From assembly GCA_036741875.1 (NCBI GenBank), contig DAINRM010000003.1, positions 6,683 through 70,682 of the forward strand: a DNA stretch of 64,000 nt. Reading direction: 5' to 3'. The stretch is from Patescibacteria group bacterium (GTDB taxonomy: Bacteria; Patescibacteriota; Minisyncoccia; UBA6257; HR35). Both the position numbers and the translations under genes were made by a program. Within the stretch, counting starts at the first letter, position 1. Each line of letters starts with the position of its first letter. Below are positions 1 to 64,000 of this stretch, in pieces. The notes beneath the pieces are model-generated. The model had not been told where the DNA came from, searched no databases, and saw only the letters and a program-made list of their open reading frames with translations.

Positions 1-1468
<1,468 letters not shown>

Positions 1469-1579
1469 TTTAAGACATTTTAAAATTTTTAAGGCGACCT
1501 AATTTTCTAACTAATCAGGGTTTAAAAACCAAAAGAGAAAAGATTTTATACTATATGTATATTATAATTATAACATAAA

Positions 1580-1651
1580 GCCGGCGTAGCTCAGTGGCAG
1601 AGCGACCGCCTTGTAAGCGGTAGGTCGTGGGTTCAAATCCCACCGCCGGCT
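1580..1651 (+). tRNA. tRNA-Thr (anticodon TGT)
   Basis: Cloverleaf read by eye: acceptor GCCGGCG/CGCCGGC, D-arm GCTC..GAGC, anticodon stem ACCGC/GCGGT with loop CTTGTAA, T-arm GTGGG TTCAAAT CCCAC. GC-rich island in AT-rich DNA. Confidence 0.85.
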
Positions 1652-1658
1652 CAAATTT

Positions 1659-2298
1659 AATGAAAAAAGGTTTTACTTATATTGAGCTTACTTTAGTTCT
1701 TTTTCTTTTACTTGTTATTGGTGGTATAATTTTTTCTGTCATTAGAGTCAAAGAATATTTCTCTATATCAAGAGATTTAAAAAGAATAAACGATTTAGAG
1801 GTTTTGTTTAATGCTTTAAAATCTTACTCACAATCTACTTCAAAACCTGATTTAGATGGTCCCTATCTTGATTTTAGAGGTATTGATGAGGTTTGGGCAA
1901 CTATATTTATTTCTGTTCCTTTAGAATTAGAAACTTTTCCTACTTCAGCCTGCGTTTATGAAGAAAGAAGCTATGCTGTTTTTCAAGCCGATAAAAATAA
2001 TTATTTGAAAATTGATGGTAGGGGGTGGATACCTGTTGAGTTTAACAAAATTAATCCGCCTCCATTTTCTTCATTACCTGTTGATCCTTTAAATAAGTAT
2101 TCAAAAGGTTTTTACTATTTATATGCTTTTAGAAGAAATCCTCTGCAATTTGAAATTTCGGCTGCTTTAGAATCTCAAGATTTAAGATATGGAGGTAAAG
2201 GAGATAAAGTAAGTACTGATAACGGCAATGATTCTTATAGATTAGAAATAGGAACAAATTTGGATTTAATTCCTCCTTTTCCACCTCCATCTTTTTAG
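1659..2298 (+). CDS. Type IV pilin / pseudopilin-like protein with a prepilin (class III) signal peptide
   Basis: N-terminus MKKGFTYIELTLVLFLLLVIGG is a prepilin cleavage/N-methylation motif (G-F-T-x-I-E followed by a hydrophobic helix). The ORF-track start at 1627 overlaps the tRNA, so the true start is taken as the ATG at 1659. Confidence 0.6.
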
Positions 2299-2324
2299 TT
2301 TTTTGAATTAAAATAAATAAAAGT

Positions 2325-2414
2325 GGAGGGGTGCCGGAGTGGACTAACGGGACGGCCTGGAGAGCCGTGGCCCCCTTTCGGGGTCTCGTGGGTTCGAATC
2401 CCACCCCCTCCGCC
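2325..2414 (+). tRNA. tRNA-Ser (anticodon GGA), long variable arm
   Basis: Acceptor GGAGGGG/CCCCTCC, anticodon stem ACGGC/GCCGT with loop CTGGAGA, long variable arm GGCCCCCTTTCGGGGTC, T-arm GTGGG TTCGAAT CCCAC. Confidence 0.8.
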
Positions 2415-2424
2415 TTCAAAATTT

Positions 2425-4065
2425 TTATATTTTTATTTTTTTAAATAAAGGCTCTAAAGAAGTTATTTTTATTTTTTCTGCTTCTCTTAAATTTAAGAGA
2501 TATTTATCTTTTCCTATTTCGTAATTTATTTCTTCAAGTCCCATTCTTTTTCTTATCTCTGAGGAAAAATTTGGTAAAAAGGGATTTAAAAGATAAGTAA
2601 GATTAGAAATTAAAAGAAGGGAGTTGAAAATAATTTTTTTAGCAAATTCTCTTTCTTTTTTCCATGGTTCATTTTTTTCTAAATATTTATTTCCTTCTCT
2701 AACAAGATCTAAAATTAAATTAAATGATTTTGTTTCTTCTCCAAAGAAAATTATTTTTTTAACCTCATCATAAACATTTTTAATTTTTTCTATAATTTCA
2801 TTATCATATTCTTTTTTGTTTATTTCATTTCCAAGTTTTTCTTTATAAAAAGTAAAAACTCTTTGGAAAAAATTTCCTAAATTGTCGTTAAGTTCGTTAT
2901 TTATTTTCTCTTCAAAATCTTTCCATTTAAAATCAGAATCTTTATTTTCTGGGAAGATAGAAATTATGTAAAATCTTACATAGTCAGGACCGTATTTTTC
3001 TCCAAATTCTAAAGAATCAATAATAATACCTCTGCTTTTAGAAAATTTCTGTCCCTCAAGAAAAAGAAAATTGTTTACCCAAGGAAAATAAGGTAAATTG
3101 AAATTCATATGTTGTCCAAGAAGCTGACCGGGCCAAAAAAGAGTATGAAAACTAAGATTGTCCTTACCCATAAAGTAGTAATGAAAACAATTTTCATTTT
3201 GCCAAAACTCTCTAAAATCCCTATTATTTTTATTTGCCCATTCGACTGAAGCAGAAAAATAACCAATAACCGCCTCAAACCAAACATAAAAACGTTTATG
3301 CTTAAAAGATTCTAATTTCATTTCATCAGGAATTTCTTTTTCAGGAATTTCTATGCCCCAATCAAGATCTCTGGTAATAGCTCTGGGTTTTAAACCTTCT
3401 TTAAGCCAGGCAAGTGATTCTTCATAAACCCATTTTCGCCAATGCTTTTGTTCCTTAACATAACTTTCTATAAGAGGTTGAAGTTTAGCATAATCTAAAA
3501 AATAATGCTCTGTTTCTTTTAAGATAACATGTTTTTTAGTTAATTTACTTACAGGATTTATAAGTTCTCCAGGGTTTAAAACTTTTCCGCATTTTTCACA
3601 TTGATCTCCTCTTTGCTCTTCGCCTCCACAAAAAGAACATTTTCCTTCGACATATCTATCTGGTAAAAACCTATTTTCTTCTGGAGAAAAATACTGAAGT
3701 TGCTTAGCTTTAAAAATATAGCCATTTTTTAAAAGTCTTAAAAAAAATTCTTGAGTTATTTTTTTATGGTTTTCTGTAGTTGTAGAGGTAAAAATATCAA
3801 AAGTTAAGTTATAAAGTTTTAAAAGATAATGGATTTTAGGCGTATATTCACTGACAATATCTTCTGGCTTAACACCTCTTTTATCAGCTTCAACAGTAAT
3901 AGGGGTTCCGTGACAATCTGTTCCGGAAACCATAAGAGTTTCATAACCACATAAACGACAAAAGCGAGAAAAAATATCAGCAGGAAGAAGATAACCAGCT
4001 AAATGTCCTATATGCAAATCTCCGTTAACATATGGCCAAGCAGCACCTATAAAAATTTTTTGCAT
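2425..4065 (-). CDS. metG: Methionyl-tRNA synthetase
   Basis: N-terminal PYVNGDLHIGH (HIGH motif), a Zn-knuckle CSFCGGEE...CEKCGK, and KFSKSRG (KMSKS motif). Length 546 aa. Confidence 0.9.
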   Translation of the reverse strand: MQKIFIGAAWPYVNGDLHIGHLAGYLLPADIFSRFCRLCGYETLMVSGTDCHGTPITVEADKRGVKPEDIVSEYTPKIHYLLKLYNLTFDIFTSTTTENHKKITQEFFLRLLKNGYIFKAKQLQYFSPEENRFLPDRYVEGKCSFCGGEEQRGDQCEKCGKVLNPGELINPVSKLTKKHVILKETEHYFLDYAKLQPLIESYVKEQKHWRKWVYEESLAWLKEGLKPRAITRDLDWGIEIPEKEIPDEMKLESFKHKRFYVWFEAVIGYFSASVEWANKNNRDFREFWQNENCFHYYFMGKDNLSFHTLFWPGQLLGQHMNFNLPYFPWVNNFLFLEGQKFSKSRGIIIDSLEFGEKYGPDYVRFYIISIFPENKDSDFKWKDFEEKINNELNDNLGNFFQRVFTFYKEKLGNEINKKEYDNEIIEKIKNVYDEVKKIIFFGEETKSFNLILDLVREGNKYLEKNEPWKKEREFAKKIIFNSLLLISNLTYLLNPFLPNFSSEIRKRMGLEEINYEIGKDKYLLNLREAEKIKITSLEPLFKKIKI

Positions 4066-4083
4066 AAAAATTATTTTACCAAA

Positions 4084-5340
4084 CTAATCAGAAATTCTGT
4101 AAATTTCAGCTCCTACTTTTGTAAGTTTTTCTTCAATTTTTTCGTAACCTCTGTCAATTTTCTCCGCTTCATGAATAATTGTTTCTCCTTGAGCTACAAG
4201 ACCAGCAATAATTAAACTTATTCCTGATCTAATATCTAGGGACTTAACTTCTTTTCCATAAAGAGGTGTGGGACCAATAATAATAGCTCGATGGGGATCT
4301 AAAAGTTCTGTATTCGCACCCATAAGATTTAGTTCGTTCAAATAAGAAAATCTATTTTCATACATCCAATCATGAATTAAAGTAACACCTTCTGCTTGGG
4401 TAGCTAAAACTCCAAAGGGTGGTTGAGCATCAGTGGGAAATTTAGGATGATAACCAACCTGAATTTTTGTTCCTTTGAGTTTAGAAGGTTTAACAATAAT
4501 AGTTTTCTTTTTAATTTCAAAATTAACATTCATTTCTTTAGCTGTCAAAAAAACGGAATCTAAATCTTCTAAAGGAGCGTTTTCAATAGTAAGATGACTT
4601 CGAGTAGCTGAAGCTAAGGCTAAAAAGGTGGCTGTTTCGATGTAATCATAGGGAATTTCAAAAAATATTTCTTTTTTTATATTTTTACTTCGAGAAACAA
4701 TAACAAAATGTGTGCCTAAACCTTTAATCTTATACCCTAATTTTTGAATAAATTTTTCTAAGGAAATAACATGCGGTTCCAAAGCTAAAAGTTTAAGTCT
4801 GACAGGTTTAGGTGAAAAAACGCTTGCCATTAAAACAACTTCACTAGCTGTTACGCTTATCTCTTTCAAAATCACCTCAAAAGACTTAAATTTTTTAAAT
4901 TCACCTTCAATAATTCCATTTTTAATTTCAATTTCTGCTCCTAATGTTTTTAAAGCTTCAAGATGGGTTGTTATAGGCCTTGCTCCAATAATATCTCCAC
5001 CAGGAAGAGATATTTTTACTTTTCCAAAACGAAATAAAAGAGGTGCTAAAAGTAAAATAGAAGCTCTTAATTTAGAAACGAGAGGCGTTAAAAGATCGGT
5101 ATATTCTATATTTTTAGTATTTATGATCACCATTGAATCATCTCTTTCAATTTCTGCACCTAACATTTTTAAAATTTCAAGCATAACTTCAACATCGCTT
5201 ATCTGAGGAACATTTTTTAAGATCACTCTACCTGAAACCAAAAGAGAAGCAGAAATTAATGGAAGAGCAGCATTCTTGGAACCGCTAATTTTGATTTTAC
5301 CTTCAAGTTTTTTTCCTCCTTTTATTAAAAATTTAGCCAT
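4084..5340 (-). CDS. murA: UDP-N-acetylglucosamine 1-carboxyvinyltransferase
   Basis: MAKFLIKGGKKLEGKIKISGSKNAALPLISASLL is a typical MurA N-terminus. 418 aa. Confidence 0.9.
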   Translation of the reverse strand: MAKFLIKGGKKLEGKIKISGSKNAALPLISASLLVSGRVILKNVPQISDVEVMLEILKMLGAEIERDDSMVIINTKNIEYTDLLTPLVSKLRASILLLAPLLFRFGKVKISLPGGDIIGARPITTHLEALKTLGAEIEIKNGIIEGEFKKFKSFEVILKEISVTASEVVLMASVFSPKPVRLKLLALEPHVISLEKFIQKLGYKIKGLGTHFVIVSRSKNIKKEIFFEIPYDYIETATFLALASATRSHLTIENAPLEDLDSVFLTAKEMNVNFEIKKKTIIVKPSKLKGTKIQVGYHPKFPTDAQPPFGVLATQAEGVTLIHDWMYENRFSYLNELNLMGANTELLDPHRAIIIGPTPLYGKEVKSLDIRSGISLIIAGLVAQGETIIHEAEKIDRGYEKIEEKLTKVGAEIYRISD

Positions 5341-5341
5341 T

Positions 5342-6397
5342 TTACTTTAAAGATTTTAAAAAAAGATAAATTAAAAGACCTATTAAAACACCTACAGAAT
5401 TTAAAATCCAAAACCTAACAACAATTTTTGGTTCTTTCATTCCTATGGCTTTAAAATGATTATGGACAGGAGAGGAAAGAAAAATTTTTCTTTTAAAAAT
5501 CTTTTTAGAAAAAACTTGTAAAATTACTGAACCTGATTCTCCTACTAAAGTTATACCTATAAATGGCCAAAGAAGGTAAGTACCAGTAAGAAAAGAAATA
5601 ATAGCTAAAGATGAGCCTACCGAAAAAGAACCATTATTGCCATCAAAAAAAAGAGCTGGATAACTATTAAACCAAAGATAAAGCGTTAAAGAACCTAAAA
5701 GAGCCGCAAGGTATGAGGCTAAATTATATTTTTCTTCTAAAAATGAAACAAAAAGAAAAAATAAAATAATAGAAATAGCTGTGCCAGCAAAAAGTCCATC
5801 TAAACCATCTATTTCGTTAAAAGAAAGGGTTACAGCTAAAAAGATGAAAATAAAGATAAGAAAAAATAAAAAATATTCAATGTAAAATCTAAAATTTACT
5901 AATTCTATAAATTTATAATTAAGCTTTACTAAAAACCACCAAGCAAAAAAAATTCCTAAAGCAGAATAAATTAAAAGTTTTTCCTTAATACCTAATTTGA
6001 TTTTAAATCTTAATCTTCCTAAAATATCATCTAAAAGACCTAAAACACCTCCTAAAAACAAAGCAAAAATTGGAAGGTAAGTTTCTCTTCTTTCTAAAAA
6101 GTTAAGATATTCAAAAAAACCTCCAAATTTTATTTTAAAAAGATAAAAAAAGAGAGCTAATATAATAGGGGGAAGCCAAATAATTATTCCAGCAAGGGTT
6201 GGTATATTTTCCTTTTCTTTTAAAATGGTTGAAGCTATTGGTGCTCTTTTAATTCTTTCTTCATTGGCAAACTTATCACCTAATCTAAATTTAAAAGCTA
6301 ACTTAAGATAAAGAGGAACTAAAAGTAAAGAAAGAATAAAACTCAAAAGAGAATGGGTAATGATTTTAATAATTTGAAAATAAATTTCATAAGTCAT
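5342..6397 (-). CDS. mraY: Phospho-N-acetylmuramoyl-pentapeptide transferase
   Basis: Blocks NEIDGLDGLFAG, LWFNSYPALFFDG, SVILQVFSKKIFKRKIFLSSPVHNHFKAIGMKEPKIVVRFWI align to E. coli MraY (NLTDGLDGLA, LWFNTYPAQVFMGD, SVILQVGSFK...[22 protein letters not shown]). Confidence 0.85.
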   Translation of the reverse strand: MTYEIYFQIIKIITHSLLSFILSLLLVPLYLKLAFKFRLGDKFANEERIKRAPIASTILKEKENIPTLAGIIIWLPPIILALFFYLFKIKFGGFFEYLNFLERRETYLPIFALFLGGVLGLLDDILGRLRFKIKLGIKEKLLIYSALGIFFAWWFLVKLNYKFIELVNFRFYIEYFLFFLIFIFIFLAVTLSFNEIDGLDGLFAGTAISIILFFLFVSFLEEKYNLASYLAALLGSLTLYLWFNSYPALFFDGNNGSFSVGSSLAIISFLTGTYLLWPFIGITLVGESGSVILQVFSKKIFKRKIFLSSPVHNHFKAIGMKEPKIVVRFWILNSVGVLIGLLIYLFLKSLK

Positions 6398-7235
6398 AAT
6401 GATAATAGTTAGCTAAAGATTTAATGATAATTTCTGCATCTTTAAAACGATCTTGAGATTTAAAAAGAACAAGAGAAATAAAAGGAGATTCAGGAAATTT
6501 AATAATAAGTGCTAAATTTTCGCCAGACTCAGGAAGATAACCTGTTTTTCCTCCTACAATTATTTTAGAATATTTTCTTAAAAGAATGTTTGTTGTCCAA
6601 AGTCTTCTTCCATTAATATCTATATACTCTTTTCTACTTATTTCAAAAATTTCAGGTTTTTTTAAATAAAGTTTTAAAAGAATCTGAGAAAATTCATAAG
6701 GCGTTGATGAATTTTCTAAGGAAATACCGGTAGGTTCATAGATTTTAGTATTTTTAAATCCCCAGTTTTTTAAAGTATCATTAATTTTTTCAATAAAATT
6801 TTGAACTCCATAATATTCAGCTAAAAGATAAATAGAATCATTGCTTGAAGCAATTAGAGAAGCAGAAAGAAGTTCATTTAGAGTCAATTTTTCTCCTTTT
6901 TTAAAATTACCAACTTCCCCGGGTATTTCTAAAGCAGAAGATGTAAAAGAAAAAATTTCATTTTCCTTATAAACTTCTAAAGCAATGTAGGCGCTTAAAA
7001 GTTTTGTTAAAGAAGCTAAAGAAAAACTTTGATTTATATTTTTTTCATAGAGAATTTTCCCTGAATCATCCAAAATAATTAACCCTTCAGCAGAAACTTC
7101 ATCTTTTAAATTAAAAATTTTTTCGTCATTTTTTTTAAACTCTCTAACTTCAAAAAGCGGTGAAATTGTTTTTTCTGGAATTTTATTTGTCGAAAATAAA
7201 ATAGGGCTTATAAAAAAAAGCCAAATTATAAACAT
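6387..7235 (-). CDS. Serine-type D-alanyl-D-alanine carboxypeptidase (PBP5/DacA-like, low-molecular-weight PBP)
   Basis: SxxK motif (ASLTKLL) and SxN motif (ASSNDS) with an N-terminal signal/anchor. Sits within the cell-wall gene neighbourhood. Confidence 0.7.
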   Translation of the reverse strand: MFIIWLFFISPILFSTNKIPEKTISPLFEVREFKKNDEKIFNLKDEVSAEGLIILDDSGKILYEKNINQSFSLASLTKLLSAYIALEVYKENEIFSFTSSALEIPGEVGNFKKGEKLTLNELLSASLIASSNDSIYLLAEYYGVQNFIEKINDTLKNWGFKNTKIYEPTGISLENSSTPYEFSQILLKLYLKKPEIFEISRKEYIDINGRRLWTTNILLRKYSKIIVGGKTGYLPESGENLALIIKFPESPFISLVLFKSQDRFKDAEIIIKSLANYYHYDL

Positions 7236-7260
7236 TCTAAGTATATTTTATCTTGAAAAT

Positions 7261-7530
7261 TTAGCTTCTTGGAGTGTTAACTTTAATAGATAAGGCAGCA
7301 CCAACTGAAGCGCCGATAACCTTACCAATTCTTCTAACCGCATTTATTGTCGAACCTTTTCTTCCTATAATCATAGCTAAAACTTCTCTAGGACCAGTAA
7401 TTTCCATCAACACTCCTCTTTCATCAACTTTAAAGTTAAAAATAAGTTGATTTACTTTTGAAGAGTCGACCCAAAGAGAAAAAAGAGAACGAAATTTTTC
7501 TTCTAAAAGCTTGAGTTTTTCTGTTGACAT
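7261..7530 (-). CDS. KH-domain RNA-binding protein (KhpA/YlqC-like)
   Basis: 89 aa with IIGRKGSTINAVRRIGKVIGA (KH GxxG loop region). Confidence 0.6.
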   Translation of the reverse strand: MSTEKLKLLEEKFRSLFSLWVDSSKVNQLIFNFKVDERGVLMEITGPREVLAMIIGRKGSTINAVRRIGKVIGASVGAALSIKVNTPRS

Positions 7531-7585
7531 TTTTTTACCTGCTGGATTTCAGCAGTTTCTTCAAATTAATAGATGACCTTTAAGT

Positions 7586-7657
7586 AGCCGACGGCGGGAT
7601 TCGAACCCGCGACCCCCGCATTACCAGAGCGGTGCTCTGCCACTGAGCTACGCCGGC
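7586..7657 (-). tRNA. tRNA-Thr (anticodon GGT)
   Basis: Reverse complement gives GCCGGCG TA GCTC AGTGGCA GAGC A CCGCT CTGGTAA TGCGG ... GCGGG TTCGAAT CCCGC CGTCGGC with anticodon loop CTGGTAA. Confidence 0.8.
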
Positions 7658-7667
7658 GATAAATTAA

Positions 7668-7865
7668 TTATAAACTAAAATGGTGTTCTTTTAAAACTTT
7701 TAAAATCATTTCCGTTTCTTCCTCTTTATTTTTTAAAATTTTTTGCCAAAGTTCTTTACATTTTTTGCATTTACCAGCATCTTTTAAATAAAACTTTTTA
7801 ATTCTATATATGCTTCTTCGATCTTGAACTAATTGGCTGAAAAGATTATAAAGATGATTTTCCAT
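7668..7865 (-). CDS. Hypothetical small protein (65 aa)
   Basis: ORF only. Contains a CKKCKE motif. No recognisable family. Confidence 0.3.
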   Translation of the reverse strand: MENHLYNLFSQLVQDRRSIYRIKKFYLKDAGKCKKCKELWQKILKNKEEETEMILKVLKEHHFSL

Positions 7866-7901
7866 GGTTTTAATTTAAGAATAATTCGACCTGTTTTTAT
7901 T

Positions 7902-9542
7902 TTAACCTTTTTCTAAAAATTTTTTTAAACTTTCTGCTCTTTCTTTTACTTTTTCCTCTTCCCCTCTTCGAGCAAACTCGTATTCATTAAAATCTACAAA
8001 CAAATATTTTGAAATTAAAGGATAAATTCTTTTAATGATTCTTGCTTTTTCTTGTTCTACTTTTCTATAATCAGGATGACCTTGAGGAGTAGTTCTTAGT
8101 TCCACTTCCCAGAAAAATTCTCGAAGGTTTTGATACTGGATAAATCTAATTTTATGTAAAAACAAAACTGTATATTGAGAAACAAAGATATTAATTTTAC
8201 TTAATTTTTCATAAAGATTTTCAGAAAGCGAGATAATTTTTTCTGCTTCCTTTTCAAGACCTATTTCTTTATAAAAGTCTGGTATTTCAAAGCCTTCTTC
8301 AATACTAAAAATTTTATTTATGAGAGTTTGCATTCTATGTCTTTGTAAATCTCTCCAAGCTCCTATATTTGTTTTTATTTCAAATTTTAGATAAACAAGT
8401 TCTAAAGCTCTTGGCATTTTTTGCCAGCGATATTTTCTATCTTTTAAAATTTCTTCTAAAACTTCTTCTTTTTCTTGAAGAGAAAGCTTTCTCACTTTAC
8501 TTAAAACAAAATCAAAGGGTTCTTTAACTAAGGGATAAAGAAGACCAGCTAAAATTTTATTTTCACCATCTTCATCGTAGGCTAAAAGCTTTATATTTTC
8601 GTTTAGATCTATTTTTTCTTCTTTCCATTTAATTTTTTCTAAAACCTTAAGTAACCTTAAACTTCTTTCGCCTAAATACTTCTGATAATTTATTGATTCT
8701 TCTTTTTCTATCCTTCTTAAAAAAGCAGGTATAACTTTACTTAGCTCTTCATAAGCTCTTTTACCAGCCCATCTTATTTCTTCTAAGGGGTGAAATAAGG
8801 ATCTATTAATTAAATATTCAAAAGCCTGACCGTTTCCAAAAAAAGAAACTTGACCTAGAGTGGCAAGAGGAAGAATTCTTCTACATTCATCAAAAGTTTT
8901 TGCTTTTAAAACCCTTTCTTTTTCTTCAGGGTATTTTTCTATAAGATAATTAAAGTATTTTTCTTTTGAAGCAATATAAAAATCAAAAATAGCATTCATT
9001 ACTTTTTCATAATCATTTTTTAAACTAGCTTTTTCTACTTCTGGGGGTAAGAAGTAAAGATAATGATTATTTACTTTCTCACCAAAATCTACATATCTTG
9101 TTGATTTTTCTATGGGAGCTATACCAATTCTTTGATTTTCAAAATGTTTAATAGCTATTTGTGAAAGAGATGAAAAAACAAGATGAACACCAGCCATTTG
9201 AGATATGGAATCATCTCCGTACTCAGCTAACCATTTTATATAAAAATCTCGTGCTTTGGGATTAGCAAATAAAATTTCATAACCATAGCTATGAAGAAAA
9301 TCAATAAAATTTTTCCAAGCTCTTCCGTATTCTGATTCTAAAAATGGCTTAACAAATTCATTTAAAAAGACAACTCTTAAATCATCTTTGCTTCTTGAAG
9401 CTCGAGAAGATAAAGCTCCAACAACTTCAGGAGGAAGTAAAACAACTGAATAAACTGATTTATCTAAGTTAGTAAAAAAGGGCTCTAGGTAATATTTTTC
9501 TTCTTCAGTAAATTCAGGTTTTTTAAAAAGAATTTCTTCCAT
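7902..9542 (-). CDS. ThyX-like protein (FAD-dependent thymidylate synthase family), apparent tandem duplication of the ThyX fold in one 546-aa chain
   Basis: N-half contains SRASRS (ThyX ARVS-like), KHFENQRIGIAPIEKSTRY (degenerate RHR...SxRY) and CRRILPLATLGQVSFFGNGQAFEYLINRSLFHPLEEIRWAGKRAYEE (ThyX ARxxLPLAT...NxRSLxHF...EIR block). C-half contains AWRDLQRHRMQT (intact RHR) and NLREFFWEVELRTTPQGHPDYRKVEQE. Confidence 0.55.
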   Translation of the reverse strand: MEEILFKKPEFTEEEKYYLEPFFTNLDKSVYSVVLLPPEVVGALSSRASRSKDDLRVVFLNEFVKPFLESEYGRAWKNFIDFLHSYGYEILFANPKARDFYIKWLAEYGDDSISQMAGVHLVFSSLSQIAIKHFENQRIGIAPIEKSTRYVDFGEKVNNHYLYFLPPEVEKASLKNDYEKVMNAIFDFYIASKEKYFNYLIEKYPEEKERVLKAKTFDECRRILPLATLGQVSFFGNGQAFEYLINRSLFHPLEEIRWAGKRAYEELSKVIPAFLRRIEKEESINYQKYLGERSLRLLKVLEKIKWKEEKIDLNENIKLLAYDEDGENKILAGLLYPLVKEPFDFVLSKVRKLSLQEKEEVLEEILKDRKYRWQKMPRALELVYLKFEIKTNIGAWRDLQRHRMQTLINKIFSIEEGFEIPDFYKEIGLEKEAEKIISLSENLYEKLSKINIFVSQYTVLFLHKIRFIQYQNLREFFWEVELRTTPQGHPDYRKVEQEKARIIKRIYPLISKYLFVDFNEYEFARRGEEEKVKERAESLKKFLEKG

Positions 9543-11310
9543 TTTCTAAAAATCTTTCATAATAAATATACATTATTTTTTTAAATAAAGGAAGAGAAAC
9601 AACTGAACCGTAGGGTACTTCTTCTACAAGTAAAGTAGCACAAAATTCAGGTTTTTCATAGGGACCAAACCCAGAAAAAATAGCATTAAGTTTTTGTTTT
9701 CCTAAAATTTGTGGAGAGCCACTTTTGCCAGCTAAAGAAAAAGGAAGATCATTTAAAATCTTAGCCGTACCTTGAGTCACCGTCATTCTCATACCTTTTC
9801 TCACTATTTCAAAGTTTTCTTGAGAAATTATATTTTCTTTTAAAATTTCTGGAGTTTTTTTAATTATTTTATTTTCTTCTAAAGAAACAATTTTTTTAAC
9901 TAAAAAAGGTTTATAGATTTTACCATAAGCAAAATAACAGTTCCAAAGATTTATTTGAAGAGGAGTTACTAAAAGATCTCCTTGACCTATAGAAACGTTA
10001 TAAGTATCACCGAGTCTCCAAGAAGAAAGATTTTTATTTTGTTCAAGAGGAAGAATACCTCTTTTTTCTCCCAGAAGATCAATACCGCTTTTTTCTCCTA
10101 AACCAAATTTTTTAAAATAAAAATTAATTTTTTCAATACCTAAGCCTTTTCTTATAGGAATTTCTTCAGAAGGATAAGGATAACCTCCACCAACAGCATA
10201 AAAATAAATATTAACAGAATCAGAAATAGCTTTATAGATATCTGTCCAGCCATGAACTTTATTATCTTTAAAAACAGAATAAACTCCAGGAAAATAAGGA
10301 TGAGGAATTTTTAATTCTCCCGAAGAATAAATTTTTGTTTGGGGCGTAACTATTTTTTCTTCAAGAGCAGCTGAAGCTATAATGGTTTTAATAGTTGAAC
10401 CAGGTGAGTAAAGTCCCGAAATGACTCTGTTAAAAAATGGTTTTCGAGGATCATTTAAAATTTTAATAAATTCTTCTTTTCTTTCAAAAAGAGTATTAGG
10501 ATCAAAAGAAGGATAAGAGATAAGAGATAAAACTTCACCATTTTGAGGATCAGTTAAAACAAAAGCACCACTTTTGTATCCATTTTCTTCAAAATAATTT
10601 CTCATTTCTTCATAAACTTTTTCTTGAAAATCTTTGTCTAAAGTAAGATAAATATCTTGACCGGGGAGAGGTTCTTCTTCATAAATTTTTACTAAACCAT
10701 TTTTTGTTTTTTTAAAAACTATTTTTCCTAATTTTCCCTTTAAAATTTCATCATAATAAGCTTCAATACCTTCTTTACCTTCAAATTCTAAACTATTTTT
10801 CTCTGAAAGAGCTACATAACCTAAAACATTACCCCAAGCTTCATTTACGTAATAAACTCTTTTATAACTTGGAATTATAAAAATATGAGGATAGTCTTCT
10901 TTTCTTGACAAAATTTTGTTTACTTTATCTAAATCTAAAAATCTAATAATAATTTCATCTCCCCAATAAAAATAAAGAGGTTTTTCTTCTTTTATAATCT
11001 CTTCTAAAATTTTCTTTTCATGATCTTCTAACTTTTTAAGATGAGCATAAACATCGTAAGTTTTTTTTGAATCGGCTAAAATTTTTCCATTGCGATCATA
11101 AATCTTACCCCTGGGAGGAAAATAGAAAAAAGTTAAATAATTTGATGATTCTAAAATTTCTTTAGCACGATTTTTATAAAAAAATTGAAAATTTAAAAAG
11201 TTAAAAATTGTTAAAAGAAAAACAAACAAAAAGAAAAATATCAAATAAGAAAAATTAAATTTTATCGGAGAAAATATTTTTTTACCTGAAGGAAGAAATA
11301 AATCATCCAT
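9523..11310 (-). CDS. mrdA: Penicillin-binding protein 2 (elongasome transpeptidase)
   Basis: SxxK (SPGSTIKT), SxN (SDSVN) and KSG (GKSGSP) motifs with an N-terminal membrane anchor. Located directly downstream of mreBCD. Confidence 0.8.
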   Translation of the reverse strand: MDDLFLPSGKKIFSPIKFNFSYLIFFFLFVFLLTIFNFLNFQFFYKNRAKEILESSNYLTFFYFPPRGKIYDRNGKILADSKKTYDVYAHLKKLEDHEKKILEEIIKEEKPLYFYWGDEIIIRFLDLDKVNKILSRKEDYPHIFIIPSYKRVYYVNEAWGNVLGYVALSEKNSLEFEGKEGIEAYYDEILKGKLGKIVFKKTKNGLVKIYEEEPLPGQDIYLTLDKDFQEKVYEEMRNYFEENGYKSGAFVLTDPQNGEVLSLISYPSFDPNTLFERKEEFIKILNDPRKPFFNRVISGLYSPGSTIKTIIASAALEEKIVTPQTKIYSSGELKIPHPYFPGVYSVFKDNKVHGWTDIYKAISDSVNIYFYAVGGGYPYPSEEIPIRKGLGIEKINFYFKKFGLGEKSGIDLLGEKRGILPLEQNKNLSSWRLGDTYNVSIGQGDLLVTPLQINLWNCYFAYGKIYKPFLVKKIVSLEENKIIKKTPEILKENIISQENFEIVRKGMRMTVTQGTAKILNDLPFSLAGKSGSPQILGKQKLNAIFSGFGPYEKPEFCATLLVEEVPYGSVVSLPLFKKIMYIYYERFLENGRNSF

Positions 11311-11311
11311 T

Positions 11312-11713
11312 TTAAATAATCTTTAAAATTAGTTTCCAAAAAGCAAAAAAGATAAAAAGAGGAATAAGGTTATATATAAAAATTTTAAAAGAAAAAAGAA
11401 GTGATAGTTTTAAAGAAAAAATTAAAAAGATATTAAAAAAAGTAAAGTAAAGAAATAGAAAAAAATTATTTTCTAAAGGAAATATTTTAGAAAGAATTTT
11501 AATAATCAAAAAAAGGAAAGCATAAATTAAAAGAAAAAAACCTAAATTTTTGACATAAAAAAGATCGTAAAAAAATGAAGAGAAAAAAAGAAAGAGAAAA
11601 AAATTTTTTTCTTGTGAAGTTATAAAAAAATACCAAAGAAAAAAGTTAGCCCAAAAAATTTGTGGGATAAAAAAACTTAAAAGAGAAAGAAAAACGAGTG
11701 AAAAATAAATCAT
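11312..11713 (-). CDS. mreD: Rod shape-determining protein MreD (polytopic membrane protein)
   Basis: 133 aa, highly hydrophobic and F/L-rich. Call rests on its position between mreC and PBP2. Confidence 0.5.
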   Translation of the reverse strand: MIYFSLVFLSLLSFFIPQIFWANFFLWYFFITSQEKNFFLFLFFSSFFYDLFYVKNLGFFLLIYAFLFLIIKILSKIFPLENNFFLFLYFTFFNIFLIFSLKLSLLFSFKIFIYNLIPLFIFFAFWKLILKII

Positions 11714-12414
11714 TTAAAGAGATAAAAATTTTTACCATCAAAAATACCTTCTAATTTAACTATTAATTTTTCTTCTTTGTTTGTTTTTTTAATTTCATAA
11801 AGACTACCAACCAAAAAGTTAGGAGGAAAGATATTGTCTTGACCATAAGTAAAGATAGGAGAATCTTTTTTTATTTCTCTTGGTGAAGATAAAACAACCT
11901 CTAAAAAACCATCACCATTGGTTTCTCCTATTCCTAAAAACTCACCATTGATATCACTAACATTAAATTCAATTTCTGGATAAAGTAAAGATTTAACTAC
12001 CATAAAGCTTTTATTTTTTTTAAGAACAAAACCTATTAAAGTTAAATTAGAATCAACAATGATATCTCCTTCATTAGCTAAAGGATGAGTTTCAAAATAA
12101 AAATAACCATAAGGATCTCTTTTTAAAAATTCTATTTTTTTAAGATTTTTTAATTCGCTAATTTTTTTATTTTCTTCATCGACAGATTTTAAATTAAGCT
12201 TTATTTGTGAAAGTTCTTGTAAAAGATTAAAATATTTTTCTTGATAAATATCTTCTTTTTTATTTAAAACAAAAATATTTTCCAAAATATCAGTAAAAAT
12301 TTTTTGAATTTTTAAAGAAAATAGTTGGATTTTATTTATTTCTTCAGCAAAAACAAAAGTACTTAAACCAAGAAAAATTAAGGCTATGGTAATATAAATT
12401 AAAAATAATCTCAT
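11710..12414 (-). CDS. mreC: Rod shape-determining protein MreC
   Basis: N-terminal anchor, coiled-coil region, and C-terminal YGQDNIFPPNFLVGSLYEI resembling the conserved MreC G..FP.G.pVG motif. Position after mreB. Confidence 0.65.
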   Translation of the reverse strand: MRLFLIYITIALIFLGLSTFVFAEEINKIQLFSLKIQKIFTDILENIFVLNKKEDIYQEKYFNLLQELSQIKLNLKSVDEENKKISELKNLKKIEFLKRDPYGYFYFETHPLANEGDIIVDSNLTLIGFVLKKNKSFMVVKSLLYPEIEFNVSDINGEFLGIGETNGDGFLEVVLSSPREIKKDSPIFTYGQDNIFPPNFLVGSLYEIKKTNKEEKLIVKLEGIFDGKNFYLFK

Positions 12415-13430
12415 TAGAAAGTAAGTAAGATTTTTTGATAACGACTAAAATCTTCTATTATTTTACCAATTCCTCTAATTACTGAAAACTTTGGTTCTTC
12501 AATTAAATTAACTTTAACTTTTACTTCTTTTTCTAAAAAAGCATCTATCCCTTCAATTAAAGATCCTCCTCCGCCTAAAAAGAGTCCTAAATTACTTATA
12601 TCACCTAAAAGATCGGGAGGGGCAGAATTAATGATATCTTTAAGATGATTGGCTATTTCTAAAAGAGATTCGAAAAGACTTTCGCGAAGGTCTTGAGAAG
12701 TAAAAACTACTTCTTTGGGAAGTCCGGAATAGATATCTCTTCCTTTAACAACGAAACTTGGTGATGTTTTATTATTTATTGAACTTATAGTCATTTTTAT
12801 ATTTTCTGCCTGACTTTCACCAATGATTACCTCATATTTTTCCTTAAGATAATTTATAATATTTTGATTAAATGTCTCTCCACCAATCCTGATACTTTTA
12901 CCTATTACAATTCCACCTAAGGAAATTAAGGCGATATCTGTCGTTCCTCCACCAATATCAACCACCAAAAATCCTTTTGCTTCTTCAATCTCTAAATTAG
13001 CTCCTAAAGCAAAAGCAATTGGTTCTTCAACTAAATAAACTTTTTTAGCCCCAGCACCAATACCTACATCAATAACTCCTCTTTTTTGAACCTCGGTAAG
13101 TCCTAAGGGTACACCAATTAAAAATTTTGTTCCTAAAAGAGCAAAGTATTCTTTTTTAATTTCTTCTAAAAGGTAATTTAAAAAATAAAGAGCTTCATCA
13201 AAATTAGTCACAATTCCATGGGTTAGTGGTTTAATTACTTCTATATTTTCAGGATTTCTTCCCAACATTTTTCTTGCTTCCTCACCGATAGCGACAATTA
13301 AGTTTTGTCTTTTATTAAAAGCGATTACTGTAGGTACTTCTTTTAAAAATCCTTTATCTTTGAGGTAAAGCTTCGTTGAATGAGTTCCTAAATCTACTCC
13401 TAAAAAAATTTCTTTAAGAAATTTAATCAT
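12414..13430 (-). CDS. mreB: MreB/Mbl-like actin homolog
   Basis: KFLKEIFLGVDLGTHSTKLY...DIGGGTTDIALISLGG...LGGGGSLIEGI are actin-fold phosphate/adenosine motifs. Start is taken at the internal ATG (MIKFLKE), which abuts the proS stop. The ORF track begins 20 codons upstream. Confidence 0.8.
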   Translation of the reverse strand: MIKFLKEIFLGVDLGTHSTKLYLKDKGFLKEVPTVIAFNKRQNLIVAIGEEARKMLGRNPENIEVIKPLTHGIVTNFDEALYFLNYLLEEIKKEYFALLGTKFLIGVPLGLTEVQKRGVIDVGIGAGAKKVYLVEEPIAFALGANLEIEEAKGFLVVDIGGGTTDIALISLGGIVIGKSIRIGGETFNQNIINYLKEKYEVIIGESQAENIKMTISSINNKTSPSFVVKGRDIYSGLPKEVVFTSQDLRESLFESLLEIANHLKDIINSAPPDLLGDISNLGLFLGGGGSLIEGIDAFLEKEVKVKVNLIEEPKFSVIRGIGKIIEDFSRYQKILLTF

Positions 13431-13432
13431 TT

Positions 13433-14857
13433 TTAATAACTTTGAGCAAAAAGCCAACGACGTTTTGCTTCTTTTTGGCAATAAATACATTTACCTTTTT
13501 CTTCATTAAATTCAAGAGGTAAACATCTGGTTGTTGCTTTTGTTTCTTCTTTAATCTTAGTTTCACATTCTTCTCTTTCACACCAAAAAGCACTTAAAAA
13601 TCCCCTTTTTTCTTCCATAACTTTTTTAAACTCCTCATAAGAATTAACCTCAAATAAATTTTCCAAAGTGAAATTTCTTGATTTTTCTAAAAGATTAGAA
13701 AGATATTCTTCTTCTAATTTTTTTAAATTTTCTAAAAGATTTTCTAAACTTAAACTTGATTTTTCACGTATGTCTCTTCTAAAAAAAGTAATTTTCTTTT
13801 CTTCTATTTCTTTTTTACCTATTTCTAAACGAAAAGGCGCTCCTTTAAGTTCCCATTTGTTAAATTTAAATCCTGGTGTTTCTTCTGAAATATCATAAAA
13901 AACAGAAATATTTTTTTCTTTTAAAACTTCGATAATTTTTTTAGCGAAAAGATCTATTTTTTCATTATTTTCTCCATCGTAAATAGGTACAATGACAAAT
14001 TCATAAGGAGCTATTTTAGGAGGTAAAATTAGACCATATTCATCTCCGTGAACCATAAAAAGAGCACCTAGTGATCTAGTAGAAAAACCCCAAGAATTTT
14101 GCCAAACATATTTTAAAGACATATCTTTGTCTTGAAATCTAATTTCGAAAGGTATAGAAAAGTTTTGACCCAAATCATGAGAAGTACAACCTTGAAGAGC
14201 TTTTCCATCGGGCATAAGAATTTCATAAGTAAAAGTTTTAAGAGCTCCTGCAAATTTTTCCGATTCTGATTTTTGTCCAGCAAAACCAAAAATACCCAGA
14301 TATTCTTGGTAAACCTTTAAATAAACTTCTAAGGCTTTTAAAACTGTTTTCAAAGAATCTTCATGAGTAGCGTGAGCTCCGTGTCCTTCTTGCCATAAAA
14401 ATTCTGTGTTTCTTAAAAAAGGAAATGGTCTTTTTTCCCAACGAATTACATTACACCATTGATTGATAATTAAAGGAAGGTCTCGATAAGATTTTATCCA
14501 TCTTGAAAAAGCATCATACATAATTGTTTCCGATGTTGGTCTGACAATAAGCTTTTCACTTAACTCTTCACCTCCAGCATAAGTCACTACAGCTACTTCT
14601 GGAGAAAAGCCTTCTAAATGTTCTTTTTCTTTTTTTAAAAACCCCTCAGGAATAAATATAGGAAAATAAGAATTTAAAGCACCAATTTCCTCTTTTATAA
14701 ATTTATCTAAAATTTTTTGAAGATTTTCCCACAAAGCATACCCATAAGGTTTAAAAATAATGGTTCCTTTTACCGGACCATAATCAAAAACTTCTGCTTC
14801 TTTTAAAATTTCTAAATACCATTCAGAAATATTTTCTTTGTTTCTCGGATAAAACAT
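13433..14857 (-). CDS. proS: Prolyl-tRNA synthetase, archaeal/eukaryotic-type
   Basis: 474 aa. Starts MFYPRNKENISEWYLEILKEAEVFDY..., has class II motifs and a C-terminal Zn-binding tail CIYCQKEAKRRWLFAQSY ending in Tyr. Confidence 0.9.
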   Translation of the reverse strand: MFYPRNKENISEWYLEILKEAEVFDYGPVKGTIIFKPYGYALWENLQKILDKFIKEEIGALNSYFPIFIPEGFLKKEKEHLEGFSPEVAVVTYAGGEELSEKLIVRPTSETIMYDAFSRWIKSYRDLPLIINQWCNVIRWEKRPFPFLRNTEFLWQEGHGAHATHEDSLKTVLKALEVYLKVYQEYLGIFGFAGQKSESEKFAGALKTFTYEILMPDGKALQGCTSHDLGQNFSIPFEIRFQDKDMSLKYVWQNSWGFSTRSLGALFMVHGDEYGLILPPKIAPYEFVIVPIYDGENNEKIDLFAKKIIEVLKEKNISVFYDISEETPGFKFNKWELKGAPFRLEIGKKEIEEKKITFFRRDIREKSSLSLENLLENLKKLEEEYLSNLLEKSRNFTLENLFEVNSYEEFKKVMEEKRGFLSAFWCEREECETKIKEETKATTRCLPLEFNEEKGKCIYCQKEAKRRWLFAQSY

Positions 14858-15897
14858 TACTCAAATAATTTTAAAACATCTTTTAAAGTAATAAAAATAA
14901 GAAGCAGAAAAAGAAAAATAAAACCTAGGGTATGAATTAAAGCTTCAAATTTAATTTCTAGCCTCTTTTTAAAAGTTACTTCTGTTAAGATAAAAATTAA
15001 TCTTCCACCGTCTAAAGCTGGAAAAGGAAGTAAGTTAAAAAAAGCAAGATAAAGAGAAAGTGTACCTATAAAATAAAGAACGTAGCCTAAACCAAATTCT
15101 TTTATGTTTCGATAATAACTAAAAATACCTATCGGGCCAACAATTTCTGCTTGTATTTTTTCTTTAAAGAAAATACTTTTAAAAATTGAGTAAAAACCAA
15201 GAAAAATATTTTTTGTTTGTCTAAAGACTTCATGAGCAGCATACAGAAAATTTAAAGGTAAAGGTTTTTTAACCAACTTAAAATTAGAAAGGTAGATTCC
15301 TAAAACAGCATTTTTCTTAAGTGGTTTTTCTGGTATAATGACCTCGAATTTTTCTTCTTTGCCCTCCCTTGTCACCAAAAATAAAACTTTTTCACCAAGA
15401 TTTTCTTTTAAAAAATTTGAGACTTCTTGAGGATTTTTAAAATAAAAAATTTTGCCTTCTTTTTCTATGCTTTCAATAATATCACCTCTCTTGAAAACAT
15501 TTTTAAAATGACTTTCTTCTAAAAAACCTGTAATTATTACTTTATCCGAAGATTGTGGAAAGGAAATTAAATAACTTAAAGAAAAAAGAAAGTAAGCTAA
15601 AAAAATATTCATAAGAATTCCTCCTGTCACAATAAAAAATCTTATTTTAGGAGAGGAAGCTAAAAAACCACCTTCTTCTATTTCTTCCTCTCCTTTAAGC
15701 TTAACAAAACCACCCAAAAGTAGAACTCCTAAACTATATAAGGTCTCACCGATTTTTTTTGTAAAAATAAAGGGAGGAAAACCCAAAGAAAAATGTAAAA
15801 CAGGAATTTTATATTTTTTGGCAAAAAGAAAATGTCCAAATTCATGAACAAAAATAATTAAATTTAAGAAAAATAGAAATGTAAGGATCTCAATCAT
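14857..15897 (-). CDS. rseP: Site-2 (RIP) zinc metalloprotease RseP/M50 family
   Basis: HEFGH motif near the N-terminus and LNLLPFPALDGGRL (LDG motif). Multi-TM. Confidence 0.8.
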   Translation of the reverse strand: MIEILTFLFFLNLIIFVHEFGHFLFAKKYKIPVLHFSLGFPPFIFTKKIGETLYSLGVLLLGGFVKLKGEEEIEEGGFLASSPKIRFFIVTGGILMNIFLAYFLFSLSYLISFPQSSDKVIITGFLEESHFKNVFKRGDIIESIEKEGKIFYFKNPQEVSNFLKENLGEKVLFLVTREGKEEKFEVIIPEKPLKKNAVLGIYLSNFKLVKKPLPLNFLYAAHEVFRQTKNIFLGFYSIFKSIFFKEKIQAEIVGPIGIFSYYRNIKEFGLGYVLYFIGTLSLYLAFFNLLPFPALDGGRLIFILTEVTFKKRLEIKFEALIHTLGFIFLFLLLIFITLKDVLKLFE

Positions 15898-16433
15898 AGG
15901 ATTTCTTTTTCCTTGAGTTGGAAAATTTCTTCGACAGACTTGTTAAATCTTTCTATTTCTTCATCAACTTTTTCTCTTGTTTTATAAAAATCATCCTCAG
16001 AAATCTCACCTTTTTCTTTTTTATTTCTAAGTTCCTTTAAAAATTCATCTCTTAATTTTCTAGCTTTAATTCTTATTTCTTCTTTAAGTTCAGCTAAGGT
16101 TTTTAAAATTCTCTTCTTTGTTTCTTCTGTTAAAGGAGGAAATTTTATAATCAAAGATTTTCTTTCTCTTGAAAGATTAAGACCGAGATTTTTATTTCTT
16201 AATCCAGACTCAATCTCTCCTAAAGAGTTTTCATCAAAAGCTTCAAAACGAAAAGTTAAATGATCTAATTGGGAAATAAAACCTAAAGATTTTAAAGGAT
16301 AATCTCTACCATAAATTTCGATTTCCAAATTTTCTAAAAAAGAAAGACCTAAACGATGACCTCTAATTTCACTTAATTTTGCTTTAAGTTCACTAACTAA
16401 GTTATCTAAATTTTTTTTAAATTCTTGTAACAT
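15894..16433 (-). CDS. frr: Ribosome recycling factor
   Basis: 179 aa with an RRF-like charged C-terminal helix region ...EETKKRILKTLAELKEEIRIKARKLRDEFLKELR.... Confidence 0.85.
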   Translation of the reverse strand: MLQEFKKNLDNLVSELKAKLSEIRGHRLGLSFLENLEIEIYGRDYPLKSLGFISQLDHLTFRFEAFDENSLGEIESGLRNKNLGLNLSRERKSLIIKFPPLTEETKKRILKTLAELKEEIRIKARKLRDEFLKELRNKKEKGEISEDDFYKTREKVDEEIERFNKSVEEIFQLKEKEIL

Positions 16434-16441
16434 TGAGATTT

Positions 16442-16594
16442 TTATTTCAAATTTCGACTCGGTGATTTAATAATTTCTTCTTTAAAATTTTCAAACTCTT
16501 TTTGAAAAGATGTTGAGGTAATTAAAATTTTAAATAAGAAAAGAATTAAAACAATCAAAAAAAATTTTTTTAAAGTTTGCCAAGCTTTATCCAT
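16442..16594 (-). CDS. Possible small membrane protein (50 aa), absent from the ORF track
   Basis: ATG at 16592-16594 through TAA at 16442-16444 gives MDKAWQTLKKFFLIVLILFLFKILITSTSFQKEFENFKEEIIKSPSRNLK, with one predicted TM. It fills the 153-nt gap between holB and frr. Confidence 0.2.
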   Translation of the reverse strand: MDKAWQTLKKFFLIVLILFLFKILITSTSFQKEFENFKEEIIKSPSRNLK

Positions 16595-17441
16595 AGCTTA
16601 AAATTAAACTTGTAAGTTGAAGGAACCAATTATAATCTTGATCAGTTTCACTGTAAAGATCAAGAAGGTCTTTTATTTCAAAGAGATGTTTTTGATTAAT
16701 TTCTTTTAAAGAAACAGCTTTTTCTATAAGTTCTTTTCTTTTTTTAAGAATTAAAAGCTCAATGATTTCTTTATAAATTTTATTAATTTTTTCGCTAAAA
16801 TCTAAATTTTTTTCTAAGTCAAAATAGTTAAAAACATTTCTTAAAAGCTCTATTTTTTCTAAGGAAGTTGCTTGAAAATAAAAATTTTTATAAAAAGTAA
16901 TTTTTTGCTTATTTTTAATAAGATTATATGCTTTACCTGGTTGATAAGGAAAAAAGGAAAAAGCAAAATCAATGTCTGCTTCTGAAAAATTTTTTTCCTT
17001 AAGAAATTTTAAAGTAAGTTCTTGAGGAACTAAAGAAAATTTAATTTCTAAACTTCGAGATCTTATTGTAGGTAAAATTTTCTTTTTTTGATGGGAAATA
17101 AAAACAAAAAGAGTATCTGAAACTGGTTCTTCAATAGTTTTTAAAAGCACGTTTTGACTTTCTTCTTTAAATTTATGTATTTCATCGATTAGAATAATTC
17201 TTTTATTTTTTGGTTTAGTTAAAGTAATTTTACCTATGAATCTGGCTGAATCGATACTAAAAATTTTTTTATCTGATTTAAAGATTATATATTCCCATTC
17301 ATTTTTTTTGTCTTTTAAAATTTCTTTCACAAAAGAAAATTTTCCTATTCCTTCAGGACCAAAAATTAAAAGAGCTCCTCTTTTTTCTAATAATAACCAT
17401 TCTTTTACTAAGTTTTGTTCTTTTTCATTACCATAAATCAT
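16587..17441 (-). CDS. holB: DNA polymerase III delta-prime subunit-like AAA+ clamp-loader protein
   Basis: LLIFGPEGIGKFSFVKEIL (Walker A-like), IILIDEIHKF (Walker B), TLFVFISHQKKKILPTIRSRS (sensor / SRC-like). Confidence 0.7.
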   Translation of the reverse strand: MIYGNEKEQNLVKEWLLLEKRGALLIFGPEGIGKFSFVKEILKDKKNEWEYIIFKSDKKIFSIDSARFIGKITLTKPKNKRIILIDEIHKFKEESQNVLLKTIEEPVSDTLFVFISHQKKKILPTIRSRSLEIKFSLVPQELTLKFLKEKNFSEADIDFAFSFFPYQPGKAYNLIKNKQKITFYKNFYFQATSLEKIELLRNVFNYFDLEKNLDFSEKINKIYKEIIELLILKKRKELIEKAVSLKEINQKHLFEIKDLLDLYSETDQDYNWFLQLTSLILSYG

Positions 17442-18445
17442 GAAGTTAATCTTTTATAAATATCAATTTTTTCTAAGACCTTACCTGTTCCTCTAGCTAC
17501 AGCAAAAAGAGGATTTTCAGCAATAAAAGTTTTAATAGAAGTTTGTGAAGAAATAAGTTCGTCAATTTTTCTTAAAAGAGCTCCACCACCAGAAAGAACA
17601 ATACCTTTTTCCATAATGTCAGCCACAAGTTCTGGTGGTGTATTGGCTAAAACTCTCTTAATGCCACTGATAATTTCTTTAAGTTCCTTTTGAAGAGCTT
17701 CAGCTACATGAGAAGAAGTTATCTCCACACTTTTAGGAAGTCCGGTTAGATAATCAATGCCATTAACAATCATTTTAAGATCTTCTTGATTTTTATGATT
17801 TTTAAAAGGTAAAGCACTGCCTATTTGGATTTTAATCTGTTCTGCAGTTCTTTCTCCTATAGCTAAATTAAATTTTCTTTTAAGATACTCTCTAATAGCT
17901 TCATCCATTTTATCGCCAGCAATTTTAAGAGATTCAAAAGTCACAATACCACCTAAAGAAATAACAGCTATTTCTGTAGTTCCTCCTCCGATATTGACAA
18001 TCATATTTCCTGAAGGTGTTTGAATAGGCATTTCTGCACCAAGAGCAGCTAAAAGGGGTTCTTTGATAGGATAAACTTCACGAGCACCAGCTTCAAGACC
18101 TGCATCAATGATAGCTTTCTTTTCTGTAGAACTAATACCTGCAGGTACAGAAACAACTAAAGTTGGTTTAAAAAATTTAGTGATTTTGATTTTATTTAAG
18201 AAATATTTTAAAATAGCTAAAGTAGCTTGGTAATCAGCAATAACACCCTCTTTAAGTGGTCTATAAATCTTAATTTCTCTGGGGGTTTTACCGATCATCT
18301 CTTTAGCTTCTCTACCAACAGCAATAATTTTTCTAGATTTTTCATCATAAGCAACAACCGTGGGTTCGCTAATTATCACTCCTTTTTCTGGAAGATAAAC
18401 GTTAGAATTGGCTGTACCCAGGTCAATACCTATTTTAAGAAACAT
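17438..18445 (-). CDS. mreB: Rod shape-determining protein MreB
   Basis: MFLKIGIDLGTANSNVYLPEKGVIISEPTVVAYDEK...NIGGGTTEIAVISLGG...LSGGGALLRKIDELI is canonical MreB. Confidence 0.9.
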   Translation of the reverse strand: MFLKIGIDLGTANSNVYLPEKGVIISEPTVVAYDEKSRKIIAVGREAKEMIGKTPREIKIYRPLKEGVIADYQATLAILKYFLNKIKITKFFKPTLVVSVPAGISSTEKKAIIDAGLEAGAREVYPIKEPLLAALGAEMPIQTPSGNMIVNIGGGTTEIAVISLGGIVTFESLKIAGDKMDEAIREYLKRKFNLAIGERTAEQIKIQIGSALPFKNHKNQEDLKMIVNGIDYLTGLPKSVEITSSHVAEALQKELKEIISGIKRVLANTPPELVADIMEKGIVLSGGGALLRKIDELISSQTSIKTFIAENPLFAVARGTGKVLEKIDIYKRLTS

Positions 18446-20183
18446 GGATAAAAAAATTTATCTAATTGCTAATATTATACCATTAATTACGTTGCCTCCC
18501 AACTCTCCTGATTACTTTACCTATTTTACCGAAAAGACTATAAATAAAGGAAACATTGTTGAAATTGATTTTAGAAAAAAGAAGGTTTTAGGTATTGTTT
18601 ATGAAATAAAAAGTTTAGAAAAGGTAAGAAAAGATATTTTAGAAATTTTACCTAAAATTAAAAAGGTTTTAAGGGTTGTTAAAGAAAAGAGTCTTATTGA
18701 CGAAGATGAGTTTGAATTTGCTAAATTCTTGTCTAATTATTTTGGTTTTTCCTATTCTTCTGTTTTTAATTTTTTTTTCTTTCCTTCAAAAAAATTTTTA
18801 GATTTAAATTTTGAAGAGATTAAACTAAAGAAAAAAAGAGATTTTAAGATTAATTTTTTTGAAAATTTGAACTCAAAAATATTAAGAAAAAAAAGAAGTT
18901 TAATCATTGTTCCTGAAAAAAGTTTTTCTAAAGAAGTTGAAGAGTTTTTAAAAAAAGAAGGTGTCTCTTATAAAATCTTCATTCCTCCATGGAGCAAAAA
19001 CAAAATTGAAGAAATTTCAAGGGAACTTATTGAGAATAAAAAAATTGCCTTAATTATTTCTAAAAATTTGATTTTTTTGCCCTGGAAAAATATAGATCAA
19101 ATAGTAGTTTATCGAGAAGGAAGTTTTTTCTACTATGACTCTTTTAAAAAAATAAATTTTGATTATCGAGAAATAATTAAAAAACTATCTGAAATAAAAA
19201 AAATCGAACTAACTTTTATAGATAAATTTCCTAGTTTAGAAAAAATAAAAGCTTTAAAAATAAAACCTTCATTAAATTTAAAATTCAATGTCTTAAACAG
19301 TTTAGATGAAGCCCTGCAAAGCATTAAAAATTTTTCAAGGGTTATTATCTTTCTTCCGCAAAAAATTTCTTCAGTAGTAAGATGCTTAAATTGTTTTAAT
19401 TTGCTTAAATGCCCCAAATGTGAAGGTAATCTTTTTTTTGACGAAGGAAAATTTTTTTGTTTTCAATGTCTTAAAGAAGTTAGATTAGAAAAAAATGAAT
19501 GTCCTTTTTGTTTAAAACCCCTAGAAATATCTTTTAAAAAAATAGGTGCTAGAGTTTTATATGAATATCTTAAAAAAAATTATCATGAGGTTTATTTAGT
19601 AGAAAAAAAAGGTAAAAAGTTTTTTGAAAATATTGAAAAAAAAGAAAGATTTATTCTTTTAGGAAGTTTAAGTTTAATTTCTGGTTATTTAAAAGAAGCT
19701 GATGTTTCTTATTTCTTTAATTTTGAAAATTTTTATCTCTCCTCGGATCCCTTTTTAAGAGAAAAGTATTTAAGAATTTTGAATTTTTTAAAGGAAAAAA
19801 CAAAAAGAGTATTTTTAATTTCTTCAATAAGAAATCCTGAATGGGAAAAGTCTTTTTTAGAAGGTGATTACATAGAAAAACTTCTTAAAGAAAGGGAACT
19901 TCTTCGGTTAAATCCTTTTTACAAAGTAATTAAGCTTATTAAAAGTTCAAGTAATTTTTATCTTCTTCAAAATAATATGGTTAAAATTTCTAAAGAACTT
20001 AAAGAAAAAATTAAAGGAAAGGATGTAGAAGTTTTAGGACCTATTTTTTCTAAACCTTATCGGATAAAAAAAAGATTTTTCTTAGAAATAATTCTCAGAA
20101 GTCAAAAAGAAGAAATAAAAATAAGAGAAATTGTAAAAGAGTATGGTTTTGAAAAAATTAAAATTAATCCTTTAGAGATTTAA
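18444..20183 (+). CDS. priA: Primosomal protein N' (PriA) homolog with degenerate helicase ATPase motifs
   Basis: PriA-like N-terminal 3'BD block (IYLIANIIPL...GNIVEIDFRKKKVLGIVYEI) and LIIVPEKSFSKEVEEF (PriA LVLVPEI block). Double Cys4 Zn finger CLNCFNLLKCPKCEG...CFQCLKEV...CPFC. C-terminal blocks ILLGSLS, NPFYKVIKLI, VLGPIFSKPYRIKKRFFLEIIL. Walker A GxGKT is absent and DEEH is replaced by YREG. Confidence 0.6.
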   Translation: MDKKIYLIANIIPLITLPPNSPDYFTYFTEKTINKGNIVEIDFRKKKVLGIVYEIKSLEKVRKDILEILPKIKKVLRVVKEKSLIDEDEFEFAKFLSNYFGFSYSSVFNFFFFPSKKFLDLNFEEIKLKKKRDFKINFFENLNSKILRKKRSLIIVPEKSFSKEVEEFLKKEGVSYKIFIPPWSKNKIEEISRELIENKKIALIISKNLIFLPWKNIDQIVVYREGSFFYYDSFKKINFDYREIIKKLSEIKKIELTFIDKFPSLEKIKALKIKPSLNLKFNVLNSLDEALQSIKNFSRVIIFLPQKISSVVRCLNCFNLLKCPKCEGNLFFDEGKFFCFQCLKEVRLEKNECPFCLKPLEISFKKIGARVLYEYLKKNYHEVYLVEKKGKKFFENIEKKERFILLGSLSLISGYLKEADVSYFFNFENFYLSSDPFLREKYLRILNFLKEKTKRVFLISSIRNPEWEKSFLEGDYIEKLLKERELLRLNPFYKVIKLIKSSSNFYLLQNNMVKISKELKEKIKGKDVEVLGPIFSKPYRIKKRFFLEIILRSQKEEIKIREIVKEYGFEKIKINPLEI

Positions 20184-20786
20184 TTTACTTTTAACCTCTT
20201 CCCAAATTCTTTTATGAACCTCTTTGACATTTCCTTCTCCATTAATTTCTTTTATTTCTCCTCTTTTTTTCAAAAAATTAATAGCGGGTAAAGTATACTT
20301 TTTAAAAAACTCAAGTCTTATTCTAATTTTTTCTTCTACATCTAAATTGTCTTCTCTTTTTCTTAAAAGAGCTCTTTTAAAAACTTCTTCTTCACTTATT
20401 TTGAGATAAATAAAAAGATAATTTAATTTTAACTTTTTAACTAGGTTAAGATAAGTTTTGGCTTCTTTGATGCTTCGAGGACCGCCTAAAATAATAAGGC
20501 TTTTTTTGTTATCTAAGTTTTTCTCTATTCTGTTTTTCATAAGATAAGAAACTAAATCAAAAGAAACAAGTCTTCCACTAAATCTATTTTCTTTTTCCTT
20601 TTTAATGTTAATATTTTTCTTCCCTACTTTTAAATAGTTCTTTTTATAACTTTTGAAAAATTCATCTAAAACCTCCGAAACATTTATTTTTTTAGCTTTA
20701 AGTTTTTTAGCTAAAAGTGAAGCTTGTGTATCTTTACCAGAAGCAGGTTCTCCTGTTAAAAAAACTACGATTTTTTTAAATTTCAT
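20172..20786 (-). CDS. adk: Adenylate kinase-like nucleoside monophosphate kinase (divergent; short, no recognisable LID insert)
   Basis: P-loop VVFLTGEPASGKDTQASLLAKKL (compare adenylate kinase GPPGAGKGTQA). Lies immediately after secY, the canonical adk position. Confidence 0.55.
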   Translation of the reverse strand: MKFKKIVVFLTGEPASGKDTQASLLAKKLKAKKINVSEVLDEFFKSYKKNYLKVGKKNINIKKEKENRFSGRLVSFDLVSYLMKNRIEKNLDNKKSLIILGGPRSIKEAKTYLNLVKKLKLNYLFIYLKISEEEVFKRALLRKREDNLDVEEKIRIRLEFFKKYTLPAINFLKKRGEIKEINGEGNVKEVHKRIWEEVKSKLNL

Positions 20787-22050
20787 ATCTTCTTAAGGAA
20801 ATTTCAGCTTCTACTTGTTTGATTGTTTCTAGGGCTACAGAAATTAAAATAAGAAGTGAGGTTCCTCCTATAGCTAAATATTGTGTTTGGGTAAGATAAG
20901 AAGTAAGGTAGGGTAAAATAGCTATAAAACCTAAAAATATACCACCAAAAAAATTTATTTTATTAATAGAGTCAGTTAAATATTTTTCGGTTTCTTTTCC
21001 TGGTCTAATTCCTGGAATAAAAACACCACTTCTTTGAAGATTTTTAGAAATTTCTTCTGGATTAAAAACTGTATGGGTGTAAAAATAAGTAAAGCCGAAA
21101 ACTAAGAAGAAATAAACAAAAATAAAAATAAAAGGATTATTTAAAATTTTAATTAATTCTCCAGCAAAATAATTCAAAAATTCCAATTTAAAAAGATATA
21201 AAAATTGAGCTAAAGTTTGTGGAAAAGCAATAAAAGCCAAAGCAAAGAAAATAGGAATCACGCCTGCTTGCGTTATTTTTAAAGGAAGATAAGTTGAAGC
21301 ACCACCATATATTCTTATTCCCGCTACTCTTTTAGGAGAAACAAGAGGTATTCTTTTTTCTGCTTCATTGATAAAAGTAACTAAAACTATTAAAGAAAAA
21401 GCTAGAATAAGAAAAGGTATGTAAATTAAGAATTTTTCATAAGTAAAGGTTGTAAAAAATAAAAATAATGAACCAGCAAGAGAAGAAATGATACCTGTAA
21501 AAACAATTAAAGAAATACCATTTCCAAGTTTTTGTTCAGTAATAAGTTCGCCAATCCACATAATAATAAGAGAGCCAACAGTCAAAATAAAAGCATCTCT
21601 CAAGATTTCAAAAAAAGATTCAAAAACAACTAAATTATTTAAACTTAAAAGGTTAAGAAAACCTATTCCTTGGATAAAGGAGATAACAGCAGTAAGATAT
21701 CTGGTATATTGATTTATTTTGTATCTTCCATATTCACCTTCTTCATGATAAAGTTTTTTAAGTTTAGGAACAACAGAAGTTAGAAGTTGAATAATAATTG
21801 AAGCAGTAATATAAGGGCTTACACCTAAAAGAGCTATAGAAGCATTAGCCAAAATACCTCCAGAAAAAATATTAAGAAGCCCTAAAAATTGGTTGGCTGA
21901 AAAAAGTTCTTTATATCTTTCTAAATCGACATCTGGTAGAGGAATATGAGCAAAAAATCTATAAATAAAAAGTAAAAGTAAGATAATCAAAAATCTTTTT
22001 CTAAGATCCTTTATTTTAAAAAGATTAACAAAAGCTTTAAAAAACTTCAT
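20776..22050 (-). CDS. secY: Preprotein translocase subunit SecY
   Basis: 424 aa, 10-TM. Sits at the end of the spc ribosomal operon after rplO. Confidence 0.9.
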   Translation of the reverse strand: MKFFKAFVNLFKIKDLRKRFLIILLLLFIYRFFAHIPLPDVDLERYKELFSANQFLGLLNIFSGGILANASIALLGVSPYITASIIIQLLTSVVPKLKKLYHEEGEYGRYKINQYTRYLTAVISFIQGIGFLNLLSLNNLVVFESFFEILRDAFILTVGSLIIMWIGELITEQKLGNGISLIVFTGIISSLAGSLFLFFTTFTYEKFLIYIPFLILAFSLIVLVTFINEAEKRIPLVSPKRVAGIRIYGGASTYLPLKITQAGVIPIFFALAFIAFPQTLAQFLYLFKLEFLNYFAGELIKILNNPFIFIFVYFFLVFGFTYFYTHTVFNPEEISKNLQRSGVFIPGIRPGKETEKYLTDSINKINFFGGIFLGFIAILPYLTSYLTQTQYLAIGGTSLLILISVALETIKQVEAEISLRRYEI

Positions 22051-22481
22051 CTTATCTCGCTTTGGCTTTTTTTAATTTCCTCTAAAGCTTTTTTAGAAAA
22101 AATTAATTCTTTAGAAAAAATTAATGGTTTTGTCAGTGTCCCCTTGCCTAAGATTTTGATTTTAAAGGTTTTCCAACTTTTAGGAATCTTAATTATTTTT
22201 CTTTCTTGAAGACTTTTAAAATCAACAAATTCTTTTTCCTTAAAACCCTTATCTATTTTTTCTAAATTAACTTCAATAATTTTTCTCTCAATTCTTTTGT
22301 TACCAACTCCTCGAAGTTTGGGGAATTTTAAAATAACATCTCTTAAAGCTGGTCTAATTTTAGCACCAGCTCGCGCTTTTTGTCCTTTTATTCCTCTTCC
22401 TGAATAATTTCCCCTTTTTCCGCCTCTACCGATTCTTTTGCTTTTCTTTAACTTAAAATTAATTTGATGTATTTGTACCAT
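22047..22481 (-). CDS. rplO: 50S ribosomal protein L15
   Basis: KRIGRGGKRGNYSGRGIKGQKARAG glycine/arginine-rich L15 N-terminus. Confidence 0.85.
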   Translation of the reverse strand: MVQIHQINFKLKKSKRIGRGGKRGNYSGRGIKGQKARAGAKIRPALRDVILKFPKLRGVGNKRIERKIIEVNLEKIDKGFKEKEFVDFKSLQERKIIKIPKSWKTFKIKILGKGTLTKPLIFSKELIFSKKALEEIKKSQSEIR

Positions 22482-22971
22482 TTTTTGTTTTAATTTTTAA
22501 TAAGTCTTTTAATTTTATCTTATTTTCATAAGTTTTTGACAGTTTTTCTAAAGCTTTAATAGTAGCTAAAGCATTAACAAGGTTATTTTTAGTAACTCCT
22601 AAAATTTTTGAAGAAACATCTGTATAGCCAGCTAGATAAAGAACAGATCTGACTACACTTCCAGCAATAAGTCCTTTACCGGGTTTAGCAGGTTTTATTA
22701 AAACTTTAGCACTTTTATATTTTGCTTCTACTTCAAAAGGAACAGTACCATTTACAATAGGAACTTTAACGAGACTCTTCATTGCTTCATTAACTGCTTT
22801 TCTTATAGCTTCGGAAGTATCATAACCCTTACCAATACCTAAACCTACCTCGCCATTTCGATTTCCTACAACAACAACTGCTCTAATTCTTAAAGTTTTA
22901 CCTCCTTCAGTTACTTTTGCTACCCTAGCTAAATCAATAACAATTTGTTCGTAACCAGATTTTTCAACCAT
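22459..22971 (-). CDS. rpsE: 30S ribosomal protein S5
   Basis: RVAKVTEGGKTLRIRAVVVVGNRNGEVGLGIGKG... is an S5 signature. Overlaps rplO by 23 nt, leaving no room for rpmD. Confidence 0.9.
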   Translation of the reverse strand: MVEKSGYEQIVIDLARVAKVTEGGKTLRIRAVVVVGNRNGEVGLGIGKGYDTSEAIRKAVNEAMKSLVKVPIVNGTVPFEVEAKYKSAKVLIKPAKPGKGLIAGSVVRSVLYLAGYTDVSSKILGVTKNNLVNALATIKALEKLSKTYENKIKLKDLLKIKTKNGTNTSN

Positions 22972-22975
22972 TAAT

Positions 22976-23332
22976 TTAAAATTCTATACCTTTTTCTCTT
23001 AATTTTTCGGCAAAAATTTTTATTCGACCTTTATAACTAAAACCACCTCTATCAAAAACAATTTTATTAATTTGTTTTTCTTTAAGCCTTTCAGCTAAAA
23101 TCTCAGCTAATTTAGAAATTTTTTCTTTTCGAGAAACTTTTAAATCTCTAAATTCTAAGGTAGAAGCAGAAACAAGCGTTCTTCCTTGAGTATCATCAAT
23201 AACTTGAGTATATAAATGATTATTTGATCTAAAAACGCTAAGTCTTGGTCTTTCCGGTGTTCCTGAAATTTTCTTTCTAATTCTTAAATGCCTTCTTATT
23301 CTTCTATCCTTTTTGCTTTCTTTTTTTTTCAT
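22976..23332 (-). CDS. rplR: 50S ribosomal protein L18
   Basis: Basic N-terminus RRIRRHLRIRKKISGTPERPRLSVFRSNNHLYTQVIDD is typical of L18. Confidence 0.85.
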   Translation of the reverse strand: MKKKESKKDRRIRRHLRIRKKISGTPERPRLSVFRSNNHLYTQVIDDTQGRTLVSASTLEFRDLKVSRKEKISKLAEILAERLKEKQINKIVFDRGGFSYKGRIKIFAEKLREKGIEF

Positions 23333-23333
23333 G

Positions 23334-23891
23334 TTACTTTCCTAATTTTTTAACTGGTTTAGTAGGAATAAATTCGCCCTCGTACATAAAACCCTTTAAG
23401 TGATATCTGTCTGCAGGTTTTAAAGCTTTTATTTTAGCAGCAAAATTGCCAACTTTCTCTTTTTCGATGCCCTTAATGTAAATTAAAAATCTTCCTTTTT
23501 CTCCTTTTACTTCTACTTCAAGATCTCGAGGAATTTCAATTGTCACTGGATGAGAAAAACCTAGCTTGAAAAAAATTTCCCTTCCTTTAACTTCAGCAAA
23601 ATAACCTAATCCTTGTAAAATAAGAGTCTTAACAAATCCTTGAGTAACTCCGATAATTTTATTTTGAAGCAATGCTCTCAATGTTCCCCAAAGAGCTCTT
23701 GTTTTTTTATCCAATTCATCAACTTTGGGAAGGATTTTAATTTCTCCATTTTCGAAAACTAAATTAAAAACATTTTTAGGATAAAGAAAATTTGTTTCTC
23801 CTTTAGGACCCCTTATTTTTAAAATGCCATCAATTTCTTCAATTTTAACTTCTTGAGGAATTTTAATTGGTTTTTTACCTATTTTTGACAT
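23334..23891 (-). CDS. rplF: 50S ribosomal protein L6
   Basis: MSKIGKKPIKIPQEVKIE... with two L6 domains. 185 aa. Confidence 0.9.
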   Translation of the reverse strand: MSKIGKKPIKIPQEVKIEEIDGILKIRGPKGETNFLYPKNVFNLVFENGEIKILPKVDELDKKTRALWGTLRALLQNKIIGVTQGFVKTLILQGLGYFAEVKGREIFFKLGFSHPVTIEIPRDLEVEVKGEKGRFLIYIKGIEKEKVGNFAAKIKALKPADRYHLKGFMYEGEFIPTKPVKKLGK

Positions 23892-24289
23892 TAATAAATT
23901 TCACAAATAACTTCGCCGCCTAATTTTCTTCTTTTAGCCTCAATATCGGTCATCACACCTCGAGAAGTAGAAATAATTCTAAAACCAAAACCACTTCTTA
24001 CTGGTTTAAAATCTCTATAACCCATATAAACTCTTCTTCCTGGTTTAGAAACTCTTACAAGATTTTCAATTAGAGGCTCACCGTTTTCGTCATACTTTAA
24101 AGTTAAAACTATAAATTTCTTGCCGTTTTCTTCTTTAACCTTAAAATCTTGGATAAGTTCTTTTTCTTTTAAAATTTTTGAAATAGCTAATTTCATCTTT
24201 GAATAAGGAACTTCAATCTTCTTTTTCTTCACGCGCAAAGCATTTCTAATTCTTGTTAAAAAGTCAGCTATCGGATCAGTCATTACCAT
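23891..24289 (-). CDS. rpsH: 30S ribosomal protein S8
   Basis: MVMTDPIADFLTRIRNA is a canonical S8 N-terminus. Confidence 0.9.
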   Translation of the reverse strand: MVMTDPIADFLTRIRNALRVKKKKIEVPYSKMKLAISKILKEKELIQDFKVKEENGKKFIVLTLKYDENGEPLIENLVRVSKPGRRVYMGYRDFKPVRSGFGFRIISTSRGVMTDIEAKRRKLGGEVICEIY

Positions 24290-24290
24290 T

Positions 24291-24476
24291 TTACCAACTT
24301 GCTTTTTTAAGCCCGGGAATTTCTCCCCGATGAGCCATTTCTCTTAAACAAATTCGACACAAATTAAAATCTCTAAAATAACCTCTTGTTCTTCCACAGC
24401 GAAAGCAAAAATTTCTTTTTCTTGTTTTAAATTTTGGTTCTTTTTTCCAACGCTCTATTTGTGCTTTGCTTGGCAT
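24291..24476 (-). CDS. rpsZ: 30S ribosomal protein S14 type Z (zinc-binding)
   Basis: 61 aa with [20 protein letters not shown] (Cys4). Confidence 0.9.
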
Positions 24477-25027
24477 TATTTTTTAATAGGAAAACCTAAG
24501 ACCTCCCAAAGTTTTAGGTTTTCTTCTTTTGTTTTGCCCGAAGCGACTAAATTTACTTCAAAACCAAAGCTATATTTAATTTTATCAGAAATTGTCTCCG
24601 GAAAGACATTTGCCTCTTTAAGACCTAAATTAATGTTTCCCTTAACATCAAAATTTTTAGATGTTAAACCTTTAAAATCTTTAGCTCGAGGAAGAGCATA
24701 AGTCAAAAGCCTCTCTATAAAATCTAAAAGTCTCTTTTTTCTAAGAGTGACTAAAAGAGCTACAGGCATTCCTTTTCTTAACTTAAAACCAGCTACAGAT
24801 TTTTTAGCTAAAACAACTTTAGGTTTTTGACCGGTTATCATAGAAAGAATAAAACTGGCATCTTCAATAATTCTTTCTTTATTTTCCGGAGAATTAGCAA
24901 CCATTTTACCTATGCCAATTTGAACTATTCCTTTAACAGGTCTAGGCACCCTTAAATCATTTTCTATCTTAAGCTCTTCTTTAAGTTTGGGAATTATTTC
25001 TTTATAAAAACTTTCTTTTAAAGCCAT
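24476..25027 (-). CDS. rplE: 50S ribosomal protein L5
   Basis: 183 aa. [16 protein letters not shown]...[16 protein letters not shown] matches the L5 family. Confidence 0.9.
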
Positions 25028-25029
25028 TT

Positions 25030-25347
25030 TTAAATTGATTTATTACATTTTTTACAATATCTGACCTTCTTTTCTCTTTCAAACTTAAAACCTACTTTAG
25101 TAGGCTTTGAACATGATGGACAAATTAGTCTCACATTAGCCCAGGAAAGAGGAGCAGGTATTTCAACAATTTTTCCTTTTTCCCCAACTCTTTTAGGTTT
25201 AAGATGCTTTTTGACTAAATTAACTCCTTCAACAATAATTCTTGCCTCTTTAGGAATAACTTTAATCACTTTCCCTTTCTTTCCTTTATCTTTACCTTTC
25301 ACAATTAAAACTGTATCTCCTTTTTTTATTTTTTGCATTTTAAACAA
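25030..25347 (-). CDS. rplX: 50S ribosomal protein L24 (KOW), with a Cys4 zinc-ribbon-like C-terminus
   Basis: MQKIKKGDTVLIVKGKDKGKKGKVIKV KOW motif. C-terminus CPSCSKPTKVGFKFEREKKVRYCKKC. Confidence 0.85.
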   Translation of the reverse strand: MFKMQKIKKGDTVLIVKGKDKGKKGKVIKVIPKEARIIVEGVNLVKKHLKPKRVGEKGKIVEIPAPLSWANVRLICPSCSKPTKVGFKFEREKKVRYCKKCNKSI

Positions 25348-25708
25348 GTTCGACAGCTAAATTAGCGATCTTGTCATAACCTAATTCCTTAATTTCTCTT
25401 GGTATAGGACCAAAAATTCTTGTTCCATAAATATCTTTATCTCCTTTCAAAATCACACAAGCATTTTCCTCAAATCTTATATAAGTACCATCTTTTCTTT
25501 TAAAAGGTTTTTTCTGTCTAACTACCAAACATCTTACTACCATTCCTTTTTGAATTTCTCTTCTTGGCTCAGCTTCTTTGACAGAACAAGTAATAATATC
25601 ACCAATTTCTGCATAACGAGCATTTCCTTTACCAACAATACCAATACATTGAAGCTTGATAGCTCCAGAATTATCTGCACATTTTAAAATTGTTCTTCTT
25701 TGGATCAT
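25340..25708 (-). CDS. rplN: 50S ribosomal protein L14
   Basis: MIQRRTILKCADNSGA... is a canonical L14 start. Confidence 0.9.
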   Translation of the reverse strand: MIQRRTILKCADNSGAIKLQCIGIVGKGNARYAEIGDIITCSVKEAEPRREIQKGMVVRCLVVRQKKPFKRKDGTYIRFEENACVILKGDKDIYGTRIFGPIPREIKELGYDKIANLAVELV

Positions 25709-25950
25709 TTTTCTTCTTTTTTAATAATTTTTACTAAGCGCCACCTTTTAAGTTTAGAAATTGGTCTTGTTTCTTCAATTAAAACTACATCACCTTTACG
25801 AGATTCTTCTTTTTCGTCATGTACGTAATACTTGGTTCGATGACGATAATATTTTTTATAAAGAGGATGCTTTATTAAAGTCTCGCTGATAATCACTCTT
25901 GTTTTTTGCATCTTGTCTGAAATAACTTTACCAACAACTTTTTTTCTCAT
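25705..25950 (-). CDS. rpsQ: 30S ribosomal protein S17
   Basis: 81 aa. GKVISDKMQKTRVIISETLIKHPLYKKY is S17-like. Confidence 0.85.
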   Translation of the reverse strand: MRKKVVGKVISDKMQKTRVIISETLIKHPLYKKYYRHRTKYYVHDEKEESRKGDVVLIEETRPISKLKRWRLVKIIKKEEK

Positions 25951-26150
25951 TTTTGTCTTAGTTTTTCATTAATGACCGTAAGAACTCTAGCTAAATCTTT
26001 TCTTGCAAATTTTAAAAGATGTGGTTTATCTAATTTTTTCAAAACTTTCATCATTTTCAATTCTTGAATTTTCCTTCTTAACTCTTTTTCCAACTTTCTA
26101 AGTTCTTCGATTGTTTTTTCTCTAAGTTCTTTAGCTTTCATTTTATTCAC
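25947..26150 (-). CDS. rpmC: 50S ribosomal protein L29
   Basis: 67 aa. MKAKELREKTIEELRKLEKELRRKIQEL helical L29 pattern. Position between L16 and S17. Confidence 0.8.
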   Translation of the reverse strand: MNKMKAKELREKTIEELRKLEKELRRKIQELKMMKVLKKLDKPHLLKFARKDLARVLTVINEKLRQK

Positions 26151-26553
26151 TTACAATTTTTGTCCTTACCGAAAGTTTATGTTGGACCCTTTTAAGTAAG
26201 TTTTTAAGATCATCTTTAGGAAGACCAGCTACTTCAAACATTACTGTTCCTGGCTTAACAATAGCTACATAAGTTTCAACATCTCCTTTTCCGCCACCCA
26301 TCCTTACTTCAGGAGGTTTTTTAGTTTTTGGTTTATGAGGAAAAATTCTTAACCAATATCTTCCTTTTTTACCTAAACCCCTTTTAAGTTCGTTTATAGC
26401 TGCTTCAATTTCTTTAGCATCAACCATCTTTGTTTCCAAAGCTTTAAGACCCATTTCGCCAAAACTTAAAAGATGTCCTTTAGTAATAATTCTTCTCTTA
26501 AGAGATCTTCCTTTAAAAGCTTTTCGATACTTTAACTTTCTAGGCTGAAACAT
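26143..26553 (-). CDS. rplP: 50S ribosomal protein L16
   Basis: MFQPRKLKYRKAFKGR... is a canonical L16 start. Confidence 0.9.
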   Translation of the reverse strand: MFQPRKLKYRKAFKGRSLKRRIITKGHLLSFGEMGLKALETKMVDAKEIEAAINELKRGLGKKGRYWLRIFPHKPKTKKPPEVRMGGGKGDVETYVAIVKPGTVMFEVAGLPKDDLKNLLKRVQHKLSVRTKIVSE

Positions 26554-27223
26554 TTTCTAAATAACCCTTTTTATCGCCCCTATAAAGCCAAACTTTAACA
26601 CCATTAGTTCCATATTTTGTCATTATAACTTTAAAACCATAATCAATATCAGCTGTTAGTTTAGAAAGAGGAAGTTTGCCATAAGTAAGAGTTTCTTCTC
26701 TAGAAATATCAGCACCATCTATTCTACCTGAAACTTTTATTTTTATTCCTTGAATTTCTTTAATTTCCTTAACTTGGTTGAGAATATTTTTCATAGCTGT
26801 TCTTGTTTTAACACCTTTTTCAATTTGAATAGCTATTTGTTCAGCAAGATACTGAGCATAAAGATAAGGTTTTTTAACTTCAACAACATTAATATCAAGA
26901 GAAGGATAGGAAAGTTTTGTTTTTTGAAAGAAGGGTTTAAGTACTTTTTCTAATCTTTTATAAAGATTTTTTAAATTTTGTCCATCTTTACCAACAATAA
27001 TACCTGGTTTAGCAGCATAAATTTCAACTTTACATTGATCTAAACTTTTTCTTTCAATTATGACATCAATAATTCCATGGCGAGGAAACATATTTTCTAT
27101 TTCTTTTCTAATAAGATAGTCTGCTTGCAAAAAAATAGGATAATACTTACTAAAGAACCATCTCGATCTCCAATTTCTATTAATTCCTATTCTTAAAGCA
27201 TATGGTGGTACTTTATGACCCAT
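26540..27223 (-). CDS. rpsC: 30S ribosomal protein S3
   Basis: [23 protein letters not shown] is a canonical S3 start. KH domain present. Confidence 0.9.
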   Translation of the reverse strand: MGHKVPPYALRIGINRNWRSRWFFSKYYPIFLQADYLIRKEIENMFPRHGIIDVIIERKSLDQCKVEIYAAKPGIIVGKDGQNLKNLYKRLEKVLKPFFQKTKLSYPSLDINVVEVKKPYLYAQYLAEQIAIQIEKGVKTRTAMKNILNQVKEIKEIQGIKIKVSGRIDGADISREETLTYGKLPLSKLTADIDYGFKVIMTKYGTNGVKVWLYRGDKKGYLENVSA

Positions 27224-27554
27224 CTTTGGAAGCTAAGATAATTTCTATATGCGACGTTCGTTTTCTAATTAGACCAACTCTTCCTAAGGCTTTAAAACGA
27301 TATCTTTTATAAACAGGCCCTTTATTTACAGTAATATTTTTTATATAAAGCTTTTCTTTTGTTAAACCCTGATTCAAAGCATTAGTTATAGCTGATTTTA
27401 AAAGTTTTAAAATTGCCTTAGCTGCTTTTTTATTTCGAAAAAGAAGTTCTTTTTCAGCTCTTTCCACATCAAGACCTTTAACAATTTTAGCTACAAGCCT
27501 TACCTTTCTTGGCGACATTCTAAAATATTTTAAAACAGCTTTTACTTCTTTCAT
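27213..27554 (-). CDS. rplV: 50S ribosomal protein L22
   Basis: 113 aa. [23 protein letters not shown] is L22-like. Confidence 0.85.
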
Positions 27555-27874
27555 TTTTGAAGAGTTCCTTGAGCGCTTAATTTCTTTTCTAATTCCCTGG
27601 CTGCTTTACCTCCATGTCTTATAAACTTCCTTGTTGGTGCAAATTCTCCTAATCGATGACCTACCATATCATCAATAACTTTAACCTTTACAAATTGCTT
27701 ACCGTTATGAACTTCAAAAACTAAACCAATCATCTCTGGGGTAATTGTGGAAGCACGAGAATAAGTTCGAATAGGATGCTTATCCCAATCTTCTCTTGGC
27801 AAAGCTTTAACCTTCATAACTTTCTTTAAAAGTTTTTTATCTACAAAGGGACCTTTTTTTAAACTTCTACCCAT
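27551..27874 (-). CDS. rpsS: 30S ribosomal protein S19
   Basis: [19 protein letters not shown]...[11 protein letters not shown] is canonical S19. Confidence 0.9.
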
Positions 27875-27876
27875 TT

Positions 27877-28722
27877 TTATTTTTTCTTGGATCTTCTTTG
27901 AATAATAAATTTATTTGAAGGTTTTCTAGGATTTCTAGTTTTTCGACCACCAGTGACATTTCCCCATTTATCCTTTGGCTTTCTTGTTCCTCTTGTTGTT
28001 TTTCCTTCTCCACCACCATAAGGATGATCTCTAGCATTCATAGCTGAACCTCTAACATTTGGCCTGATTCCTTTCCATCTGTTTCTACCAGCTTTACCTA
28101 TTCTTACATTTCTATGATCTGAATTGGAGACTCTACCAACAGTAGCATAACACTCTTTATGTATTTTTCTTATTTCTCCAGAAGGCATTTTTATAATAGC
28201 ATAATCTCCTTCTATACCCATCATCACAGCAAAACTGCCAGCCGAACGAACAAGTTTTCCCCCAGAACCAGGAAAAATTTCTATTTCGTAAATTTCTGTT
28301 CCGGGATTAATATTTTTTAATGGAAGTCTATTTCCTAATTTTATTTCTACATTTTCACCGCATAAAATTGTATCTCCAACTCTTATTCCTTCAGGAGCTA
28401 GATGATATCTTCTTTCACCATCAAAATAACATACTCTCATAATAAAAGCGGTTCTATTAGGATCATATTCAATAGTTTCTACTTTCGCGGCAACGTTTTT
28501 TTTATCTAATCTTGAAAAGTCAACAAGTCTATAAAGTCTTCGATGATAAGGATTAGCTCTGAATCTTACCGTAATTCTTCCTTGATTATTTCTGGCTGTT
28601 CTTTTTTTTAAAGAAACTAAAAGAGGTTTATAAGGCTCATTTTCTGTCAAAACAGATTTGTAATCAATAACTGTCTTAACAATTTTACTTTTACTTCTTG
28701 ATTTAACTGTTTTCACTGGCAT
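27877..28722 (-). CDS. rplB: 50S ribosomal protein L2
   Basis: 281 aa. [30 protein letters not shown] is an L2 signature. Confidence 0.9.
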
Positions 28723-28773
28723 TTTTAAAACAAAAATAAAAAAGCGCTTTTTTAATTATAACATAAACACACT

Positions 28774-29175
28774 TTATTCGAAAAGAGGTATTCTTTCTCC
28801 TTTTTCTAAAAAGACAATAGCTTTCTTAAATTTTGGTCTTAATGTTTTTATTCTTACGATGGTTCCTCTAACTCTTTTTTGATAATTAATAGTTCTTATT
28901 TTTTTTACTTTAACGCCGAAAAGTTTTTTAATAATGTTTTTTATTTGATTTTTATTTAGTTTAGGATCAACAAGAAAAGTATAGGCATTATTCTCTCTTA
29001 TAAGCTTCATAGACTTTTCAGAAAAAAGGGGTACAAAAAGATAATTTTCAGAAAGAGAGTCTTTCAAAGATAATTCTATCTTTTCTTCGCTAAGTTTTTC
29101 TTCCCTTTCTTTTTCTTCTTCTTTCTTTTTCTTTCCCCAAATTTTTCCTCCCCAAATTTTATCCCAAAGAGACAT
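28774..29175 (-). CDS. rplW: 50S ribosomal protein L23 with a roughly 38-aa K/E-rich N-terminal extension
   Basis: C-terminal roughly 95 aa (FVPLFSEKSMKLIRENNAYTFLVDPKLNKNQIKNIIKKLFGVKV...) align to L23. N-terminal extension MSLWDKIWGGKIWGKKKKEEEKEREEKLSEEK. Confidence 0.8.
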   Translation of the reverse strand: MSLWDKIWGGKIWGKKKKEEEKEREEKLSEEKIELSLKDSLSENYLFVPLFSEKSMKLIRENNAYTFLVDPKLNKNQIKNIIKKLFGVKVKKIRTINYQKRVRGTIVRIKTLRPKFKKAIVFLEKGERIPLFE

Positions 29176-29177
29176 TT

Positions 29178-29825
29178 TTAAATCTTAAAAGTTTCTTTAA
29201 TTTTTTCTATCGCCCCTTTTTCCAAAAAAACATATTTATGATTTAAAAGATAAAGAATATTTAAATTGCGTGCTTCGATAGCAAAAGCATAAGGAAGATT
29301 TCTTGTTCCTTTAATAACTTCCTTTTTATTATTTTCTAAAACAAGTAAAACTGTTTCTCTTTTCTTTTTTGTTTTTCTCTCTTTTAAAAATTTTTCAAGA
29401 AGTTTTGCCATTTCTTTTGTTTTTCCATTTACAAAATCAAAATTTTCAAATATTTTTAAATAATTATTTCTTAATTTTTCTGCTAAAACCATAAGAATAG
29501 CTTTTCTTTTCATTTTTTTGTTTATTTTTAAAGTTCTCTTTTTTTCTTTTCTCGGACCAAAGGTTACACCACCACCTTTCCAAAGAGGTGATCTTATTGA
29601 TCCATGTCTAGCTCTTCCTGTATGTTTTTGAGGCCATGGTTTTCTGCCGCCTCCTCTTACCTCAGCTCTTGTTTTAGTGTGAGCATAAGGAAAGTAAGAA
29701 TTCATCATCTGCCATCTGACTACTTGATGCACTAAATTTTCATTAAATTCTAAATTAGCAATCTTTTCAGGAAATTCAATTTCTTCAACTATCTTGCCTT
29801 CTTTGTCATACACAGGTAACTTCAT
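29178..29825 (-). CDS. rplD: 50S ribosomal protein L4
   Basis: 215 aa. Position between L3 and L23. RGGGRKPWPQKHTGRARHGSIRSPLWKGGGVTFGP is an L4 signature. Confidence 0.85.
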   Translation of the reverse strand: MKLPVYDKEGKIVEEIEFPEKIANLEFNENLVHQVVRWQMMNSYFPYAHTKTRAEVRGGGRKPWPQKHTGRARHGSIRSPLWKGGGVTFGPRKEKKRTLKINKKMKRKAILMVLAEKLRNNYLKIFENFDFVNGKTKEMAKLLEKFLKERKTKKKRETVLLVLENNKKEVIKGTRNLPYAFAIEARNLNILYLLNHKYVFLEKGAIEKIKETFKI

Positions 29826-29833
29826 TTTAATTT

Positions 29834-30517
29834 TTAAACTTTAATTAATTTAGAAATTTTTTTAGTTAAGAAAATATTACCTTTATTAGAAAGAAAATTA
29901 CTTCTTATTTCAACGATTTTTTTATTAGCTCCAGGTACACTACCTTTAACAACTAAAAGATGGTGTTCTGGTAAAATATCAACAATTTCTAAATTTTTAA
30001 CTGTTACTCTTAAGGGAGAAATTTTACCTGCCATTTTTTTTCCTTTAATAACTCTCTGAGGATTGGTTCCCCCTATTGATCCAGGATGTCTTAATCTATC
30101 TTCTTGTCCATGACTTTTTGGTCCACCGCTAAAGCCATGTCTTTTAACTACTCCTTGAAATCCTTTAGCCTTTCTTTCAGCTGAAATATTTACATATTCA
30201 CCACTTTGAAAAATATCAACGTCCAAAACATCACCCATTTTAAATTCAGGATCAAAAGGAAGTCGAAATTCTCTAATAACTTCAAAATTTCCTAAATCTT
30301 TCAACATGCCTTTAAGGGGTTTTGGCAAATTTTTTTTATATCCAAAACCTAATAAAACTGAAGAATAACCATCTTTTTCTTTAGTTTTTACACCTACAAC
30401 ATAATTAGGGCCAGCTAAAATAACTGTAACCGGCACTAAAAAATCATTCTTAAAAATTTGAGTCATACCTATTTTTCTGCCTAATAAAAATTTTGGTTTT
30501 AAATTTAATTTTTCCAT
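29834..30517 (-). CDS. rplC: 50S ribosomal protein L3
   Basis: 227 aa. KIGMTQIF...AGPNYVVGVKT... is L3-like. Confidence 0.9.
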   Translation of the reverse strand: MEKLNLKPKFLLGRKIGMTQIFKNDFLVPVTVILAGPNYVVGVKTKEKDGYSSVLLGFGYKKNLPKPLKGMLKDLGNFEVIREFRLPFDPEFKMGDVLDVDIFQSGEYVNISAERKAKGFQGVVKRHGFSGGPKSHGQEDRLRHPGSIGGTNPQRVIKGKKMAGKISPLRVTVKNLEIVDILPEHHLLVVKGSVPGANKKIVEIRSNFLSNKGNIFLTKKISKLIKV

Positions 30518-30546
30518 TTTAAAATTTTCAGCAAAAGTTTTAAGTC

Positions 30547-30876
30547 TTAAATAAGTTTAATTTCTACCTCGATACCAGCTGGTAAATCTAAAGAGTTAAG
30601 CAGTTCTAAAACTCTTTGTGAAGGATTGATAATATCTATAATTCTTTTATGAATAACAATTTCAAATTGCTCTCGAGAATCTTTATAAATAAAAGGAGAA
30701 CGATTCACTGTATATCTTCGATATTCGGTAGGTAATGGTATTGGTCCTTTAATAGAAATACCTTCTTTACTTAAAAGACTAACAATTTCTTTAAGATACT
30801 TATCTAAAAGTCTGTGGTCATAAGATTTAAATCTAATCCTAACTCTATTTTCTGTCTTTGAGGTTACTTTAGGCAT
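30547..30876 (-). CDS. rpsJ: 30S ribosomal protein S10
   Basis: 109 aa. RIRFKSYDHRLLD...PIPLPTEYRRYTVNRSPFIYKDSREQFE is an S10 signature. Confidence 0.9.
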   Translation of the reverse strand: MPKVTSKTENRVRIRFKSYDHRLLDKYLKEIVSLLSKEGISIKGPIPLPTEYRRYTVNRSPFIYKDSREQFEIVIHKRIIDIINPSQRVLELLNSLDLPAGIEVEIKLI

Positions 30877-30885
30877 TTTTTATTT

Positions 30886-32082
30886 TTACTTCATTATTTT
30901 AGTTACCACACCTGCACCAACAGTTTTACCACCCTCTCGAATAGCAAACCTTAATCCTTCCTCTAAGGCAATAGGATAAATAAGTGTTACTTTTATTTTA
31001 GCATTATCTCCAGGATTAATAAATTCAATACCTTCTGAAAGTTTTATTTCACCAGTCACGTCAGTAGTTCGGAAATAGAATTGTGGTTTATATCCTGAAG
31101 TAAAAGGAGTATGCCTACCTCCTTCTTCTGGCGTAAGAACATAGACTTCTGCTTCAAATTCAGTATGGGGAGTAATAGTTCCTGGCTTAGCTACCACCAT
31201 TCCTCTTTCTACATCTTCTTTTTTAACACCTCTTAAAAGAAGACCAACATTGTCTCCAGCAATAGCTTCATCCATATCTTTATGAAACATTTGAATACCA
31301 GTAACCACTGTTTTAAATGGCTCATGTCTTAAACCAACAACTTCAACTTCTTCGTTTAAAGCAATTTTACCTCTTTCAACTCTTCCTGTAACAACCGTAC
31401 CTCTACCTTCAATAAGAAAGACATCTTCGATAGGCATTAAAAATGGTTTATCAATTTCTCTTAGTGGCTCGGGAATATAGTTGTCTAAAGCATCAAGAAG
31501 TTCTAAAATTGGCTTTACCCAAGGATCATCAAGTGATTTTGCTTCTAAAGCTTTCAAAGCTGAACCACGAATAACTGGAACTTCGTCTCCTGGGTAACCA
31601 TGTTTTTTAAGCTCAGCTCTAACATCTTCTTCAACTAAATCAAGAAGTTCTATATCTTGTACCATATCAACTTTATTAATAAAAACAACAATAGCGGGCA
31701 CATTAACTTGACGAGCAAGTAAAATATGTTCTCTTGTTTGAGCCATAACTCCGTCATTAGCGGCAACAACTAAAATAGCGCCATCCATTTGAGCTGCTCC
31801 GACAATCATGTTTTTAACATAGTCAGCGTGTCCAGGGCAGTCAATATGAGCATAATGTCTTTTATCTGTTTCATATTCACAATGGTGAATATTAATGGTA
31901 ATTCCTCGAGCTCTTTCTTCTGGAGCTTTGTCAATTTCTTCATATGTCAAAGCTTTTTCTACTAAACCCTTGAGTTTTAGAACATGCAAGATAGCTGCTG
32001 TTAAGGTTGTTTTACCATGATCAATATGACCAATAGTACCCACATTAAGATGAGGTTTTGTTCTTTCAAATTTTGCTGCCAT
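30886..32082 (-). CDS. tuf: Elongation factor Tu
   Basis: [31 protein letters not shown]...[13 protein letters not shown] is canonical EF-Tu. Confidence 0.95.
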
Positions 32083-32165
32083 TTTAAATTTAATGAGAAA
32101 AATAAAAAAGCGACCTCAATATTTGAATTAATTTTAACATAAAAATCTTACTAAAGTCAATAAAA

Positions 32166-33998
32166 TCATGGTTCAGCTTTTTTAGAAATTCTTAAATCTT
32201 CGAAAATATTTAAAACCTCTTCTATACTTTTTTCACCTACATCGCCTTTATTTCTCACTCTTAAAGAAACGCTACCATTCTTTTCTTCTTTTTCACCTAC
32301 TACTAAAATAAATGGAATTCTTTCTTCTTCAGCAATTAAAATTCTTTTTGATAGGGTTTCTTCGCTTCTTACCTCGCCATAAAAATTCTTAGATTTTAAA
32401 ACCTCATTTACTTTAAAAGCATATTTTAAATTTCTATCACTTATGGGCAAAATGACATATTCTATAGGCGAAAGCCAGAAAGGAAGGTTACCCTTAGTTG
32501 CTTCTAAAAGAAAACCTATAAATCTTTCATAAGAGCCTAAAATAGCTCGATGGATAATAATTGGGTAGGCCTTTTTGTTTTCCTTATTTATATAATAAAG
32601 ATCCATTCTCTTAGGAACTAAAATATCTACTTGAATTGTAGCGATTGTTTCTTCTTTACCATAAATATTTCTTGTCTGAATATCAAGTTTGGGACCATAA
32701 AAAGCAGCTTCTCCTAAAACGGGAACAAGTCCCAGATTTTTCTTTTTACAAGCAGATTCTATAATCTTACTTGCCCATTTCCAAAGTTTTAAATCTCCTC
32801 CATATTTTTCTTTATTTTTGCCTTTAAAATCAGGAAGTGAAAGCCTAAACCAGTATTTTCCTTCAAAAACTTTAATTTCTTTAAAAACTTCAAGAAAAAG
32901 ATCAACAACACCTAAAAACTCTTCTTCTAAATTTTCTTCAGTGACGTAAATATGGGAATCATTTTGTGTGATAGGTCCACGAACTCTCATAAGTCCATAG
33001 GTTTCACCAGATTTTTCAACGCGATAAACTGGTCCAGCCTCAGCTAAACGTAGGGGAAGATCTCGGTAACTTTTAACAAGCTCTAAATAAATCATATGGT
33101 GATGGGGACAATTCATAGGTTTTAGATAAAAATTATCACCTTCAGGATCGATGACTTTATACATATCGTTTTGATAATATTTAAGATGTCCACTTTTTTC
33201 ATAAAGACGCCAAGAGGCAATGTGTGGTGTAGAAACATATTTATAACCTCTTTTCTCTTCCTTTTCTCGCATATAGCTTAAAAGTTTATATTTAATTCTT
33301 TCTCCATTAGGCAAAAGGAGAGGAAGTCCCTTACCAACATATTCGGAAACCATAAAAATTTTTAGTTTTTCTCCTAAAGCCCTATGATTATATTTTTCTA
33401 TTTCTTCTTGTATTTTCAAGTATTTTTCTAATTCTTCTTTTGTTTCAAAAGCGGCTCCATAAATTCTCGTCAGCATTGGATTATTTTCATCGCCCCTCCA
33501 ATAAGCACCAGCAATTTTTATAAGTTTGAAAGCTTCGGGGTTTATTTCTTTTGTATTTTTTACATGACCACCGCGACAAAGATCAACAAAATCACCAGTA
33601 AAATAAATAGTCACCTTATTTATTTTTTTTGCTTTCTTTTTTTTAGCCTTAATTAAACTAATCTTTTTATAATCTGTAGTTCCATAAGTTTTTAAGTCTT
33701 TAATAAGTTCTAGTTTAAAGGGTTGATCTTTAAAAATTTTTTCTGCTTCTTTAAAAGAGACTTTTTTACCCTTAAAGGTTAATTTTTGATTAATTATTTC
33801 TTTCATCAAACTTTCTAATTTTTCTAAATAGCTTTCATCTATTTTAAAGGAAAAAAGAATATCATAGTAAAAACCACTTTCTGTTGTTGGACCTATTCCT
33901 AATTTTGCTTGAGGATCAATCTTTAAAGCTGCCGCAGCTAAAATATGAGCCAAAGAATGCCTCAAACTATCAAGTTTATTTTTATTTTTCTTTGGCAT
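32166..33998 (-). CDS. thrS: Threonyl-tRNA synthetase
   Basis: N2/editing domain motif LRHSLAHILAAAA. Class II core with the Zn-binding residues CPHHH. Confidence 0.85.
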   Translation of the reverse strand: MPKKNKNKLDSLRHSLAHILAAAALKIDPQAKLGIGPTTESGFYYDILFSFKIDESYLEKLESLMKEIINQKLTFKGKKVSFKEAEKIFKDQPFKLELIKDLKTYGTTDYKKISLIKAKKKKAKKINKVTIYFTGDFVDLCRGGHVKNTKEINPEAFKLIKIAGAYWRGDENNPMLTRIYGAAFETKEELEKYLKIQEEIEKYNHRALGEKLKIFMVSEYVGKGLPLLLPNGERIKYKLLSYMREKEEKRGYKYVSTPHIASWRLYEKSGHLKYYQNDMYKVIDPEGDNFYLKPMNCPHHHMIYLELVKSYRDLPLRLAEAGPVYRVEKSGETYGLMRVRGPITQNDSHIYVTEENLEEEFLGVVDLFLEVFKEIKVFEGKYWFRLSLPDFKGKNKEKYGGDLKLWKWASKIIESACKKKNLGLVPVLGEAAFYGPKLDIQTRNIYGKEETIATIQVDILVPKRMDLYYINKENKKAYPIIIHRAILGSYERFIGFLLEATKGNLPFWLSPIEYVILPISDRNLKYAFKVNEVLKSKNFYGEVRSEETLSKRILIAEEERIPFILVVGEKEEKNGSVSLRVRNKGDVGEKSIEEVLNIFEDLRISKKAEP

Positions 33999-34167
33999 TT
34001 TTTATGTATAAAAGAAAAATTATTATCGCCACATCAATTAAACCTAAAATAAGAAAAAGATAATAGCTTTTATTATAAAAGAATTTTAAATTTAAAAAAA
34101 GAAAAATTGTCAGAATAAAATCTGCTGTTAAAAAACCTAAAAGGAAATTAATCATTTTAAATTTCAA
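33982..34167 (-). CDS. Hypothetical small two-TM membrane protein (61 aa)
   Basis: ORF with two hydrophobic segments. Overlaps the thrS start and the dtd stop. Confidence 0.25.
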   Translation of the reverse strand: MKFKMINFLLGFLTADFILTIFLFLNLKFFYNKSYYLFLILGLIDVAIIIFLLYIKNAKEK

Positions 34168-34573
34168 TGATAAAATTTATCGGCCCGATATTTATATAAG
34201 AAATTTCTAAAAAAGAGCCAAATTCTTTATAAAAAACTTCGTAACCTAAATTTTGCCAAATCTTAACAAAATCATTAAAAATTTTTTTAGCTTTTTCTGG
34301 CTCTAAAGCTTGATTGAAATTTATTCTAAATTTTTCAAAGTTGGCTAACAAAGTAATATTAGAAATAAAAATAAGTATTGGTTTTAAATCTTTAATTTTT
34401 TGGAAAAACTTTCCTTCTTTATCAACAATCTGTAAATTTTCTAAATAATTAACAATTTCTTTTAAATTTTTATTCTCATCTCCCTTTTCAATGCCAACAA
34501 AAATTAAAAAACCCTCATTTATTTCTATTTCATCAATTTTTAAATTTTTAATTTTTTGAATTAAAAGTTTCAT
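34157..34573 (-). CDS. dtd: D-aminoacyl-tRNA deacylase
   Basis: MKLLIQKI..GFLIFVGIEKGD (DTD MIALIQRV..GLLVLLGVEKDD), ILIFISNITLLAN (DTD SQFTLAAD block) and C-terminal INIGPINFIIEI (DTD NDGPVTFWLQV). Confidence 0.7.
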   Translation of the reverse strand: MKLLIQKIKNLKIDEIEINEGFLIFVGIEKGDENKNLKEIVNYLENLQIVDKEGKFFQKIKDLKPILIFISNITLLANFEKFRINFNQALEPEKAKKIFNDFVKIWQNLGYEVFYKEFGSFLEISYINIGPINFIIEI

Positions 34574-36336
34574 TTTATTTTTAAAATTTTAATTAAAACT
34601 TTGTTAGGTACTTTTACTTTACCTTTAAAAAGTTTTTCCAATTTCTTTTTACCTTTCTTTTGTTTTTGCCAAAGTTTCATTTTTCTTGTTCTATCACCAC
34701 CATAAAGCCAACCAGCAATATCTCTATAAATAGCTGGTACAGTTTCTCTAGCTATAATTCTTCCACCAATTTTTGCTTGGAGTTTTATGGGAAATTCTTG
34801 TCTTTCTAGGTTTTCTTTTAAAGAAAGAAGAATTTTTCGAGCTACTTTTTCTGCTTTATTTTTAGGCAAAATTCGAGAAAGACTAGGTTCAATTTCTTCA
34901 GCAATTAAAATGTCAAGTTTTACTAAATCACTTTTTTCATAACACAAAAATTCCCATCTTAAAGAAGCATATCCAGAAGAAACAGATTTTAGGTCATCGA
35001 AAAATCCCGAGATTAATTCATCTAAGGGCATTTTAGCTTTTATCTTTACAAAAATTTTTTCTGTATTGACATATAAAATCTCTCCTCTGTTTTCTCTTAT
35101 TATTTCTAAAATGTTATTTAAATATTGTGGTGGGGTAAAAATTTCTACCTCCGTTTTTGGTTCTTGAATTTCTAAAATTTTATCTTCAGGAGGAAGTTCA
35201 TTGGGGTTTTTAATTTCTTTAATCTCTCCATTTTTGAGTTTTACTAAATATTTAACAGAGGGCATAGTAATTATAATTTCTGTATTAAATTCTCTTTTTA
35301 GTCTTTCTTCAAAAATTTCTAAATGTAAGAGCCCTAAACAACCTATATTAAAACCTCTACCAAAAAGAGGATGGCTTGCTGGTTCAACAAAAAGAGAAGG
35401 ATCATTAAGTCTTAGTTTGTTTAAACTTTCTTTAAAAGTATCAAAACTAATTTCTTCTGAAGGATAAACAGAAGCAAAAATATTTGATTGAGGACTTTTA
35501 TAACCAGATAGAGGTTCAGTTTCTAAATCTAAAGTAATGGTCTCTCCAATAGTTAAAATTCCTGAGTCTTTTATTCCTGTAGCAATAAAACCAATCATAC
35601 CTTCTTTAAGTTCTTCTATTTCTTTAAGATCAGGTTTAAAAATTCCTACTTCAATAATTTTAAATTTAAATTTTTTCTGTCTTAAAAAGGCAATTTGATC
35701 TTTTTTAAACTTTCCTGAAAAAACTCTAACATGAGCAATAATACCTCTATAAGGATCAAAATGGGAATCAAAGATTAAAGCTTTAGTTTTTTCTTCTTTT
35801 AACTTTGGTGGTTTAATTTCTTCAATAATGCCATTTAAAAGTTCTTCTACCCCTGTTCCATATTTTGCTGAAACTAAATAAATTTTTTCCTTACTTGTTA
35901 ATTCTTTAATTTCTTCAATTAGATTTTCTAAATTTGGTATTTCCAGATCAATTTTATTTATTGCTGGGATAATTTCTAGATTCTGACTTTTAGCTATTTC
36001 TAAATTAGCTATGGTTTGGGCTTGAATTCCTTGAGTACCATCAACAAGTAATACAGCTCCCTCTACAGCAGCTAAAGCTCGAGAAACCTCATAAGCAAAA
36101 TCAACATGTCCTGGAGTATCAATTAAGTTAAGAAGATAACCCTTATATTCCATGGTTACTGGTTGCATTTTAATAGTAATTCCTCTTTCTCTTTCAAGAG
36201 AAAGTCTATCAAGATGTTGGGGCTTAAGTTTATCCTTAGGAACTGTACCGGTAATTTCCAAAAACCTATCTGCTAAAGTTGATTTCCCATGATCTATATG
36301 AGCAATAATAGCAAAATTTCTTATTTTATTAATCAT
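34570..36336 (-). CDS. lepA: Elongation factor 4 (LepA)
   Basis: MINKIRNFAIIAHIDHGKSTLADRFLEITG... is canonical LepA. 588 aa. Confidence 0.95.
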   Translation of the reverse strand: MINKIRNFAIIAHIDHGKSTLADRFLEITGTVPKDKLKPQHLDRLSLERERGITIKMQPVTMEYKGYLLNLIDTPGHVDFAYEVSRALAAVEGAVLLVDGTQGIQAQTIANLEIAKSQNLEIIPAINKIDLEIPNLENLIEEIKELTSKEKIYLVSAKYGTGVEELLNGIIEEIKPPKLKEEKTKALIFDSHFDPYRGIIAHVRVFSGKFKKDQIAFLRQKKFKFKIIEVGIFKPDLKEIEELKEGMIGFIATGIKDSGILTIGETITLDLETEPLSGYKSPQSNIFASVYPSEEISFDTFKESLNKLRLNDPSLFVEPASHPLFGRGFNIGCLGLLHLEIFEERLKREFNTEIIITMPSVKYLVKLKNGEIKEIKNPNELPPEDKILEIQEPKTEVEIFTPPQYLNNILEIIRENRGEILYVNTEKIFVKIKAKMPLDELISGFFDDLKSVSSGYASLRWEFLCYEKSDLVKLDILIAEEIEPSLSRILPKNKAEKVARKILLSLKENLERQEFPIKLQAKIGGRIIARETVPAIYRDIAGWLYGGDRTRKMKLWQKQKKGKKKLEKLFKGKVKVPNKVLIKILKIK

Positions 36337-36337
36337 T

Positions 36338-39300
36338 TTACTCTAGAAATAACATATTTTCTCCGTAAATTTTAAAGAAATAATCCTTATCCTCACATTT
36401 TATAAAGAAATAAACATTTTCTGGCTCTATTATCTCAAACTCATAAATTTTTTGAGGCTCTAAGAAGTAGTTTTCATATTCATCTCGGTAAAATTCATAA
36501 TAGGCAAAATTATATTCGTTTTTGCAAATTTTATCTCCTGTTTCTTTGTATTTTAAATTTAAAATCTTTTCTCCTTCTTCACTTTTAACTTTTATCTTTA
36601 AATCATTAAAACCTTGACCATCATCTCTTTTTTCTATAATTCTCAAATTGATAAGTTGATAACCCTTAGAATTATTTTCAAATGAAATTTTTTTTACTTC
36701 TCCGTTTTCATCTTCAAAAAACTTTATTTCTTTTAAGGGAATTTCGGGGTTATTATTGTATCCTGAAAATTTATAAGATAAAGTCGTTGAGGAGATTTCT
36801 GTTTCTTCTGACTTATAAAGAGAAAGATTAATTACATAATCCAGATTCAAAAAAAGATCACTAGGGCTTAAATCAATTTTAAATGAATTAAAGGTTAACG
36901 GTTTAAATCTTATTTCATCTAGATAAGAATTATTTAAAACATAAAAAAGAGATGTGGTTTCATAATAAGCTGGAGAAAGCCAACTCAAAACAAGTTCAAA
37001 TTGATGATAGGGTTTTTCTTTTGTTTCTTTAATACTATTATCAAAGGAAATTAAGGTATAAGTAGTAGAATCTTTTTTAAGTTCTAAATTGGGTTTATTA
37101 ATAGTTTTAAAAACTTTTTTTACGATCTGAGAATTGTAGGGAACTCCATCAGAAAAAACAAAAGTCTCTCTTATTAAATAGTTATAATCGTCATCAAAAG
37201 CTATATAGCCATTTCCAAGATTTTCTAACTCTTCTTGATTTAAAACTTCTTCATGGCTAATTTTTTTTCTTTCTATCACTTTATTTTCAGGTGGATTTTC
37301 TAAGCAATTAAAATTTTCTACATCACCCCAACATAAATAATCAATTAATTTATCATTATTATCAAAAAGTGCTAAACCATTATCATAAGTTAAACCATAA
37401 ACTGATGATGTAGGATAGATATAATCTGCAGAAATATTAAGGGTATTACATGTTTCCTTATTCACGATTAAAAAATAAGAAAATGGTTGAATAACAGCTT
37501 TAATTTTAGTAGGAGCCACTAGATTTAAATTGCTATAATTTCCATTCCTGGTTATCTTTTTAAGATACCAACCCGAAAGATCTATAGGAAATTCGTTGGG
37601 GTTGTAAAATTCAATAAATTCTCCTTGATTATTATCAACTCCCTTAACTATTTTGACTTTAGAAATAAGTATTTTTCCCTCATTTCTAGCATTTTCAAAG
37701 TTATCTTGTGAATGATCTATTACATGACATTCCGCTATTTGATCTTGAAAACATAAGTTTTTAGGAAATAAAACTTCAGTAGATGTTGAAGCTTGATTTT
37801 CATCATCAATAAGATCTTTAATAAAAACAAAAAACTTTATTGAAGAAGGCAAGCAATTTTCAAAGGGGATTTTAATTAAATAATCTTTAGTAGAAGAGCT
37901 TAAAGAAAAAGTGGAAGTTAGATAATTAAACAAAGAAAGATCGCTTAGGTCTGAAGAGGTTGAAACTTTAATTTCAAAATAATAATTTGATGAAAAATCT
38001 TGATCAGCGTTTAAGGAAAAATTAATTTCCAAGAATTTACCCTCTGATGAAGTTGAAATATTAACATCAAAATTTTGAAAAGTTATTTCACTTAAATCAA
38101 CAAAGTCATTTCGAGGAAGATCGGTAAAGAATGAATTTTTAGGAGAAGGTTGATGAAGCCATAAATCTTTTGAGTTATTATCAGTATCTTGAAAGTTTTT
38201 TCTTTGAATTGATTTATTATCAAAAGATTGAGCTATAAAGGGCGAATTTTCATATTGATAAATTTTTTCAATATTATCTCCATAACCAATTAAATCTGAA
38301 ATTTCTCCATTTGGTTTTCTTAAGATAATAACGTTATTATTAGCGATTGAATAACTTTCTGCATAAGATAAATCTCCTTGATATTTTTCTTTTGTTGATG
38401 AAGAAGTAATAAGGAAATAACTATAAGGTTTTATTTTGCCTTTAAATTTTGAAGAAGGAATAAGAGTTGTTAATTTTGGAGTTGAGTTTGGGTTTTGCCT
38501 TGAGGCATATTTTTCTAAACTCCAGCAAGTTAAATCTATTTCTTCGTTATTAGGGTTATAAAGCTCTATAAATTCATCTTTAGTCTCATCATCAGTTTCA
38601 AATTGAATTTCATTGATAATTATTTTGGGATAGTTTTTATTCTTGTAATCATCACAAAAGTCTTTTTTGCTACTTAAATTTGAAAAACTTCGGCCTCCAC
38701 CATAACTTAAAGTAATAGGCTTATTATTATTATTTTCTTGATTTATATTATTTTGAGAAAGTTCTTTATCAGATGTCTTTTGGGTTGAAGTAGATAAAAT
38801 TTTTGTAGAAGTTGTTAAAATTTTTGAAATTTCATTTAAGACATTTGCTATATTTGAATTTGAATTATCTTGACTTTCTTTGTTTTTACGTTGATTTTTG
38901 GGTTTTTTATAAACCTCGTAAGAATAAAATGTAATGTCTCGATTTGAAGTAATTAAATTTTGATTTAAATCTCGGTTTTGATTTTGATTTTCTAAAGAAG
39001 TTAGCTTTTTGTTTTCTGAAGTTAGGGCTTTATTCGTTTTAACTTCAGTAATGTTTTTGGAAGTAATAATAGCCGGAGTAGAATTAAAATATTTAACTGA
39101 CATAGTCTTAATTGACATTTCTAAAAATCTTTTTTTCATTTCAAGTTCAGCTAATTTCCTTTCTTTTTGTAAAGCAACTTTATCTTTAATACATTCCTTC
39201 TTTTTCTTAATAGGCCAATCATTATCAGTACATTCAGTATAATTTGTTCTAATTTTTGAAAGAGAGCAAGAAAAATCGGTGGAAGGACAATTATAAACAA

Positions 39301-39922
39301 AAATTGTGTCATCTAAAATTTGATCCCATTCTTCACGTTTACTTTGATAATCTTTAAAATATTCTAAATTAGGATTATATCTTCTAATTGCTTTTTCTTC
39401 ATCTTCGTTAATTCCATCATACTTTAATTTTATTGCTGCTGCATAAAGAGAATCTTCTAAATTCCAGGGATTTTTATTTTGAAGTTCTTTATATTGAAGC
39501 CAAGTTGTAGGTTGAAACTGAGTATAGCCAATCCCAAAATCAGGAGAAAATGGAACTTTATTAATATCTAAGCCTAAATTAGAAGTAATTTTTTCTAAAG
39601 TAGAATACTGTTGATGACACCATTGAGTTCGAGCTTCGATGGAATAACAATTTGTACCATTTATAGGTGGTATTAAACTTTTTAAATATTCGCAATACTT
39701 AACACAAGCAGTAATATTTTTATCTTTCGAACCTAAATTTCTACCTAAATCTTTTCCAAATCCACTTTCTTTTTCAATTATTGTCAAAATATAACTTGGT
39801 GTTTTTAATCCCACAATTTTGTATGCCTTATCTATTGCTTCAATAACTCTTTTCCATTCTAAAGCAAAAACTAAACCAATAAATAAAAACAAAAGCAAAA
39901 TAATTGCTTTTGTTTTATTCAT
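36338..39922 (-). CDS. Large (1194 aa) secreted/cell-surface protein: N-terminal MltB-like lytic transglycosylase domain, low-complexity N/S/T-rich linker, and two lamin-tail domains (LTD)
   Basis: Signal peptide MNKTKAIILLLFLFIGLVFA. LT-like block IIEKESGFGKDLG...GIGYTQFQPTTW (compare MltB ES...GAMGQxQFMPSTW). LTD1 KIIINEIQFETDDETKDEFIELYNPNNEEIDLTCWSL. LTD2 KILISKVKIVKGVDNNQGEFIEFYNPNEFPIDLSGWYL. Confidence 0.6.
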   Translation of the reverse strand: MNKTKAIILLLFLFIGLVFALEWKRVIEAIDKAYKIVGLKTPSYILTIIEKESGFGKDLGRNLGSKDKNITACVKYCEYLKSLIPPINGTNCYSIEARTQWCHQQYSTLEKITSNLGLDINKVPFSPDFGIGYTQFQPTTWLQYKELQNKNPWNLEDSLYAAAIKLKYDGINEDEEKAIRRYNPNLEYFKDYQSKREEWDQILDDTIFVYNCPSTDFSCSLSKIRTNYTECTDNDWPIKKKKECIKDKVALQKERKLAELEMKKRFLEMSIKTMSVKYFNSTPAIITSKNITEVKTNKALTSENKKLTSLENQNQNRDLNQNLITSNRDITFYSYEVYKKPKNQRKNKESQDNSNSNIANVLNEISKILTTSTKILSTSTQKTSDKELSQNNINQENNNNKPITLSYGGGRSFSNLSSKKDFCDDYKNKNYPKIIINEIQFETDDETKDEFIELYNPNNEEIDLTCWSLEKYASRQNPNSTPKLTTLIPSSKFKGKIKPYSYFLITSSSTKEKYQGDLSYAESYSIANNNVIILRKPNGEISDLIGYGDNIEKIYQYENSPFIAQSFDNKSIQRKNFQDTDNNSKDLWLHQPSPKNSFFTDLPRNDFVDLSEITFQNFDVNISTSSEGKFLEINFSLNADQDFSSNYYFEIKVSTSSDLSDLSLFNYLTSTFSLSSSTKDYLIKIPFENCLPSSIKFFVFIKDLIDDENQASTSTEVLFPKNLCFQDQIAECHVIDHSQDNFENARNEGKILISKVKIVKGVDNNQGEFIEFYNPNEFPIDLSGWYLKKITRNGNYSNLNLVAPTKIKAVIQPFSYFLIVNKETCNTLNISADYIYPTSSVYGLTYDNGLALFDNNDKLIDYLCWGDVENFNCLENPPENKVIERKKISHEEVLNQEELENLGNGYIAFDDDYNYLIRETFVFSDGVPYNSQIVKKVFKTINKPNLELKKDSTTYTLISFDNSIKETKEKPYHQFELVLSWLSPAYYETTSLFYVLNNSYLDEIRFKPLTFNSFKIDLSPSDLFLNLDYVINLSLYKSEETEISSTTLSYKFSGYNNNPEIPLKEIKFFEDENGEVKKISFENNSKGYQLINLRIIEKRDDGQGFNDLKIKVKSEEGEKILNLKYKETGDKICKNEYNFAYYEFYRDEYENYFLEPQKIYEFEIIEPENVYFFIKCEDKDYFFKIYGENMLFLE

Positions 39923-40613
39923 TTTTTTCTATAAATTTAAAGGTTTTAATGAAATCTTCTAATTTTTCGAGAGTATATCCGGGAATTCCGCCGGTTATTT
40001 CAATTGTTATAACTTTATTATCAAAAAAATACGTATAATTTATAGCTTCTGTAGATAAACCATAAACTTCGCTTTCGATGGATTCTGTATATTTATAAAA
40101 TTCAAGACCGCTATTAGTTAAAAATTTATCTGCATTTTTTACCGCTTGCTTCTTGTTTTCTACAAACTTAGGATCATCAAAAATATAAATACTATAGACA
40201 TGCCACCAAGATCTTGGCATGCCTATTTCATATCTTCCAGGATCATCAAAATAAAGAACTCTTGTATCTCTTGTTTGGTTCAATATTAACTCCTTTGGCA
40301 CTTCTATCTGATAACCTTCGGCATGATTAATAACTAATTTTCTGTCTCCCAGAGGAATGATTTCTACTCCTTCAAGCTGAATGTCTGTTGAAGTAGAAAT
40401 AAAATTTTCAAAACTCAAAATATTAGTTATTTTTTCTGTGTATTTTTCTTCGTCAAATTTTTGAATTCTTTCTATGTCTTTGTTTACTTTTTCAAGCTCT
40501 TTTTGAGTTTCTATTAGTTTTTGTCTTGGAAGATAAACTTGGAAATAATAGAAAGAAGATAAAAAAATTAAAACAAAGATAAAGAATAAAATTAGAAAAA
40601 TTTTCCCTTTCAT
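39915..40613 (-). CDS. Hypothetical membrane-anchored protein (232 aa) with a coiled-coil region and an extracytoplasmic domain
   Basis: N-terminal TM (ILFFIFVLIFLSSFYYF). Overlaps the start of the 1194-aa gene by 8 nt, so the two are likely co-transcribed. Confidence 0.4.
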   Translation of the reverse strand: MKGKIFLILFFIFVLIFLSSFYYFQVYLPRQKLIETQKELEKVNKDIERIQKFDEEKYTEKITNILSFENFISTSTDIQLEGVEIIPLGDRKLVINHAEGYQIEVPKELILNQTRDTRVLYFDDPGRYEIGMPRSWWHVYSIYIFDDPKFVENKKQAVKNADKFLTNSGLEFYKYTESIESEVYGLSTEAINYTYFFDNKVITIEITGGIPGYTLEKLEDFIKTFKFIEKNE

Positions 40614-40703
40614 ATTTTAAAAAATTATATAAAACAAAAAAATTAAATTTTCAAAAAAATTTTGTGAAAAACTAAAAACTATAAATTTTTAAACTCAAAG
40701 AAA

Positions 40704-41039
40704 TTATACTTCTTTATTTTGAAATTCTTGTAATTTTTTCTTTTCTTTTATTTTTTCTATCTTTCTTATAGCCCAACTTTCAAGTTTTAAAGATTCGATT
40801 TTAATTCTCATAAGAATTTTTTCAAAAAAATTTAAAAGAAGATAGTAAATAAAATTTAAAAATGGTGAATAAATTTTTTTGGCGAAGTTTAATCTAAAGA
40901 TTCTTATTTTGTTTTGAAGTTTAAGCCATTCAATATAGTCTTTTCTTTCAAGTTTTATATTTTTAGTTTGAAAATAAAGATAAACTATGCCTAAAAATAA
41001 AGAAAGAAAACTTAAGAAGATTAAAATAAAATTAATCAT
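40704..41039 (-). CDS. Hypothetical small membrane protein (111 aa)
   Basis: ORF with an N-terminal TM. Overlaps the tsf start by 8 nt. Confidence 0.35.
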   Translation of the reverse strand: MINFILIFLSFLSLFLGIVYLYFQTKNIKLERKDYIEWLKLQNKIRIFRLNFAKKIYSPFLNFIYYLLLNFFEKILMRIKIESLKLESWAIRKIEKIKEKKKLQEFQNKEV

Positions 41040-41622
41040 CTAAAGAAAGTCTTACAAATCTTCCTATTTCTATTTTTTCTCCAAATTTATTAACATAACT
41101 ATTTATAAGATCTCTAATCTTAATATTTTCATCTCTAAAATAAGGCTGATCTAAGAGAGAAACTTCTTCTAACCATTTTTCTAATTTTCCTTTAAAAATA
41201 GATTCTTGAACTTCTTGAGGTTTGTTTTCTAAACCAGCTAAAAATTCTTTTCTTTTTTCTTCTAAAACTTCTTGAGGAATATGTTCTAAAGAAATGTAAA
41301 GTGGCTTTAAAGCAGCAACTTGAATAGCTAATTCATAAGCTAATTTTTTAAATTCCTCGTTTTGAGCTACAAAGTCAGTTTCACATTTAAGTTCGAGCAA
41401 AGAAGCTATTCTGCCGTTAAAATGAACGTAAGCAGCCACTCTGCCTTGTGAAGTTTTAACCTCTTTCTTTTTTTCTAAAAGAGATTCTCCTTTTTTTCTT
41501 AAATACTCCTCTGCTTTTTCTAAATCATAGTTTGAATTTTGAAGAGCTTCTAAACATTTCCCCAAGGGGGCACCTGTTTTTTCTCTTAAAACTTTTACCT
41601 TTTCCAAGATTTCTTTATCCAT
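41032..41622 (-). CDS. tsf: Elongation factor Ts
   Basis: MDKEILEKVKVLREKTGAPLGKCLEALQNSNYDLEKAEEYLRKKG is the EF-Ts UBA-like N-terminus. Follows rpsB. Confidence 0.85.
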   Translation of the reverse strand: MDKEILEKVKVLREKTGAPLGKCLEALQNSNYDLEKAEEYLRKKGESLLEKKKEVKTSQGRVAAYVHFNGRIASLLELKCETDFVAQNEEFKKLAYELAIQVAALKPLYISLEHIPQEVLEEKRKEFLAGLENKPQEVQESIFKGKLEKWLEEVSLLDQPYFRDENIKIRDLINSYVNKFGEKIEIGRFVRLSLDD

Positions 41623-41630
41623 TATTTTAT

Positions 41631-42347
41631 TTAACTATTTAATTTTGACTTAATTTTTTCTTCTAACCAGTTTATTACAAACGAGATACTTCGAGGAGCT
41701 TTGTCATTACAAGGAACAAAATAATTAACTCCGGTTATATCATTATCAGAACCAGCTAAGGCAAAAATAGGTATTTTAAGCTTAAGAGCTTCTCTTTTAG
41801 CAGTGAGATGAGATGGATGAGCTAAATTAACAATAAAAAGAGCGTCTGGAAGTTTTTCTAATTTAATTACCCCGCTATAAATATTTTTTAACTTATTAAG
41901 TTCTCTTTCAAGTTTTGATCTTTCTTTTGGAGGATATTCCTCTAACTCTTTGGTTTCTTCTTTTTTAAGTAAATCTTTAAAATAAGCTAAACGGGAAAGA
42001 GAAGTTGAAAAATTTGTTAAAAAACCGCCAACCCACTTATAATTCATATAAGGCTGATTAAAGGTTAAAGCAAAATTAGCTACTCTTGAAGAAGCTGCTG
42101 GCGTTATAGCTACAAAAAGAATTGTTTTTTCTGATTTTAGGTAATCTGTTAAAGCATTAGCCATTTCGTTCATTTTTTGAAAAGTTAATTGAAGATTAAA
42201 AATTTCAATATTATATAAAGTATTAATCAAAAATGGTCTCATCGTTGGATGAGTATATTTTTTAGCTCTTCCATACTGAACACCAGCTTTTTGCATTTCT
42301 TCAAAAATTGTTCTTTCTTCTGTGATCATGATTATTTTTTGATTCAT
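41631..42347 (-). CDS. rpsB: 30S ribosomal protein S2
   Basis: 238 aa S2 family (MITEERTIFEEMQKAGVQYGRAKKYTHPTMRPFL...). The rpsB-tsf arrangement is canonical. Confidence 0.85.
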   Translation of the reverse strand: MNQKIIMITEERTIFEEMQKAGVQYGRAKKYTHPTMRPFLINTLYNIEIFNLQLTFQKMNEMANALTDYLKSEKTILFVAITPAASSRVANFALTFNQPYMNYKWVGGFLTNFSTSLSRLAYFKDLLKKEETKELEEYPPKERSKLERELNKLKNIYSGVIKLEKLPDALFIVNLAHPSHLTAKREALKLKIPIFALAGSDNDITGVNYFVPCNDKAPRSISFVINWLEEKIKSKLNS

Positions 42348-42389
42348 AATTTTTTATTTTATCAAAAAAATTGTTATAATTAAATTACT

Positions 42390-42602
42390 ATGAAAAAGAA
42401 AATTCATCCTCAATATATTCTAACAAAAGTAAGGTGTGCTTGTGGCGCTGAATATGAAGTTTACGGAACAAAAAAAGAAATTTTTGTAGAAGCTTGCAAA
42501 AGTTGTTCTCCTCTTTTTACTGGTAAAGAAGAAACAAAAGTTATTATTGGTAGAGTTGAAAAATTTGTTAAAAAATATTCTAAAAAGAAAAAAGAGGAGT
42601 AA
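42390..42602 (+). CDS. rpmE: 50S ribosomal protein L31
   Basis: MKKKIHPQYILTKVRCACGAEYEVYGTKK...CKSCSP is an L31 Cys motif. Confidence 0.85.
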   Translation: MKKKIHPQYILTKVRCACGAEYEVYGTKKEIFVEACKSCSPLFTGKEETKVIIGRVEKFVKKYSKKKKEE

Positions 42603-42637
42603 TTTAAATTATAACTTAGTTCTTTAAAAATTTAAAA

Positions 42638-43372
42638 ATGGAAAACAAAGAAATTCAGAGTATTTATTTTGAAATTAGAGCTGGTGTAGGTGGCGAAGAG
42701 GCTTCTCTTTTTGCTCGTGATCTTTGGAGAATGTATAGTAAGTTTTTTGATAGAAGGGGTTGGAAATATAGAATCTTAGATATCTCTGAAAGCGATTTAG
42801 GTGGCATAAAAACTTTAGTAGCGGAGGTTACTGGTGAACGTGTTTATGATCTTTTAAAACAAGAAGCTGGTGTTCATCGAGTTCAAAGAATTCCTATCAC
42901 AGAAAAAAGTGGAAGAATTCATACCTCTACTGCTTCAGTGGCTATTTTACCAAAACTTTCTTTACCTCAAATTCAAATAAAAGAATCTGATATAGAAATA
43001 GAATTTTTTAGATCTGGTGGACCTGGAGGACAAAATGTAAATAAGGTAGAAACTGCTGTAAGAATAAGACATAAACCCACAGGAATTGTTGTTTCTTGTC
43101 AAGTAGAAAGAAGTCAGCAAAGAAATAGAGAAATTGCTATGGAAATGTTAAAAAACAAAATATGGCAAATGGAACAAGAAAAAATTTTAGGAAACTTAAC
43201 AGAAGAAAGAAGAAAACAAATAGGTTCGCAAGAAAGATCTGAAAAAATTAGAACTTACAACTTTCCTCAAAATAGAGTGACTGACCACAGAATAAATAAA
43301 AGCTGGTATGATTTAGACGAAATTATGGAAGGAAAATTAGATAAAATAATTGAAGCTTTCCAAAAAAAGTAA
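42638..43372 (+). CDS. prfA: Class I peptide chain release factor, RF1-like (PxT = PIT, GGQ present), lacking the N-terminal domain 1
   Basis: 244 aa. Aligns to E. coli RF1 from about residue 107 onward: [22 protein letters not shown]; [20 protein letters not shown]; [28 protein letters not shown]; [13 protein letters not shown]. Only 35 nt separate it from rpmE upstream. Confidence 0.75.
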
Positions 43373-43394
43373 GTTGATTTATAATTTAAATAAG

Positions 43395-43466
43395 GGCACG
43401 GTGGCGGAGTGGTTACGCAGCGGTCTGCAAAACCGCTTTACGCCGGTTCGAATCCGGCCCGTGCCT
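43395..43466 (+). tRNA. tRNA-Cys (anticodon GCA), discriminator U73
   Basis: Acceptor GGCACGG/CCGTGCC, anticodon stem GCGGT/ACCGC with loop CTGCAAA, T-arm GCCGG TTCGAAT CCGGC, and a 3-bp D-stem. Confidence 0.75.
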
Positions 43467-43470
43467 CGAA

Positions 43471-44259
43471 TTATAAATATCCGATTTCTTTAAGATAATC
43501 TCTATACTCCCATTCCCAAAGAGTTTTACAACCAAGAAAGGCTTTAAAATCTTCTTCAACATTATCAAAAGCTTTAAGTTCCCATTCTCCTAAAATATCA
43601 CCAAACTTATGATCGCAAAAGGCATCACCACCTTCTATTTTTGAACCCATCTTTCTTAATTTCATCACCGCTCCACATTTTTCACAAATTCTTTTTTGAT
43701 TAATTCTTAAAACATATCTCTTTTCTAAGGGTTTAAGAAGAGGAATTTTTCTTCCTTTTTCATCTCTAAAAAATCCTTCTTCATTTAAGGCCATAAAATA
43801 AGCTGATGTTTGAAGTCTATAATCCTCGTAAATACTTTGAGAAGTTTTAATATCAATTAAAGAAAATTGCCCATCAAGTTCACCAATAATATCAAAAGTT
43901 CCAGCATAACGATGAAGAAAATGAACTGTTTTTTTCTCTAACCAGTCTTCTCTGGAAAAAAAAGAGTGATTTTTAAGAAAATCTTCGAAAGCTTTTTTAA
44001 TACCTTCATATTCTGGAGGAACAATAATTTGTCTTCTTTGTATAAAGCTTTCAATAATTTCATGAATTATTTTCCCTTCATCAGCTGCTTTTATTTTTTT
44101 GTTAGTAGCTTCTTTAAAGTTTGGTGCCTCAGCATAAAAATAGTAAAGAGCAGGCTTACTTTTAATTTCACAAATTTTTGTTACCCGTGGATACCAGGTG
44201 TTATCTATTATATAACCAAATTCTTTTTTAAATTCTTCAAGATTATTTATTTTATTCAT
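43471..44259 (-). CDS. PD-(D/E)xK nuclease of the RecB/Cas4-like family with a putative 4-Cys cluster
   Basis: GTFDIIGELDGQFSLIDIKTS (D...D/E-x-K), QTSAYFMAL (QxxxY). Cys pattern: one N-terminal Cys (RVTKICEIK) plus CEKCGAVMKLRKMGSKIEGGDAFC at the C-terminus. Confidence 0.6.
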   Translation of the reverse strand: MNKINNLEEFKKEFGYIIDNTWYPRVTKICEIKSKPALYYFYAEAPNFKEATNKKIKAADEGKIIHEIIESFIQRRQIIVPPEYEGIKKAFEDFLKNHSFFSREDWLEKKTVHFLHRYAGTFDIIGELDGQFSLIDIKTSQSIYEDYRLQTSAYFMALNEEGFFRDEKGRKIPLLKPLEKRYVLRINQKRICEKCGAVMKLRKMGSKIEGGDAFCDHKFGDILGEWELKAFDNVEEDFKAFLGCKTLWEWEYRDYLKEIGYL

Positions 44260-44262
44260 CTT

Positions 44263-44940
44263 TTAAAAATATCTTAAATAATTCGTCCAAAGTTCATAAA
44301 TTTTAGCTGTGGTTAAAACATCGCCTAAAGCGTAATAAACTAAACTTTTATAATCTTTATTTTTTATAATATCTCTTACTTTTTTACCATCAAATTTTTC
44401 CTTAGGATCTTCTAAGCCAAAAGAAAAGGCTGTCAATTTTAAACTTAGTTTTTGAATTCTATTATTAAAACTTAGTTTTTCATAAAGATCGATATGATAT
44501 TCTTTATCTAAAATAGCGTAGGTTGGTCTAATTTTGTGTTTTAAAGAACGATAAAGTAAAAAAGGTATATCAAATTTATTACCATTGAAAGTGATAATTT
44601 CCTGATAATTAGGAACAATTTCCCAAAATTTTTTTATTAATTCTTCTTCTGAGCTAAACCTTTTAAAATCTATCAAATTTTCTGACCAATCTTCAATTTC
44701 CTCTTTACTTTGAAAATAAACAGCTCCTCTTTGAGTATCTGGATTATAAAAACTAATAGCCACTATTTCGCTAAATTGTGGTAAGAGAGAGATTTTTTCA
44801 TTAATAATTTCAATAAGATCTTCTCTTGATTTTTCTTTGAAATCATTAGAAAATTTTTCTAAAAGATATTCTTGAATTTCTATGGGAAGTTCAGCAAATT
44901 CTGGTCCATAAGTTTCGATGTCGAAAATTAATTTTTGCAT
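44263..44940 (-). CDS. DEDDy-type 3'-5' exonuclease (RNase H-like fold, related to the PolB exonuclease domain; YprB/RNase_H_2-like)
   Basis: Exo I LIFDIETYG, Exo II ITFNGNKFDIPFLLYRS, Exo III YYALGDVLTTAKIYE. Confidence 0.65.
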   Translation of the reverse strand: MQKLIFDIETYGPEFAELPIEIQEYLLEKFSNDFKEKSREDLIEIINEKISLLPQFSEIVAISFYNPDTQRGAVYFQSKEEIEDWSENLIDFKRFSSEEELIKKFWEIVPNYQEIITFNGNKFDIPFLLYRSLKHKIRPTYAILDKEYHIDLYEKLSFNNRIQKLSLKLTAFSFGLEDPKEKFDGKKVRDIIKNKDYKSLVYYALGDVLTTAKIYELWTNYLRYF

Positions 44941-44946
44941 TTAATA

Positions 44947-45429
44947 ATGATGTATGAATTAGTTACTTTTCCTAATGATATTTTAAAACAAAAAACGGTT
45001 GAGGTAAAAGAGATAGATAAAAGCATAAAAAAAATTGTTAGTGAAATGAAAAAAATTATGAAAAAACATCATGGAGTTGGTTTAGCAGCTAATCAAATAG
45101 GTCTCAATCTTTCTATTTTTATTGCTGAAGACAAAGATAAAATTTTAACTTTTATTAATCCTAAAATTATAAAATTTGAAGGAGAAAAAATTTTACTTGA
45201 AGAAGGTTGTCTTTCTCTTCCAGAAATTTGGGGAAAAATAAAAAGATATCCTAAGGTAGAGGTAGAATATATAGATCTTTTTGGTAAAAAAAGAAAAATA
45301 AAAGCTAAGGGTCTTTTAGCTCAAATTATTCAACATGAAATTGATCATCTAAATGGAATACTTTTTGCTGAAAAAGCAGAAAAACTTTATAAATTCGAAG
45401 AAATTAATAAAGATGAAATATTCAAATAA
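44947..45429 (+). CDS. def: Peptide deformylase
   Basis: GVGLAANQIG, EGCLSLPE and HEIDHLNG are the three PDF motifs. The ORF-track start at 44935 is a TTG, so the ATG at 44947 is preferred. Confidence 0.9.
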   Translation: MMYELVTFPNDILKQKTVEVKEIDKSIKKIVSEMKKIMKKHHGVGLAANQIGLNLSIFIAEDKDKILTFINPKIIKFEGEKILLEEGCLSLPEIWGKIKRYPKVEVEYIDLFGKKRKIKAKGLLAQIIQHEIDHLNGILFAEKAEKLYKFEEINKDEIFK

Positions 45430-46392
45430 ATGAAAAAGATTTTACCTATAATTTTTTTTAGCTCATCAAGATTTGGTATTTACGTTTTAAAGGAGTTTTT
45501 AAAATTTTATAAGATTCTTTTAATTTTTACCCTACCAGCTAAAAGTAAGGGAAGAGGACTTAAGGTTTCCCCTAATGAAGTTTATCTTTTTGCTTTAAAA
45601 GAAAAAATACCTGTTTTAGAAATAAAAAATTGGGATGAAGTTAAAAAGGAGCTTAATTTAATAAAACCTTTAGCTGGAGTAATTGCCGGGTTTGGAAAAA
45701 TTATACCTAAAGAAATTATAGAGATTTTTCCATTGGGCATTTTAAATGTTCACCCTTCTCTTCTTCCAAAATATAGAGGCCCAAATCCTATAAGAGAAAC
45801 AATTTTAAATGGTGATCAAGAAACAGGGGTAACTATTTTTTTAATTGACGAACTTGTAGATCATGGACCTATAGTTGCTCAAGAAGGTATATTTCTCAAA
45901 GGAAAAGAAAATTATCTTGAACTTGAAGAAAATTTAGGAAAATTGGGTGGTTTTAAGCTTAGAGAAATTATTGAACCATTTTTAGAAAAGAAAATAGAGT
46001 TAATACCTCAAGATGAAACTAAAGCAACTTATACAAGAAAAATAAAATTTGAAGATGGGTATTTAGATTTTAAAGATCCTTATGAAATTTGGTATAGAAA
46101 AATAAGAGCTTTAAATCCTGAGCCAGGAACTTATATTTACATTTGGCATAAAGGAATAAAGAAAATACTGAAAATTTTTTCCATAGAGAAAATTGATGAA
46201 AAAAATTTAGATGAAAAAACAAAAGAAATAAACTTAGGAGATTTTTTTAGATATAAAAATGAATTAGGTCTTAAAATTAATGGAAGTTATATAGTTATAC
46301 ACGAACTTCAGCTTCAAGACAGAAAAAAAATGAGTTCAAAGGAATTTTTAAATGGTTACCCCTTAGAAAGCTTTAGTTTAGTTAAAAATTAA
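45430..46392 (+). CDS. fmt: Methionyl-tRNA formyltransferase
   Basis: ILNVHPSLLPKYRGPNPIRETILNGDQETGVTIF is the formyltransferase core. def-fmt operon. Confidence 0.9.
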   Translation: MKKILPIIFFSSSRFGIYVLKEFLKFYKILLIFTLPAKSKGRGLKVSPNEVYLFALKEKIPVLEIKNWDEVKKELNLIKPLAGVIAGFGKIIPKEIIEIFPLGILNVHPSLLPKYRGPNPIRETILNGDQETGVTIFLIDELVDHGPIVAQEGIFLKGKENYLELEENLGKLGGFKLREIIEPFLEKKIELIPQDETKATYTRKIKFEDGYLDFKDPYEIWYRKIRALNPEPGTYIYIWHKGIKKILKIFSIEKIDEKNLDEKTKEINLGDFFRYKNELGLKINGSYIVIHELQLQDRKKMSSKEFLNGYPLESFSLVKN

Positions 46393-46955
46393 TAAAGATT
46401 TTTATTTGGACCAACCTCATAAAGCGTATTTTGATTACCTCCATCGTTTATCATAGCACTAGTATCTCCTTCAAGTCTTGCGTTTAATTCATATTCCCCA
46501 ACATCACTTGTGCAAACAAAAGCGTAAAGATAACCAACTCCTCCAATGGTTCTATTTATAGGATCTAAAGGAAGAGATGATAAATTAACTAAAGTAGAAG
46601 AAGCTAAATTAACATATCTTACCCAGCCGGTTCCATTAATAGCGGTACTAGTTGTTCCTGTAGCCGTATAACCTGCAGGAATTGCCGGCCAACCAGATGG
46701 ATTGCTGGTTCTAGTTTCTGAAAAAGAAATAGTGTTTCCTGGACACCAACTTAGAGAAACAGAAGGATTTTGCATTGCATCAGCTAAATATATATCTATA
46801 GCTCTTTGAACATTATTTAAATCTCCTTTTCTTTGAGTATCTCTAGCTCTTATAAATATCTCTTGTGGTCTAATAACGACAATAAGAACCCCCGCTAAAA
46901 TAGAAATTAAAGCTAAGACTATTAAAAGTTCCATTAAAGTAAAACCTTTTTTCAT
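46389..46955 (-). CDS. Type IV pilin-like protein with a prepilin signal
   Basis: MKKGFTLMELLIVLALISILAGVLIVVI is a class III signal peptide (G/FTLxE). Confidence 0.65.
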   Translation of the reverse strand: MKKGFTLMELLIVLALISILAGVLIVVIRPQEIFIRARDTQRKGDLNNVQRAIDIYLADAMQNPSVSLSWCPGNTISFSETRTSNPSGWPAIPAGYTATGTTSTAINGTGWVRYVNLASSTLVNLSSLPLDPINRTIGGVGYLYAFVCTSDVGEYELNARLEGDTSAMINDGGNQNTLYEVGPNKNLY

Positions 46956-47019
46956 ATTTTAATATTTAAAATTAATTTGACCTAAAGATAAATTTATTAT
47001 AATACAAAATACAAAAAAT

Positions 47020-47511
47020 GTGTATAATTTAATTAAGATGCTTTCTGGTTTCAAAAGGGCTAACGGTGAGATTTTAAATAAGGAGGATCTTTTAAAATCA
47101 ATAGAAAATTTTATAAAAGAAAATAAAAATTTTGAATATAAAGTTATGGTGGGTACTGACTCAGAAATGTTTGAAAAAAAAGTAGAATTTATTTCTGTCA
47201 TAGCAGTGCATAGAATTGGCAGAGGAGGAAGATTTTTTTGGAAAAAGACTTTTTTTAATAAACCTTTAGCTTTATATGACAGGCTTTGGCAAGAAGCTAT
47301 AATTTCTTTAAATATTAGTGAAGAACTTATAAAAGAATTAAATAAAAGAGATGTGATTTTTTCTTTTGAACTTCATTTAGATTTAGGAACAAATGGAAAA
47401 AGTCATTCTACTATTAGAGAAATTATAAGCTTGGTAAAAAGTTACGGTTTTGAAGTTAAAACAAAACCATTTTCTTATGCTGCTTCTAAAGTTGCCGATA
47501 AACTTCTTTAA
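47020..47511 (+). CDS. Hypothetical protein (163 aa), possibly an RNase H-like fold
   Basis: ORF only. EYKVMVGTDSE...ISVIAVHRIGRGGRFFW resembles the beta-strand + Asp start of RNase H-like families (DUF458/YkuK-like). Not verified. Confidence 0.35.
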   Translation: MYNLIKMLSGFKRANGEILNKEDLLKSIENFIKENKNFEYKVMVGTDSEMFEKKVEFISVIAVHRIGRGGRFFWKKTFFNKPLALYDRLWQEAIISLNISEELIKELNKRDVIFSFELHLDLGTNGKSHSTIREIISLVKSYGFEVKTKPFSYAASKVADKLL

Positions 47512-47588
47512 TTTTCTTGAAATTAATCTAAAAAAGCTTTATAATTTATTTTACTGGGGCTCGTTGAAGTTTTTTGACGGCTCCTCTC

Positions 47589-47612
47589 TGCCCTGCCTTT
47601 AGAGGCAGGGCG
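47589..47612 (+). other. GC-rich hairpin (GCCCTGCC-TTTAGA-GGCAGGGC) immediately upstream of tRNA-Lys
   Basis: An 8-bp perfect GC-rich stem, unusual in this AT-rich genome, 4 nt before the tRNA 5' end. No downstream T-run, so not a classic terminator. Confidence 0.3.
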
Positions 47613-47615
47613 AAA

Positions 47616-47688
47616 GCCCCCGTAGCTCAATTGGTAGAGCAACGGCCTTTTAAGCCGGTGGTTGCAGGTTCGAGTCCTGCCGGGGGCA
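47616..47688 (+). tRNA. tRNA-Lys (anticodon TTT)
   Basis: Acceptor GCCCCCG/CGGGGGC, D-arm GCTC AATTGGTA GAGC, anticodon loop CTTTTAA, T-arm GCAGG TTCGAGT CCTGC. Confidence 0.85.
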
Positions 47689-47693
47689 CAAAA

Positions 47694-48257
47694 ATGTTAA
47701 AAATCTTTAAAAGAGAGAAAGACAAAAAAGCAGAAAGTTATAGAAATGAAGGATACATTCCTGGTATTATTTATGGACCAAACCTAGAATCAACACCGAT
47801 AATAGCTCCGAAAAAGGATTTTTTAAAATTTTATGAAAATTATGAATCTGGTCTTTTTGAGGTTTATTTAGATGAAAGAAAAATTTTAGGAATTTTACAA
47901 GAAGTTCAGTTTCATCCTATCACAGATGAAATTATACATTTTGATATTTTTGTTCCTTCTCTAAAAGAAAAAATTACCACAAAAGTTCCCTTAGAATTTG
48001 TGGGTGAAGCTCCTGGTATTAGACTTGGTGGTATCGTTAATATAAGCTTAGAAGAGTTAGAAATTGAGTGTTTACCACAAGACATTCCTCGAGCTATCTA
48101 TGTTGATCTAAGTGTTTTAAAAAATATAGGAGATACTATTTATGTAAAAGATTTAAAAATACCTCATAATATAAAGGTTTTAATTAGTCCAGAAAACCCT
48201 GTAGCTACCTTAATAGAAGAAGCTAAAGTAGAAGAAGAAACAGAGGCTTCTTCATAA
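47694..48257 (+). CDS. rplY: 50S ribosomal protein L25 / general stress protein Ctc
   Basis: MLKIFKREKDKKAESYRNEGYIPGIIYGPN... is L25-like. The ORF-track start at 47574 runs through the tRNA, so the ATG at 47694 is used. Confidence 0.8.
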   Translation: MLKIFKREKDKKAESYRNEGYIPGIIYGPNLESTPIIAPKKDFLKFYENYESGLFEVYLDERKILGILQEVQFHPITDEIIHFDIFVPSLKEKITTKVPLEFVGEAPGIRLGGIVNISLEELEIECLPQDIPRAIYVDLSVLKNIGDTIYVKDLKIPHNIKVLISPENPVATLIEEAKVEEETEASS

Positions 48258-48259
48258 AA

Positions 48260-49660
48260 ATGAAAAAAATTGAAGACATAAAACCTAAAAGCTTAGCTTT
48301 TTTTAATTTTAAAAGAAAAAATAATTATTTTTATTTTTTAAATGCTAAAGATTTAAAAATCATTTTTTTAATCTTACTTTTTATAGGAATTAATTTTGCC
48401 TTTGCTCCGCTTTCATTCACCCAAATAACACAAAAAACTCTTCCTCCTGAACTTGAAGCTAAAAAGAAATCATTAGAAGCCCAGCTTCAAGAAGTTTTAA
48501 AAGAAATAGAAAATTACAAAAAAGAAATAAACAAAATAAGAAGTCAAAAAAGAAGCATACAGCAAGAAATAAACTTAGTCAATTCACAGATAAAAAAAAC
48601 AGAACTTGAAATTCAAGCAATTAATTTACAGATAAAAAATTTAAATAAAAAAATAGAAGAAACAAAAAAATCAATTAACCTTACTGAAGAAAAAATTAAA
48701 AAATCTAAAGATTATCTTTTAGTTTCATTAAGATATTACTATCAATTAAGACAAAGAAGCATTATTGAAGTATTTTTAGCCGAAGCAAGACTTTCGGATT
48801 ATTTTAGTCAATTTTATTATCTCCAAAAAGTTCAAGAAAGTATTAACAACGAATTAGACAAATTAAAAGAACTTAATGAGATTTTGAATAAACAAAAAAC
48901 TAAATTAGAAAATCAACTTGAAGAGCAAAATAATCTTTTAATGCTTTCAAAAATAAAATACCAGGAGCTTCAAGAGTTAAAAAATGAAAAAAATAAACTT
49001 TTGGCTCAGGCACAAAAACTTGAAAGAGAATATAGCAAAAAATTAGAAGAGTCAGAAAGAACTGCAACACAGATAAGACAAGAAATTTATAAATTAGCAG
49101 GAGGAGCTGGACCAATTACTTTTGGTGAGGCTTATGAATATGCAAAAATCGTAGAAAAATATACTGGCGTAAGGCCAGCTTTTCTTTTAGCTGTTTTACA
49201 TTATGAGTCAAAATTAGGACAAAATGTAGGAACTTGTCATTATAAAGAAGCCATGAAACCATCGGAAAGACCTATTTTTGAAGAGATAGTTAAAGAACTG
49301 GGTTTAGATCCTAATAAAATGCCTGTTTCTTGTAAACCTTGGTATGGTTGGGGTGGTGCTATGGGTCCTGCTCAATTTATACCCTCAACATGGATGAAAT
49401 ATAAAGAACGAATTGCTAGAATTACCGGAAATAATCCGCCTTCTCCTTGGAATATTTTAGATTCTTTTGTAGCTGCTGGACTTTATCTTAAAGATGCTGG
49501 AGCAGACGCAAGAAATTACTCTTCAGAATGGAAAGCAGCTATGATATATTTTGCTGGCTCTAATTGGAACAATCCTTCTTTAAGATTTTATGGAGATGAT
49601 GTAATGTCAATTGCTCAAAGATTTGAAGAAGATATCAGAATTTTGGAAAGAAGTAAGTAA
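48260..49660 (+). CDS. Secreted coiled-coil protein with a C-terminal MltB-like lytic transglycosylase domain
   Basis: N-terminal TM/signal, then a long heptad-rich region (about residues 60-270). C-terminal AFLLAVLHYESKLGQNVG...GWGGAMGPAQFIPSTW (compare MltB ES...GAMGQTQFMPSTW). Confidence 0.6.
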   Translation: MKKIEDIKPKSLAFFNFKRKNNYFYFLNAKDLKIIFLILLFIGINFAFAPLSFTQITQKTLPPELEAKKKSLEAQLQEVLKEIENYKKEINKIRSQKRSIQQEINLVNSQIKKTELEIQAINLQIKNLNKKIEETKKSINLTEEKIKKSKDYLLVSLRYYYQLRQRSIIEVFLAEARLSDYFSQFYYLQKVQESINNELDKLKELNEILNKQKTKLENQLEEQNNLLMLSKIKYQELQELKNEKNKLLAQAQKLEREYSKKLEESERTATQIRQEIYKLAGGAGPITFGEAYEYAKIVEKYTGVRPAFLLAVLHYESKLGQNVGTCHYKEAMKPSERPIFEEIVKELGLDPNKMPVSCKPWYGWGGAMGPAQFIPSTWMKYKERIARITGNNPPSPWNILDSFVAAGLYLKDAGADARNYSSEWKAAMIYFAGSNWNNPSLRFYGDDVMSIAQRFEEDIRILERSK

Positions 49661-51199
49661 AAAAACTAAACTTGACATTGACCAAGTTTGAATAAGAGAA
49701 CCTTCACTTTTTCTTTCTTTAGCAGAGCTAAGTTCACTTGAATAACCTAAAATTCCGTCTTTTAATAGATCAGTTAGAGAAGAATAAATTATTTTATTTA
49801 TTATCTTTTTGTATTTTTTTTCATTTAAATTTTTCAAATTCCAAGCAAAAACGTTATTTAAAAAATACCACGAATCGCCAGAATGATAACTTGATGGGTT
49901 TTCTCCTGTATGTTCATCAAAAAATCCTTTTTCTTTAAAACTCAAAGTACTTATACCTCCCCAATTCAAAAAGTACTCCTCAATAAAATTTTCAAATATC
50001 AAAGACCATTCTTTTTTACTCAAAAGCTCTGGCATAAAAAAATAAACTAAAATAAGGTTAACATCTTTTAAGTTTTTCATTTTTTCTTTTAAAAGCTTTA
50101 AATAAAAATTATATTTTTGAAAATATTCTTTTTCTTTTAAACCGAGTCTTTTAAGAACCTTAAGATAAAGCGCATATATTTCCATAGCTTCTTTTCTTTC
50201 AAGACTGTCCATCCAAGTAGCTTGTGGCGGAAGATTTAAATTATTTTCTTTTAAAAATTCTTTTTCCCAAAGTTTTAAAAACTTTTTTATTAAATTAAAA
50301 TAATATTCTATATCTTCATCAGAAAGATTGATAAAAATAAAAAGCAAGGTGTCAGCAGAAATGTTTCCATTAGGCTTATTTAGATTCCATATTTCTTCAA
50401 GATTAAAAAAATATTTATAAATAAATTTTTTCTGGTTTAAAAATTTTTTCAAAAAATATAAAGAAAGAAGTTCATCTCTAAACCAATTTTCAAAAAACCA
50501 AGGAAAACCGGCAGGTAAATAATTCTCTAAAACAAGATTATTTAAACGAGAGATAAAAAAATTTAAATAAATATTATCAGAAAAACTAAAGGGTTCTAAA
50601 AAATAGCAAGCTTTTTCTTCTAAAATCTTTATTTGTAAAAAATTAGTTTTTGTTTTTAAATCACCAAAAACCCACCATTTAAAGATAGATGAGTTTCTTT
50701 TCTTATCAAAATCCATTTCTTTTTCATACCATCTCTCTTCAAATTCTATAAAATTAGAAGATTCAATTAAAATATCAAAAATTTTTTTATTTTCAAAATA
50801 AAAACTAAAAATAAAAGTATTAGAATTCAATTTTTCAAATTTTATTTGTCTTAAAAAGGGATTAGAATTAAAAATAAAATTGCTATCAAAAGAAATAGAA
50901 ATTTCTTCAAAATTTAAAGTTCTAATTTCTAAAGAATTTTTTTCTCTTAAAGAAAAATAAATCTGATTATTATCAGTTTCTAAAAAAACTTCAAATGGAG
51001 AAACAATATTTATTTCTCTTATTTTAGAAGAAATTCTTACTTCATCAACAAATCTAAAAGGTTTTTCCTTAAAATAAAAACCACCAAAAAATCTACTTTT
51101 TTCAATAGAAAAAATAAACCAAAGATTATCTTTTTTAAGAAAAAATTTGTCAGTTAGGCTTTCTAAAGAAAGACCTATTTCTAAAAAATTAACCCTCAT
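49607..51199 (-). CDS. Glycogen debranching enzyme-like amylo-alpha-1,6-glucosidase (GDE_C-type (alpha/alpha)6 barrel)
   Basis: LPAGFPWFFENWFRDE (GyPWF..WGRD block), ISADTLLFIF, PPQATWMDS, YHSGDSWYF (YHNGxVWP block). Confidence 0.7.
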   Translation of the reverse strand: MRVNFLEIGLSLESLTDKFFLKKDNLWFIFSIEKSRFFGGFYFKEKPFRFVDEVRISSKIREINIVSPFEVFLETDNNQIYFSLREKNSLEIRTLNFEEISISFDSNFIFNSNPFLRQIKFEKLNSNTFIFSFYFENKKIFDILIESSNFIEFEERWYEKEMDFDKKRNSSIFKWWVFGDLKTKTNFLQIKILEEKACYFLEPFSFSDNIYLNFFISRLNNLVLENYLPAGFPWFFENWFRDELLSLYFLKKFLNQKKFIYKYFFNLEEIWNLNKPNGNISADTLLFIFINLSDEDIEYYFNLIKKFLKLWEKEFLKENNLNLPPQATWMDSLERKEAMEIYALYLKVLKRLGLKEKEYFQKYNFYLKLLKEKMKNLKDVNLILVYFFMPELLSKKEWSLIFENFIEEYFLNWGGISTLSFKEKGFFDEHTGENPSSYHSGDSWYFLNNVFAWNLKNLNEKKYKKIINKIIYSSLTDLLKDGILGYSSELSSAKERKSEGSLIQTWSMSSLVFLLTSFQNSDIFFKSLSN

Positions 51200-52970
51200 T
51201 TAATCGTTTAATTATCTTTTCATACATTTCAAAATAGTTTTTTACCATTTCTTCCCAATCAAAATGTGAGGCTAAAACCCTAGCTTCATACTTATTTTGT
51301 ATTCTTTCAATTCTTTTCATCTTAACTATTTCCAACATCATTTGAGCTAAATCCTCAGTAATTTCATCATTTTTTCTTCCTTTTCTTCTTAAAATCCATA
51401 TACCCGGAAAATCTCTTTTGATAAGTCTTTTTTCTTCAAGATAATTAGCAAAACCAGTTAGATCACTGGTAATTGTCATCACTCCTGCAGCCAAACTTTC
51501 TAAAGGAGTATATCCCCACGGTTCATAGTAAGAAGGGAAAACACCTAAATGGCAGCCGTTAATAGCGTCATAATAATTAAGATTTAAAAATCCATCAGTA
51601 GTATTCAAATAAATAGGATAAAGAATAATTTTTACCCTATCATCTTCTTTATTTAAAAGATCTTCTTGTTTAAAAAGTTTTATAAATTCATTATTCTCAG
51701 ACAAAATGTGTGTAGAAAGAGGCGGATCTTGAGAAGTTTTAATTTGATTTAAAATTCTTTGGATTTCTAAAATTTCTTCTGAAGAAAAAAGATCCTCTAA
51801 GGTAAGATTATAGTTTCTATGTAAGAGGGAATGTAAAATTTTTGAATTAATTTCATTTTTTATACTCTCAAAATATTCTTCTAAGCTCTTGTAAATAATA
51901 AGATTATTTAAAATTTCATGATTGACATCTTTAATTTCATCAGGCACAAAAAAGAAAAAGAAAATATTTTTATTAATATTTTCTTCTTTCATTTTTCTAT
52001 TTAAAATACTCAAGGCTCTAATAATAATATCAAAACCTTTGTTAGTAATTTCTTTTCTTCCACTAGTGAAGAAAAGAAGTGAGTTTTCTGCAGGACAATG
52101 TTTTTTAAAGTAAGGAGTAAAAAGATAAAGCAAAAATTCTAAAATAATATTTTTATTTTTACGGTGCTGATTAGAAATTTCTTCAAAGGTTGGAAAACGT
52201 GAAAGATCAAAACCGTTAGGTAAAATAAAATCAATTTTTCTCCCTAAAATAATTTCGGCCTCTTCTTTAACTACTTGGCTAATGGTAGCAAAATAATCTG
52301 CTTTTTCTGCTGATCTTTTCTCTACCATATGTTTAGCTTCAATACCGTATTCATAAGCTTTAGATAAAGGATCAATTTCTTTAAGTTTTTCCCAGATCTC
52401 AAAATTTAAAGAAGAAAGAGTTCTTCCTACTACTGTAGCGTGGGTCATAAAAATCTTGATAATAGGAAGATCTATGGAAAAAAGAAGAGCGAAACCAGAA
52501 AGCCATTCATGAAAATGAAAAATAGAATATTTAAATTCTTCCCTTTTACTCATCTCTTCAATAAAATCACTTACTGCTCTTGACCAAGCTAAAGGATAGT
52601 TATAATCGTCACCAGTTCTTAGAGAATCAATTTGAAACTTGACCCAAAGTTCATATTTCAAATAGTTAACCTGGGTTAAATATTTAGAAAAGTCTATTAA
52701 AAAAACTTTTGGTCTGCCCTCAATTAACCATTCTCCATAATAAACCATAACTCCTTTAGCATATAAATCATTAATAATAGGTTCAAAATTTTCTGGTGGT
52801 TTTAAAAAATGAAATTCTGTTTCATTTTTAGCACCTAAATATGGGCCAATTAAAAAATAAAAATCTCCATATCTCTTTTTTATATACTTAGCTTTACTTG
52901 AAAGAACCGTATAAATACCTCCTACTTTATTGGCAACTTCCCAACTAACTTCGAAAATATACCTTGACAT
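51189..52970 (-). CDS. Glycogen synthase, GT3 family (eukaryote-like)
   Basis: IFEVSWEVANKVGGIYTVLSSKAKYIKKRYGDFYFLIGPY is near-identical in pattern to the eukaryotic glycogen synthase N-terminus (FEVAWEVANKVGGIYTV...DNYFLVGPY). Further along, YYGEWLIEGRPKVFLIDF. Confidence 0.8.
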   Translation of the reverse strand: MSRYIFEVSWEVANKVGGIYTVLSSKAKYIKKRYGDFYFLIGPYLGAKNETEFHFLKPPENFEPIINDLYAKGVMVYYGEWLIEGRPKVFLIDFSKYLTQVNYLKYELWVKFQIDSLRTGDDYNYPLAWSRAVSDFIEEMSKREEFKYSIFHFHEWLSGFALLFSIDLPIIKIFMTHATVVGRTLSSLNFEIWEKLKEIDPLSKAYEYGIEAKHMVEKRSAEKADYFATISQVVKEEAEIILGRKIDFILPNGFDLSRFPTFEEISNQHRKNKNIILEFLLYLFTPYFKKHCPAENSLLFFTSGRKEITNKGFDIIIRALSILNRKMKEENINKNIFFFFFVPDEIKDVNHEILNNLIIYKSLEEYFESIKNEINSKILHSLLHRNYNLTLEDLFSSEEILEIQRILNQIKTSQDPPLSTHILSENNEFIKLFKQEDLLNKEDDRVKIILYPIYLNTTDGFLNLNYYDAINGCHLGVFPSYYEPWGYTPLESLAAGVMTITSDLTGFANYLEEKRLIKRDFPGIWILRRKGRKNDEITEDLAQMMLEIVKMKRIERIQNKYEARVLASHFDWEEMVKNYFEMYEKIIKRLNEG

Positions 52971-54138
52971 TTGATTCGTTAATTCTTAATTTTAAATCTT
53001 CTAAAACATTTCTAAAATTAAGATAAGCATCGTAAGGGGTTTCATAAGGACTAAAGTATTTATGTACATCTCCATCAGCAAACCATTTTGTACACATATA
53101 ATAAAAATGGTCAGCAGTTTGAAGATTTCTCCATATTTCTTTAAGATGAAAGGGTATTTTATTTTCTAAAGAGTAAAGAAGCTCTAAACATTCTCTTTGC
53201 ATTTCGTTCCCTAACCAAGCAGTAAGATCTCTTTCGGTATCAGCCCAAGTAATAGGCGATTTAGAAGAAAATATATCTCTTGTCGGATATTTTTTAATAA
53301 CCTCACTTGGTAAAGAAAATTCTAAATCTTTATATTTTAAAACTTCAAAAGGTAAAGTTTTTAAAAACTCAAAGATACCAGTTTCTGGCCATTGGTGTTC
53401 TCCAAAAGTTTCAAAATCCATAAAAAGATTAATCACTTCTCCATTGCCATTAAAAGCATTAAGCCAACTAGAAAATTTATCAGCGGTAAGAGGCCATTCT
53501 TCCCACCATTTTGCTGAAAATCTAAAACTAATATCATCGGAAAGTTTAAAATGTCTTAATAGAAGAACAATATTTTTACCTGGATCTTCGTATAAAAATG
53601 TTGGTGATCTCCAAGATAAAATCCAGGGAACACCTTCGGCAAGCATAGCTTGGAAACCTAAGCTTTTTACTATGGAAGCTAAATCATCAAAATATATAAG
53701 TTCAGTATTAGAAAAAATAACAGGTTCTTGATTAAAAAGGTTTTTTATTAATTTTTTATGTTTAATAACTTGTTCCTTAAATTCTTTTAAGGAATAAAGA
53801 CAAGAAAGAGAATGATAATAATTTTCTCCTGTAAATTCTACAGATCCTGTTTGTGCTAATTTTTGAAGAAGTCTTATAACTTCAGGAAAATGTTTTTTTA
53901 AGTCTTCAAGTAAAATACCTGTAATTCCTAAGGAAAATTTAAATTTACCTTTGGTTTTTTTTATAATTTCTAAAAGAGTATTTAGGGTTGGCAAATAACA
54001 TTTTTTAACTATTCTTTCTAAATAGAAAACGTTTTTTTCTTCATCAAAATAATTTTTATTTTCTCCAATATCAAAAACAGTATAATGACGAAGCCTTCTT
54101 GGTTGATGAACTTTAAAATAAAAAACTACTGCGGGCAT
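52945..54138 (-). CDS. Glycoside hydrolase family 57 protein (alpha-glucan-active)
   Basis: N-terminal FYFKVHQPRRL (GH57 HQP motif) with the expected length and layout. Confidence 0.7.
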   Translation of the reverse strand: MPAVVFYFKVHQPRRLRHYTVFDIGENKNYFDEEKNVFYLERIVKKCYLPTLNTLLEIIKKTKGKFKFSLGITGILLEDLKKHFPEVIRLLQKLAQTGSVEFTGENYYHSLSCLYSLKEFKEQVIKHKKLIKNLFNQEPVIFSNTELIYFDDLASIVKSLGFQAMLAEGVPWILSWRSPTFLYEDPGKNIVLLLRHFKLSDDISFRFSAKWWEEWPLTADKFSSWLNAFNGNGEVINLFMDFETFGEHQWPETGIFEFLKTLPFEVLKYKDLEFSLPSEVIKKYPTRDIFSSKSPITWADTERDLTAWLGNEMQRECLELLYSLENKIPFHLKEIWRNLQTADHFYYMCTKWFADGDVHKYFSPYETPYDAYLNFRNVLEDLKLRINESNVKVYFRS

Positions 54139-55287
54139 TTATTTAATTAAAATTTTATTATAAAAATTAAGAAGTTCTTCGGCTGATTTTTTCCAATCGA
54201 ATTTTGTTTTTGCTTCATAAAAAAGATTTTTGGTATATTCTTTTCTTAAACTTTCATATTTTAAAATACCAACAATTTTATTAGCCATTTCTTTAACGTC
54301 CCAAAAATTAAATTTCATCATATGATTCAGATAATAACCAACGCCTGTTTGGTAAGAAACAATTACGGGTAAATAAAAATTAATTCCTTCTAAGGGAACC
54401 AAACCAAACGGATCTGCTACGGAAGGAACTACTAAAAGATCTGCTAAACTATAAACTCCCCAAAGATCTTTATCTCTTAAAAAATTGGTAAAAAGAACAT
54501 TTTCTTCGAGATGATAATTTTTTGCTATTCTTACTAAATCAAGGAACATTTCTCCTGAACCAACAATAACATATTTGACTTTAGGAATAAATTTTTTAAC
54601 CAAAGGTAGGGTGTGAAGAAAATAATCGGGTCCTTTTTGGAGTACAAGTCTACCAACAAAAAGAACAATTTTCCATTTATTTTCTTTCAAGTATCTGATG
54701 TAGAAAGGAAAGTTTTTTTCTTTATCTTCCCAATCAAATCCGTTTGGCAAAACAAAAACTTTTTCTTTAGGAATTTCATAAATGTTAATTAAAACATTTT
54801 TAGTAAATTCTCCCACTGCTAAAAGGTAGTCAGTTTTTTTAAAATATTCCTTTTCTATTTTAAAGATAATAGGATTGGGATTATTGCCCGTTCTTTCTAT
54901 TTCGGTAGAGTGTACATGAATTATAGCGGGAACATTAAAATAATCTCTCAAGAAAATAGTTGCTGGAGCGGAAAACCAATCATGACCGTGGACTAAATCT
55001 GGTTTTTCATTGTAAACAGCTAAAATTCTTTTTCCATAAGAAAAAACAAGCGAAAGGATCTCTTTGTTTAAAGGAAGTATAAATTTTTCATAATATCCTT
55101 TAGTTTTAAAATATTTTTCTGAAGCAAAGATAACCTTAAAAGGAAGATGGCTTAAAGGAAGTTTAAATGGAAGAGAAAAGGTAAGATCAATTTTTTTTGA
55201 AAGCTCTTTAGCTAAATAAAAACAGGCAACTCCTAAACCTCCGCTATTGAAAGGCGGAAGCTCCCAACCTATCATTAAAACTTTCAT
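54139..55287 (-). CDS. Glycosyltransferase, GT4/GT5 superfamily (bacterial/archaeal glycogen synthase-like)
   Basis: MKVLMIGWELPPFNSGGLGVACFYLAKEL matches the GlgA-type E..PfaKtGGLgDV N-terminal motif. GT-B fold layout. Confidence 0.65.
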   Translation of the reverse strand: MKVLMIGWELPPFNSGGLGVACFYLAKELSKKIDLTFSLPFKLPLSHLPFKVIFASEKYFKTKGYYEKFILPLNKEILSLVFSYGKRILAVYNEKPDLVHGHDWFSAPATIFLRDYFNVPAIIHVHSTEIERTGNNPNPIIFKIEKEYFKKTDYLLAVGEFTKNVLINIYEIPKEKVFVLPNGFDWEDKEKNFPFYIRYLKENKWKIVLFVGRLVLQKGPDYFLHTLPLVKKFIPKVKYVIVGSGEMFLDLVRIAKNYHLEENVLFTNFLRDKDLWGVYSLADLLVVPSVADPFGLVPLEGINFYLPVIVSYQTGVGYYLNHMMKFNFWDVKEMANKIVGILKYESLRKEYTKNLFYEAKTKFDWKKSAEELLNFYNKILIK

Positions 55288-55331
55288 TAATTACCATTTT
55301 ATTAGAAAAAAGATTAATTTTTTTTTAAAGT

Positions 55332-56210
55332 TTATGTGGATAAAAAGCTTTTTGTTTTTTCTTCTGCTTCTTTCTCGCTTTCAACCCAAACGATTTCCTT
55401 TATTTTTTTAAGTTCTCTTATTTGTTTTTTAGCAAACCTTTTTGTTTCTAAAAGACAGCCTCTCTTAGCTTCTTCAAGATCTATTTCACCTAAAACGAAT
55501 TTTCCAAACCAATCATATTCTAAACCAAAAGAAATAATTCTTTTAAAAGAAAGACCAATTTTTCTTAATTTTTTTATTTCTTCAATAATAAAGGGTATTC
55601 TTTTTTTAAGTCTTTCTTCTATTCTCCTTTCTAATTCTTCCCACGGAATTAAGATACTTAAAATAAGAAAATTAAGTTTTGGATCTTTTTTAATGGGTTC
55701 AATTTTATCTATTTTTAATATTATTTCAAGTCTTCTAATTAATCTTCTTTTGTTATTTAAATCAAGATTTTCTAGGGCTAAAGGGTTAATTTTTTTTATT
55801 TTTTCTATGAGTTCTTCATTGCTTAATTTTTCTAATTCTCTTCTCAATTTATAATCAGGTTTTACTGGAGGAAGAAGCCATCCTTCTTTTAAAGCTTTAA
55901 GATATAAAATAGTGCCTCCGCAAAAAATAGGTACTTTATCATTTTTTGTAATTTTATTTACCGCCTTATAAGCATCTTTAAGCCATCTAGCTAAAGAATA
56001 ATTTTTTCTGGGAGAGGCTACAGAAAGAAGATGGTGTTTTATTCCCTTCATTTCTTCTTTGGTAATTTTACCGCTGCCCCAATCTAAAAATTTATAAACC
56101 TGGCGGGAGTCAGCATTTATAACTTCACCATTAAATTTTTTTGCTAAATAAACAGCTAAATCAGACTTTCCTGAAGAAGTAGGGCCGGTAATAAAGATAG
56201 CTTTTTTCAT
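55332..56210 (-). CDS. miaA: tRNA dimethylallyltransferase
   Basis: AIFITGPTSSGKSDLAVYLAKKFNGEVINADSRQVYKFLDWGSGK is a MiaA P-loop plus the ADSxQVY motif. Confidence 0.85.
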   Translation of the reverse strand: MKKAIFITGPTSSGKSDLAVYLAKKFNGEVINADSRQVYKFLDWGSGKITKEEMKGIKHHLLSVASPRKNYSLARWLKDAYKAVNKITKNDKVPIFCGGTILYLKALKEGWLLPPVKPDYKLRRELEKLSNEELIEKIKKINPLALENLDLNNKRRLIRRLEIILKIDKIEPIKKDPKLNFLILSILIPWEELERRIEERLKKRIPFIIEEIKKLRKIGLSFKRIISFGLEYDWFGKFVLGEIDLEEAKRGCLLETKRFAKKQIRELKKIKEIVWVESEKEAEEKTKSFLST

Positions 56211-57262
56211 TTTCTTTTCTCCTCAAAAGAATTTAAAATACCTAAAAGCCATAAGTCGAAAATTAAATGTGAGCCACCATAGGAAAGAAAAGGTAAAGGA
56301 AGTCCAATAATAGGAAACATACCAAAATTTATAATGGTTGTTAAAATGAATTTGGCTAAGAAATAAATAATAACTAAATAAGTAAAGTTCTTAATGTTTA
56401 TATCGTTAGAAAAAAAATAAGTTTTATAAATTTCTCTTATTAAAAGAAAAATTAAGAAAAGGTAAATAAGAAAACCGAAATAACCTCTTTCCTCGATAAT
56501 AAAAGTCAAGATAAAATCAGTACTCGCTGAAGGCAAATATCCATATTTACCAATTTCTGAACTTCCTACACCTAAACCAAAAAAGTTGGTTACTCCTAAA
56601 ATAATTCTTATTTGTCTTAAATTATATTCTGTTTTTAAGGGATCTTTTCCAGAAAAAATAAAAGAAATAATTCTTTCTTTTTGATATTCTTTAAAAACAA
56701 AAAAGTAAAGAAAGAGAAAAGTAATTAAAAAAGAAATTAAAATAAAAGCCAATGTTTTTTTAGGAAGGAAAAATAAAATTGAAAAAAACCAAATAAGAAA
56801 GTAAAGAAAAACCATTCCCATATCAGGTTGAAGATAAATTAAAAAAAGATAAGGCAAAAGTAAGGAAAAGGAAAGGAAAAGATAAATGATGTTTTTTAAT
56901 TTTGAAAGATAATAAGAAAGAAAATTAGATAAAATAAGAAAGAAAGAAATTTTAGCAAATTCAGATGGTTGAAAATTAAAAGGTCCTAAATTAAACCAAC
57001 TTTTGATATGACCTGGAGTAAAGAGAACTAAAATTAAAAGAAAAAAACTAATAGTTAAGATAAAATAAAAGTAAAATTTTTCAAAAATTATTTTGTAATC
57101 AATAATCTTAAAAGAAAAAAATAAAAGAGAGCCTATAAGCCAAAAAAATATTTGTTTAAGGAAAAGATCAAACTTACCTAAAGAAAAAAGAGCTGTTAAA
57201 GAAATTATCATAAAATTTAGTAAAATAAGAGTAATGATAAGAAGTCTATTTTTTTCGATCAT
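56207..57262 (-). CDS. FtsW/RodA/SpoVE-family peptidoglycan glycosyltransferase (SEDS)
   Basis: 351 aa polytopic protein. The C-terminal block FPIIGLPLPFLSYGGSHLI is the SEDS signature. Confidence 0.8.
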   Translation of the reverse strand: MIEKNRLLIITLILLNFMIISLTALFSLGKFDLFLKQIFFWLIGSLLFFSFKIIDYKIIFEKFYFYFILTISFFLLILVLFTPGHIKSWFNLGPFNFQPSEFAKISFFLILSNFLSYYLSKLKNIIYLFLSFSLLLPYLFLIYLQPDMGMVFLYFLIWFFSILFFLPKKTLAFILISFLITFLFLYFFVFKEYQKERIISFIFSGKDPLKTEYNLRQIRIILGVTNFFGLGVGSSEIGKYGYLPSASTDFILTFIIEERGYFGFLIYLFLIFLLIREIYKTYFFSNDINIKNFTYLVIIYFLAKFILTTIINFGMFPIIGLPLPFLSYGGSHLIFDLWLLGILNSFEEKRK

Positions 57263-57410
57263 GGAAATTTTTAAAAATTTTTTTCAAAACAAAAAAGTTC
57301 AGCTTTTTATTTTTATAATTCTTATCTCTTTTTTGAGTTTTGGGATGGGATTTATGGTAGGAAGCAAATTTTATGAACCTAATCCTATTATAATTGAAAA
57401 AAATGAATAA
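57261..57410 (+). CDS. Possible small membrane protein (49 aa), absent from the ORF track
   Basis: ATG 57261 through TAA 57408-57410 gives MEIFKNFFQNKKVQLFIFIILISFLSFGMGFMVGSKFYEPNPIIIEKNE. Lies in an otherwise gene-free 260-nt gap. Confidence 0.2.
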   Translation: MEIFKNFFQNKKVQLFIFIILISFLSFGMGFMVGSKFYEPNPIIIEKNE

Positions 57411-57522
57411 GCCTTCGGAGTTTTTAGATTTTCTCGGTAAGTTAATTTTTGCTTTTTTTATTATTATTTTTGTCTTTTATTACAAATTTAAAAATAGAAT
57501 CAGAAAGTTTTTAAAGCTTTAG

Positions 57523-57608
57523 CGGAGGGGGTGGGACTCGAACCCACAAGGCCACTAAGGGCCACCGGTTTTCAAGACCGGCGCATTAGCCAATTCTGCC
57601 ACCCCTCC
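57523..57608 (-). tRNA. tRNA-Ser (anticodon TGA), long variable arm
   Basis: Reverse complement gives GGAGGGG TG GCAG AATTGGCTAA TGC G CCGGT CTTGAAA ACCGG TGGCCCTTAGTGGCCTT GTGGG TTCGAGT CCCAC CCCCTCC G. Confidence 0.8.
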
Positions 57609-57610
57609 AT

Positions 57611-57683
57611 TGCCCCCAACCGGATTCGAACCGGTATTTCCAGCCTGAGAAGCTGGTGTCCTGACCTGTTAGACGATGGGGGC
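57611..57683 (-). tRNA. tRNA-Glu (anticodon CTC)
   Basis: Reverse complement gives GCCCCCA TC GTCT AACAGGTCA GGAC A CCAGC TTCTCAG GCTGG AAAT ACCGG TTCGAAT CCGGT TGGGGGC A. Confidence 0.75.
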
Positions 57684-57687
57684 AATT

Positions 57688-57771
57688 TGGGCAGGGAGGG
57701 ATTCGAACCCTCACGGCCTTTCGGCCACAAGGTCCTAAGCCTTGTGCGTCTTCCAGTTCCGCCACCTGCCC
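57688..57771 (-). tRNA. tRNA-Leu (anticodon TAG), long variable arm
   Basis: Reverse complement gives GGGCAGG ... CAAGG CTTAGGA CCTTG TGGCCGAAAGGCCGT GAGGG TTCGAAT CCCTC CCTGCCC A. Confidence 0.8.
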
Positions 57772-57786
57772 TGTTATTTTATTATA

Positions 57787-58023
57787 TCACTCAAAGAACC
57801 TTCTTATCAAACTAGGTATAGTTAAAGAAAGAAAAATTACAATTATTCCTATAATTAAAGGCACTATTCTTGAATGAAATTCTTCTGCTCCCTTTTTACC
57901 TCCCAAAATGTATCTTAAACCAAAATAAAGAAGTAGAAAAACAAGTAAAAATAAAATAAAAGTAAAAAATAATTTAAAAAAATTAGTAAAAACTTTTAAA
58001 ACTTCTGGATGAATAAGTTCCAT
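57787..58023 (-). CDS. Small two-TM membrane protein (78 aa), shortest member of the paralogous array
   Basis: TM, loop GGKKGAEEFHSRIVPLIIG, TM. The loop is homologous to the loops of the downstream paralogs. Confidence 0.4.
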   Translation of the reverse strand: MELIHPEVLKVFTNFFKLFFTFILFLLVFLLLYFGLRYILGGKKGAEEFHSRIVPLIIGIIVIFLSLTIPSLIRRFFE

Positions 58024-58024
58024 T

Positions 58025-58678
58025 TTATCTTAAACTGAAGAAAAAATTTTCAACAAGTTTCACTACTGTAAAAGAAGAAAAGGAAATTAAAATCCCTATA
58101 GCAATATAAATAAAGTTTTTATGGATTTCAGAAGATTTCTCTGGTTTAGCTATATAATTAAAACCTGTCCAAATAAGCATAATAACTGTTGCCAAAAAGG
58201 CAGCTTTATAAAAAAGGCTTAGGAATAAATAAATAAGATAAAAAAAACATAATGACCAGGCATTTTGAGAAAGAGTAGAAGTCTCAAAAACTGAAGGAAT
58301 CTCGATACCACCACATTTTATACTTTCAGGAGGATTGTATTCTGGCAACCCTTCGGCAAAAACAAAATTAAAAATATTGAAAGAAATTAAACGAGAAATA
58401 AGTAGAACTAGAGCATAAGAAAGAAGAGCTAAGACAAGTCCTACTGCTCCCCATAAAATTCTTTTATGAATTTCGCTTGATTTTTCAGGTTTAGACATAT
58501 AAAGAAAACCAGCCCAAAAAATCATTAAAGTAGAAAAGGCAATAGCTAAGGTACTTGTGATAATTAAAACTTGATTAAAAATATAAAAGAAGCAATCCAG
58601 AAAATTTCTATTTTCACATAAAATAGGAGGCAATTCTGGAAAGGTGTTTGTTGATATTTGAGCTAAAATTTCAAACAT
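58025..58678 (-). CDS. Membrane protein (217 aa) containing two tandem copies of the Cys-pair + TM-loop-TM module
   Basis: Internal repeat: CENRNFLDCFFYI...FWAGFLYMSKPEKSSEIHKRILWGAVGLVLALL and CGGIEIP...SLCFFYL...IWTGFNYIAKPEKSSEIHKNFIYIAIGILISF. Confidence 0.5.
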   Translation of the reverse strand: MFEILAQISTNTFPELPPILCENRNFLDCFFYIFNQVLIITSTLAIAFSTLMIFWAGFLYMSKPEKSSEIHKRILWGAVGLVLALLSYALVLLISRLISFNIFNFVFAEGLPEYNPPESIKCGGIEIPSVFETSTLSQNAWSLCFFYLIYLFLSLFYKAAFLATVIMLIWTGFNYIAKPEKSSEIHKNFIYIAIGILISFSSFTVVKLVENFFFSLR

Positions 58679-58696
58679 TCATCAATTTTATTAAGT

Positions 58697-59065
58697 TTAT
58701 TGAGTTTGAAATCCTAAAAGTCTTCCTATTAGCCAAGCTATTGCAAAAGAAAGAAGTGCTACTATAATACCGACAATAGCAAAAAGAATTTTACTTCTAG
58801 CCTTACCAACTTCTTCTGCTTTTTCTCCAGAAGTCATAAATGCCCAAGCGGCTCTAAAGATTTCGAAAGCACCCCACGCTAAGGCTATAAAACCCAGTAA
58901 ATAAAAAACGCTTCTAACAACACAAATTATTCTTTGAATTATATCTCCATATTGAGTGATACAGTTAGAAATAATAGGAATTTCCTCTATAGGACCTTGA
59001 GCATAAGTTGGAACAATATGAAAAATAGTTAAAAATAAGGTTAGAATTATAATTAATTTTCTCAT
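58697..59065 (-). CDS. Small secreted two-TM membrane protein (122 aa), paralog family member
   Basis: Signal peptide MRKLIIILTLFLTIFHIVPTYAQG. Cys pair CITQYGDIIQRIIC. TM, loop FMTSGEKAEEVGKARSKILFAIVG, TM. Confidence 0.5.
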   Translation of the reverse strand: MRKLIIILTLFLTIFHIVPTYAQGPIEEIPIISNCITQYGDIIQRIICVVRSVFYLLGFIALAWGAFEIFRAAWAFMTSGEKAEEVGKARSKILFAIVGIIVALLSFAIAWLIGRLLGFQTQ

Positions 59066-59137
59066 TTTTTAATCTACAAAAATTTCGACCCTTTTTAAAT
59101 TTTAAAATAAATTTTAAAATAAAAAAACAAAAATTTG

Positions 59138-59533
59138 TTAAAAACTCGGACCTCCAAAAATAAATCTAATTAATGTAAAAACTCCGGAAATAATAAGCAA
59201 AACAATATAACCAACAACAGCATTTTTAATATATCTCCAACCGATATCCCTTGCTTCTGGTTTAAAAGTAATTAGCAAAAACCAAAACCCTCCAATAATA
59301 ATTAAGGCAGTCAGTGAAAAAGGAGCTAAATATAGAATAAAATTCCAAACTCTTTGTATAAATTCCATTAAAGAAACAAATTCACAAGGTTCTTTACCAA
59401 ATATACCTGGAGGACAAGGATTTATTGTTACTTCTGTCCAGGTAACAACAACTTCTCCTGGTTTTTTCATTTCTATCTGAGCCAAACTTAAACTGAAGAT
59501 TAAAAATAAAGTTAAAAATAAAAATTTTCTCAT
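59138..59533 (-). CDS. Small secreted two-TM membrane protein (131 aa), paralog family member
   Basis: Signal peptide MRKFLFLTLFLIFSLSLA. Cys pair NPCPPGIFGKEPCEF. TM, loop TFKPEARDIGWRYIKNAVVG, TM. Confidence 0.5.
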   Translation of the reverse strand: MRKFLFLTLFLIFSLSLAQIEMKKPGEVVVTWTEVTINPCPPGIFGKEPCEFVSLMEFIQRVWNFILYLAPFSLTALIIIGGFWFLLITFKPEARDIGWRYIKNAVVGYIVLLIISGVFTLIRFIFGGPSF

Positions 59534-59922
59534 GGTCCGAAAATTATTCTTTCTATTTGATCTTTAATAAGATCTCCTAAGAGAACAATAACAATACCTA
59601 CCGGAGTCCAAGTAAGTATTTTCCAGGCTGTTGCTATATTTTTTAGACCAAAAAATGGTGTTGTTATAAGATAAATAGCTGCTCCAAAAAAAGCGATTAC
59701 CATTAAAATTAAGGCAAAACTTTTAAGAAGTTCTAAAATATCAAAAATACATTTAAAAATTTGTTCTGTCGCTGATTTAGCTCCACTTCCACATCTTAAG
59801 CTAGAATAAATAGGTTCTCTAAAAAAATTCAGAATCGAATAAAATGGATCTTGGTTTTCTTCACTTGAAAAAACGAAGTTTATCACAAAGATTATCAAAA
59901 ATAAAAAAATTATTTTTTTCAT
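59530..59922 (-). CDS. Small secreted two-TM membrane protein (130 aa), paralog family member
   Basis: Signal peptide MKKIIFLFLIIFVINFVFS. Cys pair RCGSGAKSATEQIFKC. TM, loop PFFGLKNIATAWKILTWTPVG, TM. Confidence 0.5.
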   Translation of the reverse strand: MKKIIFLFLIIFVINFVFSSEENQDPFYSILNFFREPIYSSLRCGSGAKSATEQIFKCIFDILELLKSFALILMVIAFFGAAIYLITTPFFGLKNIATAWKILTWTPVGIVIVLLGDLIKDQIERIIFGP

Positions 59923-59928
59923 TATGCT

Positions 59929-60288
59929 TTAATATTTTAATTTAGGACCAAAAAATTCCAAAACAAAATCAAAAATAACACCAATACTCAAAAGTAAAAT
60001 ATAACCTACAATAGCTGTTTTAATCATATCCTTACCTCTTTTTTCTAAATCAGGTCTCGGACCTCCGAACATCCATAAAAAGGAGCCTATAACGGAAACC
60101 AAAACAGAAAACCAAAAACCAATAAAAACAGCAAAAGAAAGAAGTCTTCTAATATTTATAAAAATTTCTTCAACAGTGCAAGGGTCATTTTGACAATAAA
60201 TAATTCCTCTAGAAAAATCTTCATTTTGGAGAAAGGCTAAATTAGGTAAAGTAAGAAAAAAAAGAATAAATAAAATAATTTTTCTCAT
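59929..60288 (-). CDS. Small secreted two-TM membrane protein (119 aa), paralog family member
   Basis: Signal peptide MRKIILFILFFLTLPNLAF. Cys pair YCQNDPC. TM, loop FGGPRPDLEKRGKDMIKTAIVGY, TM. Confidence 0.5.
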   Translation of the reverse strand: MRKIILFILFFLTLPNLAFLQNEDFSRGIIYCQNDPCTVEEIFINIRRLLSFAVFIGFWFSVLVSVIGSFLWMFGGPRPDLEKRGKDMIKTAIVGYILLLSIGVIFDFVLEFFGPKLKY

Positions 60289-61473
60289 TTAAAATTTTAA
60301 ATTCAATAAAAACAAGGCTCTTCGTCCTTCTTCTTTATTATTTTCCCAAATATTCAAAATATTTTCAAAATCATCATAATTTTCATGAGAAATAAACCCT
60401 AAGTATGAAGAACCAAAAATGGCTCCTTTAATAAAAGCTTCTTTTTTCTCAGACAAATTTTGAAAAGAAAAGTTGGGTACGAGATCAAATTTTTCTATAA
60501 ATTCTTCATAATTTTTTCCACTAAAAAGCCAATTAAAAAAATAAAGAGAGATTTCTTTTTTTTGTGAAGCTTTGGGCAAAACAAAATAAAAAACTTTTAC
60601 AAAATTTTTAGATGAGGGTGGAAATGTTTCTATAGGGTTTTGATAAATCTCATATTCTATTCTAGGATTTAATTTAAGAATTTTTTTAAGATCTTCATAA
60701 AAAACAAAAGCTGAAGCTGATTTTATTGAAGAAAAAAGACTTATTTCGTCTTTACCTAGATTTCTTGCTAAAGCAAAATAGGGAGAGTTTTCATCGCTAT
60801 AACTAAAATAGGTATCAATAGCTTCTTGGAGAGAAGATTTTTTTAGAGACTTTAAAACTAAAATAATTTCTTTTTTATTTTTGATTTCTTTTGTTCCTAA
60901 GGAGACGAGATAAAAATCTCTATAACCTCTATTTTTAAAATCCTCTAGAAGCTCGTTTAATTCTTCTAACGTTTTAGGAGGATCATAATTTAAAAACTGA
61001 AAAACTTTTTTGTTATAAACAAAAAGAAGTGAATCAATATTCACGGGAAGACCAAATAAATCGATTTCTTCTTGAAAAAATTTTTTAGGCAAATTTAATT
61101 TTTTGTTCCATCCTTCCTCTAAATATTTTCTATTTCTAAAAACAAAATAGTTAGGTGCGTAAATAATATCAGGTGGGTTATTTTCGGCTAAAGAATAAAT
61201 AAATTTTTTTTCTAAATCATCGAATTTTATTTCTTCATAATCTATCCTTAAACAATATTTAGCGGCAAAAGGAGAAATAAAATTTAAAAAATCATTCCTA
61301 TCAAAAGAAGCCCAAATTATTAAATTAGTGTTAAAACAAGTTTTTGGTTTTCCTTCTTTAGATGGTTTCAAAAAAATATAGCCTATAAAAAGGATAACAA
61401 TAGTAAGTAAAATAAGTTGTATTCTAACATCTGTCAAAATTTTATTTTTTATTTCTTCTAAACTAAATCTCAT
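60289..61473 (-). CDS. Membrane-anchored extracellular solute-binding protein-like (SBP family 1 / sugar-binding type), orphan
   Basis: N-terminal TM. LIIWASFDRNDFLNFISPFAAKY, DIIYAPNYFVF and GLPVNIDSLLFVYNKKVF...PPKTLEELNELL match conserved SBP_bac_1 blocks. No permease or ATPase genes are adjacent. Confidence 0.55.
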   Translation of the reverse strand: MRFSLEEIKNKILTDVRIQLILLTIVILFIGYIFLKPSKEGKPKTCFNTNLIIWASFDRNDFLNFISPFAAKYCLRIDYEEIKFDDLEKKFIYSLAENNPPDIIYAPNYFVFRNRKYLEEGWNKKLNLPKKFFQEEIDLFGLPVNIDSLLFVYNKKVFQFLNYDPPKTLEELNELLEDFKNRGYRDFYLVSLGTKEIKNKKEIILVLKSLKKSSLQEAIDTYFSYSDENSPYFALARNLGKDEISLFSSIKSASAFVFYEDLKKILKLNPRIEYEIYQNPIETFPPSSKNFVKVFYFVLPKASQKKEISLYFFNWLFSGKNYEEFIEKFDLVPNFSFQNLSEKKEAFIKGAIFGSSYLGFISHENYDDFENILNIWENNKEEGRRALFLLNLKF

Positions 61474-61991
61474 TTTTGAAAAACTAAAAGATAAAAACCA
61501 GGGTATTCCTTTCTTTCTAATATTTTAAAGCCTATTTCATTACAAATTTTTTCAACTTCTTCTTGAGAATGGACTTTTTGACCAGAAAATAAAAAGTTTG
61601 AACTTTGAGGTTCATAAATTATTAAAAAACTATTATTTTTTATAACCCTAAAAGCTTCTTTAATTATTTTTTGTGGTTCTTTTGATTGATATAAAACTTG
61701 AGAAATAAAGACAAAATCAACTTGATTATTAGCTAAACCCGAATTTTTTTCTAAATCTTGTTTTAAAAATCTTATATTCTTCACTCCTAAGTTGTTGGCA
61801 AATTCTTGTGCTGATTTTAACTCATCTTCTAGAACATCTATAGCATAAATTGTTCCTGATGGTAAAACACTTTGCGCTAAAAGAATTGAAAAATAACCGC
61901 TTCCACATCCAAAATCGGCACCATTCATATTAGCAGCTATATACTTTTTCTCCTTTAAATACTTAACAATTTCTCCTGGTTTAGTAAACAT
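61470..61991 (-). CDS. Class I SAM-dependent methyltransferase (173 aa)
   Basis: GADFGCGSGYFSILLAQ (motif I GxGxG) and FDFVFISQVLY (motif II/III region). Confidence 0.7.
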   Translation of the reverse strand: MFTKPGEIVKYLKEKKYIAANMNGADFGCGSGYFSILLAQSVLPSGTIYAIDVLEDELKSAQEFANNLGVKNIRFLKQDLEKNSGLANNQVDFVFISQVLYQSKEPQKIIKEAFRVIKNNSFLIIYEPQSSNFLFSGQKVHSQEEVEKICNEIGFKILERKEYPGFYLLVFQK

Positions 61992-64000
61992 TAAAAAATA
62001 AAAACAGAGTTAATTTCATTTACTCCTTGAATTTTTTTGGGAGCATTAATTCTTTTAACTAAAGGAATTTCTTTAAGATTTATTTTCTTTATTGCCCCAT
62101 CATTTAAAATAACTTCTTTTTCTTCTTTTACTACTTTAGCAAAAATAAGAGAGCCATACTTATCTTTTTCAAAAATAAAAAGACCCTTACCTCCTCTTTG
62201 TTGAGTTTTTATATCTTTTATCTCAAAAAATTTAACAAACCCCTTACTGAAAAACAAAATAAGCCTTTCTCCATCTTTAACACCGCTAAAAAGAGCTTCA
62301 CCTTTTACTCCTTTTACTCCTTTAGCCTGTTTTTTTTGAATTGGTAAATTATCTTTAAAAATTAGAATAGAACCTTCTGAAGTAATAACAAAAATTTCCT
62401 CACCTCCTTTAATTTCAAAAGCAGAAATAACTTCATCATTAGCTTTAAGTTTTATTCCTACAATGCCACTTTTTCTGTTTGAAAAAACTTCTTCTTTTTC
62501 TATTTTCTTAACTAAGCCCTTTTTAGTAAACAAAATTAAATTTTTAAATCTTGAAGGAAAGATAGAAACTATTTTATCGCCGCTATCTAAAGTTATAAAA
62601 GATTCTAAATATTTTTGATCTTTTTTATAAAGTTCATAAGCATTGAGGAAATAAATTTTTCCTTTTGATGTTGCTATTAAAAGATAATCTTTTGTATTTA
62701 AAAGAAAAACTTTTTTAGGAAAAATTTTATTTTTAATAAGTTTATCAAGATCTAATTTTGTTTCCTCAAAAGTAAAAATTTGATTTTTATCAGAAATTAA
62801 AAGTAAAAAGGTTTTTTCTTCAATAATTTTTTTCTCTTCCTTAATTTCTTCATAAACAATTTTTGTTATTCTTTCTGATTTATATTTATTTATAATTTCA
62901 TCAGCTTCTTTAATGATAATTTCGTCGATTTTTTTAGGATTTTTTAAAATAAGCTCTAATTCTTGAATAAGACTTCTTCTTTCTTTAAGTTCTTCTAAAA
63001 TTTTATGTCTTTCCATTTGCGTTAAAGTTCGAAGCGGCATTTCTAAAATAGCATCAGCTTGCTTTTCTGAAAGCTTAAATTTCTTCATTAAATTTTCTAA
63101 GGCTTCTTTTTTGTCTTTTGATTTTTTAATAGTTTCAATAACTCTATCTAGGTTTTCTAAAGCTTTATCAAAACCTTCTAAAAGATGAACTCTTTCTTTA
63201 TTTTTTTCTAAATCAAATTTTGTTCTCCTTTTAATAACTTCTCTTCGATGGTTTATCCACGTAAGGAGAAGTTCTTTTAAATTAAATGTTTTAGGTTGAA
63301 TTCCGTTTTCTAAAGCAATAAAATTAAAATAAAAAGTTTTTTGAAGAGAAGTAAGTCTATAGAGATCTTTTTTCACTTTATCTCTATCAGCATCTGGTTT
63401 AATTTCAATAACAATTCTAATACCTTCTTTATTTGATTCATCTCTTACATCTTTAATTTCGGGAACTATTTTTTCTAAAGTAAGATTAGCTATCTCTTTA
63501 ACCAGCTCTGCCTTGCTTGTTTGCCAAGGAATTGATTTAATAACCAAAAATTCTTTACCTCTTTTGGTTTCTTCAACTTCTATTTCTCCTCTAATAATAA
63601 TACCTCCTTTTCCTTCGCTATAAGCTTTTTCAAGTTTTTCTCCTGCATAGACAATACCTCCTGTAGGAAAGTCTGGTCCTTTAATTATTTTTAAGAGCTC
63701 TTTAACAGTTATTTTTTCATTTTTAATAATTTCTTTAGCTGCTTGCATAACTTCAGTTAAATTATGAGGAGGAATATTTGTTGCCATACCAACAGCAATT
63801 CCCATTGAACCATTAATCATCAAATTAGGTATCTTTGATGGCAAAACCACCGGTTCTTCTCTAGTATTATCATAATTAGGTCTAAAATCAACAGTTTCTT
63901 TATCAATATCAGCAAGCATTTCAACAGCAAACTGAGAAAGTTTAGTTTCTGTGTATCTATAAGCAGCTGGAGGATCTCCATCTATAGAACCAAAATTTCC
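61991..64000 (-). CDS. gyrA: DNA gyrase subunit A. The C-terminal two-thirds lie in the window; the N-terminus runs off the window end (partial).
   Basis: Frame stays open to position 64000 (upstream translation ...GNFGSIDGDPPAAYRYTETKLSQFAVEMLADIDKETVDF...). NGSMGIAVGMATNIPPHNL. The GyrA box QQRGGKG in the CTD distinguishes GyrA from ParC. Confidence 0.9.
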   Translation of the reverse strand, partial: GNFGSIDGDPPAAYRYTETKLSQFAVEMLADIDKETVDFRPNYDNTREEPVVLPSKIPNLMINGSMGIAVGMATNIPPHNLTEVMQAAKEIIKNEKITVKELLKIIKGPDFPTGGIVYAGEKLEKAYSEGKGGIIIRGEIEVEETKRGKEFLVIKSIPWQTSKAELVKEIANLTLEKIVPEIKDVRDESNKEGIRIVIEIKPDADRDKVKKDLYRLTSLQKTFYFNFIALENGIQPKTFNLKELLLTWINHRREVIKRRTKFDLEKNKERVHLLEGFDKALENLDRVIETIKKSKDKKEALENLMKKFKLSEKQADAILEMPLRTLTQMERHKILEELKERRSLIQELELILKNPKKIDEIIIKEADEIINKYKSERITKIVYEEIKEEKKIIEEKTFLLLISDKNQIFTFEETKLDLDKLIKNKIFPKKVFLLNTKDYLLIATSKGKIYFLNAYELYKKDQKYLESFITLDSGDKIVSIFPSRFKNLILFTKKGLVKKIEKEEVFSNRKSGIVGIKLKANDEVISAFEIKGGEEIFVITSEGSILIFKDNLPIQKKQAKGVKGVKGEALFSGVKDGERLILFFSKGFVKFFEIKDIKTQQRGGKGLFIFEKDKYGSLIFAKVVKEEKEVILNDGAIKKINLKEIPLVKRINAPKKIQGVNEINSVFIF

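Follow-up and report, generated by a model that had tools for sequence, protein, structure and literature searches.

What does a thymidylate synthase of twice the usual length do, and where are its active sites? Canonical ThyX enzymes (T. maritima TM0449, M. tuberculosis Rv2754c, H. pylori, PBCV-1 A674R) are single-domain proteins of about 190-260 aa, whereas the gene considered here, in a 64-kb stretch of patescibacterial DNA (the whole of which is called the window below), encodes 546 aa that form two domains in one chain. A reading of the sequence alone had proposed a fused tandem duplication whose halves lost complementary motifs, and had left open whether the product is a functional ThyX or a repurposed dUMP/FAD-binding protein. 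The results of this work make it quite probable that the protein is a genuine ThyX (FDTS) of an internally duplicated type, whose predicted dimer would be a pseudo-tetramer with two live sites.

A single chain with two ThyX domains

The ORF is single and uninterrupted, begins with ATG and is likewise recorded on the source contig (an ENA metagenome assembly); on translation of the coordinates, the peptide blocks quoted by the sequence-only reading all fall at the expected residues (Table 1). The Pfam Thy1 profile (PF02511) matches the whole protein with 89.7 bits, against a gathering score of 24.8, and this threshold is also exceeded by each half taken alone: residues 1-283 score 54.4 bits (E 1.8e-14; residues 100-273 onto profile positions 40-191) and residues 284-546 score 39.3 bits (E 7.9e-10; residues 351-508 onto profile positions 31-190). 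The two Thy1 domains expected of a duplicated protein are thus both recognised, and the protein belongs to the Thy1 superfamily on the strength of either half. Against the curated ThyX equivalog model, NCBIfam TIGR02170, it scores 32.6 bits, below the cutoff of 87.9, which we read as the mark of a model tuned to single-domain enzymes and not as evidence against function.

The kinship of the two halves becomes visible at the level of profiles. Direct BLASTP comparison of the N-half with the C-half gave no significant match, and profiles of the halves built from close CPR relatives alone aligned weakly (10.6% probability); those built from alignment A2, which consists of 53 diverse sequences with 27-59% identity to the query, aligned in the expected register over 218 columns with 94.7% probability (hhalign, E 5.8e-8). 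Because each half passes the Thy1 threshold and the half profiles align in this way, the two halves are products of an ancient internal duplication, and the tandem fusion suspected from the single sequence is confirmed at profile level. The C-half is the closer of the two to canonical ThyX: from residue 307 onwards it covers T. maritima ThyX from one end to the other (Tm residues 1-220; 97.4%, E 3.5e-11), whereas the N-half aligns with insertions (36%, E 6.4e-5), one of them of about 45 aa (roughly residues 55-100). The reference sequence used is identical to that of PDB 1KQ4/1O26, and standard Tm residue numbering applies throughout. As to the fold, a phmmer search of PDB sequences with the single protein returned no ThyX match; the family profile matched M. 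tuberculosis (Mtb) ThyX over residues 177-276 (E 3.6e-4), and the fold matches all lie in the ThyX family.

Table 1. Position of the two-domain thyX gene and its parts in the window, with the evidence for each.
Feature	Position	Strand	Evidence or remark
Whole gene, two-domain ThyX, 546 aa + stop	7902..9542	(-)	ORF list; Pfam Thy1 in two stretches
Overlap of thyX start with PBP2 (mrdA) stop region, 20 nt	9523..9542	(-)	ORF coordinates; PBP2 Pfam matches; same calls on source contig
N-half ThyX domain, residues 1-283, more diverged copy	8694..9542	(-)	Pfam Thy1 alone; hhalign against TmThyX
SRASRS, residues 46-51	9390..9407	(-)	S49 and R50 invariant or nearly so in the family
YGDDS loop, residues 108-112 = Tm H51-G52-H53-E54-T55	9207..9221	(-)	hhalign; A2 columns
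Degenerate RHR of N-half, N136-Q137-R138	9129..9137	(-)	hhalign register; column counts
Intact dUMP loop of N-half, E145-K-S147-T-R149-Y150 = Tm E86, S88, R90, Y91	9093..9110	(-)	Conserved in 52-53/53
DECRRILP, residues 218-225	8868..8891	(-)	Alignment to Mtb ThyX; hhalign; A2 columns
Inter-domain linker, residues 284-306, two predicted helices	8625..8693	(-)	AF2 H281-291, H293-303
C-half ThyX domain, residues 307-546	7902..8624	(-)	hhalign to Tm residues 1-220; Pfam Thy1 alone
Intact RHR of C-half, R401-H402-R403 = Tm R78-H79-R80	8334..8342	(-)	Conserved in 52-53/53
NLREFFWEVELRTTPQGH, residues 472-489, FAD/dUMP contacts of C-half	8076..8129	(-)	hhalign; A2 columns; translation

Division of the active-site motifs between the halves

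Catalytic and substrate-binding residues were mapped by laying the hhalign register on the A2 columns, and the counts that follow are out of 53 sequences. At the N-terminal end, the SRASRS block may correspond to the T. maritima helix R25-A-A-R28-V-S30, going by an alignment made by eye. In the YGDDS loop G109 and S112 (= T55) are invariant (53/53 each), and the place of Tm His53, which stacks on folate/flavin, is taken by D110 (D in 48 sequences, H in 5); its equivalent in the C-half is Pro or Met. The first two residues of the RHR motif, Tm R78 and H79, correspond to N136 and Q137 in the N-half, both variable, and to R401 and H402 in the C-half, both invariant (53/53 each); the third, Tm R80, is kept in either half (R138 and R403, each in 52/53). 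The reverse is seen in the dUMP loop, where E145, S147, R149 and Y150 are found in 52, 53, 53 and 52 sequences, respectively, and the equivalents of all of them are variable in the C-half. The AF2 pLDDT is low at residues 143-149, as expected of a mobile substrate loop. Further along the N-half, D218 (= Tm E144) is invariant (53/53) and R221, the equivalent of the Tm R147 that contacts the dUMP phosphate, is R in 51 sequences and K in 2; the C-half mostly has Gln there. In the C-half, R397-D398 (= Tm R74-Q75) stand just ahead of the RHR, the SxRY positions downstream of it are variable, and the equivalents of Tm N163, R165, R174 and H178 are N472 (48/53), R474 (50/53), R483 (53/53) and H489 (51/53). 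Their N-half counterparts are looser: N237 (N in 34, S in 13), Q239 (R in 29, Q in 23), R247 (K in 26, R in 18) and H251 (S in 21, H in 19).

The N-half has thus lost the first two RHR residues and keeps the ExSxRY loop and the R147 equivalent, and the C-half has lost the SxRY loop and R147 and keeps RHR along with the equivalents of R165, R174 and H178. The signature of one-domain ThyX, RHRxxSxxxxSxR(Y), is complete in neither half (NQR...ExSxRY in the first, RHR without SxRY in the second), and R78, H79, R80, S88, R90, Y91, R147, R165, R174 and H178 are all present once the halves are taken together. This is no peculiarity of one sequence. Among 328 full-length two-domain members of the family, 321 carry ExSxR[YF] in the N-half and none carries it in the C-half, 316 carry RHR in the C-half and 15 in the N-half, and 295/328, the protein of the window included, are strictly complementary (N-half ExSxRY, C-half RHR). 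Both parts of what had been proposed here from the single sequence, i.e., ThyX hallmark blocks in either half and their complementary loss, therefore stand: the former by Pfam on each half and by the residue mapping, the latter as a property of the whole family, seen in the A2 columns and in this census alike.

The exceptions are instructive as to how the split could have come about. Twelve cases of RHR in the N-half were inspected, and 11 of them belong to a Ferrimicrobium-type cluster, whose N-half carries RHRLLSFLEQSTRY, the complete canonical ThyX motif with the exact T. maritima spacing, and whose C-half has RHR only. In the twelfth (P0157), the RHR comes after the loop, at a position that is not homologous. 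The Ferrimicrobium-type form looks like a less degenerate intermediate, and as such it supports duplication followed by progressive complementary loss.

Function and predicted assembly

Gene neighbourhoods bear on what the combined residues are for. In a comparison of 80 loci from GTDB species genomes, with neighbour identities confirmed with Pfam, a gene of the dTMP pathway lies within 6 kb in 14/80, often in tight operons. The order is dcd ... tmk-dut-thyX2 ... glyA in a MAG labelled uncultured Gammaproteobacteria, with 52% identity to the query (L002), dcd ... tmk-dut-thyX2-glyA in Levybacteria (L033), dcd-thyX2-glyA in Saccharibacteria (L015), glyA-thyX2-dcd in a Micrarchaeia archaeon (L022) and dut-thyX2 in Calothrix (L024); a FolC-like Mur ligase adjoins the gene in a MAG named 'bacterium' (L004), in another Saccharibacteria locus (L005) and in Iainarchaeum (L055). 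The products of dcd and dut supply dUMP, that of glyA regenerates CH2-H4folate and that of tmk phosphorylates dTMP. Because relatives sit in dcd-tmk-dut-thyX-glyA operons, genuine dTMP synthesis is indicated, and of the two possibilities that the sequence-only reading had left side by side, functional enzyme or repurposed protein, these operons favour the first. The association is seen in the relatives and not in the window itself, where tblastn and Pfam scans of the 64 kb found none of thyA, tdk, folA, glyA, dut or a second thyX. The window does encode Fmt, a folate-dependent enzyme, which implies that the organism uses folates.

It is unlikely, in our view, that the protein is a ThyX-like enzyme turned to another substrate or product (e.g., in the manner of a PolB-like UMP/dCMP C5-methylase) or to another one-carbon carrier. 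The equivalents of the dUMP contacts S88, R90, Y91, R147, R174 and R78 are all invariant somewhere in the protein, and its conserved neighbours dcd, dut, glyA and tmk are those of the dTMP pathway. PolB itself (the UMP/dUMP C5-methylase of polyoxin biosynthesis, PDB 4P5A) is a single-domain protein from an antibiotic gene cluster, whereas the present family is tied to dTMP-pathway genes, and no secondary-metabolite context was found in the 64-kb window. Canonical ThyX structures also outscore PolB, which ranks below four ThyX enzymes in the fold matches, placing the protein outside the PolB type. In most Chloroflexi, namely those other than Dehalococcoides, the duplicated ThyX is moreover reported to be the sole thymidylate synthase (Valas & Bourne 2009, PMC3224940). 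The two-domain ThyX is probably the only thymidylate route in many reduced-genome CPR and DPANN organisms, Chloroflexi and some cyanobacteria and actinobacteria.

The likeness to canonical ThyX extends to the Pfam family, to the fold of both halves, to the catalytic residues once the halves are combined, and to the dut, dcd, tmk and glyA neighbours of the relatives; the canonical enzyme has His53, whereas the protein of the window has no equivalent of it and falls, in addition, below the TIGR02170 cutoff. In both, the active site is composed from different ThyX domains. In the Mtb and H. pylori enzymes each site is built from three subunits (PMC6514825; PMC3498832), where subunit A brings RHR and R199 (= Tm R174), subunit B brings S71 and R190 (= Tm T55 and R165) and subunit C brings the S105/R107/Y108 loop (= Tm S88/R90/Y91) (PMC6514825). 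Canonical ThyX has RHRxxSxxxxSxRY in one domain and forms a homotetramer with four sites, whereas the present protein, with SxRY in its N-half and RHR in its C-half, is predicted to form a dimer with two live ones. Two copies, with two N-domains and two C-domains between them, would make a pseudo-tetramer in which an interface of the A-C type would pair one C-half with one N-half, since pairing of like with like would leave one invariant motif useless, and since the loop is found in N-halves only and RHR and R174 are constrained in C-halves only. This would give two complete sites, each with the RHR side from a C-half and the SxRY side from an N-half, and two reciprocal sites that are degenerate. 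At each live site FAD and dUMP would bind, CH2-H4folate would give the methylene and NADPH would act as reductant, as in single-domain ThyX. The pseudo-dimer with motif subsets split between halves, as first proposed, is in this way half observed: the split is plain from the A2 columns and the 328 members, and the assembly is what we infer from it.

Each half still has residues that serve the third ('B') subunit role, S112 in the first and R378 and R474 in the second, and because of this conservation the 'dead' pseudo-sites may not be entirely inert. One could speculate that they turned into binding sites for a second ligand, be it NADPH, a second flavin or a regulatory nucleotide, because R138, K132, S112, R/Q239 and K/R247 are kept there whilst the substrate loop is lost; we give this idea a low probability. 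If true, it would provide a separate reductant or allosteric site that single-domain ThyX does not have.

The same residues could be taken to mean that all four pseudo-sites are competent, with non-canonical residues standing in for the missing ones. The N-half does keep R138 (= R80), K132 (= R74) and S112 (= T55), it partly keeps R/Q239 (= R165) and K/R247 (= R174), and a few lineages retain its full RHR. Even so, four competent sites are very unlikely: the census has no C-half with ExSxRY among its 328 and the aligned positions are variable, so a site relying on the C-half loop would be without Ser88, Arg90 and Tyr91, and positions 136/137 of the N-half are unconstrained. It is more improbable still that the N-half is a mere structural scaffold, a pseudo-enzyme domain that leaves catalysis to the C-halves alone. 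The far greater closeness of the C-half to canonical ThyX and the large insertions in the N-half would fit such a role, but the C-half has neither the substrate loop nor R147, which the N-half keeps across phyla, with S147 and R149 in 53/53, a pattern that one would not look for in a scaffold. An artefact, i.e., two adjacent thyX genes misjoined or a chimeric contig, has nothing but the unusual length to speak for it, and is refuted by the single unbroken ORF, by identical protein calls on three contigs and by thousands of same-length homologs in independent assemblies from many phyla.

With the split dimer as the preferred reading, the two-domain ThyX offers a clean natural case in which domains that had been duplicated and fused then lost complementary parts of a composite active site. 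The sites seem to have gone from four, symmetric, to two, asymmetric, and an intermediate of the Ferrimicrobium type survives. A structure of this form would show which ThyX interface turned intramolecular, and could help with the old question of how NADPH and folate are accommodated in ThyX.

Distribution, precedents and gene neighbourhood

The sequence-only reading had named, as something that would refute it, a two-domain architecture that is already described and common, and this is how matters stand: the two-domain ThyX is widespread, is already named ThyX in databases and was noted in print in 2009. The exact protein and others 85-91% identical to it are present in NCBI, JGI and ENA, one close match being named 'FAD-dependent thymidylate synthase [Candidatus Pacebacteria bacterium]'. 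When 1.84 billion cluster representatives were searched exhaustively, 2805 matched, with 388 clusters (at 50% identity) at E<1e-30; the best 150 of the 2805 are nearly all 500-600 aa long and match over their full length, down to 29% identity. In a GTDB scan with one genome per species, at least 600 species have relatives. Full-length ones occur among the bacteria in Patescibacteria, Chloroflexota (including Chloroflexus), Cyanobacteria (Westiellopsis, Calothrix), Acidimicrobiia and other Actinomycetota, Acidobacteriota, Binatia, Nitrospirae, Gemmatimonadales, Dormibacterota and SAR324, and among the DPANN archaea in Woesearchaeota, Micrarchaeota and Iainarchaeum. Twenty distant representatives looked up by name included Ferrimicrobium, Myxococcota and Patescibacteria and no Chlamydia. 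A large family is missed by the curated ThyX equivalog model, which is of consequence for annotation.

[quoted passage not shown] It has the same architecture and belongs to the same family as the protein of the window: Chloroflexota proteins (Chloroflexus, Roseiflexaceae and others; L027, L029, L031, L032, L034, L038) match residues ~5-541 with 31-35% identity, and that of Chloroflexus (L038), which matches residues 7-541 with 33% identity, is itself a two-domain ThyX. What this work defines beyond the earlier remark is which half keeps which motif. The literature searched gave no description of the split active site and no biochemical study of a verified member of the two-domain family, and the PDB holds no structure of one. 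A lead in this respect is the ThyX of C. trachomatis (CT632), a candidate member of double length at ~529 aa. That enzyme was validated biochemically by an NADPH oxidase assay (PMC3498832), its product is THF according to the passage of PMC12584634 that cites Griffin et al. 2005, and it was too divergent for the original ThyX phylogeny (PMC6171736).

Finally, the gene stands among cell-wall genes, the order in the window being ProRS-MreB-MreC-MreD-PBP2-thyX-(65-aa ORF)-tRNA-Thr-KH protein-DacA-like peptidase-GT4-MurA-MetRS. The 370-bp gap downstream of thyX, considered as a place for a regulatory RNA, holds the tRNA-Thr and the small ORF only, and this candidate was rejected. On the upstream side the PBP2 gene (9523..11310) is overlapped at its end by thyX, and the 20 nt of overlap first noted agree with the ORF coordinates. 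The placement inside a cell-wall cluster was thus correctly seen, and it is incidental: the order mreBCD-PBP2-thyX-KH-dac-GT4-murA-metS is shared with Bacterium HR35 only, the closest GTDB relative among the matches listed (71% identity), and with 0/79 of the other loci. A functional link between thyX and the cell-wall genes was rejected on this ground, and the position of thyX beside PBP2 and mreBCD comes from how closely genes are packed in this lineage and is no property of the family.

Curated-model coverage and motif content of two-domain ThyX

Against TIGR02170, the curated ThyX equivalog of NCBIfam, the window ThyX scores 32.6 bits versus a cutoff of 87.9, and the large, widespread two-domain family to which it belongs therefore escapes the model; annotation pipelines that depend on it would miss this family. 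In one of its lineages, represented by P0259 and the other members of its cluster (Ferrimicrobium sp., MCI2975729.1), the N-half retains the full canonical ThyX motif RHRLLSFLEQSTRY at residues ~119-132, and the C-half carries RHR besides this complete motif. The lineage looks like an evolutionary intermediate towards the complementary motif loss of the two-domain family.

A separate observation concerns the cyanobacterium Westiellopsis prolifica, in whose locus (L017) three clustered dCTP-deaminase/dUTPase-like paralogues, at 3632-5691, lie directly upstream of the two-domain thyX.

The region 3′ of thyX

Most of what looks like a 370-bp ‘intergenic’ gap behind thyX is taken up by a tRNA-Thr gene. 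The 65-aa ORF next to thyX (MENHLYNLFSQLVQDRR...) is probably a real small protein; it is without a match in the Pfam scan, its gene call is also present on the source contig, and a counterpart with 75% identity occupies the same position in the closest GTDB relative, Bacterium HR35 (locus L001, 7678-7866).

Features of the window, in window coordinates
Feature	Position	Strand	Location or content
tRNA-Thr(GGT)	7586-7657	-	between 65-aa ORF and KH-domain gene
65-aa ORF	7668-7865	-	directly downstream of thyX
MreB/Mbl paralogue	12414-13490	-	
MreB/Mbl paralogue	17438-18445	-	
SLT/Lamin Tail Domain protein	36338-39922	-	1194 aa
Peptide chain release factor ORF	42638-43372	+	
Type IV pilin-like protein	46389-46955	-	N_methyl motif
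Second SLT_2 protein	48260-49660	+	
Glycogen-metabolism cluster	49607-55287	-	GDE_C-type debranching enzyme, GH57, GT1/GT5 glycosyltransferase, glycogen synthase
T4SS pilin/TrbC-like protein	58025-58678	-	

Other genes in the window

The two MreB/Mbl paralogues (Pfam, 350 and 428 bits) are less than 5 kb apart; one heads the mreBCD-PBP2 cluster and the other adjoins a DNA polymerase III delta′-like gene. The 1194-aa protein combines an SLT-type lytic transglycosylase domain at its N-terminus with two Lamin Tail Domains; it may belong to the large proteins, common among CPR bacteria, that sit at the cell surface or act on the cell wall. The T4SS pilin/TrbC-like and type IV pilin-like genes both represent surface-appendage functions typical of CPR bacteria with an episymbiotic lifestyle.

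In the release factor ORF the PCRF profile match starts only at position 98, and the N-terminal part must lie in a different frame upstream or have been truncated by the ORF caller; a prfB-type programmed frameshift may be present here. The glycogen synthase of the glycogen-metabolism cluster is of the eukaryote/archaeal type (PF05693, 428 bits).

What the first reader, a model, noticed from the sequence alone, without database searches (positions are those of the whole stretch)
18444..20183. PriA homolog with degenerate helicase ATPase motifs (probable pseudo-helicase)
The protein keeps the PriA architecture end to end: N-terminal 3'-DNA-binding block, the LIIVPE block, a double Cys4 zinc-binding insertion (CLNCFNLLKCPKCEG...CFQCLKEV...CPFC), and the C-terminal domain blocks. 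Walker A (GxGKT) is not present. The DEEH box reads YREG. Motif VI (GRAGR) is not recognisable. If real, PriA here could act only as a structure-specific DNA-binding and primosome scaffold protein without ATP-driven unwinding, or replication restart is organised differently.
Basis: seen in the sequence. Interest (0 to 1): 0.5.

Follow-up and report, generated by a model that had tools for sequence, protein, structure and literature searches.

The report
Motor-dead PriA in a CPR bacterium
This gene encodes a well-conserved copy of the replication-restart protein PriA that keeps its fork-recognition parts but has lost every ATP-motor motif, a known kind of "pseudohelicase" (first shown in Deinococcus) that appears here in a more stripped-down form and looks widespread in the ultra-small Patescibacteria.

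Summary

It is not an artefact or a pseudogene. No motif hides in another frame. Ten independent genomes carry the same uninterrupted gene in conserved synteny. dN/dS is 0.13, and the dead lobes are as constrained as the DNA-binding domains.

It is not a one-off. Of 160 nearest full-length sequences, 145 lack Walker A. The few with taxon labels are mostly Patescibacteria. The window's Paceibacterota family is the most eroded branch.

Best reading: an ATP-independent fork-recognition and helicase-recruitment scaffold, like D. radiodurans PriA and E. coli priA300. This rests on sequence and predicted structure only. I could not test whether an intact priA exists elsewhere in the genome.

Verdict: new variant of a known kind, moderate interest.

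The parts
18444..20183 (+). PriA-like gene (579 aa plus stop), the whole feature
18444..18797 (+). 3'-DNA-binding domain (residues 1-118). Pocket residues F25/T26/Y27 and K73 correspond to E. coli F16/D17/Y18 and K61.
   Evidence: Pfam PF17764 E=3.5e-10. hhalign mapping. K73 is invariant and Y27 near-invariant. Pocket residues as listed in PMC5778457. omega 0.126.
18798..18896 (+). Short glycine-free segment (residues 119-151) where the winged-helix domain and the beta1/P-loop/alpha1 (Walker A) would lie. No GxGKT is present.
   Evidence: hhalign deletion over 'LLxGVTGSGKTE'. The HMMER alignment starts after GKT. Zero Gly in residues 119-157. Linker 28 aa against 132 in E. coli and 54-133 in canonical PriAs. 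Least constrained part, omega 0.38 over 17 codons.
18849..19292 (+). RecA-like lobe 1 remnant (residues 136-283)
   Evidence: Predicted beta-alpha-beta fold. Aligned to HD1 of PriA. omega 0.122.
18900..18917 (+). Motif Ia, LIIVPE (residues 153-158), retained
   Evidence: Aligns to E. coli LVMVPE. P157 is near-invariant.
19110..19121 (+). Motif II (Walker B) position: Y-R-E-G in place of D-E-E-H (residues 223-226)
   Evidence: Three independent alignments. Family variants are YREG, FREG, YKEG and similar, and none of 24 keeps D-E.
19125..19169 (+). Aromatic- and basic-rich loop after motif II (residues 228-242, FFYYDSFKKINFDYR). It is the most conserved stretch of lobe 1.
   Evidence: F229, Y230, F234 and Y241 are invariant; K235, F239, D240 and R242 are near-invariant. 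Aligns to E. coli DSSYKQQEGWRYHAR. The loop wedges into the fork junction in E. coli PriA (PMC10175261; PMC5778457).
19293..19883 (+). RecA-like lobe 2 remnant (residues 284-480). Motifs IV and V are substituted. The motif VI GRxGR is deleted between T453 and K454 (about nt 19800-19805).
   Evidence: omega 0.101 outside the CRR.
19377..19523 (+). Cysteine-rich region (residues 312-360) with four CxxC pairs, predicted to bind two zinc ions
   Evidence: Eight invariant Cys. Pfam Zn_ribbon_6 E=2.4e-4. 157 of 160 relatives keep four CxxC. Aligns to the E. coli CRR.
19884..20180 (+). PriA C-terminal domain (residues 481-579)
   Evidence: Pfam PF18074 E=3.9e-7. hhalign. omega 0.121.

Best explanation
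The gene is the Patescibacteria (Paceibacterota) version of the replication-restart protein PriA, and it has become a pseudohelicase. It keeps the PriA fold and the elements PriA uses to recognise an abandoned fork:
- the 3'-end-binding pocket of the N-terminal domain;
- the aromatic-rich loop of lobe 1, which wedges into the junction;
- the two-zinc cysteine-rich region;
- lobe 2 and the C-terminal domain, which together with the CRR form the ssDNA pore in E. coli PriA.

It has no phosphate-binding loop, no Mg2+/catalytic acids and no arginine finger. It therefore cannot hydrolyse ATP at the canonical site and cannot translocate or unwind.

The most likely mechanism is that it binds forks or D-loops in a structure-specific, ATP-independent way and serves as a landing pad for reloading the replicative helicase. 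It would do this either directly or through SSB or a loader.

What is shown: architecture, motif loss, conservation, purifying selection and lineage-wide distribution. What is inferred: lack of ATPase activity, fork binding, and the helicase-recruitment role.
For: PriA identity:
- Pfam 3'BD and PriA_C.
- Family profile against PDB hits only PriA chains, at about 1e-16.
- hhalign against canonical PriAs: probability 100%, E=6e-55, end to end.
- AlphaFold2 model pLDDT 85.9, pTM 0.85.
- Foldseek top 9 hits are all PriA, E down to 2.4e-29 and TMq up to 0.73.

Motor loss:
- Motifs I to VI are substituted or deleted.
- No glycine in the P-loop segment.
- No hidden motif in any frame.

Still functional:
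- dN/dS 0.13 overall. Lobe 1 is 0.122 and lobe 2 is 0.101, similar to adk (0.102) and rrf (0.106) in the same genome pair.
- Orthologs down to 32-35% identity occur in 13 GTDB genomes.
- The holB / mreB-paralog / priA synteny is conserved.

Fork-recognition elements kept:
- K73 (E. coli K61) is invariant and Y27 (E. coli Y18) near-invariant. The aromatic loop and all eight Cys are invariant.

Precedent:
- D. radiodurans PriA lacks ATPase and helicase activity but binds ssDNA and forks and interacts with DnaB (PMC4504706).
- E. coli priA300 (K230R) is ATPase-dead yet behaves much like wild type in vivo and supports restart in vitro (PMC5778457).
Against: - No biochemistry exists for this protein or any Patescibacteria PriA.
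- The rest of the genome could not be searched, so an intact second priA cannot be excluded. Only the 64-kb window was cleared.
- No partner (DnaB, loader, SSB) lies in the window to support the recruitment step.
- The protein falls far below the NCBIfam PriA equivalog cut-off, 72.5 against 230 bits.
- It evolves much faster than its neighbour. It is 35% identical in a genome pair where the adjacent MreB paralog is 74% identical. Its function may therefore have drifted.
- A weaker second nucleotide site has been proposed for E. coli PriA but never located (PMC5778457).
Confidence: 0.68

Rival explanations
1. Accessory paralog. The genome also encodes an intact PriA helicase elsewhere, and this motor-dead copy is a specialised or regulatory partner, for example a fork-binding competitor or adaptor.
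For: The genome outside the 64-kb window could not be searched. A few Walker-A-positive PriAs of the GPxxSGKT / DEEQ / GRVNRP type (P0041, P0147, P0160, P0162) fall inside the Walker-A-less clade in the rough NJ tree. Active forms therefore exist among close relatives.
Against: Profile searches with canonical, intermediate and family PriA models find only this one ORF in the window. The gene sits in a stable housekeeping neighbourhood shared across deep divergences. From general knowledge, priA is normally single-copy, and these roughly 0.6-0.7-Mb genomes are highly reduced. Sources annotate the Walker-A-less relatives as primosomal protein N'.
Confidence: 0.1
2. Repurposed protein. The PriA scaffold has been kept for a DNA- or protein-binding job unrelated to replication restart, and restart is absent or organised differently in these episymbionts.
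For: It diverges fast relative to its neighbours (35% against 74% identity). The WH and P-loop region is lost. It scores well below the equivalog cut-off. No known primosome partners are identified nearby.
Against: The conserved residues are the fork-recognition ones: the 3'-end pocket K73/Y27, the junction-wedging aromatic loop, the CRR and the CTD. The conserved neighbour holB (clamp-loader delta') is a replication gene.
Confidence: 0.14
3. Cryptic NTPase. The protein still binds or hydrolyses a nucleotide through non-canonical residues or a second site.
For: [quoted passage not shown] One glutamate, E225, survives in the motif II position.
Against: The whole glycine-rich loop, the motif II Asp and first Glu, motif III and the motif VI arginines are missing together. 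In E. coli the single K230R change already abolishes ATPase (PMC5778457).
Confidence: 0.04
4. Artefact or decaying pseudogene. A frameshift, assembly error or recent inactivation produced the apparent motif loss.
For: A/T homopolymer runs of 7-9 nt occur in 18.75-19.05 kb.
Against: The ORF is uninterrupted and the other frames are full of stops. No motif is encoded in any frame. The same structure occurs in at least 24 family members and 10 independently assembled genomes. dN/dS is 0.13. The full-length fold is predicted with confidence.
Confidence: 0.01

Closest known systems
Canonical PriA / primosomal protein N' (E. coli, K. pneumoniae; PDB 4NL4, 6DGD, 6DCR, 8FAK)
   Same: Same domain order and fold: 3'BD, two RecA-like lobes, a CRR with eight Cys inserted in lobe 2, and a CTD. 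Motif Ia, the 3'-end pocket Tyr/Lys and the aromatic-rich loop are retained.
   Different: No Walker A. YREG replaces DEEH. Motifs III-V are substituted and motif VI is deleted. The 3'BD-to-lobe 1 linker is 28 residues, so there is no winged-helix domain. The protein is 579 aa against 732. About 14-16% identity. It falls below the TIGR00595 cut-off.
Deinococcus radiodurans PriA pseudohelicase (Lopper et al. 2015, PMC4504706)
   Same: A naturally occurring PriA with non-consensus motifs I and II, conserved across a lineage. The experimentally shown properties (no ATPase or unwinding, ssDNA and fork binding retained, DnaB interaction) are what is proposed here.
   Different: In Deinococcus-Thermus the Walker A box is still alignable, with Lys changed to Arg. 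Here the loop is unrecognisable and glycine-free, and motifs III-VI are lost too. The lineage is different (Patescibacteria). An independent origin is inferred from this, not tested with a joint tree. This protein has no biochemistry.
E. coli priA300 (K230R) and K230A/D alleles
   Same: ATPase-, helicase- and translocase-dead PriA that still assembles the primosome. Cells behave much like wild type (PMC5778457). This shows the scaffold function is separable from the motor.
   Different: These are laboratory point mutants in an otherwise intact helicase core acting with PriB, DnaT and DnaC. The window protein is a natural, multi-motif erosion, and its partners are unknown.
Walker-A-less PriA homologs of other Patescibacteria (e.g. 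Falkowbacteria P0181, Minisyncoccia P0168, 'Patescibacteria group' P0182), about 636 aa
   Same: Same clade in a rough tree. They also lack GxGKT and GRxGR and keep the 3'BD, CRR and CTD.
   Different: They are less eroded. About half keep the motif II Asp, 20 of 121 keep D-E (DEEE is the commonest form), and the group consensus retains motif IV (NRRG) and the motif V TQ. The window family has lost these as well and is about 60 aa shorter.

Membership tests
PriA (primosomal protein N') family | N-terminal 3'-DNA-binding domain with a 3'-end pocket (E. coli Tyr18, Lys61) | tested here: met
   Pfam PF17764 E=3.5e-10. hhalign maps Y27 to Y18 and K73 to K61. K73 is invariant and Y27 near-invariant. 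Pocket residues from PMC5778457.
PriA (primosomal protein N') family | SF2 core of two RecA-like lobes | tested here: met
PriA (primosomal protein N') family | Cysteine-rich region with eight Cys (two Zn) inserted in lobe 2 | tested here: met
   C314, C317, C323, C326, C339, C342, C353 and C356 are invariant and align to the E. coli CRR. Zinc binding itself was not tested.
PriA (primosomal protein N') family | PriA C-terminal domain | tested here: met
   Pfam PF18074 E=3.9e-7, above the gathering score. hhalign.
PriA (primosomal protein N') family | Catalytic helicase motifs I (GxGKT), II (DExH) and VI (GRxGR) | tested here: not met
   Absent in the HMMER, MAFFT and hhalign alignments, absent in all six frames, and the P-loop segment has no Gly.
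PriA (primosomal protein N') family | Winged-helix domain between the 3'BD and lobe 1 | tested here: not met
   The linker is 28 aa against 132 in E. coli. This is not a strict family criterion: canonical PriAs in the sample have linkers of 54-133 aa.
PriA (primosomal protein N') family | Score above the curated equivalog cut-off (NCBIfam TIGR00595) | tested here: not met
   72.5 bits against a cut-off of 230.35.
PriA pseudohelicase (as defined for D. radiodurans, PMC4504706) | PriA architecture with non-consensus Walker A and B, conserved in a lineage | tested here: met
   None of 24 family members has GK[ST] or D-E at the aligned positions.
PriA pseudohelicase (as defined for D. radiodurans, PMC4504706) | No ATP hydrolysis and no duplex unwinding in vitro | not testable with these tools
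   Needs purified protein. Inactivity is inferred from the loss of all catalytic residues.
PriA pseudohelicase (as defined for D. radiodurans, PMC4504706) | Retained ssDNA and fork binding, and interaction with the replicative helicase | not testable with these tools
   Only indirect support: conserved pocket, aromatic loop, CRR and CTD, and purifying selection.
PriA pseudohelicase (as defined for D. radiodurans, PMC4504706) | Same lesion and lineage (recognisable P-loop with Lys to Arg; Deinococcus-Thermus) | tested here: not met
   No recognisable P-loop. The relatives that carry a taxon label are mostly Patescibacteria: Paceibacterota, Parcubacteria, Minisyncoccia. No Deinococcus sequence was included in a joint tree.

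The most novel reading that the evidence does not exclude
Loss of the PriA motor is not a curiosity of one gene. It is an old, clade-wide trait of a large part of the Patescibacteria (CPR). 145 of the 160 nearest full-length sequences lack Walker A, and about two state changes are needed on a rough tree. The window's Paceibacterota 'mini-PriA' (about 576 aa, no WH, no P-loop, motifs I-VI erased) is the end point. Isolated examples also occur in Dictyoglomus and Ratteibacteria.

If this is right, a whole bacterial radiation performs replication restart with a purely passive PriA. These proteins would then define the minimal fork-recognition and helicase-recruitment core. That bears on the open question of whether PriA can act alone in bacteria lacking PriB, PriC and DnaT.
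Probability: 0.5. Interest if true: 0.6.

Novelty: new variant of a known kind. Interest (0 to 1): 0.45.

Why it matters
PriA is treated as a near-universal bacterial helicase. The only documented natural exception is Deinococcus-Thermus, where the protein was shown to be a pseudohelicase.

This locus, and the roughly 145 related sequences found with it, indicate that a second and much larger group has dispensed with the motor altogether, more radically than Deinococcus. That group is the ultra-small, mostly episymbiotic Patescibacteria.

Three consequences follow:
- It supports the view that the conserved, selectable function of PriA is fork recognition and primosome nucleation, not unwinding.
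- It gives a natural minimal PriA (no WH, no ATP site) for structural and biochemical dissection.
- It raises a concrete question about how helicase reloading works in reduced genomes where only PriA is recognisable.

It also matters for annotation. These proteins fall below equivalog thresholds and are variously called 'hypothetical protein' or 'replication restart helicase'.

Tried and rejected
- A single-sequence phmmer of the protein against PDB found only RING and zinc-ribbon noise. The family profile was needed to reach PriA.
- A phmmer of E. coli PriA against the window's six-frame ORFs found nothing, not even this ORF. It was replaced by profile searches.
- Frameshift or alternative-frame Walker A: rejected.
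- Pseudogene: rejected by dN/dS and orthologs.
- 'WH loss is specific to the dead-helicase family': rejected. Several canonical PriAs in the sample also have short linkers.
- Taxon labels for the nearest Walker-A-positive relatives and for the sister sequences could not be obtained. The cluster look-ups mostly returned unnamed metagenome proteins.
- Literature searches for PriA together with CPR, Patescibacteria, Parcubacteria or Saccharibacteria found no paper addressing this. The library is incomplete, so this is absence of evidence only.
- A second priA elsewhere in the genome could not be tested.
- Side lead: the 244-aa release factor was suspected of an RF2-type programmed frameshift. This was rejected. 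L31 lies directly upstream and the protein is an N-terminally short RF1-type factor.
Full report
**What is there**

The window is very AT-rich (about 25-33% GC) and encodes housekeeping genes typical of a reduced bacterium: ribosomal proteins, SecY, adenylate kinase, MreB/MreC/PBP2/RodA, tRNA synthetases, EF-Tu/Ts, LepA and GyrA.

At 18444-20183 on the + strand lies an uninterrupted ATG-started ORF of 579 aa. Its closest relative in the GTDB species set is 88% identical and comes from a 'Candidatus Paceibacterota' MAG. Further orthologs (57-32% identity) come from genomes labelled Patescibacteria group, Parcubacteria, Pacebacteria, Paceibacter and Minisyncoccia. They include the complete 680-kb genome AP024681.1. 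The organism is therefore a member of the Patescibacteria (CPR).

**Is it PriA?**

Yes, by architecture and fold.
- Pfam finds PriA_3primeBD (residues 21-109, E=3.5e-10) and PriA_C (491-565, E=3.9e-7), both above gathering scores. It also finds a weak double zinc ribbon. It finds no DEAD, Helicase_C or ResIII domain.
- NCBIfam's PriA equivalog TIGR00595 is the best hit, but at 72.5 bits against a 230-bit cut-off.
- A single-sequence search of PDB sees only zinc-finger noise. A profile of 13 family members hits only PriA chains (6DCR, 4NL4, 6DGD, 8FAK; E about 1e-16).
- A profile-profile comparison with 15 canonical PriAs gives probability 100%, E=6.2e-55 and 563 aligned columns from N- to C-terminus.
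- An AlphaFold2 model built on the family alignment is confident (pLDDT 85.9, pTM 0.85).
- Foldseek's nine best PDB matches are all PriA (E=2.4e-29 to 1.2e-21, TMq 0.62-0.73).

**Are the motor motifs really gone?**

- Walker A. The HMMER alignment to E. coli and K. pneumoniae PriA starts immediately after the T of GSGKT. hhalign places 'LLxGVTGSGKTE' in a deletion. Residues 119-157 (LDLNFEEIKLKKKRDFKINFFENLNSKILRKKRSLIIVP) contain no glycine. From established knowledge of P-loop NTPases, this is incompatible with a phosphate-binding loop.
- Motif Ia (LIIVPE) is kept.
- Motif II. DEEH aligns to Y223-R224-E225-G226 in three independent alignments. Both the Mg2+-binding Asp and the catalytic Glu are replaced.
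- Motif III (GSAT) reads IDKF, motif IV (LNRRG) reads LPQK, and motif V (GTQMLAKG) reads GSLSLISG.
- The motif VI GRAGRAG segment is deleted between T453 and K454.
- The linker between the 3'BD and lobe 1, which carries the winged-helix domain in E. coli (132 residues), is 28 residues here. Canonical PriAs in my sample also vary (54-133), so WH absence is not peculiar to dead PriAs. The family simply has the shortest linker.

**Artefact or pseudogene?**

No.
- No GK[ST], DExH or GRxGR is encoded in any of the six frames of 18301-20300. There are no Ns, and the other frames carry 28-78 stops.
- Ten orthologs from independently assembled genomes have the same uninterrupted ORF without a Walker A.
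- Against the 88% ortholog, dN/dS is 0.13 (dS 0.46).
- By domain, omega is 0.126 (3'BD), 0.122 (lobe 1), 0.101 (lobe 2), 0.172 (CRR) and 0.121 (CTD). Neighbouring genes in the same genome pair give 0.102 (adk), 0.106 (rrf), 0.067 (secY), 0.054 (holB) and 0.023 (mreB paralog). Only the 17-codon linker where the WH and P-loop used to be is relaxed (0.38), and that is a small sample.
- The neighbourhood RRF / holB (delta') / MreB paralog / divergent priA-like is conserved in a Parcubacteria genome. There the PriA-like protein is only 35% identical while the MreB paralog is 74% identical.

**How far does this extend?**

An exhaustive profile search of 1.84 billion cluster representatives returned 8432 hits (E<=1e-3), of which the best 150 can be inspected. 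I pooled these with the first search's hits, giving 160 full-length sequences. By aligned motif positions and by alignment-free regexes they sort as follows.

| Group | n | Median length | Motif state |
|---|---|---|---|
| Window family | 24 | 576 aa | Motif II YREG, FREG, YKEG and similar; none keeps D-E |
| Other Walker-A-less | 121 | 636 aa | No GxGKT or GRxGR; about half keep the motif II Asp, 20 keep D-E (DEEE commonest); group consensus retains motif IV NRRG and the motif V TQ |
| Canonical | 15 | 666 aa | GKT, with DEEH/DEEQ in 14 and GRxGR-like in 13 |

Of the 160, 157 keep four CxxC pairs.

Few sequences carry a source label. The labels present among Walker-A-less sequences are Minisyncoccia, Falkowbacteria, 'Patescibacteria group' and Parcubacteria, plus, outside the CPR, Dictyoglomus sp. 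and Ratteibacteria.

In a rough neighbour-joining tree the window family is monophyletic and nested deep within the Walker-A-less group. Walker A presence needs only about two changes. Only four canonical sequences, of a GPxxSGKT / DEEQ / GRVNRP type, fall inside that group. This tree is crude. Long-branch attraction among degenerate sequences could exaggerate monophyly.

**Mechanism**

In E. coli PriA, fork specificity comes from several elements (PMC10175261; PMC5778457):
- the 3'BD pocket, which binds the nascent leading-strand 3' end (Asp17, Tyr18, Gly37, Lys61);
- a lobe 1 aromatic-rich loop wedged into the junction;
- a pore for lagging-strand ssDNA framed by the CRR, lobe 2 and the CTD;
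- a poorly ordered WH contact with parental duplex.

In the window protein, K73 aligns with Lys61 and is invariant. Y27 aligns with Tyr18 and is near-invariant. T26 replaces Asp17, as it does in the consensus of the canonical sample (FTY). The loop FFYYDSFKKINFDYR is the most conserved stretch of lobe 1, and the eight cysteines are invariant.

The parts needed for ATP-independent fork recognition are therefore kept under selection, while every catalytic residue is gone. E. coli priA300 (K230R) shows that motor-dead PriA still assembles a primosome and supports near-wild-type growth (PMC5778457). D. radiodurans PriA, a natural pseudohelicase, binds ssDNA (Kd about 215 nM) and forks (about 109 nM) and interacts with DnaB without hydrolysing ATP (PMC4504706).

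I therefore propose that this protein is a passive fork-recognition scaffold that nucleates reloading of the replicative helicase. Architecture, motif loss, conservation and distribution are shown. Inactivity, fork binding and partner recruitment are inferred.

**Rivals**

- An accessory paralog alongside an intact PriA elsewhere in the genome cannot be excluded. Only the window was searchable, and canonical, intermediate and family profiles find just this one ORF there.
- Repurposing for a non-restart role is possible given the fast divergence. However, the conserved residues are the fork-recognition ones.
- A cryptic NTPase is unlikely given the simultaneous loss of motifs I, II, III and VI.
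- Artefact or pseudogene is refuted.

**Comparison and novelty**

The protein meets the architectural criteria of the PriA family: 3'BD, two RecA-like lobes, CRR and CTD. It fails the catalytic criteria and the curated equivalog threshold. It is best described as a PriA-derived pseudohelicase.

That concept is known from Deinococcus-Thermus (2015). There the Walker A box is still recognisable, with Lys changed to Arg. Here the loop is unrecognisable and motifs III-VI are lost too, in an unrelated and much larger radiation.

I found no paper in the searchable library connecting PriA motif loss with CPR or Patescibacteria.

I rate it a new variant of a known kind, with moderate interest (0.45). 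The interest would rise if the clade-wide loss and sole-copy status were confirmed.

Noticed in passing
window 42638-43372 (+); also L002 21660 onward: The release factor is only 244 aa. It has the C-terminal part of the PCRF domain (profile positions 98-194), the RF-1 domain, GGQ and an RF1-type 'PIT' tripeptide, but lacks the roughly 100-aa N-terminal domain 1. It is not a programmed frameshift, because rpmE (L31, 42390-42602) lies directly upstream. A 246-aa form occurs in Parcubacteria KatS3mg097.
   Followed up: partly
window 18443-18446: The start codons of the priA-like gene (+) and the divergent MreB paralog (-) overlap within a CATG. There is no intergenic region for promoters, so each promoter must lie inside the other gene. 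In KatS3mg097 the same pair is 45 bp apart.
   Followed up: no
window 17438-18445 (-) and 12414-13490 (-): There are two MreB paralogs. One sits in the mreBCD-PBP2 cluster. The second sits between holB and the priA-like gene, and is 74% identical to its counterpart in a genome where the PriA-like protein is only 35% identical.
   Followed up: partly
proteins P0258 (Dictyoglomus sp., 705 aa) and P0288/P0289 (Ratteibacteria, 602 aa): PriA homologs outside Patescibacteria and Deinococcus-Thermus also lack GxGKT and GRxGR at the aligned positions. Motif II is DEEE in Dictyoglomus and DSYT in Ratteibacteria. PriA motor loss may have happened in several phyla.
   Followed up: partly
window 7902-9542 (-): A ThyX (Thy1) homolog of 546 aa with two matched Thy1 stretches, about twice the usual length. 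It may be a tandem-fused flavin-dependent thymidylate synthase.
   Followed up: no
window 36338-39922 (-): A 1194-aa protein whose only Pfam hit is two Lamin Tail Domains (E=1.7e-26). It is probably a large surface protein.
   Followed up: no
window 49607-55287 (-): A cluster of glycogen and alpha-glucan genes: GDE_C amylo-1,6-glucosidase-like, a PF05693 (eukaryote/archaea-type) glycogen synthase of 593 aa, GH57 and a GT4/GT5 glycosyltransferase.
   Followed up: no
window 43471-44940 (-): Adjacent genes for a PD-(D/E)XK nuclease-like protein (262 aa, weak hit) and a PolB-exonuclease-like / RNase H-fold 3'-5' exonuclease (225 aa). These are possible DNA-repair functions in a genome with a motor-less PriA.
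   Followed up: no
window 58025-58678 (-): A 217-aa protein with T4SS pilin / TrbC(VirB2)-like hits. This is of possible interest for an episymbiotic lifestyle.
   Followed up: no

What the first reader, a model, noticed from the sequence alone, without database searches (positions are those of the whole stretch)
36338..40613. Giant surface protein combining an MltB-like lytic transglycosylase with two lamin-tail domains, plus a co-transcribed anchored partner
The 1194-aa secreted protein has an N-terminal lytic-transglycosylase-like domain (ES...GIGYTQFQPTTW). It also has a long N/S/T/Q-rich low-complexity linker and two lamin-tail domains (EFIELYNPNNEEIDLTCWSL and EFIEFYNPNEFPIDLSGWYL). In bacteria, lamin-tail domains occur in extracellular nucleases and DNA-uptake-associated proteins.

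The upstream 232-aa membrane-anchored protein overlaps it by 8 nt. I do not know of a described fusion of a peptidoglycan-cleaving module to lamin-tail domains. A plausible role is local cell-wall remodelling tied to surface attachment, DNA uptake or host contact.
Basis: partly seen in the sequence, partly recalled or inferred. Interest (0 to 1): 0.55.

Follow-up and report, generated by a model that had tools for sequence, protein, structure and literature searches.

The report
Wall-cutting enzyme on a lamin-tail scaffold
A tiny, probably host-dependent bacterium (Patescibacteria) encodes a large exported protein that joins a cell-wall-cutting enzyme head to a lamin-tail scaffold, and close relatives carry a different head with a different small partner gene, so it looks like an exchangeable tool for attacking or remodelling cell envelopes.

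Summary
A 1194-aa ORF (36338-39922, minus strand) and a 232-aa ORF (39915-40613, minus strand) overlap by 8 nt. Each has one N-terminal hydrophobic segment.

**Domains of the large protein**
- Two lamin-tail domains (Pfam LTD, E=1.7e-26).
- Glu52 aligns with the catalytic Glu162 of E. coli MltB and is kept in all 24 homologs.
- After the head come a Cys-rich helical segment, a 150-aa N/S/T/Q-rich linker, LTD1, a beta domain, LTD2 and two variable FN3-like domains.

- The family is confined to a narrow Paceibacteria clade, several members from hot springs.
- The partner lies upstream in 7 of 7 loci with this head.
- Relatives with up to 88% identical bodies carry a phospholipase-C-like head instead, with their own upstream partner genes. 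Others have no head.
- The gene pair evolves much faster than its neighbours (50-67% vs 93-97% identity).

**Best reading (inferred):** an exported envelope-degrading enzyme on a lamin-tail scaffold, with a head-specific membrane-tethered partner, probably aimed at a host cell wall. A competence link is not supported in this window.

New variant of a known kind. Interest is moderate.

The parts
39915..40613 (-). Partner gene, 232 aa: N-terminal transmembrane anchor, short coiled coil, then an extracytoplasmic globular part. It overlaps the large gene by 8 nt.
   Evidence: ORF. The only hydrophobic segment is at residues 1-28. There are 43 homologs, confined to the same clade. It is upstream of every lytic-transglycosylase-type locus examined. 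No Pfam, NCBIfam, PDB, PHROGs or PADLOC match.
40275..40397 (-). Near-invariant core of the partner (residues 73-113: STSTDIQLEGVEIIPLGDRKLVINHAEGYQIEVPKELILNQ).
   Evidence: In an alignment of 23 homologs that are 36-83% identical overall, about 30 of these 41 columns are invariant. Translation checked.
39886..39916 (-). 13-bp RNA hairpin followed by a U-rich stretch. It starts 6 nt after the ATG of the large gene and just after the partner's stop codon.
   Evidence: Flagged as terminator-like. It is present in the window, L007, L004 and L008, with C-G to U-A changes on both arms. It is absent in L009 and L005. It may partly be a by-product of Lys codons followed by Leu/Phe codons.
39860..39922 (-). 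Sec-type signal peptide or signal anchor (residues 1-21, MNKTKAIILLLFLFIGLVFA|LEW).
   Evidence: It is the only hydrophobic segment of the protein. The VFA-L motif is conserved in the family. Cleavage is inferred, not tested.
39323..39859 (-). Lytic-transglycosylase head (residues 22-200), a MltB/Slt35-like (family 3) core. The predicted catalytic Glu52 is encoded at 39767-39769.
39113..39322 (-). Cys-rich helical segment (residues 201-270) with four conserved cysteines (C212, C219, C231, C244), ending in a long helix.
   Evidence: Invariant columns. Helices in the model. Cysteine positions.
38663..39112 (-). Low-complexity linker (residues 271-420): 47% N/S/T/Q, 13% K, no cysteine, poorly conserved.
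   Evidence: Composition. About 30% identity across homologs.
38123..38662 (-). Lamin-tail domain 1 with its extension (residues 421-600). This is the most conserved part of the body.
   Evidence: Pfam LTD best stretch is residues 430-548. About 80% identity within the family and 75% to relatives with a different head.
37673..38122 (-). Middle domain between the two lamin-tail domains (residues 601-750). No family assigned.
   Evidence: No Pfam hit. About 51-57% identity in the family. Its fold was not predicted.
37148..37672 (-). Lamin-tail domain 2 (residues 751-925).
   Evidence: Second Pfam LTD stretch. Aligns to LTD1 at 32% identity, E=6e-17.
36338..37147 (-). Variable C-terminal region (residues 926-1194) made of beta-sandwich (FN3/Ig-like) domains, plus the stop codon.

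Best explanation
The two genes form a cassette of a Paceibacteria (Patescibacteria/CPR) bacterium. It makes a Sec-exported, cell-surface enzyme together with a head-specific, membrane-tethered partner.

**Shown here**
- The large protein starts with a signal sequence.
- It carries a family-3 (MltB/Slt35-like) lytic-transglycosylase core with its catalytic Glu intact.
- A Cys-rich helical segment and a ~150-residue flexible linker follow.
- The body is LTD1, a middle domain, LTD2 and two FN3-like domains.
- The partner is a single-pass membrane protein with a near-invariant extracytoplasmic core.
- The partner is always encoded just upstream when the head is a lytic transglycosylase.
- Relatives place a phospholipase-C-like head, or no head, on the same body, with different upstream genes.

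**Inferred**
- The signal peptide is cleaved.
- The conserved LTD1 and the rest of the body hold the protein at the cell surface, and the variable distal domains contact the outside.
- The head, on its long tether, cleaves MurNAc-GlcNAc bonds in peptidoglycan.
- The peptidoglycan cut is most likely that of the host cell the bacterium lives on, which would open the host envelope for nutrient or lipid access.
- The partner binds the head and acts as its anchor and/or inhibitor, protecting the producer's own wall.
- The 8-nt overlap and the 5' hairpin keep synthesis of the two proteins coupled.
For: **Domain identities**
- LTD: E=1.7e-26, two copies.
- Catalytic Glu52 aligns with MltB Glu162, together with the GYxQFxP(S/T)(S/T) motif, and is conserved in 24 of 24 homologs.

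**Export**
- Each protein has a single N-terminal hydrophobic segment, and the large protein has 18 cysteines in even-numbered groups for most domains.

**Partner goes with the head, not the body**
- It is upstream in 7 of 7 lytic-transglycosylase-type loci (window, L007, L008, L004, L009, L010, L089).
- It is absent from 4 of 4 loci with a phospholipase-C-like head or no head.
- Partner subtype follows the subtype of a variable insert in the head, even within one body clade.

**Exchangeable head**
- The alternative head hits B. cereus phospholipase C at the Zn-binding motif, E=0.007.
- Bodies of the two types interleave, with up to 88% identity.
- Loci with the alternative head have their own conserved upstream genes.
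- Two genomes whose ComEC and YebC proteins are 94% identical carry different heads.

**Fast evolution**
- Against L007, which has identical gene order, the large protein is 67% identical and the partner 50%. Five of the six conserved neighbours (S2, EF-Ts, RF, LepA, ThrRS) are 93-97% identical; Dtd is 46%.

**A second, ordinary enzyme for the cell's own wall**
- The genome has a separate 466-aa lytic transglycosylase of the widespread coiled-coil type and its own peptidoglycan-synthesis genes.

**Literature**
- Lytic transglycosylases and phospholipases of Patescibacteria have been proposed to breach host envelopes (PMC11665869, PMC8080830).
- Bacterial lamin-tail domains typically accompany membrane-associated hydrolases (PMC6085458, citing Mans et al. 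2004).
Against: - No activity, localisation or expression data exist.
- The Pfam SLT_2 score is just below the curated cut-off.
- Only about 152 residues superpose on Slt35, so the substrate groove may differ.
- The head sits at the N-terminus next to the signal sequence. If that sequence is an uncleaved anchor, the enzyme would face the producer's own wall.
- In this window the cassette lies inside a co-directional run of translation genes, from S2 to the S10 operon. That looks more housekeeping than weapon-like.
- The head-partner covariation could reflect simple genetic linkage of adjacent sequences.
- The partner has no similarity to any known inhibitor or immunity protein.
- Whether one genome can hold both head types was not resolved.
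- The host and lifestyle of this organism are unknown.
Confidence: 0.45

Rival explanations
1. It is a self-directed 'space-making' autolysin. The signal sequence stays as a membrane anchor. The head opens the producer's own peptidoglycan locally, so that the long lamin-tail/FN3 body or another surface structure can pass through the wall. The partner positions or restrains the enzyme.
For: - The head is next to the N-terminal hydrophobic segment.
- The organism makes its own peptidoglycan: MreB/C, PBP2, MraY, MurA and FtsW are in the window.
- In HR35 and L089 the cassette lies directly upstream of ftsW.
- In L004 it lies next to a Mur ligase and a LytR-family gene.
- The window context is housekeeping genes.
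- Related N-terminal heads occur fused to T4SS-pilin-like domains in other proteins.
Against: - A separate lytic transglycosylase of the common 430-500-aa type is already present for housekeeping.
- Exchange of the head for a phospholipase-C-like domain on the same body is hard to fit with self-wall remodelling.
- The cassette diverges far faster than its neighbours.
- The flanking genes differ between genomes.
- The family is restricted to a narrow clade.
Confidence: 0.3
2. It is mainly a structural or adhesive surface protein. The head has become a glycan-binding module with little or no catalysis, and the lamin-tail and FN3 domains form a fibre or surface layer.
For: - The C-terminal domains are generic FN3/Ig sandwiches.
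- Headless versions of the protein exist in L011 and L012, so the body can stand alone.
- Placement among highly expressed translation genes fits an abundant structural protein.
- Giant adhesin-like surface proteins are typical of CPR bacteria (PMC8080830).
Against: - The catalytic Glu-Ser motif and the second active-site motif are invariant in all 24 members, and the head core is the best-conserved segment (93% identity over residues 121-150).
- The alternative head keeps a Zn-ligand motif.
- This pattern indicates selection on catalysis.
Confidence: 0.12
3. It is a competence accessory. The head opens the wall for a DNA-uptake pilus or channel, and the lamin-tail domains bind extracellular DNA.
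For: - ComEC lies immediately downstream in L004 and about 3 kb downstream in L005, where PilB is upstream.
- Lamin-tail domains occur in extracellular nucleases such as ExeM (PMC6085458).
- A pilin-like gene lies about 6.5 kb away in the window.
Against: - The Pfam gene tables that cover most of the 64-kb window list no ComEC.
- ComEC is adjacent in only 1 of 7 lytic-transglycosylase-type loci.
- The lamin-tail domain was dispensable for extracellular DNA degradation by ExeM (PMC6085458).
- A phospholipase-C-like alternative head does not fit DNA uptake.
Confidence: 0.08

Closest known systems
Family-3 lytic transglycosylases (E. coli MltB/Slt35, P. aeruginosa SltB1/SltB3; Pfam SLT_2 PF13406, GH103)
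   Same: - The catalytic Glu sits in an E-S/T motif.
- The GYxQFxP(S/T)(S/T)-aromatic motif is present.
   Different: - Only about 150 residues, a minimal core, superpose, at 17-21% identity.
- The Pfam score is just below the cut-off.
- The host is a monoderm CPR bacterium.
- A Cys-rich helical extension follows the core, and the domain is fused to a roughly 900-residue linker-plus-body (lamin-tail and FN3-like domains).
- It has a dedicated upstream partner.
Bacterial lamin-tail-domain/hydrolase fusion proteins (Mans et al. 2004; for example the extracellular nuclease ExeM)
   Same: Exported proteins in which lamin-tail domains accompany a hydrolytic domain. The role of the lamin-tail domain is unresolved; membrane or surface targeting has been suggested (PMC6085458).
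   Different: - The hydrolases described so far are metallo-beta-lactamase, EEP/synaptojanin and calcineurin-like phosphoesterases. A peptidoglycan lytic transglycosylase was not among them.
- No paper in the searched library pairs the two terms.
Coiled-coil plus C-terminal SLT_2 proteins of Patescibacteria (paralog at window 48260-49660)
   Same: The catalytic core is homologous (profile E=1e-12) and shares the LGLD-x-NK-x-P insert. These proteins are the most common relatives of the head domain.
   Different: They are 430-500 aa with the enzyme at the C-terminus. They have no lamin-tail domain and are widespread, so they are presumably the housekeeping enzyme.
Polymorphic toxin / effector-immunity systems (for example the T6SS peptidoglycan effector Tse3 with Tsi3)
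   Same: - A conserved delivery or scaffold part carries exchangeable enzymatic domains among close relatives.
- Each enzymatic domain has its own adjacent small gene.
- The module evolves fast.
   Different: - The variable domain is N-terminal and the small gene is upstream, not C-terminal and downstream.
- Only a Sec signal is present, with no T5, T6 or T7 secretion genes nearby.
- An immunity function for the partner is untested.

Membership tests
Family-3 lytic transglycosylase (MltB/Slt35, Pfam SLT_2) | Catalytic glutamate in the E-S/T motif (Glu162 of E. coli MltB) | tested here: met
   The profile alignment puts Glu52 (EKES) on MltB Glu162 (GVETRWG). The motif is conserved in 24 of 24 homologs.
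Family-3 lytic transglycosylase (MltB/Slt35, Pfam SLT_2) | Second active-site motif, G-Y-x-Q-F-x-P-S/T-S/T-aromatic | tested here: met
   GIGYTQFQPTTW aligns with AMGYGQFMPSSY of MltB. It is invariant in the family.
Family-3 lytic transglycosylase (MltB/Slt35, Pfam SLT_2) | Lysozyme-like fold closest to Slt35/SltB structures | tested here: met
   [not shown]
Family-3 lytic transglycosylase (MltB/Slt35, Pfam SLT_2) | Score at or above Pfam's gathering threshold | tested here: not met
   23.0 bits against a cut-off of 24.3. Homolog P0026 reaches 24.5 bits.
Family-3 lytic transglycosylase (MltB/Slt35, Pfam SLT_2) | Full multi-domain Slt35 architecture | tested here: inconclusive
   Only 152-154 of about 310 Slt35/SltB1 residues superpose. 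The remainder of the 241-residue model consists of other helices.
Family-3 lytic transglycosylase (MltB/Slt35, Pfam SLT_2) | Non-hydrolytic cleavage that yields 1,6-anhydro-MurNAc products | not testable with these tools
   This needs a biochemical assay.
Lamin-tail domain proteins (Pfam LTD PF00932) | Significant profile match above the curated cut-off | tested here: met
   93.2 bits against 34.3, E=1.7e-26, in two stretches. The two copies align at E=6e-17.
Lamin-tail domain proteins (Pfam LTD PF00932) | Ig-like beta-sandwich fold of the domain | not tested
Polymorphic toxin / effector-immunity systems | Exchangeable enzymatic domain on a conserved scaffold among close relatives | tested here: met
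   Bodies of proteins with lytic-transglycosylase and phospholipase-C-like heads interleave, with up to 88% identity. Two genomes with 94% identical ComEC and YebC proteins carry different heads.
Polymorphic toxin / effector-immunity systems | Adjacent cognate gene that changes together with the enzymatic domain | tested here: met
   The 232-aa partner occurs only with the lytic-transglycosylase head (7 of 7 against 0 of 4 loci). The 71-75-aa and 179-204-aa genes occur with the phospholipase-C-like head. Subtypes covary. A protective function was not tested.
Polymorphic toxin / effector-immunity systems | C-terminal toxin with a downstream immunity gene and a dedicated secretion system | tested here: not met
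   The head is N-terminal and the partner is upstream. Only a Sec-type signal is present, and no T5, T6 or T7 secretion genes are nearby.
Specialised lytic transglycosylases of transport machines (VirB1/EtgA/FlgJ type) | Encoded inside the gene cluster of the machine it serves | tested here: not met
   The flanking genes are translation genes here, ftsW in HR35, and Mur ligase and ComEC in L004. The nearest T4SS-pilin-like genes are about 18 kb away.

The most novel reading that the evidence does not exclude
This may be a previously undescribed kind of polymorphic surface-effector system in Patescibacteria. A conserved lamin-tail scaffold would display exchangeable N-terminal envelope-degrading heads: a peptidoglycan lytic transglycosylase or a phospholipase-C-like enzyme. 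Each head would be swapped by recombination together with its own upstream membrane-anchored immunity or anchor protein, and would be used to breach and harvest the wall and lipids of host cells.
Probability: 0.3. Interest if true: 0.75.

Novelty: new variant of a known kind. Interest (0 to 1): 0.55.

Why it matters
How ultrasmall Patescibacteria obtain wall precursors, lipids and other nutrients from their hosts is an open question. Lytic transglycosylases and phospholipases have been proposed as the tools, but only from gene lists (PMC11665869, PMC8080830).

This family gives that proposal a concrete, testable molecular form. Both enzyme types sit on one shared lamin-tail scaffold. Each has a cognate partner gene. 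The set shows signs of exchange and fast evolution among close relatives.

It also offers a tractable case for the still-unknown role of bacterial lamin-tail domains, because LTD1 is the best-conserved part of an otherwise fast-evolving protein. If the partner proves to be a specific inhibitor, it would be a new class of lytic-transglycosylase regulator.

Tried and rejected
- **PDB sequence searches:** neither the whole protein nor the head profile found anything. Only fold comparison linked the head to Slt35/SltB.
- **NCBIfam:** no hit.
- **Word-based homolog search with the head alone:** it returned only fragments of split genes.
- **Partner:** no credible Pfam, NCBIfam or PDB match. The weak DivIC/DUF2621-type hits only reflect its transmembrane segment plus coiled coil.
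- **C-terminal region:** only generic FN3/Ig matches, so no functional clue.
- **Phage or defence origin:** rejected. No significant PHROGs or PADLOC hit (one E=0.01 partner match to an unknown-function PHROG) and no phage genes nearby.
- **Competence link:** considered and downgraded. ComEC is not listed in the Pfam gene tables that cover most of the window and is adjacent in only one lytic-transglycosylase-type locus.
- **The 111-aa membrane ORF (40704-41039):** rejected as part of the cassette. It overlaps tsf, is 93% identical in L007, and a similarly placed 104-aa gene (homology not tested) follows tsf in L091, where the cassette is elsewhere.
- **Promoter scan:** no more matches than in shuffled sequence, so uninformative in this AT-rich DNA.
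- **Literature:** no paper combines 'lamin tail domain' with Patescibacteria or with lytic transglycosylase.

Full report
**1. Observation**

ORF 36338..39922 (-) encodes 1194 aa and ORF 39915..40613 (-) encodes 232 aa. They overlap by 8 nt (ATGAATAA).

The window has about 28% G+C. An identical protein sits on a 76-kb metagenome contig. Relatives are labelled Paceibacterota, Parcubacteria, Minisyncoccia or 'bacterium HR35'. The organism is therefore a member of the Patescibacteria (CPR), class Paceibacteria. Several relatives appear to come from hot-spring assemblies; this last point is my own knowledge of those MAG names, not a tool result.

**2. Domain identities**

Lamin-tail domains:
- Pfam LTD is unambiguous at 93.2 bits, E=1.7e-26, in two stretches.
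- The two copies align with each other at E=6e-17.

The N-terminal domain is borderline by sequence:
- Pfam SLT_2 gives 23.0 bits against a cut-off of 24.3. One homolog reaches 24.5 bits.
- There is no NCBIfam hit.
- Neither the protein nor a 12-sequence profile finds anything in PDB by sequence.

Structure prediction resolves the question:
- The AlphaFold2 model of residues 22-262 has pLDDT 83 and pTM 0.73.
- Its eight best Foldseek PDB matches are all family-3 lytic transglycosylases (Slt35/MltB, SltB1, SltB3, SltB2), each with probability 1.0.
- I fetched E. coli MltB and aligned it to the family profile. Glu52 falls on the catalytic Glu162 (the identification of Glu162 as catalytic is my own knowledge of Slt35). 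GIGYTQFQPTTW falls on AMGYGQFMPSSY.
- The E-x-E-S motif is present in all 24 homologs with this head.

**3. Rest of the anatomy**

- Each protein has only one hydrophobic segment, at the N-terminus.
- The large protein has 18 cysteines, in even-numbered groups for most domains. This fits an extracytoplasmic, disulfide-bonded protein.
- Residues 201-270 are helical with four invariant cysteines.
- Residues 271-420 are a poorly conserved linker with 47% N/S/T/Q.
- Conservation is uneven. The head core (93% over residues 121-150) and LTD1 (about 80%) are well conserved. The linker and the C-terminal domains are only about 30% identical.

**4. Family and distribution**

- About 50 full-length homologs of 1000-1270 aa exist.
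- An exhaustive profile search with the head found 177 proteins at E<=0.001. Only four 50%-identity clusters combine this head with lamin-tail domains.
- Most relatives of the head are 430-500-aa proteins with a coiled coil and a C-terminal SLT_2 domain. One lies in this window at 48260-49660 (+). Its Pfam SLT_2 score is 25.1 bits, above the cut-off, and it hits the head profile at E=1e-12.
- Other relatives put the head at the N-terminus of proteins with CARDB, He_PIG, fn3, PKD, BNR or T4SS-pilin domains.
- Among 185,579 species-representative genomes, only six loci carry the family.

The combination of a lytic transglycosylase with lamin-tail domains is thus a clade-specific architecture. 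It falls within a broader habit of fusing this head to surface-domain arrays.

**5. The partner**

- It is a transmembrane anchor plus coiled coil plus globular domain. Its core (residues 73-113) is near-invariant across 23 homologs that are otherwise 36-83% identical.
- It matches no known family or structure.
- Its 43 homologs are confined to the same clade. Many sit on contigs whose lengths match those of the large protein's homologs.
- It lies immediately upstream of the large gene, overlapping or abutting it, in all seven loci with a lytic-transglycosylase head for which I had DNA: the window, L007, L008/HR35, L004, L009, L010 (fragmented) and L089.
- The wider flanks differ between genomes. 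Here they are S2-Tsf...LepA. In HR35 and L089 the downstream gene is ftsW. In L004 the flanks are a Mur ligase and ComEC.

The conserved unit is therefore the two-gene cassette.

**6. Exchangeable head**

- Eight homologs share the body (LTD1 about 75% identical) but have an unrelated N-terminal domain.
- Their profile hits Bacillus cereus phospholipase C at the Zn-ligand motif, E=0.007. That is weak but specific.
- Loci with this head lack the 232-aa partner. Instead they have their own conserved upstream pair, of 71-75 aa and 179-204 aa, which are 50% and 34% identical between two loci.
- Two further loci (L011, L012) encode headless versions.
- Clustering on the body interleaves the head types. 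One phospholipase-C-like protein (P0039) has a body 88% identical to that of a lytic-transglycosylase-type protein (P0013). Another pair (P0036 and P0009) is 82% identical.
- Two contigs from one metagenome have 94% identical ComEC and YebC proteins yet carry different heads.
- Within the lytic-transglycosylase type, three variants of an insert in the head (residues ~73-102) go with three variants of the partner's C-terminal half. This holds even inside a single body clade.
- Against L007, which has identical gene order, S2, EF-Ts, RF, LepA and ThrRS are 93-97% identical. The large protein is 67% identical and the partner 50%.

**7. Mechanism**

What is shown:
- an exported protein with an intact lytic-transglycosylase active site, tethered by a long linker to a lamin-tail/FN3 body;
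- a head-specific, membrane-anchored partner;
- a module made of head plus partner that differs between close relatives and evolves fast.

What is inferred: the head degrades peptidoglycan, the body holds or targets the protein at the surface, and the partner anchors or inhibits the head.

I favour a host-directed role (confidence about 0.45) for four reasons:
- A housekeeping lytic transglycosylase already exists in the genome.
- An alternative phospholipase-like head makes sense for attacking a foreign envelope but not the producer's own.
- The cassette shows the fast divergence expected of a host-interaction protein.
- The literature proposes exactly these two enzyme classes as tools of Patescibacteria against host envelopes (PMC11665869, PMC8080830).

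The main rival is a self-directed space-making autolysin (about 0.3). It is supported by the head's position next to the N-terminal hydrophobic segment, by neighbours such as ftsW and a Mur ligase in some genomes, and by the housekeeping context here.

Two further readings are less likely. A mainly structural or adhesive role (about 0.12) is opposed by the invariance of the catalytic motifs. A competence role (about 0.08) is opposed by the absence of ComEC from the Pfam gene tables that cover most of the window and from most loci.

**8. Comparison with what is known**

- The head works like, and by fold and active-site motifs belongs with, family-3 lytic transglycosylases. It is a minimal, divergent version that just misses Pfam's cut-off.
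- The whole protein fits the known theme of bacterial lamin-tail domains attached to exported hydrolases (Mans et al. 2004, as summarised in PMC6085458). A lytic transglycosylase was not among the described partners of the domain.
- No paper in the searched library pairs the two terms.
- The exchange of head and partner resembles polymorphic toxin-immunity systems in logic. It fails their defining layout, which is a C-terminal toxin, a downstream immunity gene and a dedicated secretion system.

**9. Verdict**

I rate it a new variant of a known kind, with interest 0.55. The most novel reading still allowed is a lamin-tail-scaffolded system of exchangeable envelope-degrading heads with cognate partners, used against hosts (probability about 0.3).

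Noticed in passing
window 48260-49660 (+): A 466-aa protein with a transmembrane segment, a long coiled coil and a C-terminal SLT_2 lytic-transglycosylase domain (25.1 bits, above the cut-off). It is a paralog of the head of the large protein (profile E=1e-12). It represents the common 430-500-aa type found across Patescibacteria and is probably the housekeeping enzyme.
   Followed up: partly
L005 6001-9753, L091 6001-9762 (proteins P0036-P0051): Relatives with the same lamin-tail body carry a phospholipase-C/P1-nuclease-like Zn-motif head (HLLHLLEDLGVPDHARGDSH; B. cereus PLC E=0.007). Each has its own conserved upstream genes of 71-75 aa and 179-204 aa. Whether the head cuts lipids or nucleic acids is unknown.
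   Followed up: partly
L011 5728-8544 and L012 1868-4168: These are headless versions of the protein. By eye, the N-terminus of L011 looks like the partner's transmembrane segment and coiled coil joined to the Cys-rich segment that normally follows the lytic-transglycosylase core. That would fit a deletion fusing the two genes.
   Followed up: partly
window 39886-39916 (-): A 13-bp hairpin with a U-rich tail starts 6 nt after the start codon of the large gene. It is kept in four loci, with C-G to U-A changes on both arms. It could enforce translational coupling to the partner or attenuate transcription after it. It could also be a by-product of Lys codons followed by Leu/Phe codons in a signal peptide.
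   Followed up: partly
window 34157-34573 (-): The D-aminoacyl-tRNA deacylase gene is only 46% identical to its counterpart in L007, while the flanking LepA and ThrRS genes are 93-94% identical. This suggests replacement or unusually fast change of this small gene.
   Followed up: no
window 42638-43372 (+): The peptide-chain release factor (PCRF plus RF-1 domains) is only 244 aa, and the L31 gene lies about 35 nt away. It appears to lack the usual N-terminal domain 1. L091 has a similar 250-aa version.
   Followed up: no
window 58025-60288 (-): A cluster of small genes (119-217 aa) has weak T4SS_pilin/TrbC matches. It sits beside a solute-binding-protein gene and upstream of ftsW. In HR35 and L089 the cassette occupies the position directly upstream of the same ftsW-IPPT-glycogen gene block.
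   Followed up: no
window 40704-41039 (-): A 111-aa membrane protein overlaps the end of tsf by 8 nt. It is 93% identical in L007, and a similarly placed 104-aa gene (homology not tested) follows tsf in L091. It belongs with the S2-Tsf genes, not with the cassette.
   Followed up: partly
window 43471-44940 (-): Two adjacent genes encode a PD-(D/E)XK-like protein (262 aa, faint match) and a PolB-exonuclease/RNase-H-like protein (225 aa). Their function is unknown.
   Followed up: no

Follow-up and report, generated by a model that had tools for sequence, protein, structure and literature searches.

A three-domain form of peptide chain release factor 1, without domain 1, in a lineage of Patescibacteria

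Domain 1 is part of the textbook architecture of bacterial RF1 and RF2. To our knowledge, studies of its role in docking to uL11 and the ribosomal stalk and in coupling to RF3 come almost exclusively from E. coli. It touches the N-terminal domain of uL11 and the beak of the 30S subunit, and is itself contacted by domain 3 of RF3 (PMC3677378). According to the summary of Mora et al. (2003, Mol Microbiol 50:1467) given in PMC1586002, action on RF3 depends on domain 1, codon recognition and release proceed without it in vitro, and an N-terminally truncated RF1 works in vivo. The engineered E. coli RF1 and RF2 truncations described there retain domains 2-4 only; the same summary has them carrying out codon-specific release in vitro, supporting growth and failing to engage RF3. 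RF3 itself is not a universal factor; many lineages have lost it (PMC4342817).

The only natural class I release factor without domain 1 that we found in the literature is PrfH (RFH), and natural homologues of this kind have so far been known solely as accessory factors (PMC1586002). PrfH contains the GGQ motif and, at about 200 residues, is similar in size to the protein described here. Features of its own are non-canonical decoding residues, a constant upstream rtcB-like partner and the rescue of damaged or stalled ribosomes. ArfB, ICT1 and C12orf65 have the RF-1 (GGQ) domain in common with RF1, but are GGQ-only proteins of about 140 residues that lack domains 2 and 4 and place a basic C-terminal tail in the mRNA channel. 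RF2 (PrfB) is a paralogue with the same four-domain plan as RF1, distinguished by its SPF motif and by reading UGA and UAA.

The gene analysed here lies in a 64-kb stretch of patescibacterial DNA (the window), which has a G+C content of 28% and is 93% coded, counting open reading frames of at least 100 residues. It occupies positions 42638..43372 of the plus strand, starts with ATG, ends with TAA and encodes 244 residues. We identify it as prfA in a form that comprises domains 2, 3 and 4 only. The Pfam RF-1 domain is complete (E 8e-41), but of the PCRF domain only the C-terminal half is present (profile positions 98-194 of 194, E 4e-42). Alignment to the NCBIfam models of prfA begins at position 101 or 110 and runs to the model end. 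In a search of solved structures, residues 7-240 matched residues 109-343 of E. coli RF1 and residues 10-239 matched residues 89-318 of T. maritima RF1. The N-terminus thus coincides with the boundary between domains 1 and 2, at about residue 103-109 of E. coli RF1, which agrees with the first-pass annotation, where the alignment was placed from about residue 107 onward. The protein does not have the four-domain architecture of RF1; the approximately 100 residues of domain 1 are absent.

There is no room for domain 1 upstream of the start codon. The preceding gene, rpmE (ribosomal protein L31, 70 residues, 42390..42602, plus strand; Pfam Ribosomal_L31, E 4.1e-20, positions 1-64 of 65), ends at 42602, leaving a spacer of exactly 35 nt (42603..42637, plus strand, read from the sequence), as had been noted before. 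An in-frame TAG at 42617-42619, 18 nt before the prfA ATG, shuts the reading frame. Given this stop codon and the end of rpmE 35 nt upstream, domain 1 cannot be encoded there, and the earlier claim to that effect holds. The space further upstream is occupied by rpsB (ribosomal protein S2, 41631..42347, minus strand; Pfam Ribosomal_S2 in L002 and L003), which is divergent from rpmE, and by tsf (EF-Ts, 41032..41622, minus strand; Pfam EF_TS on the identical region L002), which is part of the conserved neighbourhood. Downstream of prfA, after 22 nt, follows a tRNA-Cys gene with anticodon GCA (43395..43467, plus strand; detected by ARAGORN, Rfam tRNA 65.5 bits). It holds the slot in which prmC follows prfA in full-length relatives (L238, L239). 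A promoter and terminator scan around rpmE-prfA gave results at chance level. We also considered the GyrA gene at the end of the window as a candidate for N-terminal truncation and rejected it, as the gene merely runs past the window edge.

Every decoding and catalytic residue of RF1 is retained. We examined residue conservation in two alignments, one with full-length RF1 sequences and one within the clade; residues called invariant below are invariant in both. The segment G16-V-G-G-E-E-A22 (42683..42703, plus strand) corresponds in RF1 structures to the N-terminal tip of helix α5, the reader of the first stop-codon base (U1); G16, G18, G19 and E21 are invariant. The decoding loop Q83-R-I-P86-I-T88-E-K-S-G-R-I-H95-T96-S97 (42884..42928, plus strand) contains invariant Q83, P86, T88, H95, T96 and S97. 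We take P86-I87-T88 to be the RF1-type PxT 'tripeptide anticodon' and H95 and T96 to be the readers of the third base. The SPF motif of RF2 is absent, the loop being P-I-T. G130-G131-Q132 (43025..43033, plus strand), the GGQ motif for hydrolysis of peptidyl-tRNA, which forms the tip of domain 3, is invariant, as is the C-terminal segment R-T-Y-N-F-x-Q-x-R-x-T-D-H-R. Both segments quoted in the first-pass annotation as intact, the codon-recognition region (R84 to residue 97) and the GGQ region (S126 to residue 136), were found in the protein. Over domains 2-4 the protein is about 50% identical to the canonical RF1 of E. coli, T. thermophilus and T. maritima (PDB 4V63, 1RQ0, 7M5D): 51% by tblastn with E. 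coli RF1, and 48-52% in Foldseek alignments with all three. It shares with them the PxT loop, the tip of helix α5, the His/Thr third-base readers, GGQ and the switch-loop region. Its identity to RF2 over the same domains is 36-43%.

Family models rank the protein as an RF1, at scores below their cut-offs. The two prfA models gave 361.3 bits (TIGR00019, cut-off 423.25) and 365.3 bits (NF001859, cut-off 400), compared with 245.8 bits for the prfB model (TIGR00020, cut-off 370), 81 bits for the PrfH model (TIGR03072, cut-off 166.65) and 58.9 bits for the ArfB model (cut-off 100), the last over residues 110-145 only. PrfH chains in the PDB matched with an E-value of only 3e-16. Domains 2-4 of E. 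coli RF1 alone score 453 and 439 bits, above the prfA cut-offs, so the shortfall of our protein reflects divergence as well as truncation; release factors of the phylum Patescibacteria score 15-20% below typical values on family profiles. The distinction drawn earlier between this protein and ArfB and PrfH, both said to lack codon-recognition domains, needs correction in one respect. It applies to ArfB, but the PrfH model TIGR03072 aligns to residues 9-208 of our protein, and PrfH does possess homologues of the decoding domains 2 and 4 (PMC1586002).

An AlphaFold2 model calculated with 40 clade members has a mean pLDDT of 82.9. In Foldseek, the model superimposes on RF1 in its open form on the ribosome (T. 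thermophilus and E. coli; 9mtr, 8akn, 7m5d, 4v63) with query-normalised TM scores of 0.89-0.90 and, over 237 columns, a r.m.s. deviation of approximately 2.1 Å. Agreement with the compact crystal forms (1rq0, 1zbt, 2b3t) is lower, at TM scores of 0.58-0.61. Several deposited chains of ribosome-bound RF1 are just 242-260 residues long. By sequence, motifs, fold and locus, the 244-residue protein is an RF1 orthologue and an architectural variant of it.

The short form is not peculiar to the window. We searched 5.8 billion proteins and used the best 120 homologue clusters, which are 70-96% identical to our protein. All but one of these clusters are 239-252 residues long, the exception being a fragment of 185 residues. 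PxT and GGQ are present in 120/120 clusters, a Met start in 119/120, and the G-x-G-G-x-E motif likewise in 119/120, at an offset of 11-19 residues from the N-terminus. The NCBI organisms with the short form are Minisyncoccia, Candidatus Pacebacteria, Candidatus Parcubacteria and Patescibacteria group bacteria. Where the databases supply a protein name, JGI has 'peptide chain release factor 1' and NCBI has 'PCRF domain-containing protein'. A comparison of the window prfA with that of L236, at 88% nucleotide identity, gave dN 0.034, dS 0.71 and dN/dS 0.048. Purifying selection on the short prfA is strong.

Most short RF1 entries from outside Patescibacteria, in a library of representatives at 50% identity, are fragments that start in the LLLPKDPND linker, and for the present gene, too, one has to weigh a misplaced start, a frameshift, a broken assembly or a pseudogene in decay. 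The in-frame TAG 18 nt upstream of the start and the proximity of rpmE argue against any such artefact, and so does the confident predicted fold. The exact protein of the window is also encoded on one contig each from ENA (76,157 bp) and JGI (75,871 bp), and a relative of 252 residues (P0091) is identical on at least 24 contigs from JGI, ENA, NCBI and Logan. Together, the in-frame stop, the independent assemblies, the conserved Met and the dN/dS of 0.048 exclude start error, frameshift, assembly error and pseudogene for all practical purposes. The upstream exon-like segment, frameshift or assembly error that the first-pass annotation had named as grounds for abandoning the idea was not found.

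The arrangement of tsf-rpsB on the minus strand and rpmE-prfA on the plus strand recurs in more than 15 loci (L001, L205, L206/207, L232-237, L240-249). One of these, L001, is a 556-kb NCBI contig that carries the short prfA in the conserved neighbourhood. The adjacency of rpmE and prfA, for which a comparison of related genomes had been proposed, is a recurring feature: L001 and L236 have spacers of 34 and 38 nt, respectively, and L232-234 show a 4-nt overlap of rpmE and prfA. In L205, a 662-kb JGI contig, a DNA glycosylase gene is located between rpmE and prfA, and an AT-rich spacer of 115 nt precedes the prfA start.

Full-length RF1 proteins of related Patescibacteria are 338-370 residues long; examples are found in Dojkabacteria (367 residues), Peregrinibacteria (353), Sungbacteria (340) and Parcubacteria GW2011_GWA2_45_30 (338). 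The nearest full-length relatives are 55-63% identical to our protein over domains 2-4, and many of them contain the lineage-typical segment 'DHRI(K/N)KSW'. A full-length prfA occupies the same rpmE-adjacent position in L239. There are also intermediates: a protein of 306 residues (L235), encoded beside tsf-rpsB-rpmE, has a domain 1 stub of about 50 residues, and one of 269 residues (L206) keeps about 25 residues of domain 1. The gradient of 306, 269 and 244 residues at one locus indicates reduction in place. The simplest reading of these sequences is a stepwise erosion of domain 1 in place within Parcubacteria, of which the clade of the window would be the end point.

If domain 1 had instead been split off, it might be made elsewhere in the genome as a separate small protein that associates with the 244-residue core. 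As domain 1 is a loosely attached, poorly conserved helical bundle, a diverged copy would be hard to detect. We built hidden Markov models from the N-termini of 74 RF1 and 127 RF2 sequences and searched 840 six-frame segments from the window, L001, L205 and L206; no stand-alone domain 1 reading frame was found, the best E-values being 0.06-0.09. A tblastn search of the window with E. coli RF1 returned the known gene alone and a chance match (E 0.31), and no paralogue. The stubs of about 50 and 25 residues in the 306- and 269-residue forms also point to erosion, not fission. Because domain 1 is so poorly conserved, the negative profile search weakens the idea of a split gene without eliminating it, and all told we consider a split very unlikely.

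A different question is whether the short protein is the housekeeping RF1 of its organism. The first-pass annotation had left the choice between a minimised RF1 and an accessory paralogue. In the latter case the protein would act in rescue or quality control, comparable to PrfH, and a full-length prfA would be found elsewhere in the genome. The precedent of PrfH and the scores below the NCBIfam equivalog cut-offs for prfA could be taken in this sense, and our view of the genome is the 64-kb window. However, the gene is in the canonical rpmE-prfA locus, which in L239 holds the full-length prfA; all RF1 decoding residues are canonical, unlike those of PrfH; and the score on the PrfH model is less than half the cut-off. 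The upstream neighbours are rpmE and rpsB, and an rtcB gene was found neither upstream of the window prfA nor in any related locus examined. Short forms alone make up the 120 closest homologue clusters, and the length gradient at a single locus speaks for reduction of the resident gene. An accessory paralogue is thus improbable, and that half of the earlier proposal is unsupported. The other half, a minimised RF1 with a housekeeping function, is borne out by fixation in the clade, the canonical position after rpmE, the dN/dS of 0.048, the retention of decoding and catalytic residues and the scores on prfA models. In our judgement, the gene is probably the housekeeping prfA orthologue of a Minisyncoccia/Parcubacteria lineage, from which domain 1 has been cleanly deleted at the domain 1/2 boundary and whose product would be recycled without RF3. 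We infer that it is the sole prfA of the genome and that prfC is absent.

The stop codons of the 68 open reading frames in the window are TAA (52), TGA (12) and TAG (4). A tabulation of stop usage and a scan for UGA recoding had been suggested earlier; all three standard stops are in use, and UGA is a true stop, as the reading frames of RRF (15894-16433) and LepA, both closed by TGA, stop precisely where the matching Pfam profiles run out. It follows that a separate RF2 must exist in the organism, unless the short RF1 has changed its specificity and, as an omnipotent factor, also reads UGA. We recovered no RF2 from the window or the clade, and UGA does terminate 12/68 reading frames. Nevertheless, a factor of this kind is highly improbable: the decoding elements (PxT, Q83, the G-x-G-G-x-E tip, H95/T96) are strictly of the RF1 type and invariant, and the visible 64 kb are a small part of a genome of probably 0.6-0.8 Mb, as estimated from the 556-kb and 662-kb contigs of relatives.

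The searches for RF2 covered several collections. An RF2-specific alignment scan of genome contigs yielded, among the matches listed, just Firmicutes, Proteobacteria and similar taxa. A metagenome scan for the AT-rich codon pattern of SPFDxxx[KR]RHTSF yielded 80 loci; by sequence they resemble SAR11, Bacteroidota, Mollicutes, Campylobacterota and similar groups, and all are full-length save for genes cut by contig ends and three that are disrupted. Scans of viral contigs returned RF2 solely from prophage flanks or phages, with domain 1 present. Across the 184 bacterial and phage loci (80 + 80 + 24), every RF2 with a readable 5' region has domain 1. One apparent short RF2, L103, was rejected, its shortness being due to a frameshift. 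In L128, an RF1-derived query ranked the genome's own RF2 20th of 145. Given that the RF2 genes we fetched retain domain 1 and that short RF1 entries outside Patescibacteria are mostly fragments, the three-domain form is unusual.

We found no description of an RF1 without domain 1 in Patescibacteria in the literature; neither a paper on the small ribosomes of the phylum (PMC9297842) nor a review of release factor evolution (PMC6514570) describes one. The first-pass annotation had allowed that the protein might belong to a known short release factor family. No published family of this kind was found, and the form is abundant in databases under generic names. What is new is thus a natural RF1 of three domains; an engineered one was already known from E. 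coli, and the natural form is for this reason not unexpected mechanistically. The truncated E. coli RF1 is the closest functional analogue of the short RF1. It differs in being a laboratory deletion which, going by the summary in PMC1586002, was placed in an RF3-bearing host at a cost to growth, whereas the short form arose in nature, is fixed across a clade and is subject to strong purifying selection.

Based on the retained residues, the predicted fold and the engineered analogue, the short RF1 is probably catalytically active and specific for UAA and UAG. Its 244 residues would make up a decoding superdomain 2/4 plus the GGQ domain 3, and bind to the A site of ribosomes that have reached UAA or UAG. 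The codon would be read by the tip of helix α5, the P-I-T loop and His95/Thr96, and domain 3 would then swing into the peptidyl-transferase centre, where Gln132 of the GGQ motif would drive peptidyl-tRNA hydrolysis as in canonical RF1. UGA would be left to a separate RF2. Together with domain 1 the factor would have lost its contacts to the N-terminal domain of uL11, to the 30S beak and to RF3, so that it would have to dissociate without help from RF3, either spontaneously or during recycling by RRF and EF-G. By analogy with the engineered truncations, the short RF1 is likely to be independent of RF3. According to a reviewer's comment in PMC1586002 that cites Tate et al. (1984), ribosomes without L11 do not support the activity of E. 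coli RF1, and loss of the domain that contacts L11 may therefore need compensating changes.

Beyond the individual factor, termination as a whole may have been stripped down in a large Parcubacteria/Minisyncoccia clade. It would operate with a three-domain RF1 and possibly a three-domain RF2, without RF3 and perhaps without methylation of the GGQ motif by PrmC, and the series of 367, 340, 306, 269 and 244 residues would record a stepwise loss of the module that docks to RF3 and uL11. We put this forward as a tentative proposal, and one that we are inclined to doubt in its full extent. Independently of it, a whole clade that lives with the short RF1 under strong purifying selection is a natural experiment, indicating that stop-codon reading and release need domains 2-4 alone and suggesting that domain 1 is dispensable in nature. 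The predictions are that these genomes lack prfC, that RF1 dissociates without RF3, and that there may be compensating changes at uL11 or in the GTPase-associated centre. The short RF1 also adds a translation factor to the minimised ribosome components of Patescibacteria. In practical terms, the short form, with its scores below the prfA cut-offs, explains the pipeline label 'PCRF domain-containing protein' on these genes, and prfA marker-gene models can under-call the short RF1 in these genomes.

Another difference from canonical RF1 loci is that no prmC follows the gene. A PrmC-like gene was found neither in the window nor within ±10 kb of the short prfA genes examined, and it is possible that PrmC was lost together with domain 1. 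A methyltransferase of 173 residues (61470-61991) was considered as a small PrmC and rejected as a generic class I enzyme: it has no NPPY motif and scores 31 bits on TIGR03534 (cut-off 199). A PrmC profile search produced no matches on the long contigs with short prfA, and matches in Moranbacteria and a 'Patescibacteria group' bacterium.

In both full-length relatives examined (L238 and L239, one of them Dojkabacteria-like), a gene for a HemK/PrmC-type methyltransferase overlaps the end of prfA. The L239 enzyme contains NPPY and reaches 136 bits with the HemK family model (cut-off 115.5); in its L238 counterpart the motif reads NKPY instead. The prfA gene of the 306-residue lineage is directly followed by htrA.

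The truncated prfA of the window (42638-43372, + strand) encodes a 244-residue RF1 that consists of domains 2-4 only. Comparison of this protein with RF1 sequences from related Patescibacteria revealed a graded series of N-terminal stubs, of about 50, 48, 25 and 15 residues, in place of domain 1 (P0129, 306 residues, from locus L235; P0385 and P0412, 302 and 293 residues; P0126, 269 residues, from locus L206; and P0191, 256 residues). Within this series, the stub-bearing prfA adjoins tsf-rpsB-rpmE at both of the two loci examined. Taken together, the stub series and the tsf-rpsB-rpmE neighbourhood suggest that domain 1 was eroded stepwise and not lost in a single deletion. One further RF1, P0139 (332 residues), combines a short N-terminus with an insertion of about 85 residues in domain 2. 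The insertion is of low complexity, rich in Ser, Pro and Thr, and separates the helix α5 region from the PxT loop.

The AlphaFold2 model of the window RF1 (md3b24a481bb0) predicts the open, ribosome-bound conformation, with TM scores of 0.89-0.90 against 70S-bound RF1 and only 0.58-0.61 against the compact free-state conformation.

In both relatives with full-length RF1 that were examined, the end of prfA is overlapped by prmC, which encodes a HemK-type glutamine methyltransferase (L239, 11091-11897; L238, 4455-5300). The corresponding regions 3' of truncated prfA were compared with these genes (window, 43373-43470; L235, 10922-12143), and no overlapping prmC is present at the end of any truncated prfA examined: the window gene is followed by tRNA-Cys and the L235 gene by htrA. 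Neither the 64-kb window nor the 10 kb flanking short prfA on either side at each of 20 related loci yielded a PrmC-like gene, and a PrmC profile search gave no match on the long contigs bearing short prfA.

Two sets of RF2 genes were encountered during the search for the RF2 of this lineage. Two metagenome loci, L102 (VOFC01002066.1) and L122 (BNJS01001297.1), are AT-rich contigs with disrupted RF2 genes, in which the SPF motif is intact and is flanked on both sides by multiple stops or frameshifts. The disruptions may reflect decay of prfB, which would be expected where lineages reassign UGA, or poor assembly. The other set (L219-L230) are IMG/VR contigs of 40-396 kb and 26-40% G+C, predicted to be large phages, which carry an RF2 of their own. 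The phage proteins share 45-53% identity with the decoding region of B. subtilis RF2, and domain 1 is complete in all of them.

Beside the tsf-rpsB block lies a gene for a 1194-residue protein (36338-39922, - strand) with an N-terminal SLT_2 lytic transglycosylase domain and lamin-tail (LTD) domains; the gene and its place next to this block are kept in close relatives (L002, L236, L237). A nuclease pair (43471-44940, - strand), one PD-(D/E)XK nuclease-like (262 residues) and the other PolB-type 3'-5' exonuclease-like (225 residues), is convergent with prfA/tRNA-Cys and is likewise kept (L002, L236). Further downstream, the gene for ribosomal protein L25 overlaps tRNA-Lys (47616-47689) when it is called as the longest ORF (47574-48257). 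Gene callers place the L25 start after the tRNA on the contigs identical to the window, and differ as to where (187 residues in L002 versus 85 in L003).

Elsewhere in the window, a 546-residue ORF (7902-9542, - strand) contains two Thy1/ThyX-like stretches and is about twice the usual ThyX length. It scores 32.6 bits, well below the NCBIfam thyX cut-off of 87.9, and may represent a divergent flavin-dependent thymidylate synthase that has undergone fusion or duplication. Two MreB paralogues (12414-13490 and 17438-18445, both - strand), accompanied by MreC and a PBP2-type transpeptidase, make up with an FtsW/RodA-family protein (56207-57262) a full rod-shape gene set in this organism, whose genome is very small. 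This reduced genome also holds an α-glucan cluster (49607-55287, - strand) comprising a GDE_C amylo-α-1,6-glucosidase-like protein, a PF05693-type glycogen synthase (593 residues, E = 7e-128), a GH57 enzyme and a GT4/GT5 glycosyltransferase. Finally, tandem genes for small proteins with T4SS-pilin/TrbC-like domains (58025-60288, - strand) adjoin a solute-binding protein gene; similar pilin-like pairs occur in a distant clade member (L240-L246, around 16500-17600), where some 6 kb separate them from its short prfA.
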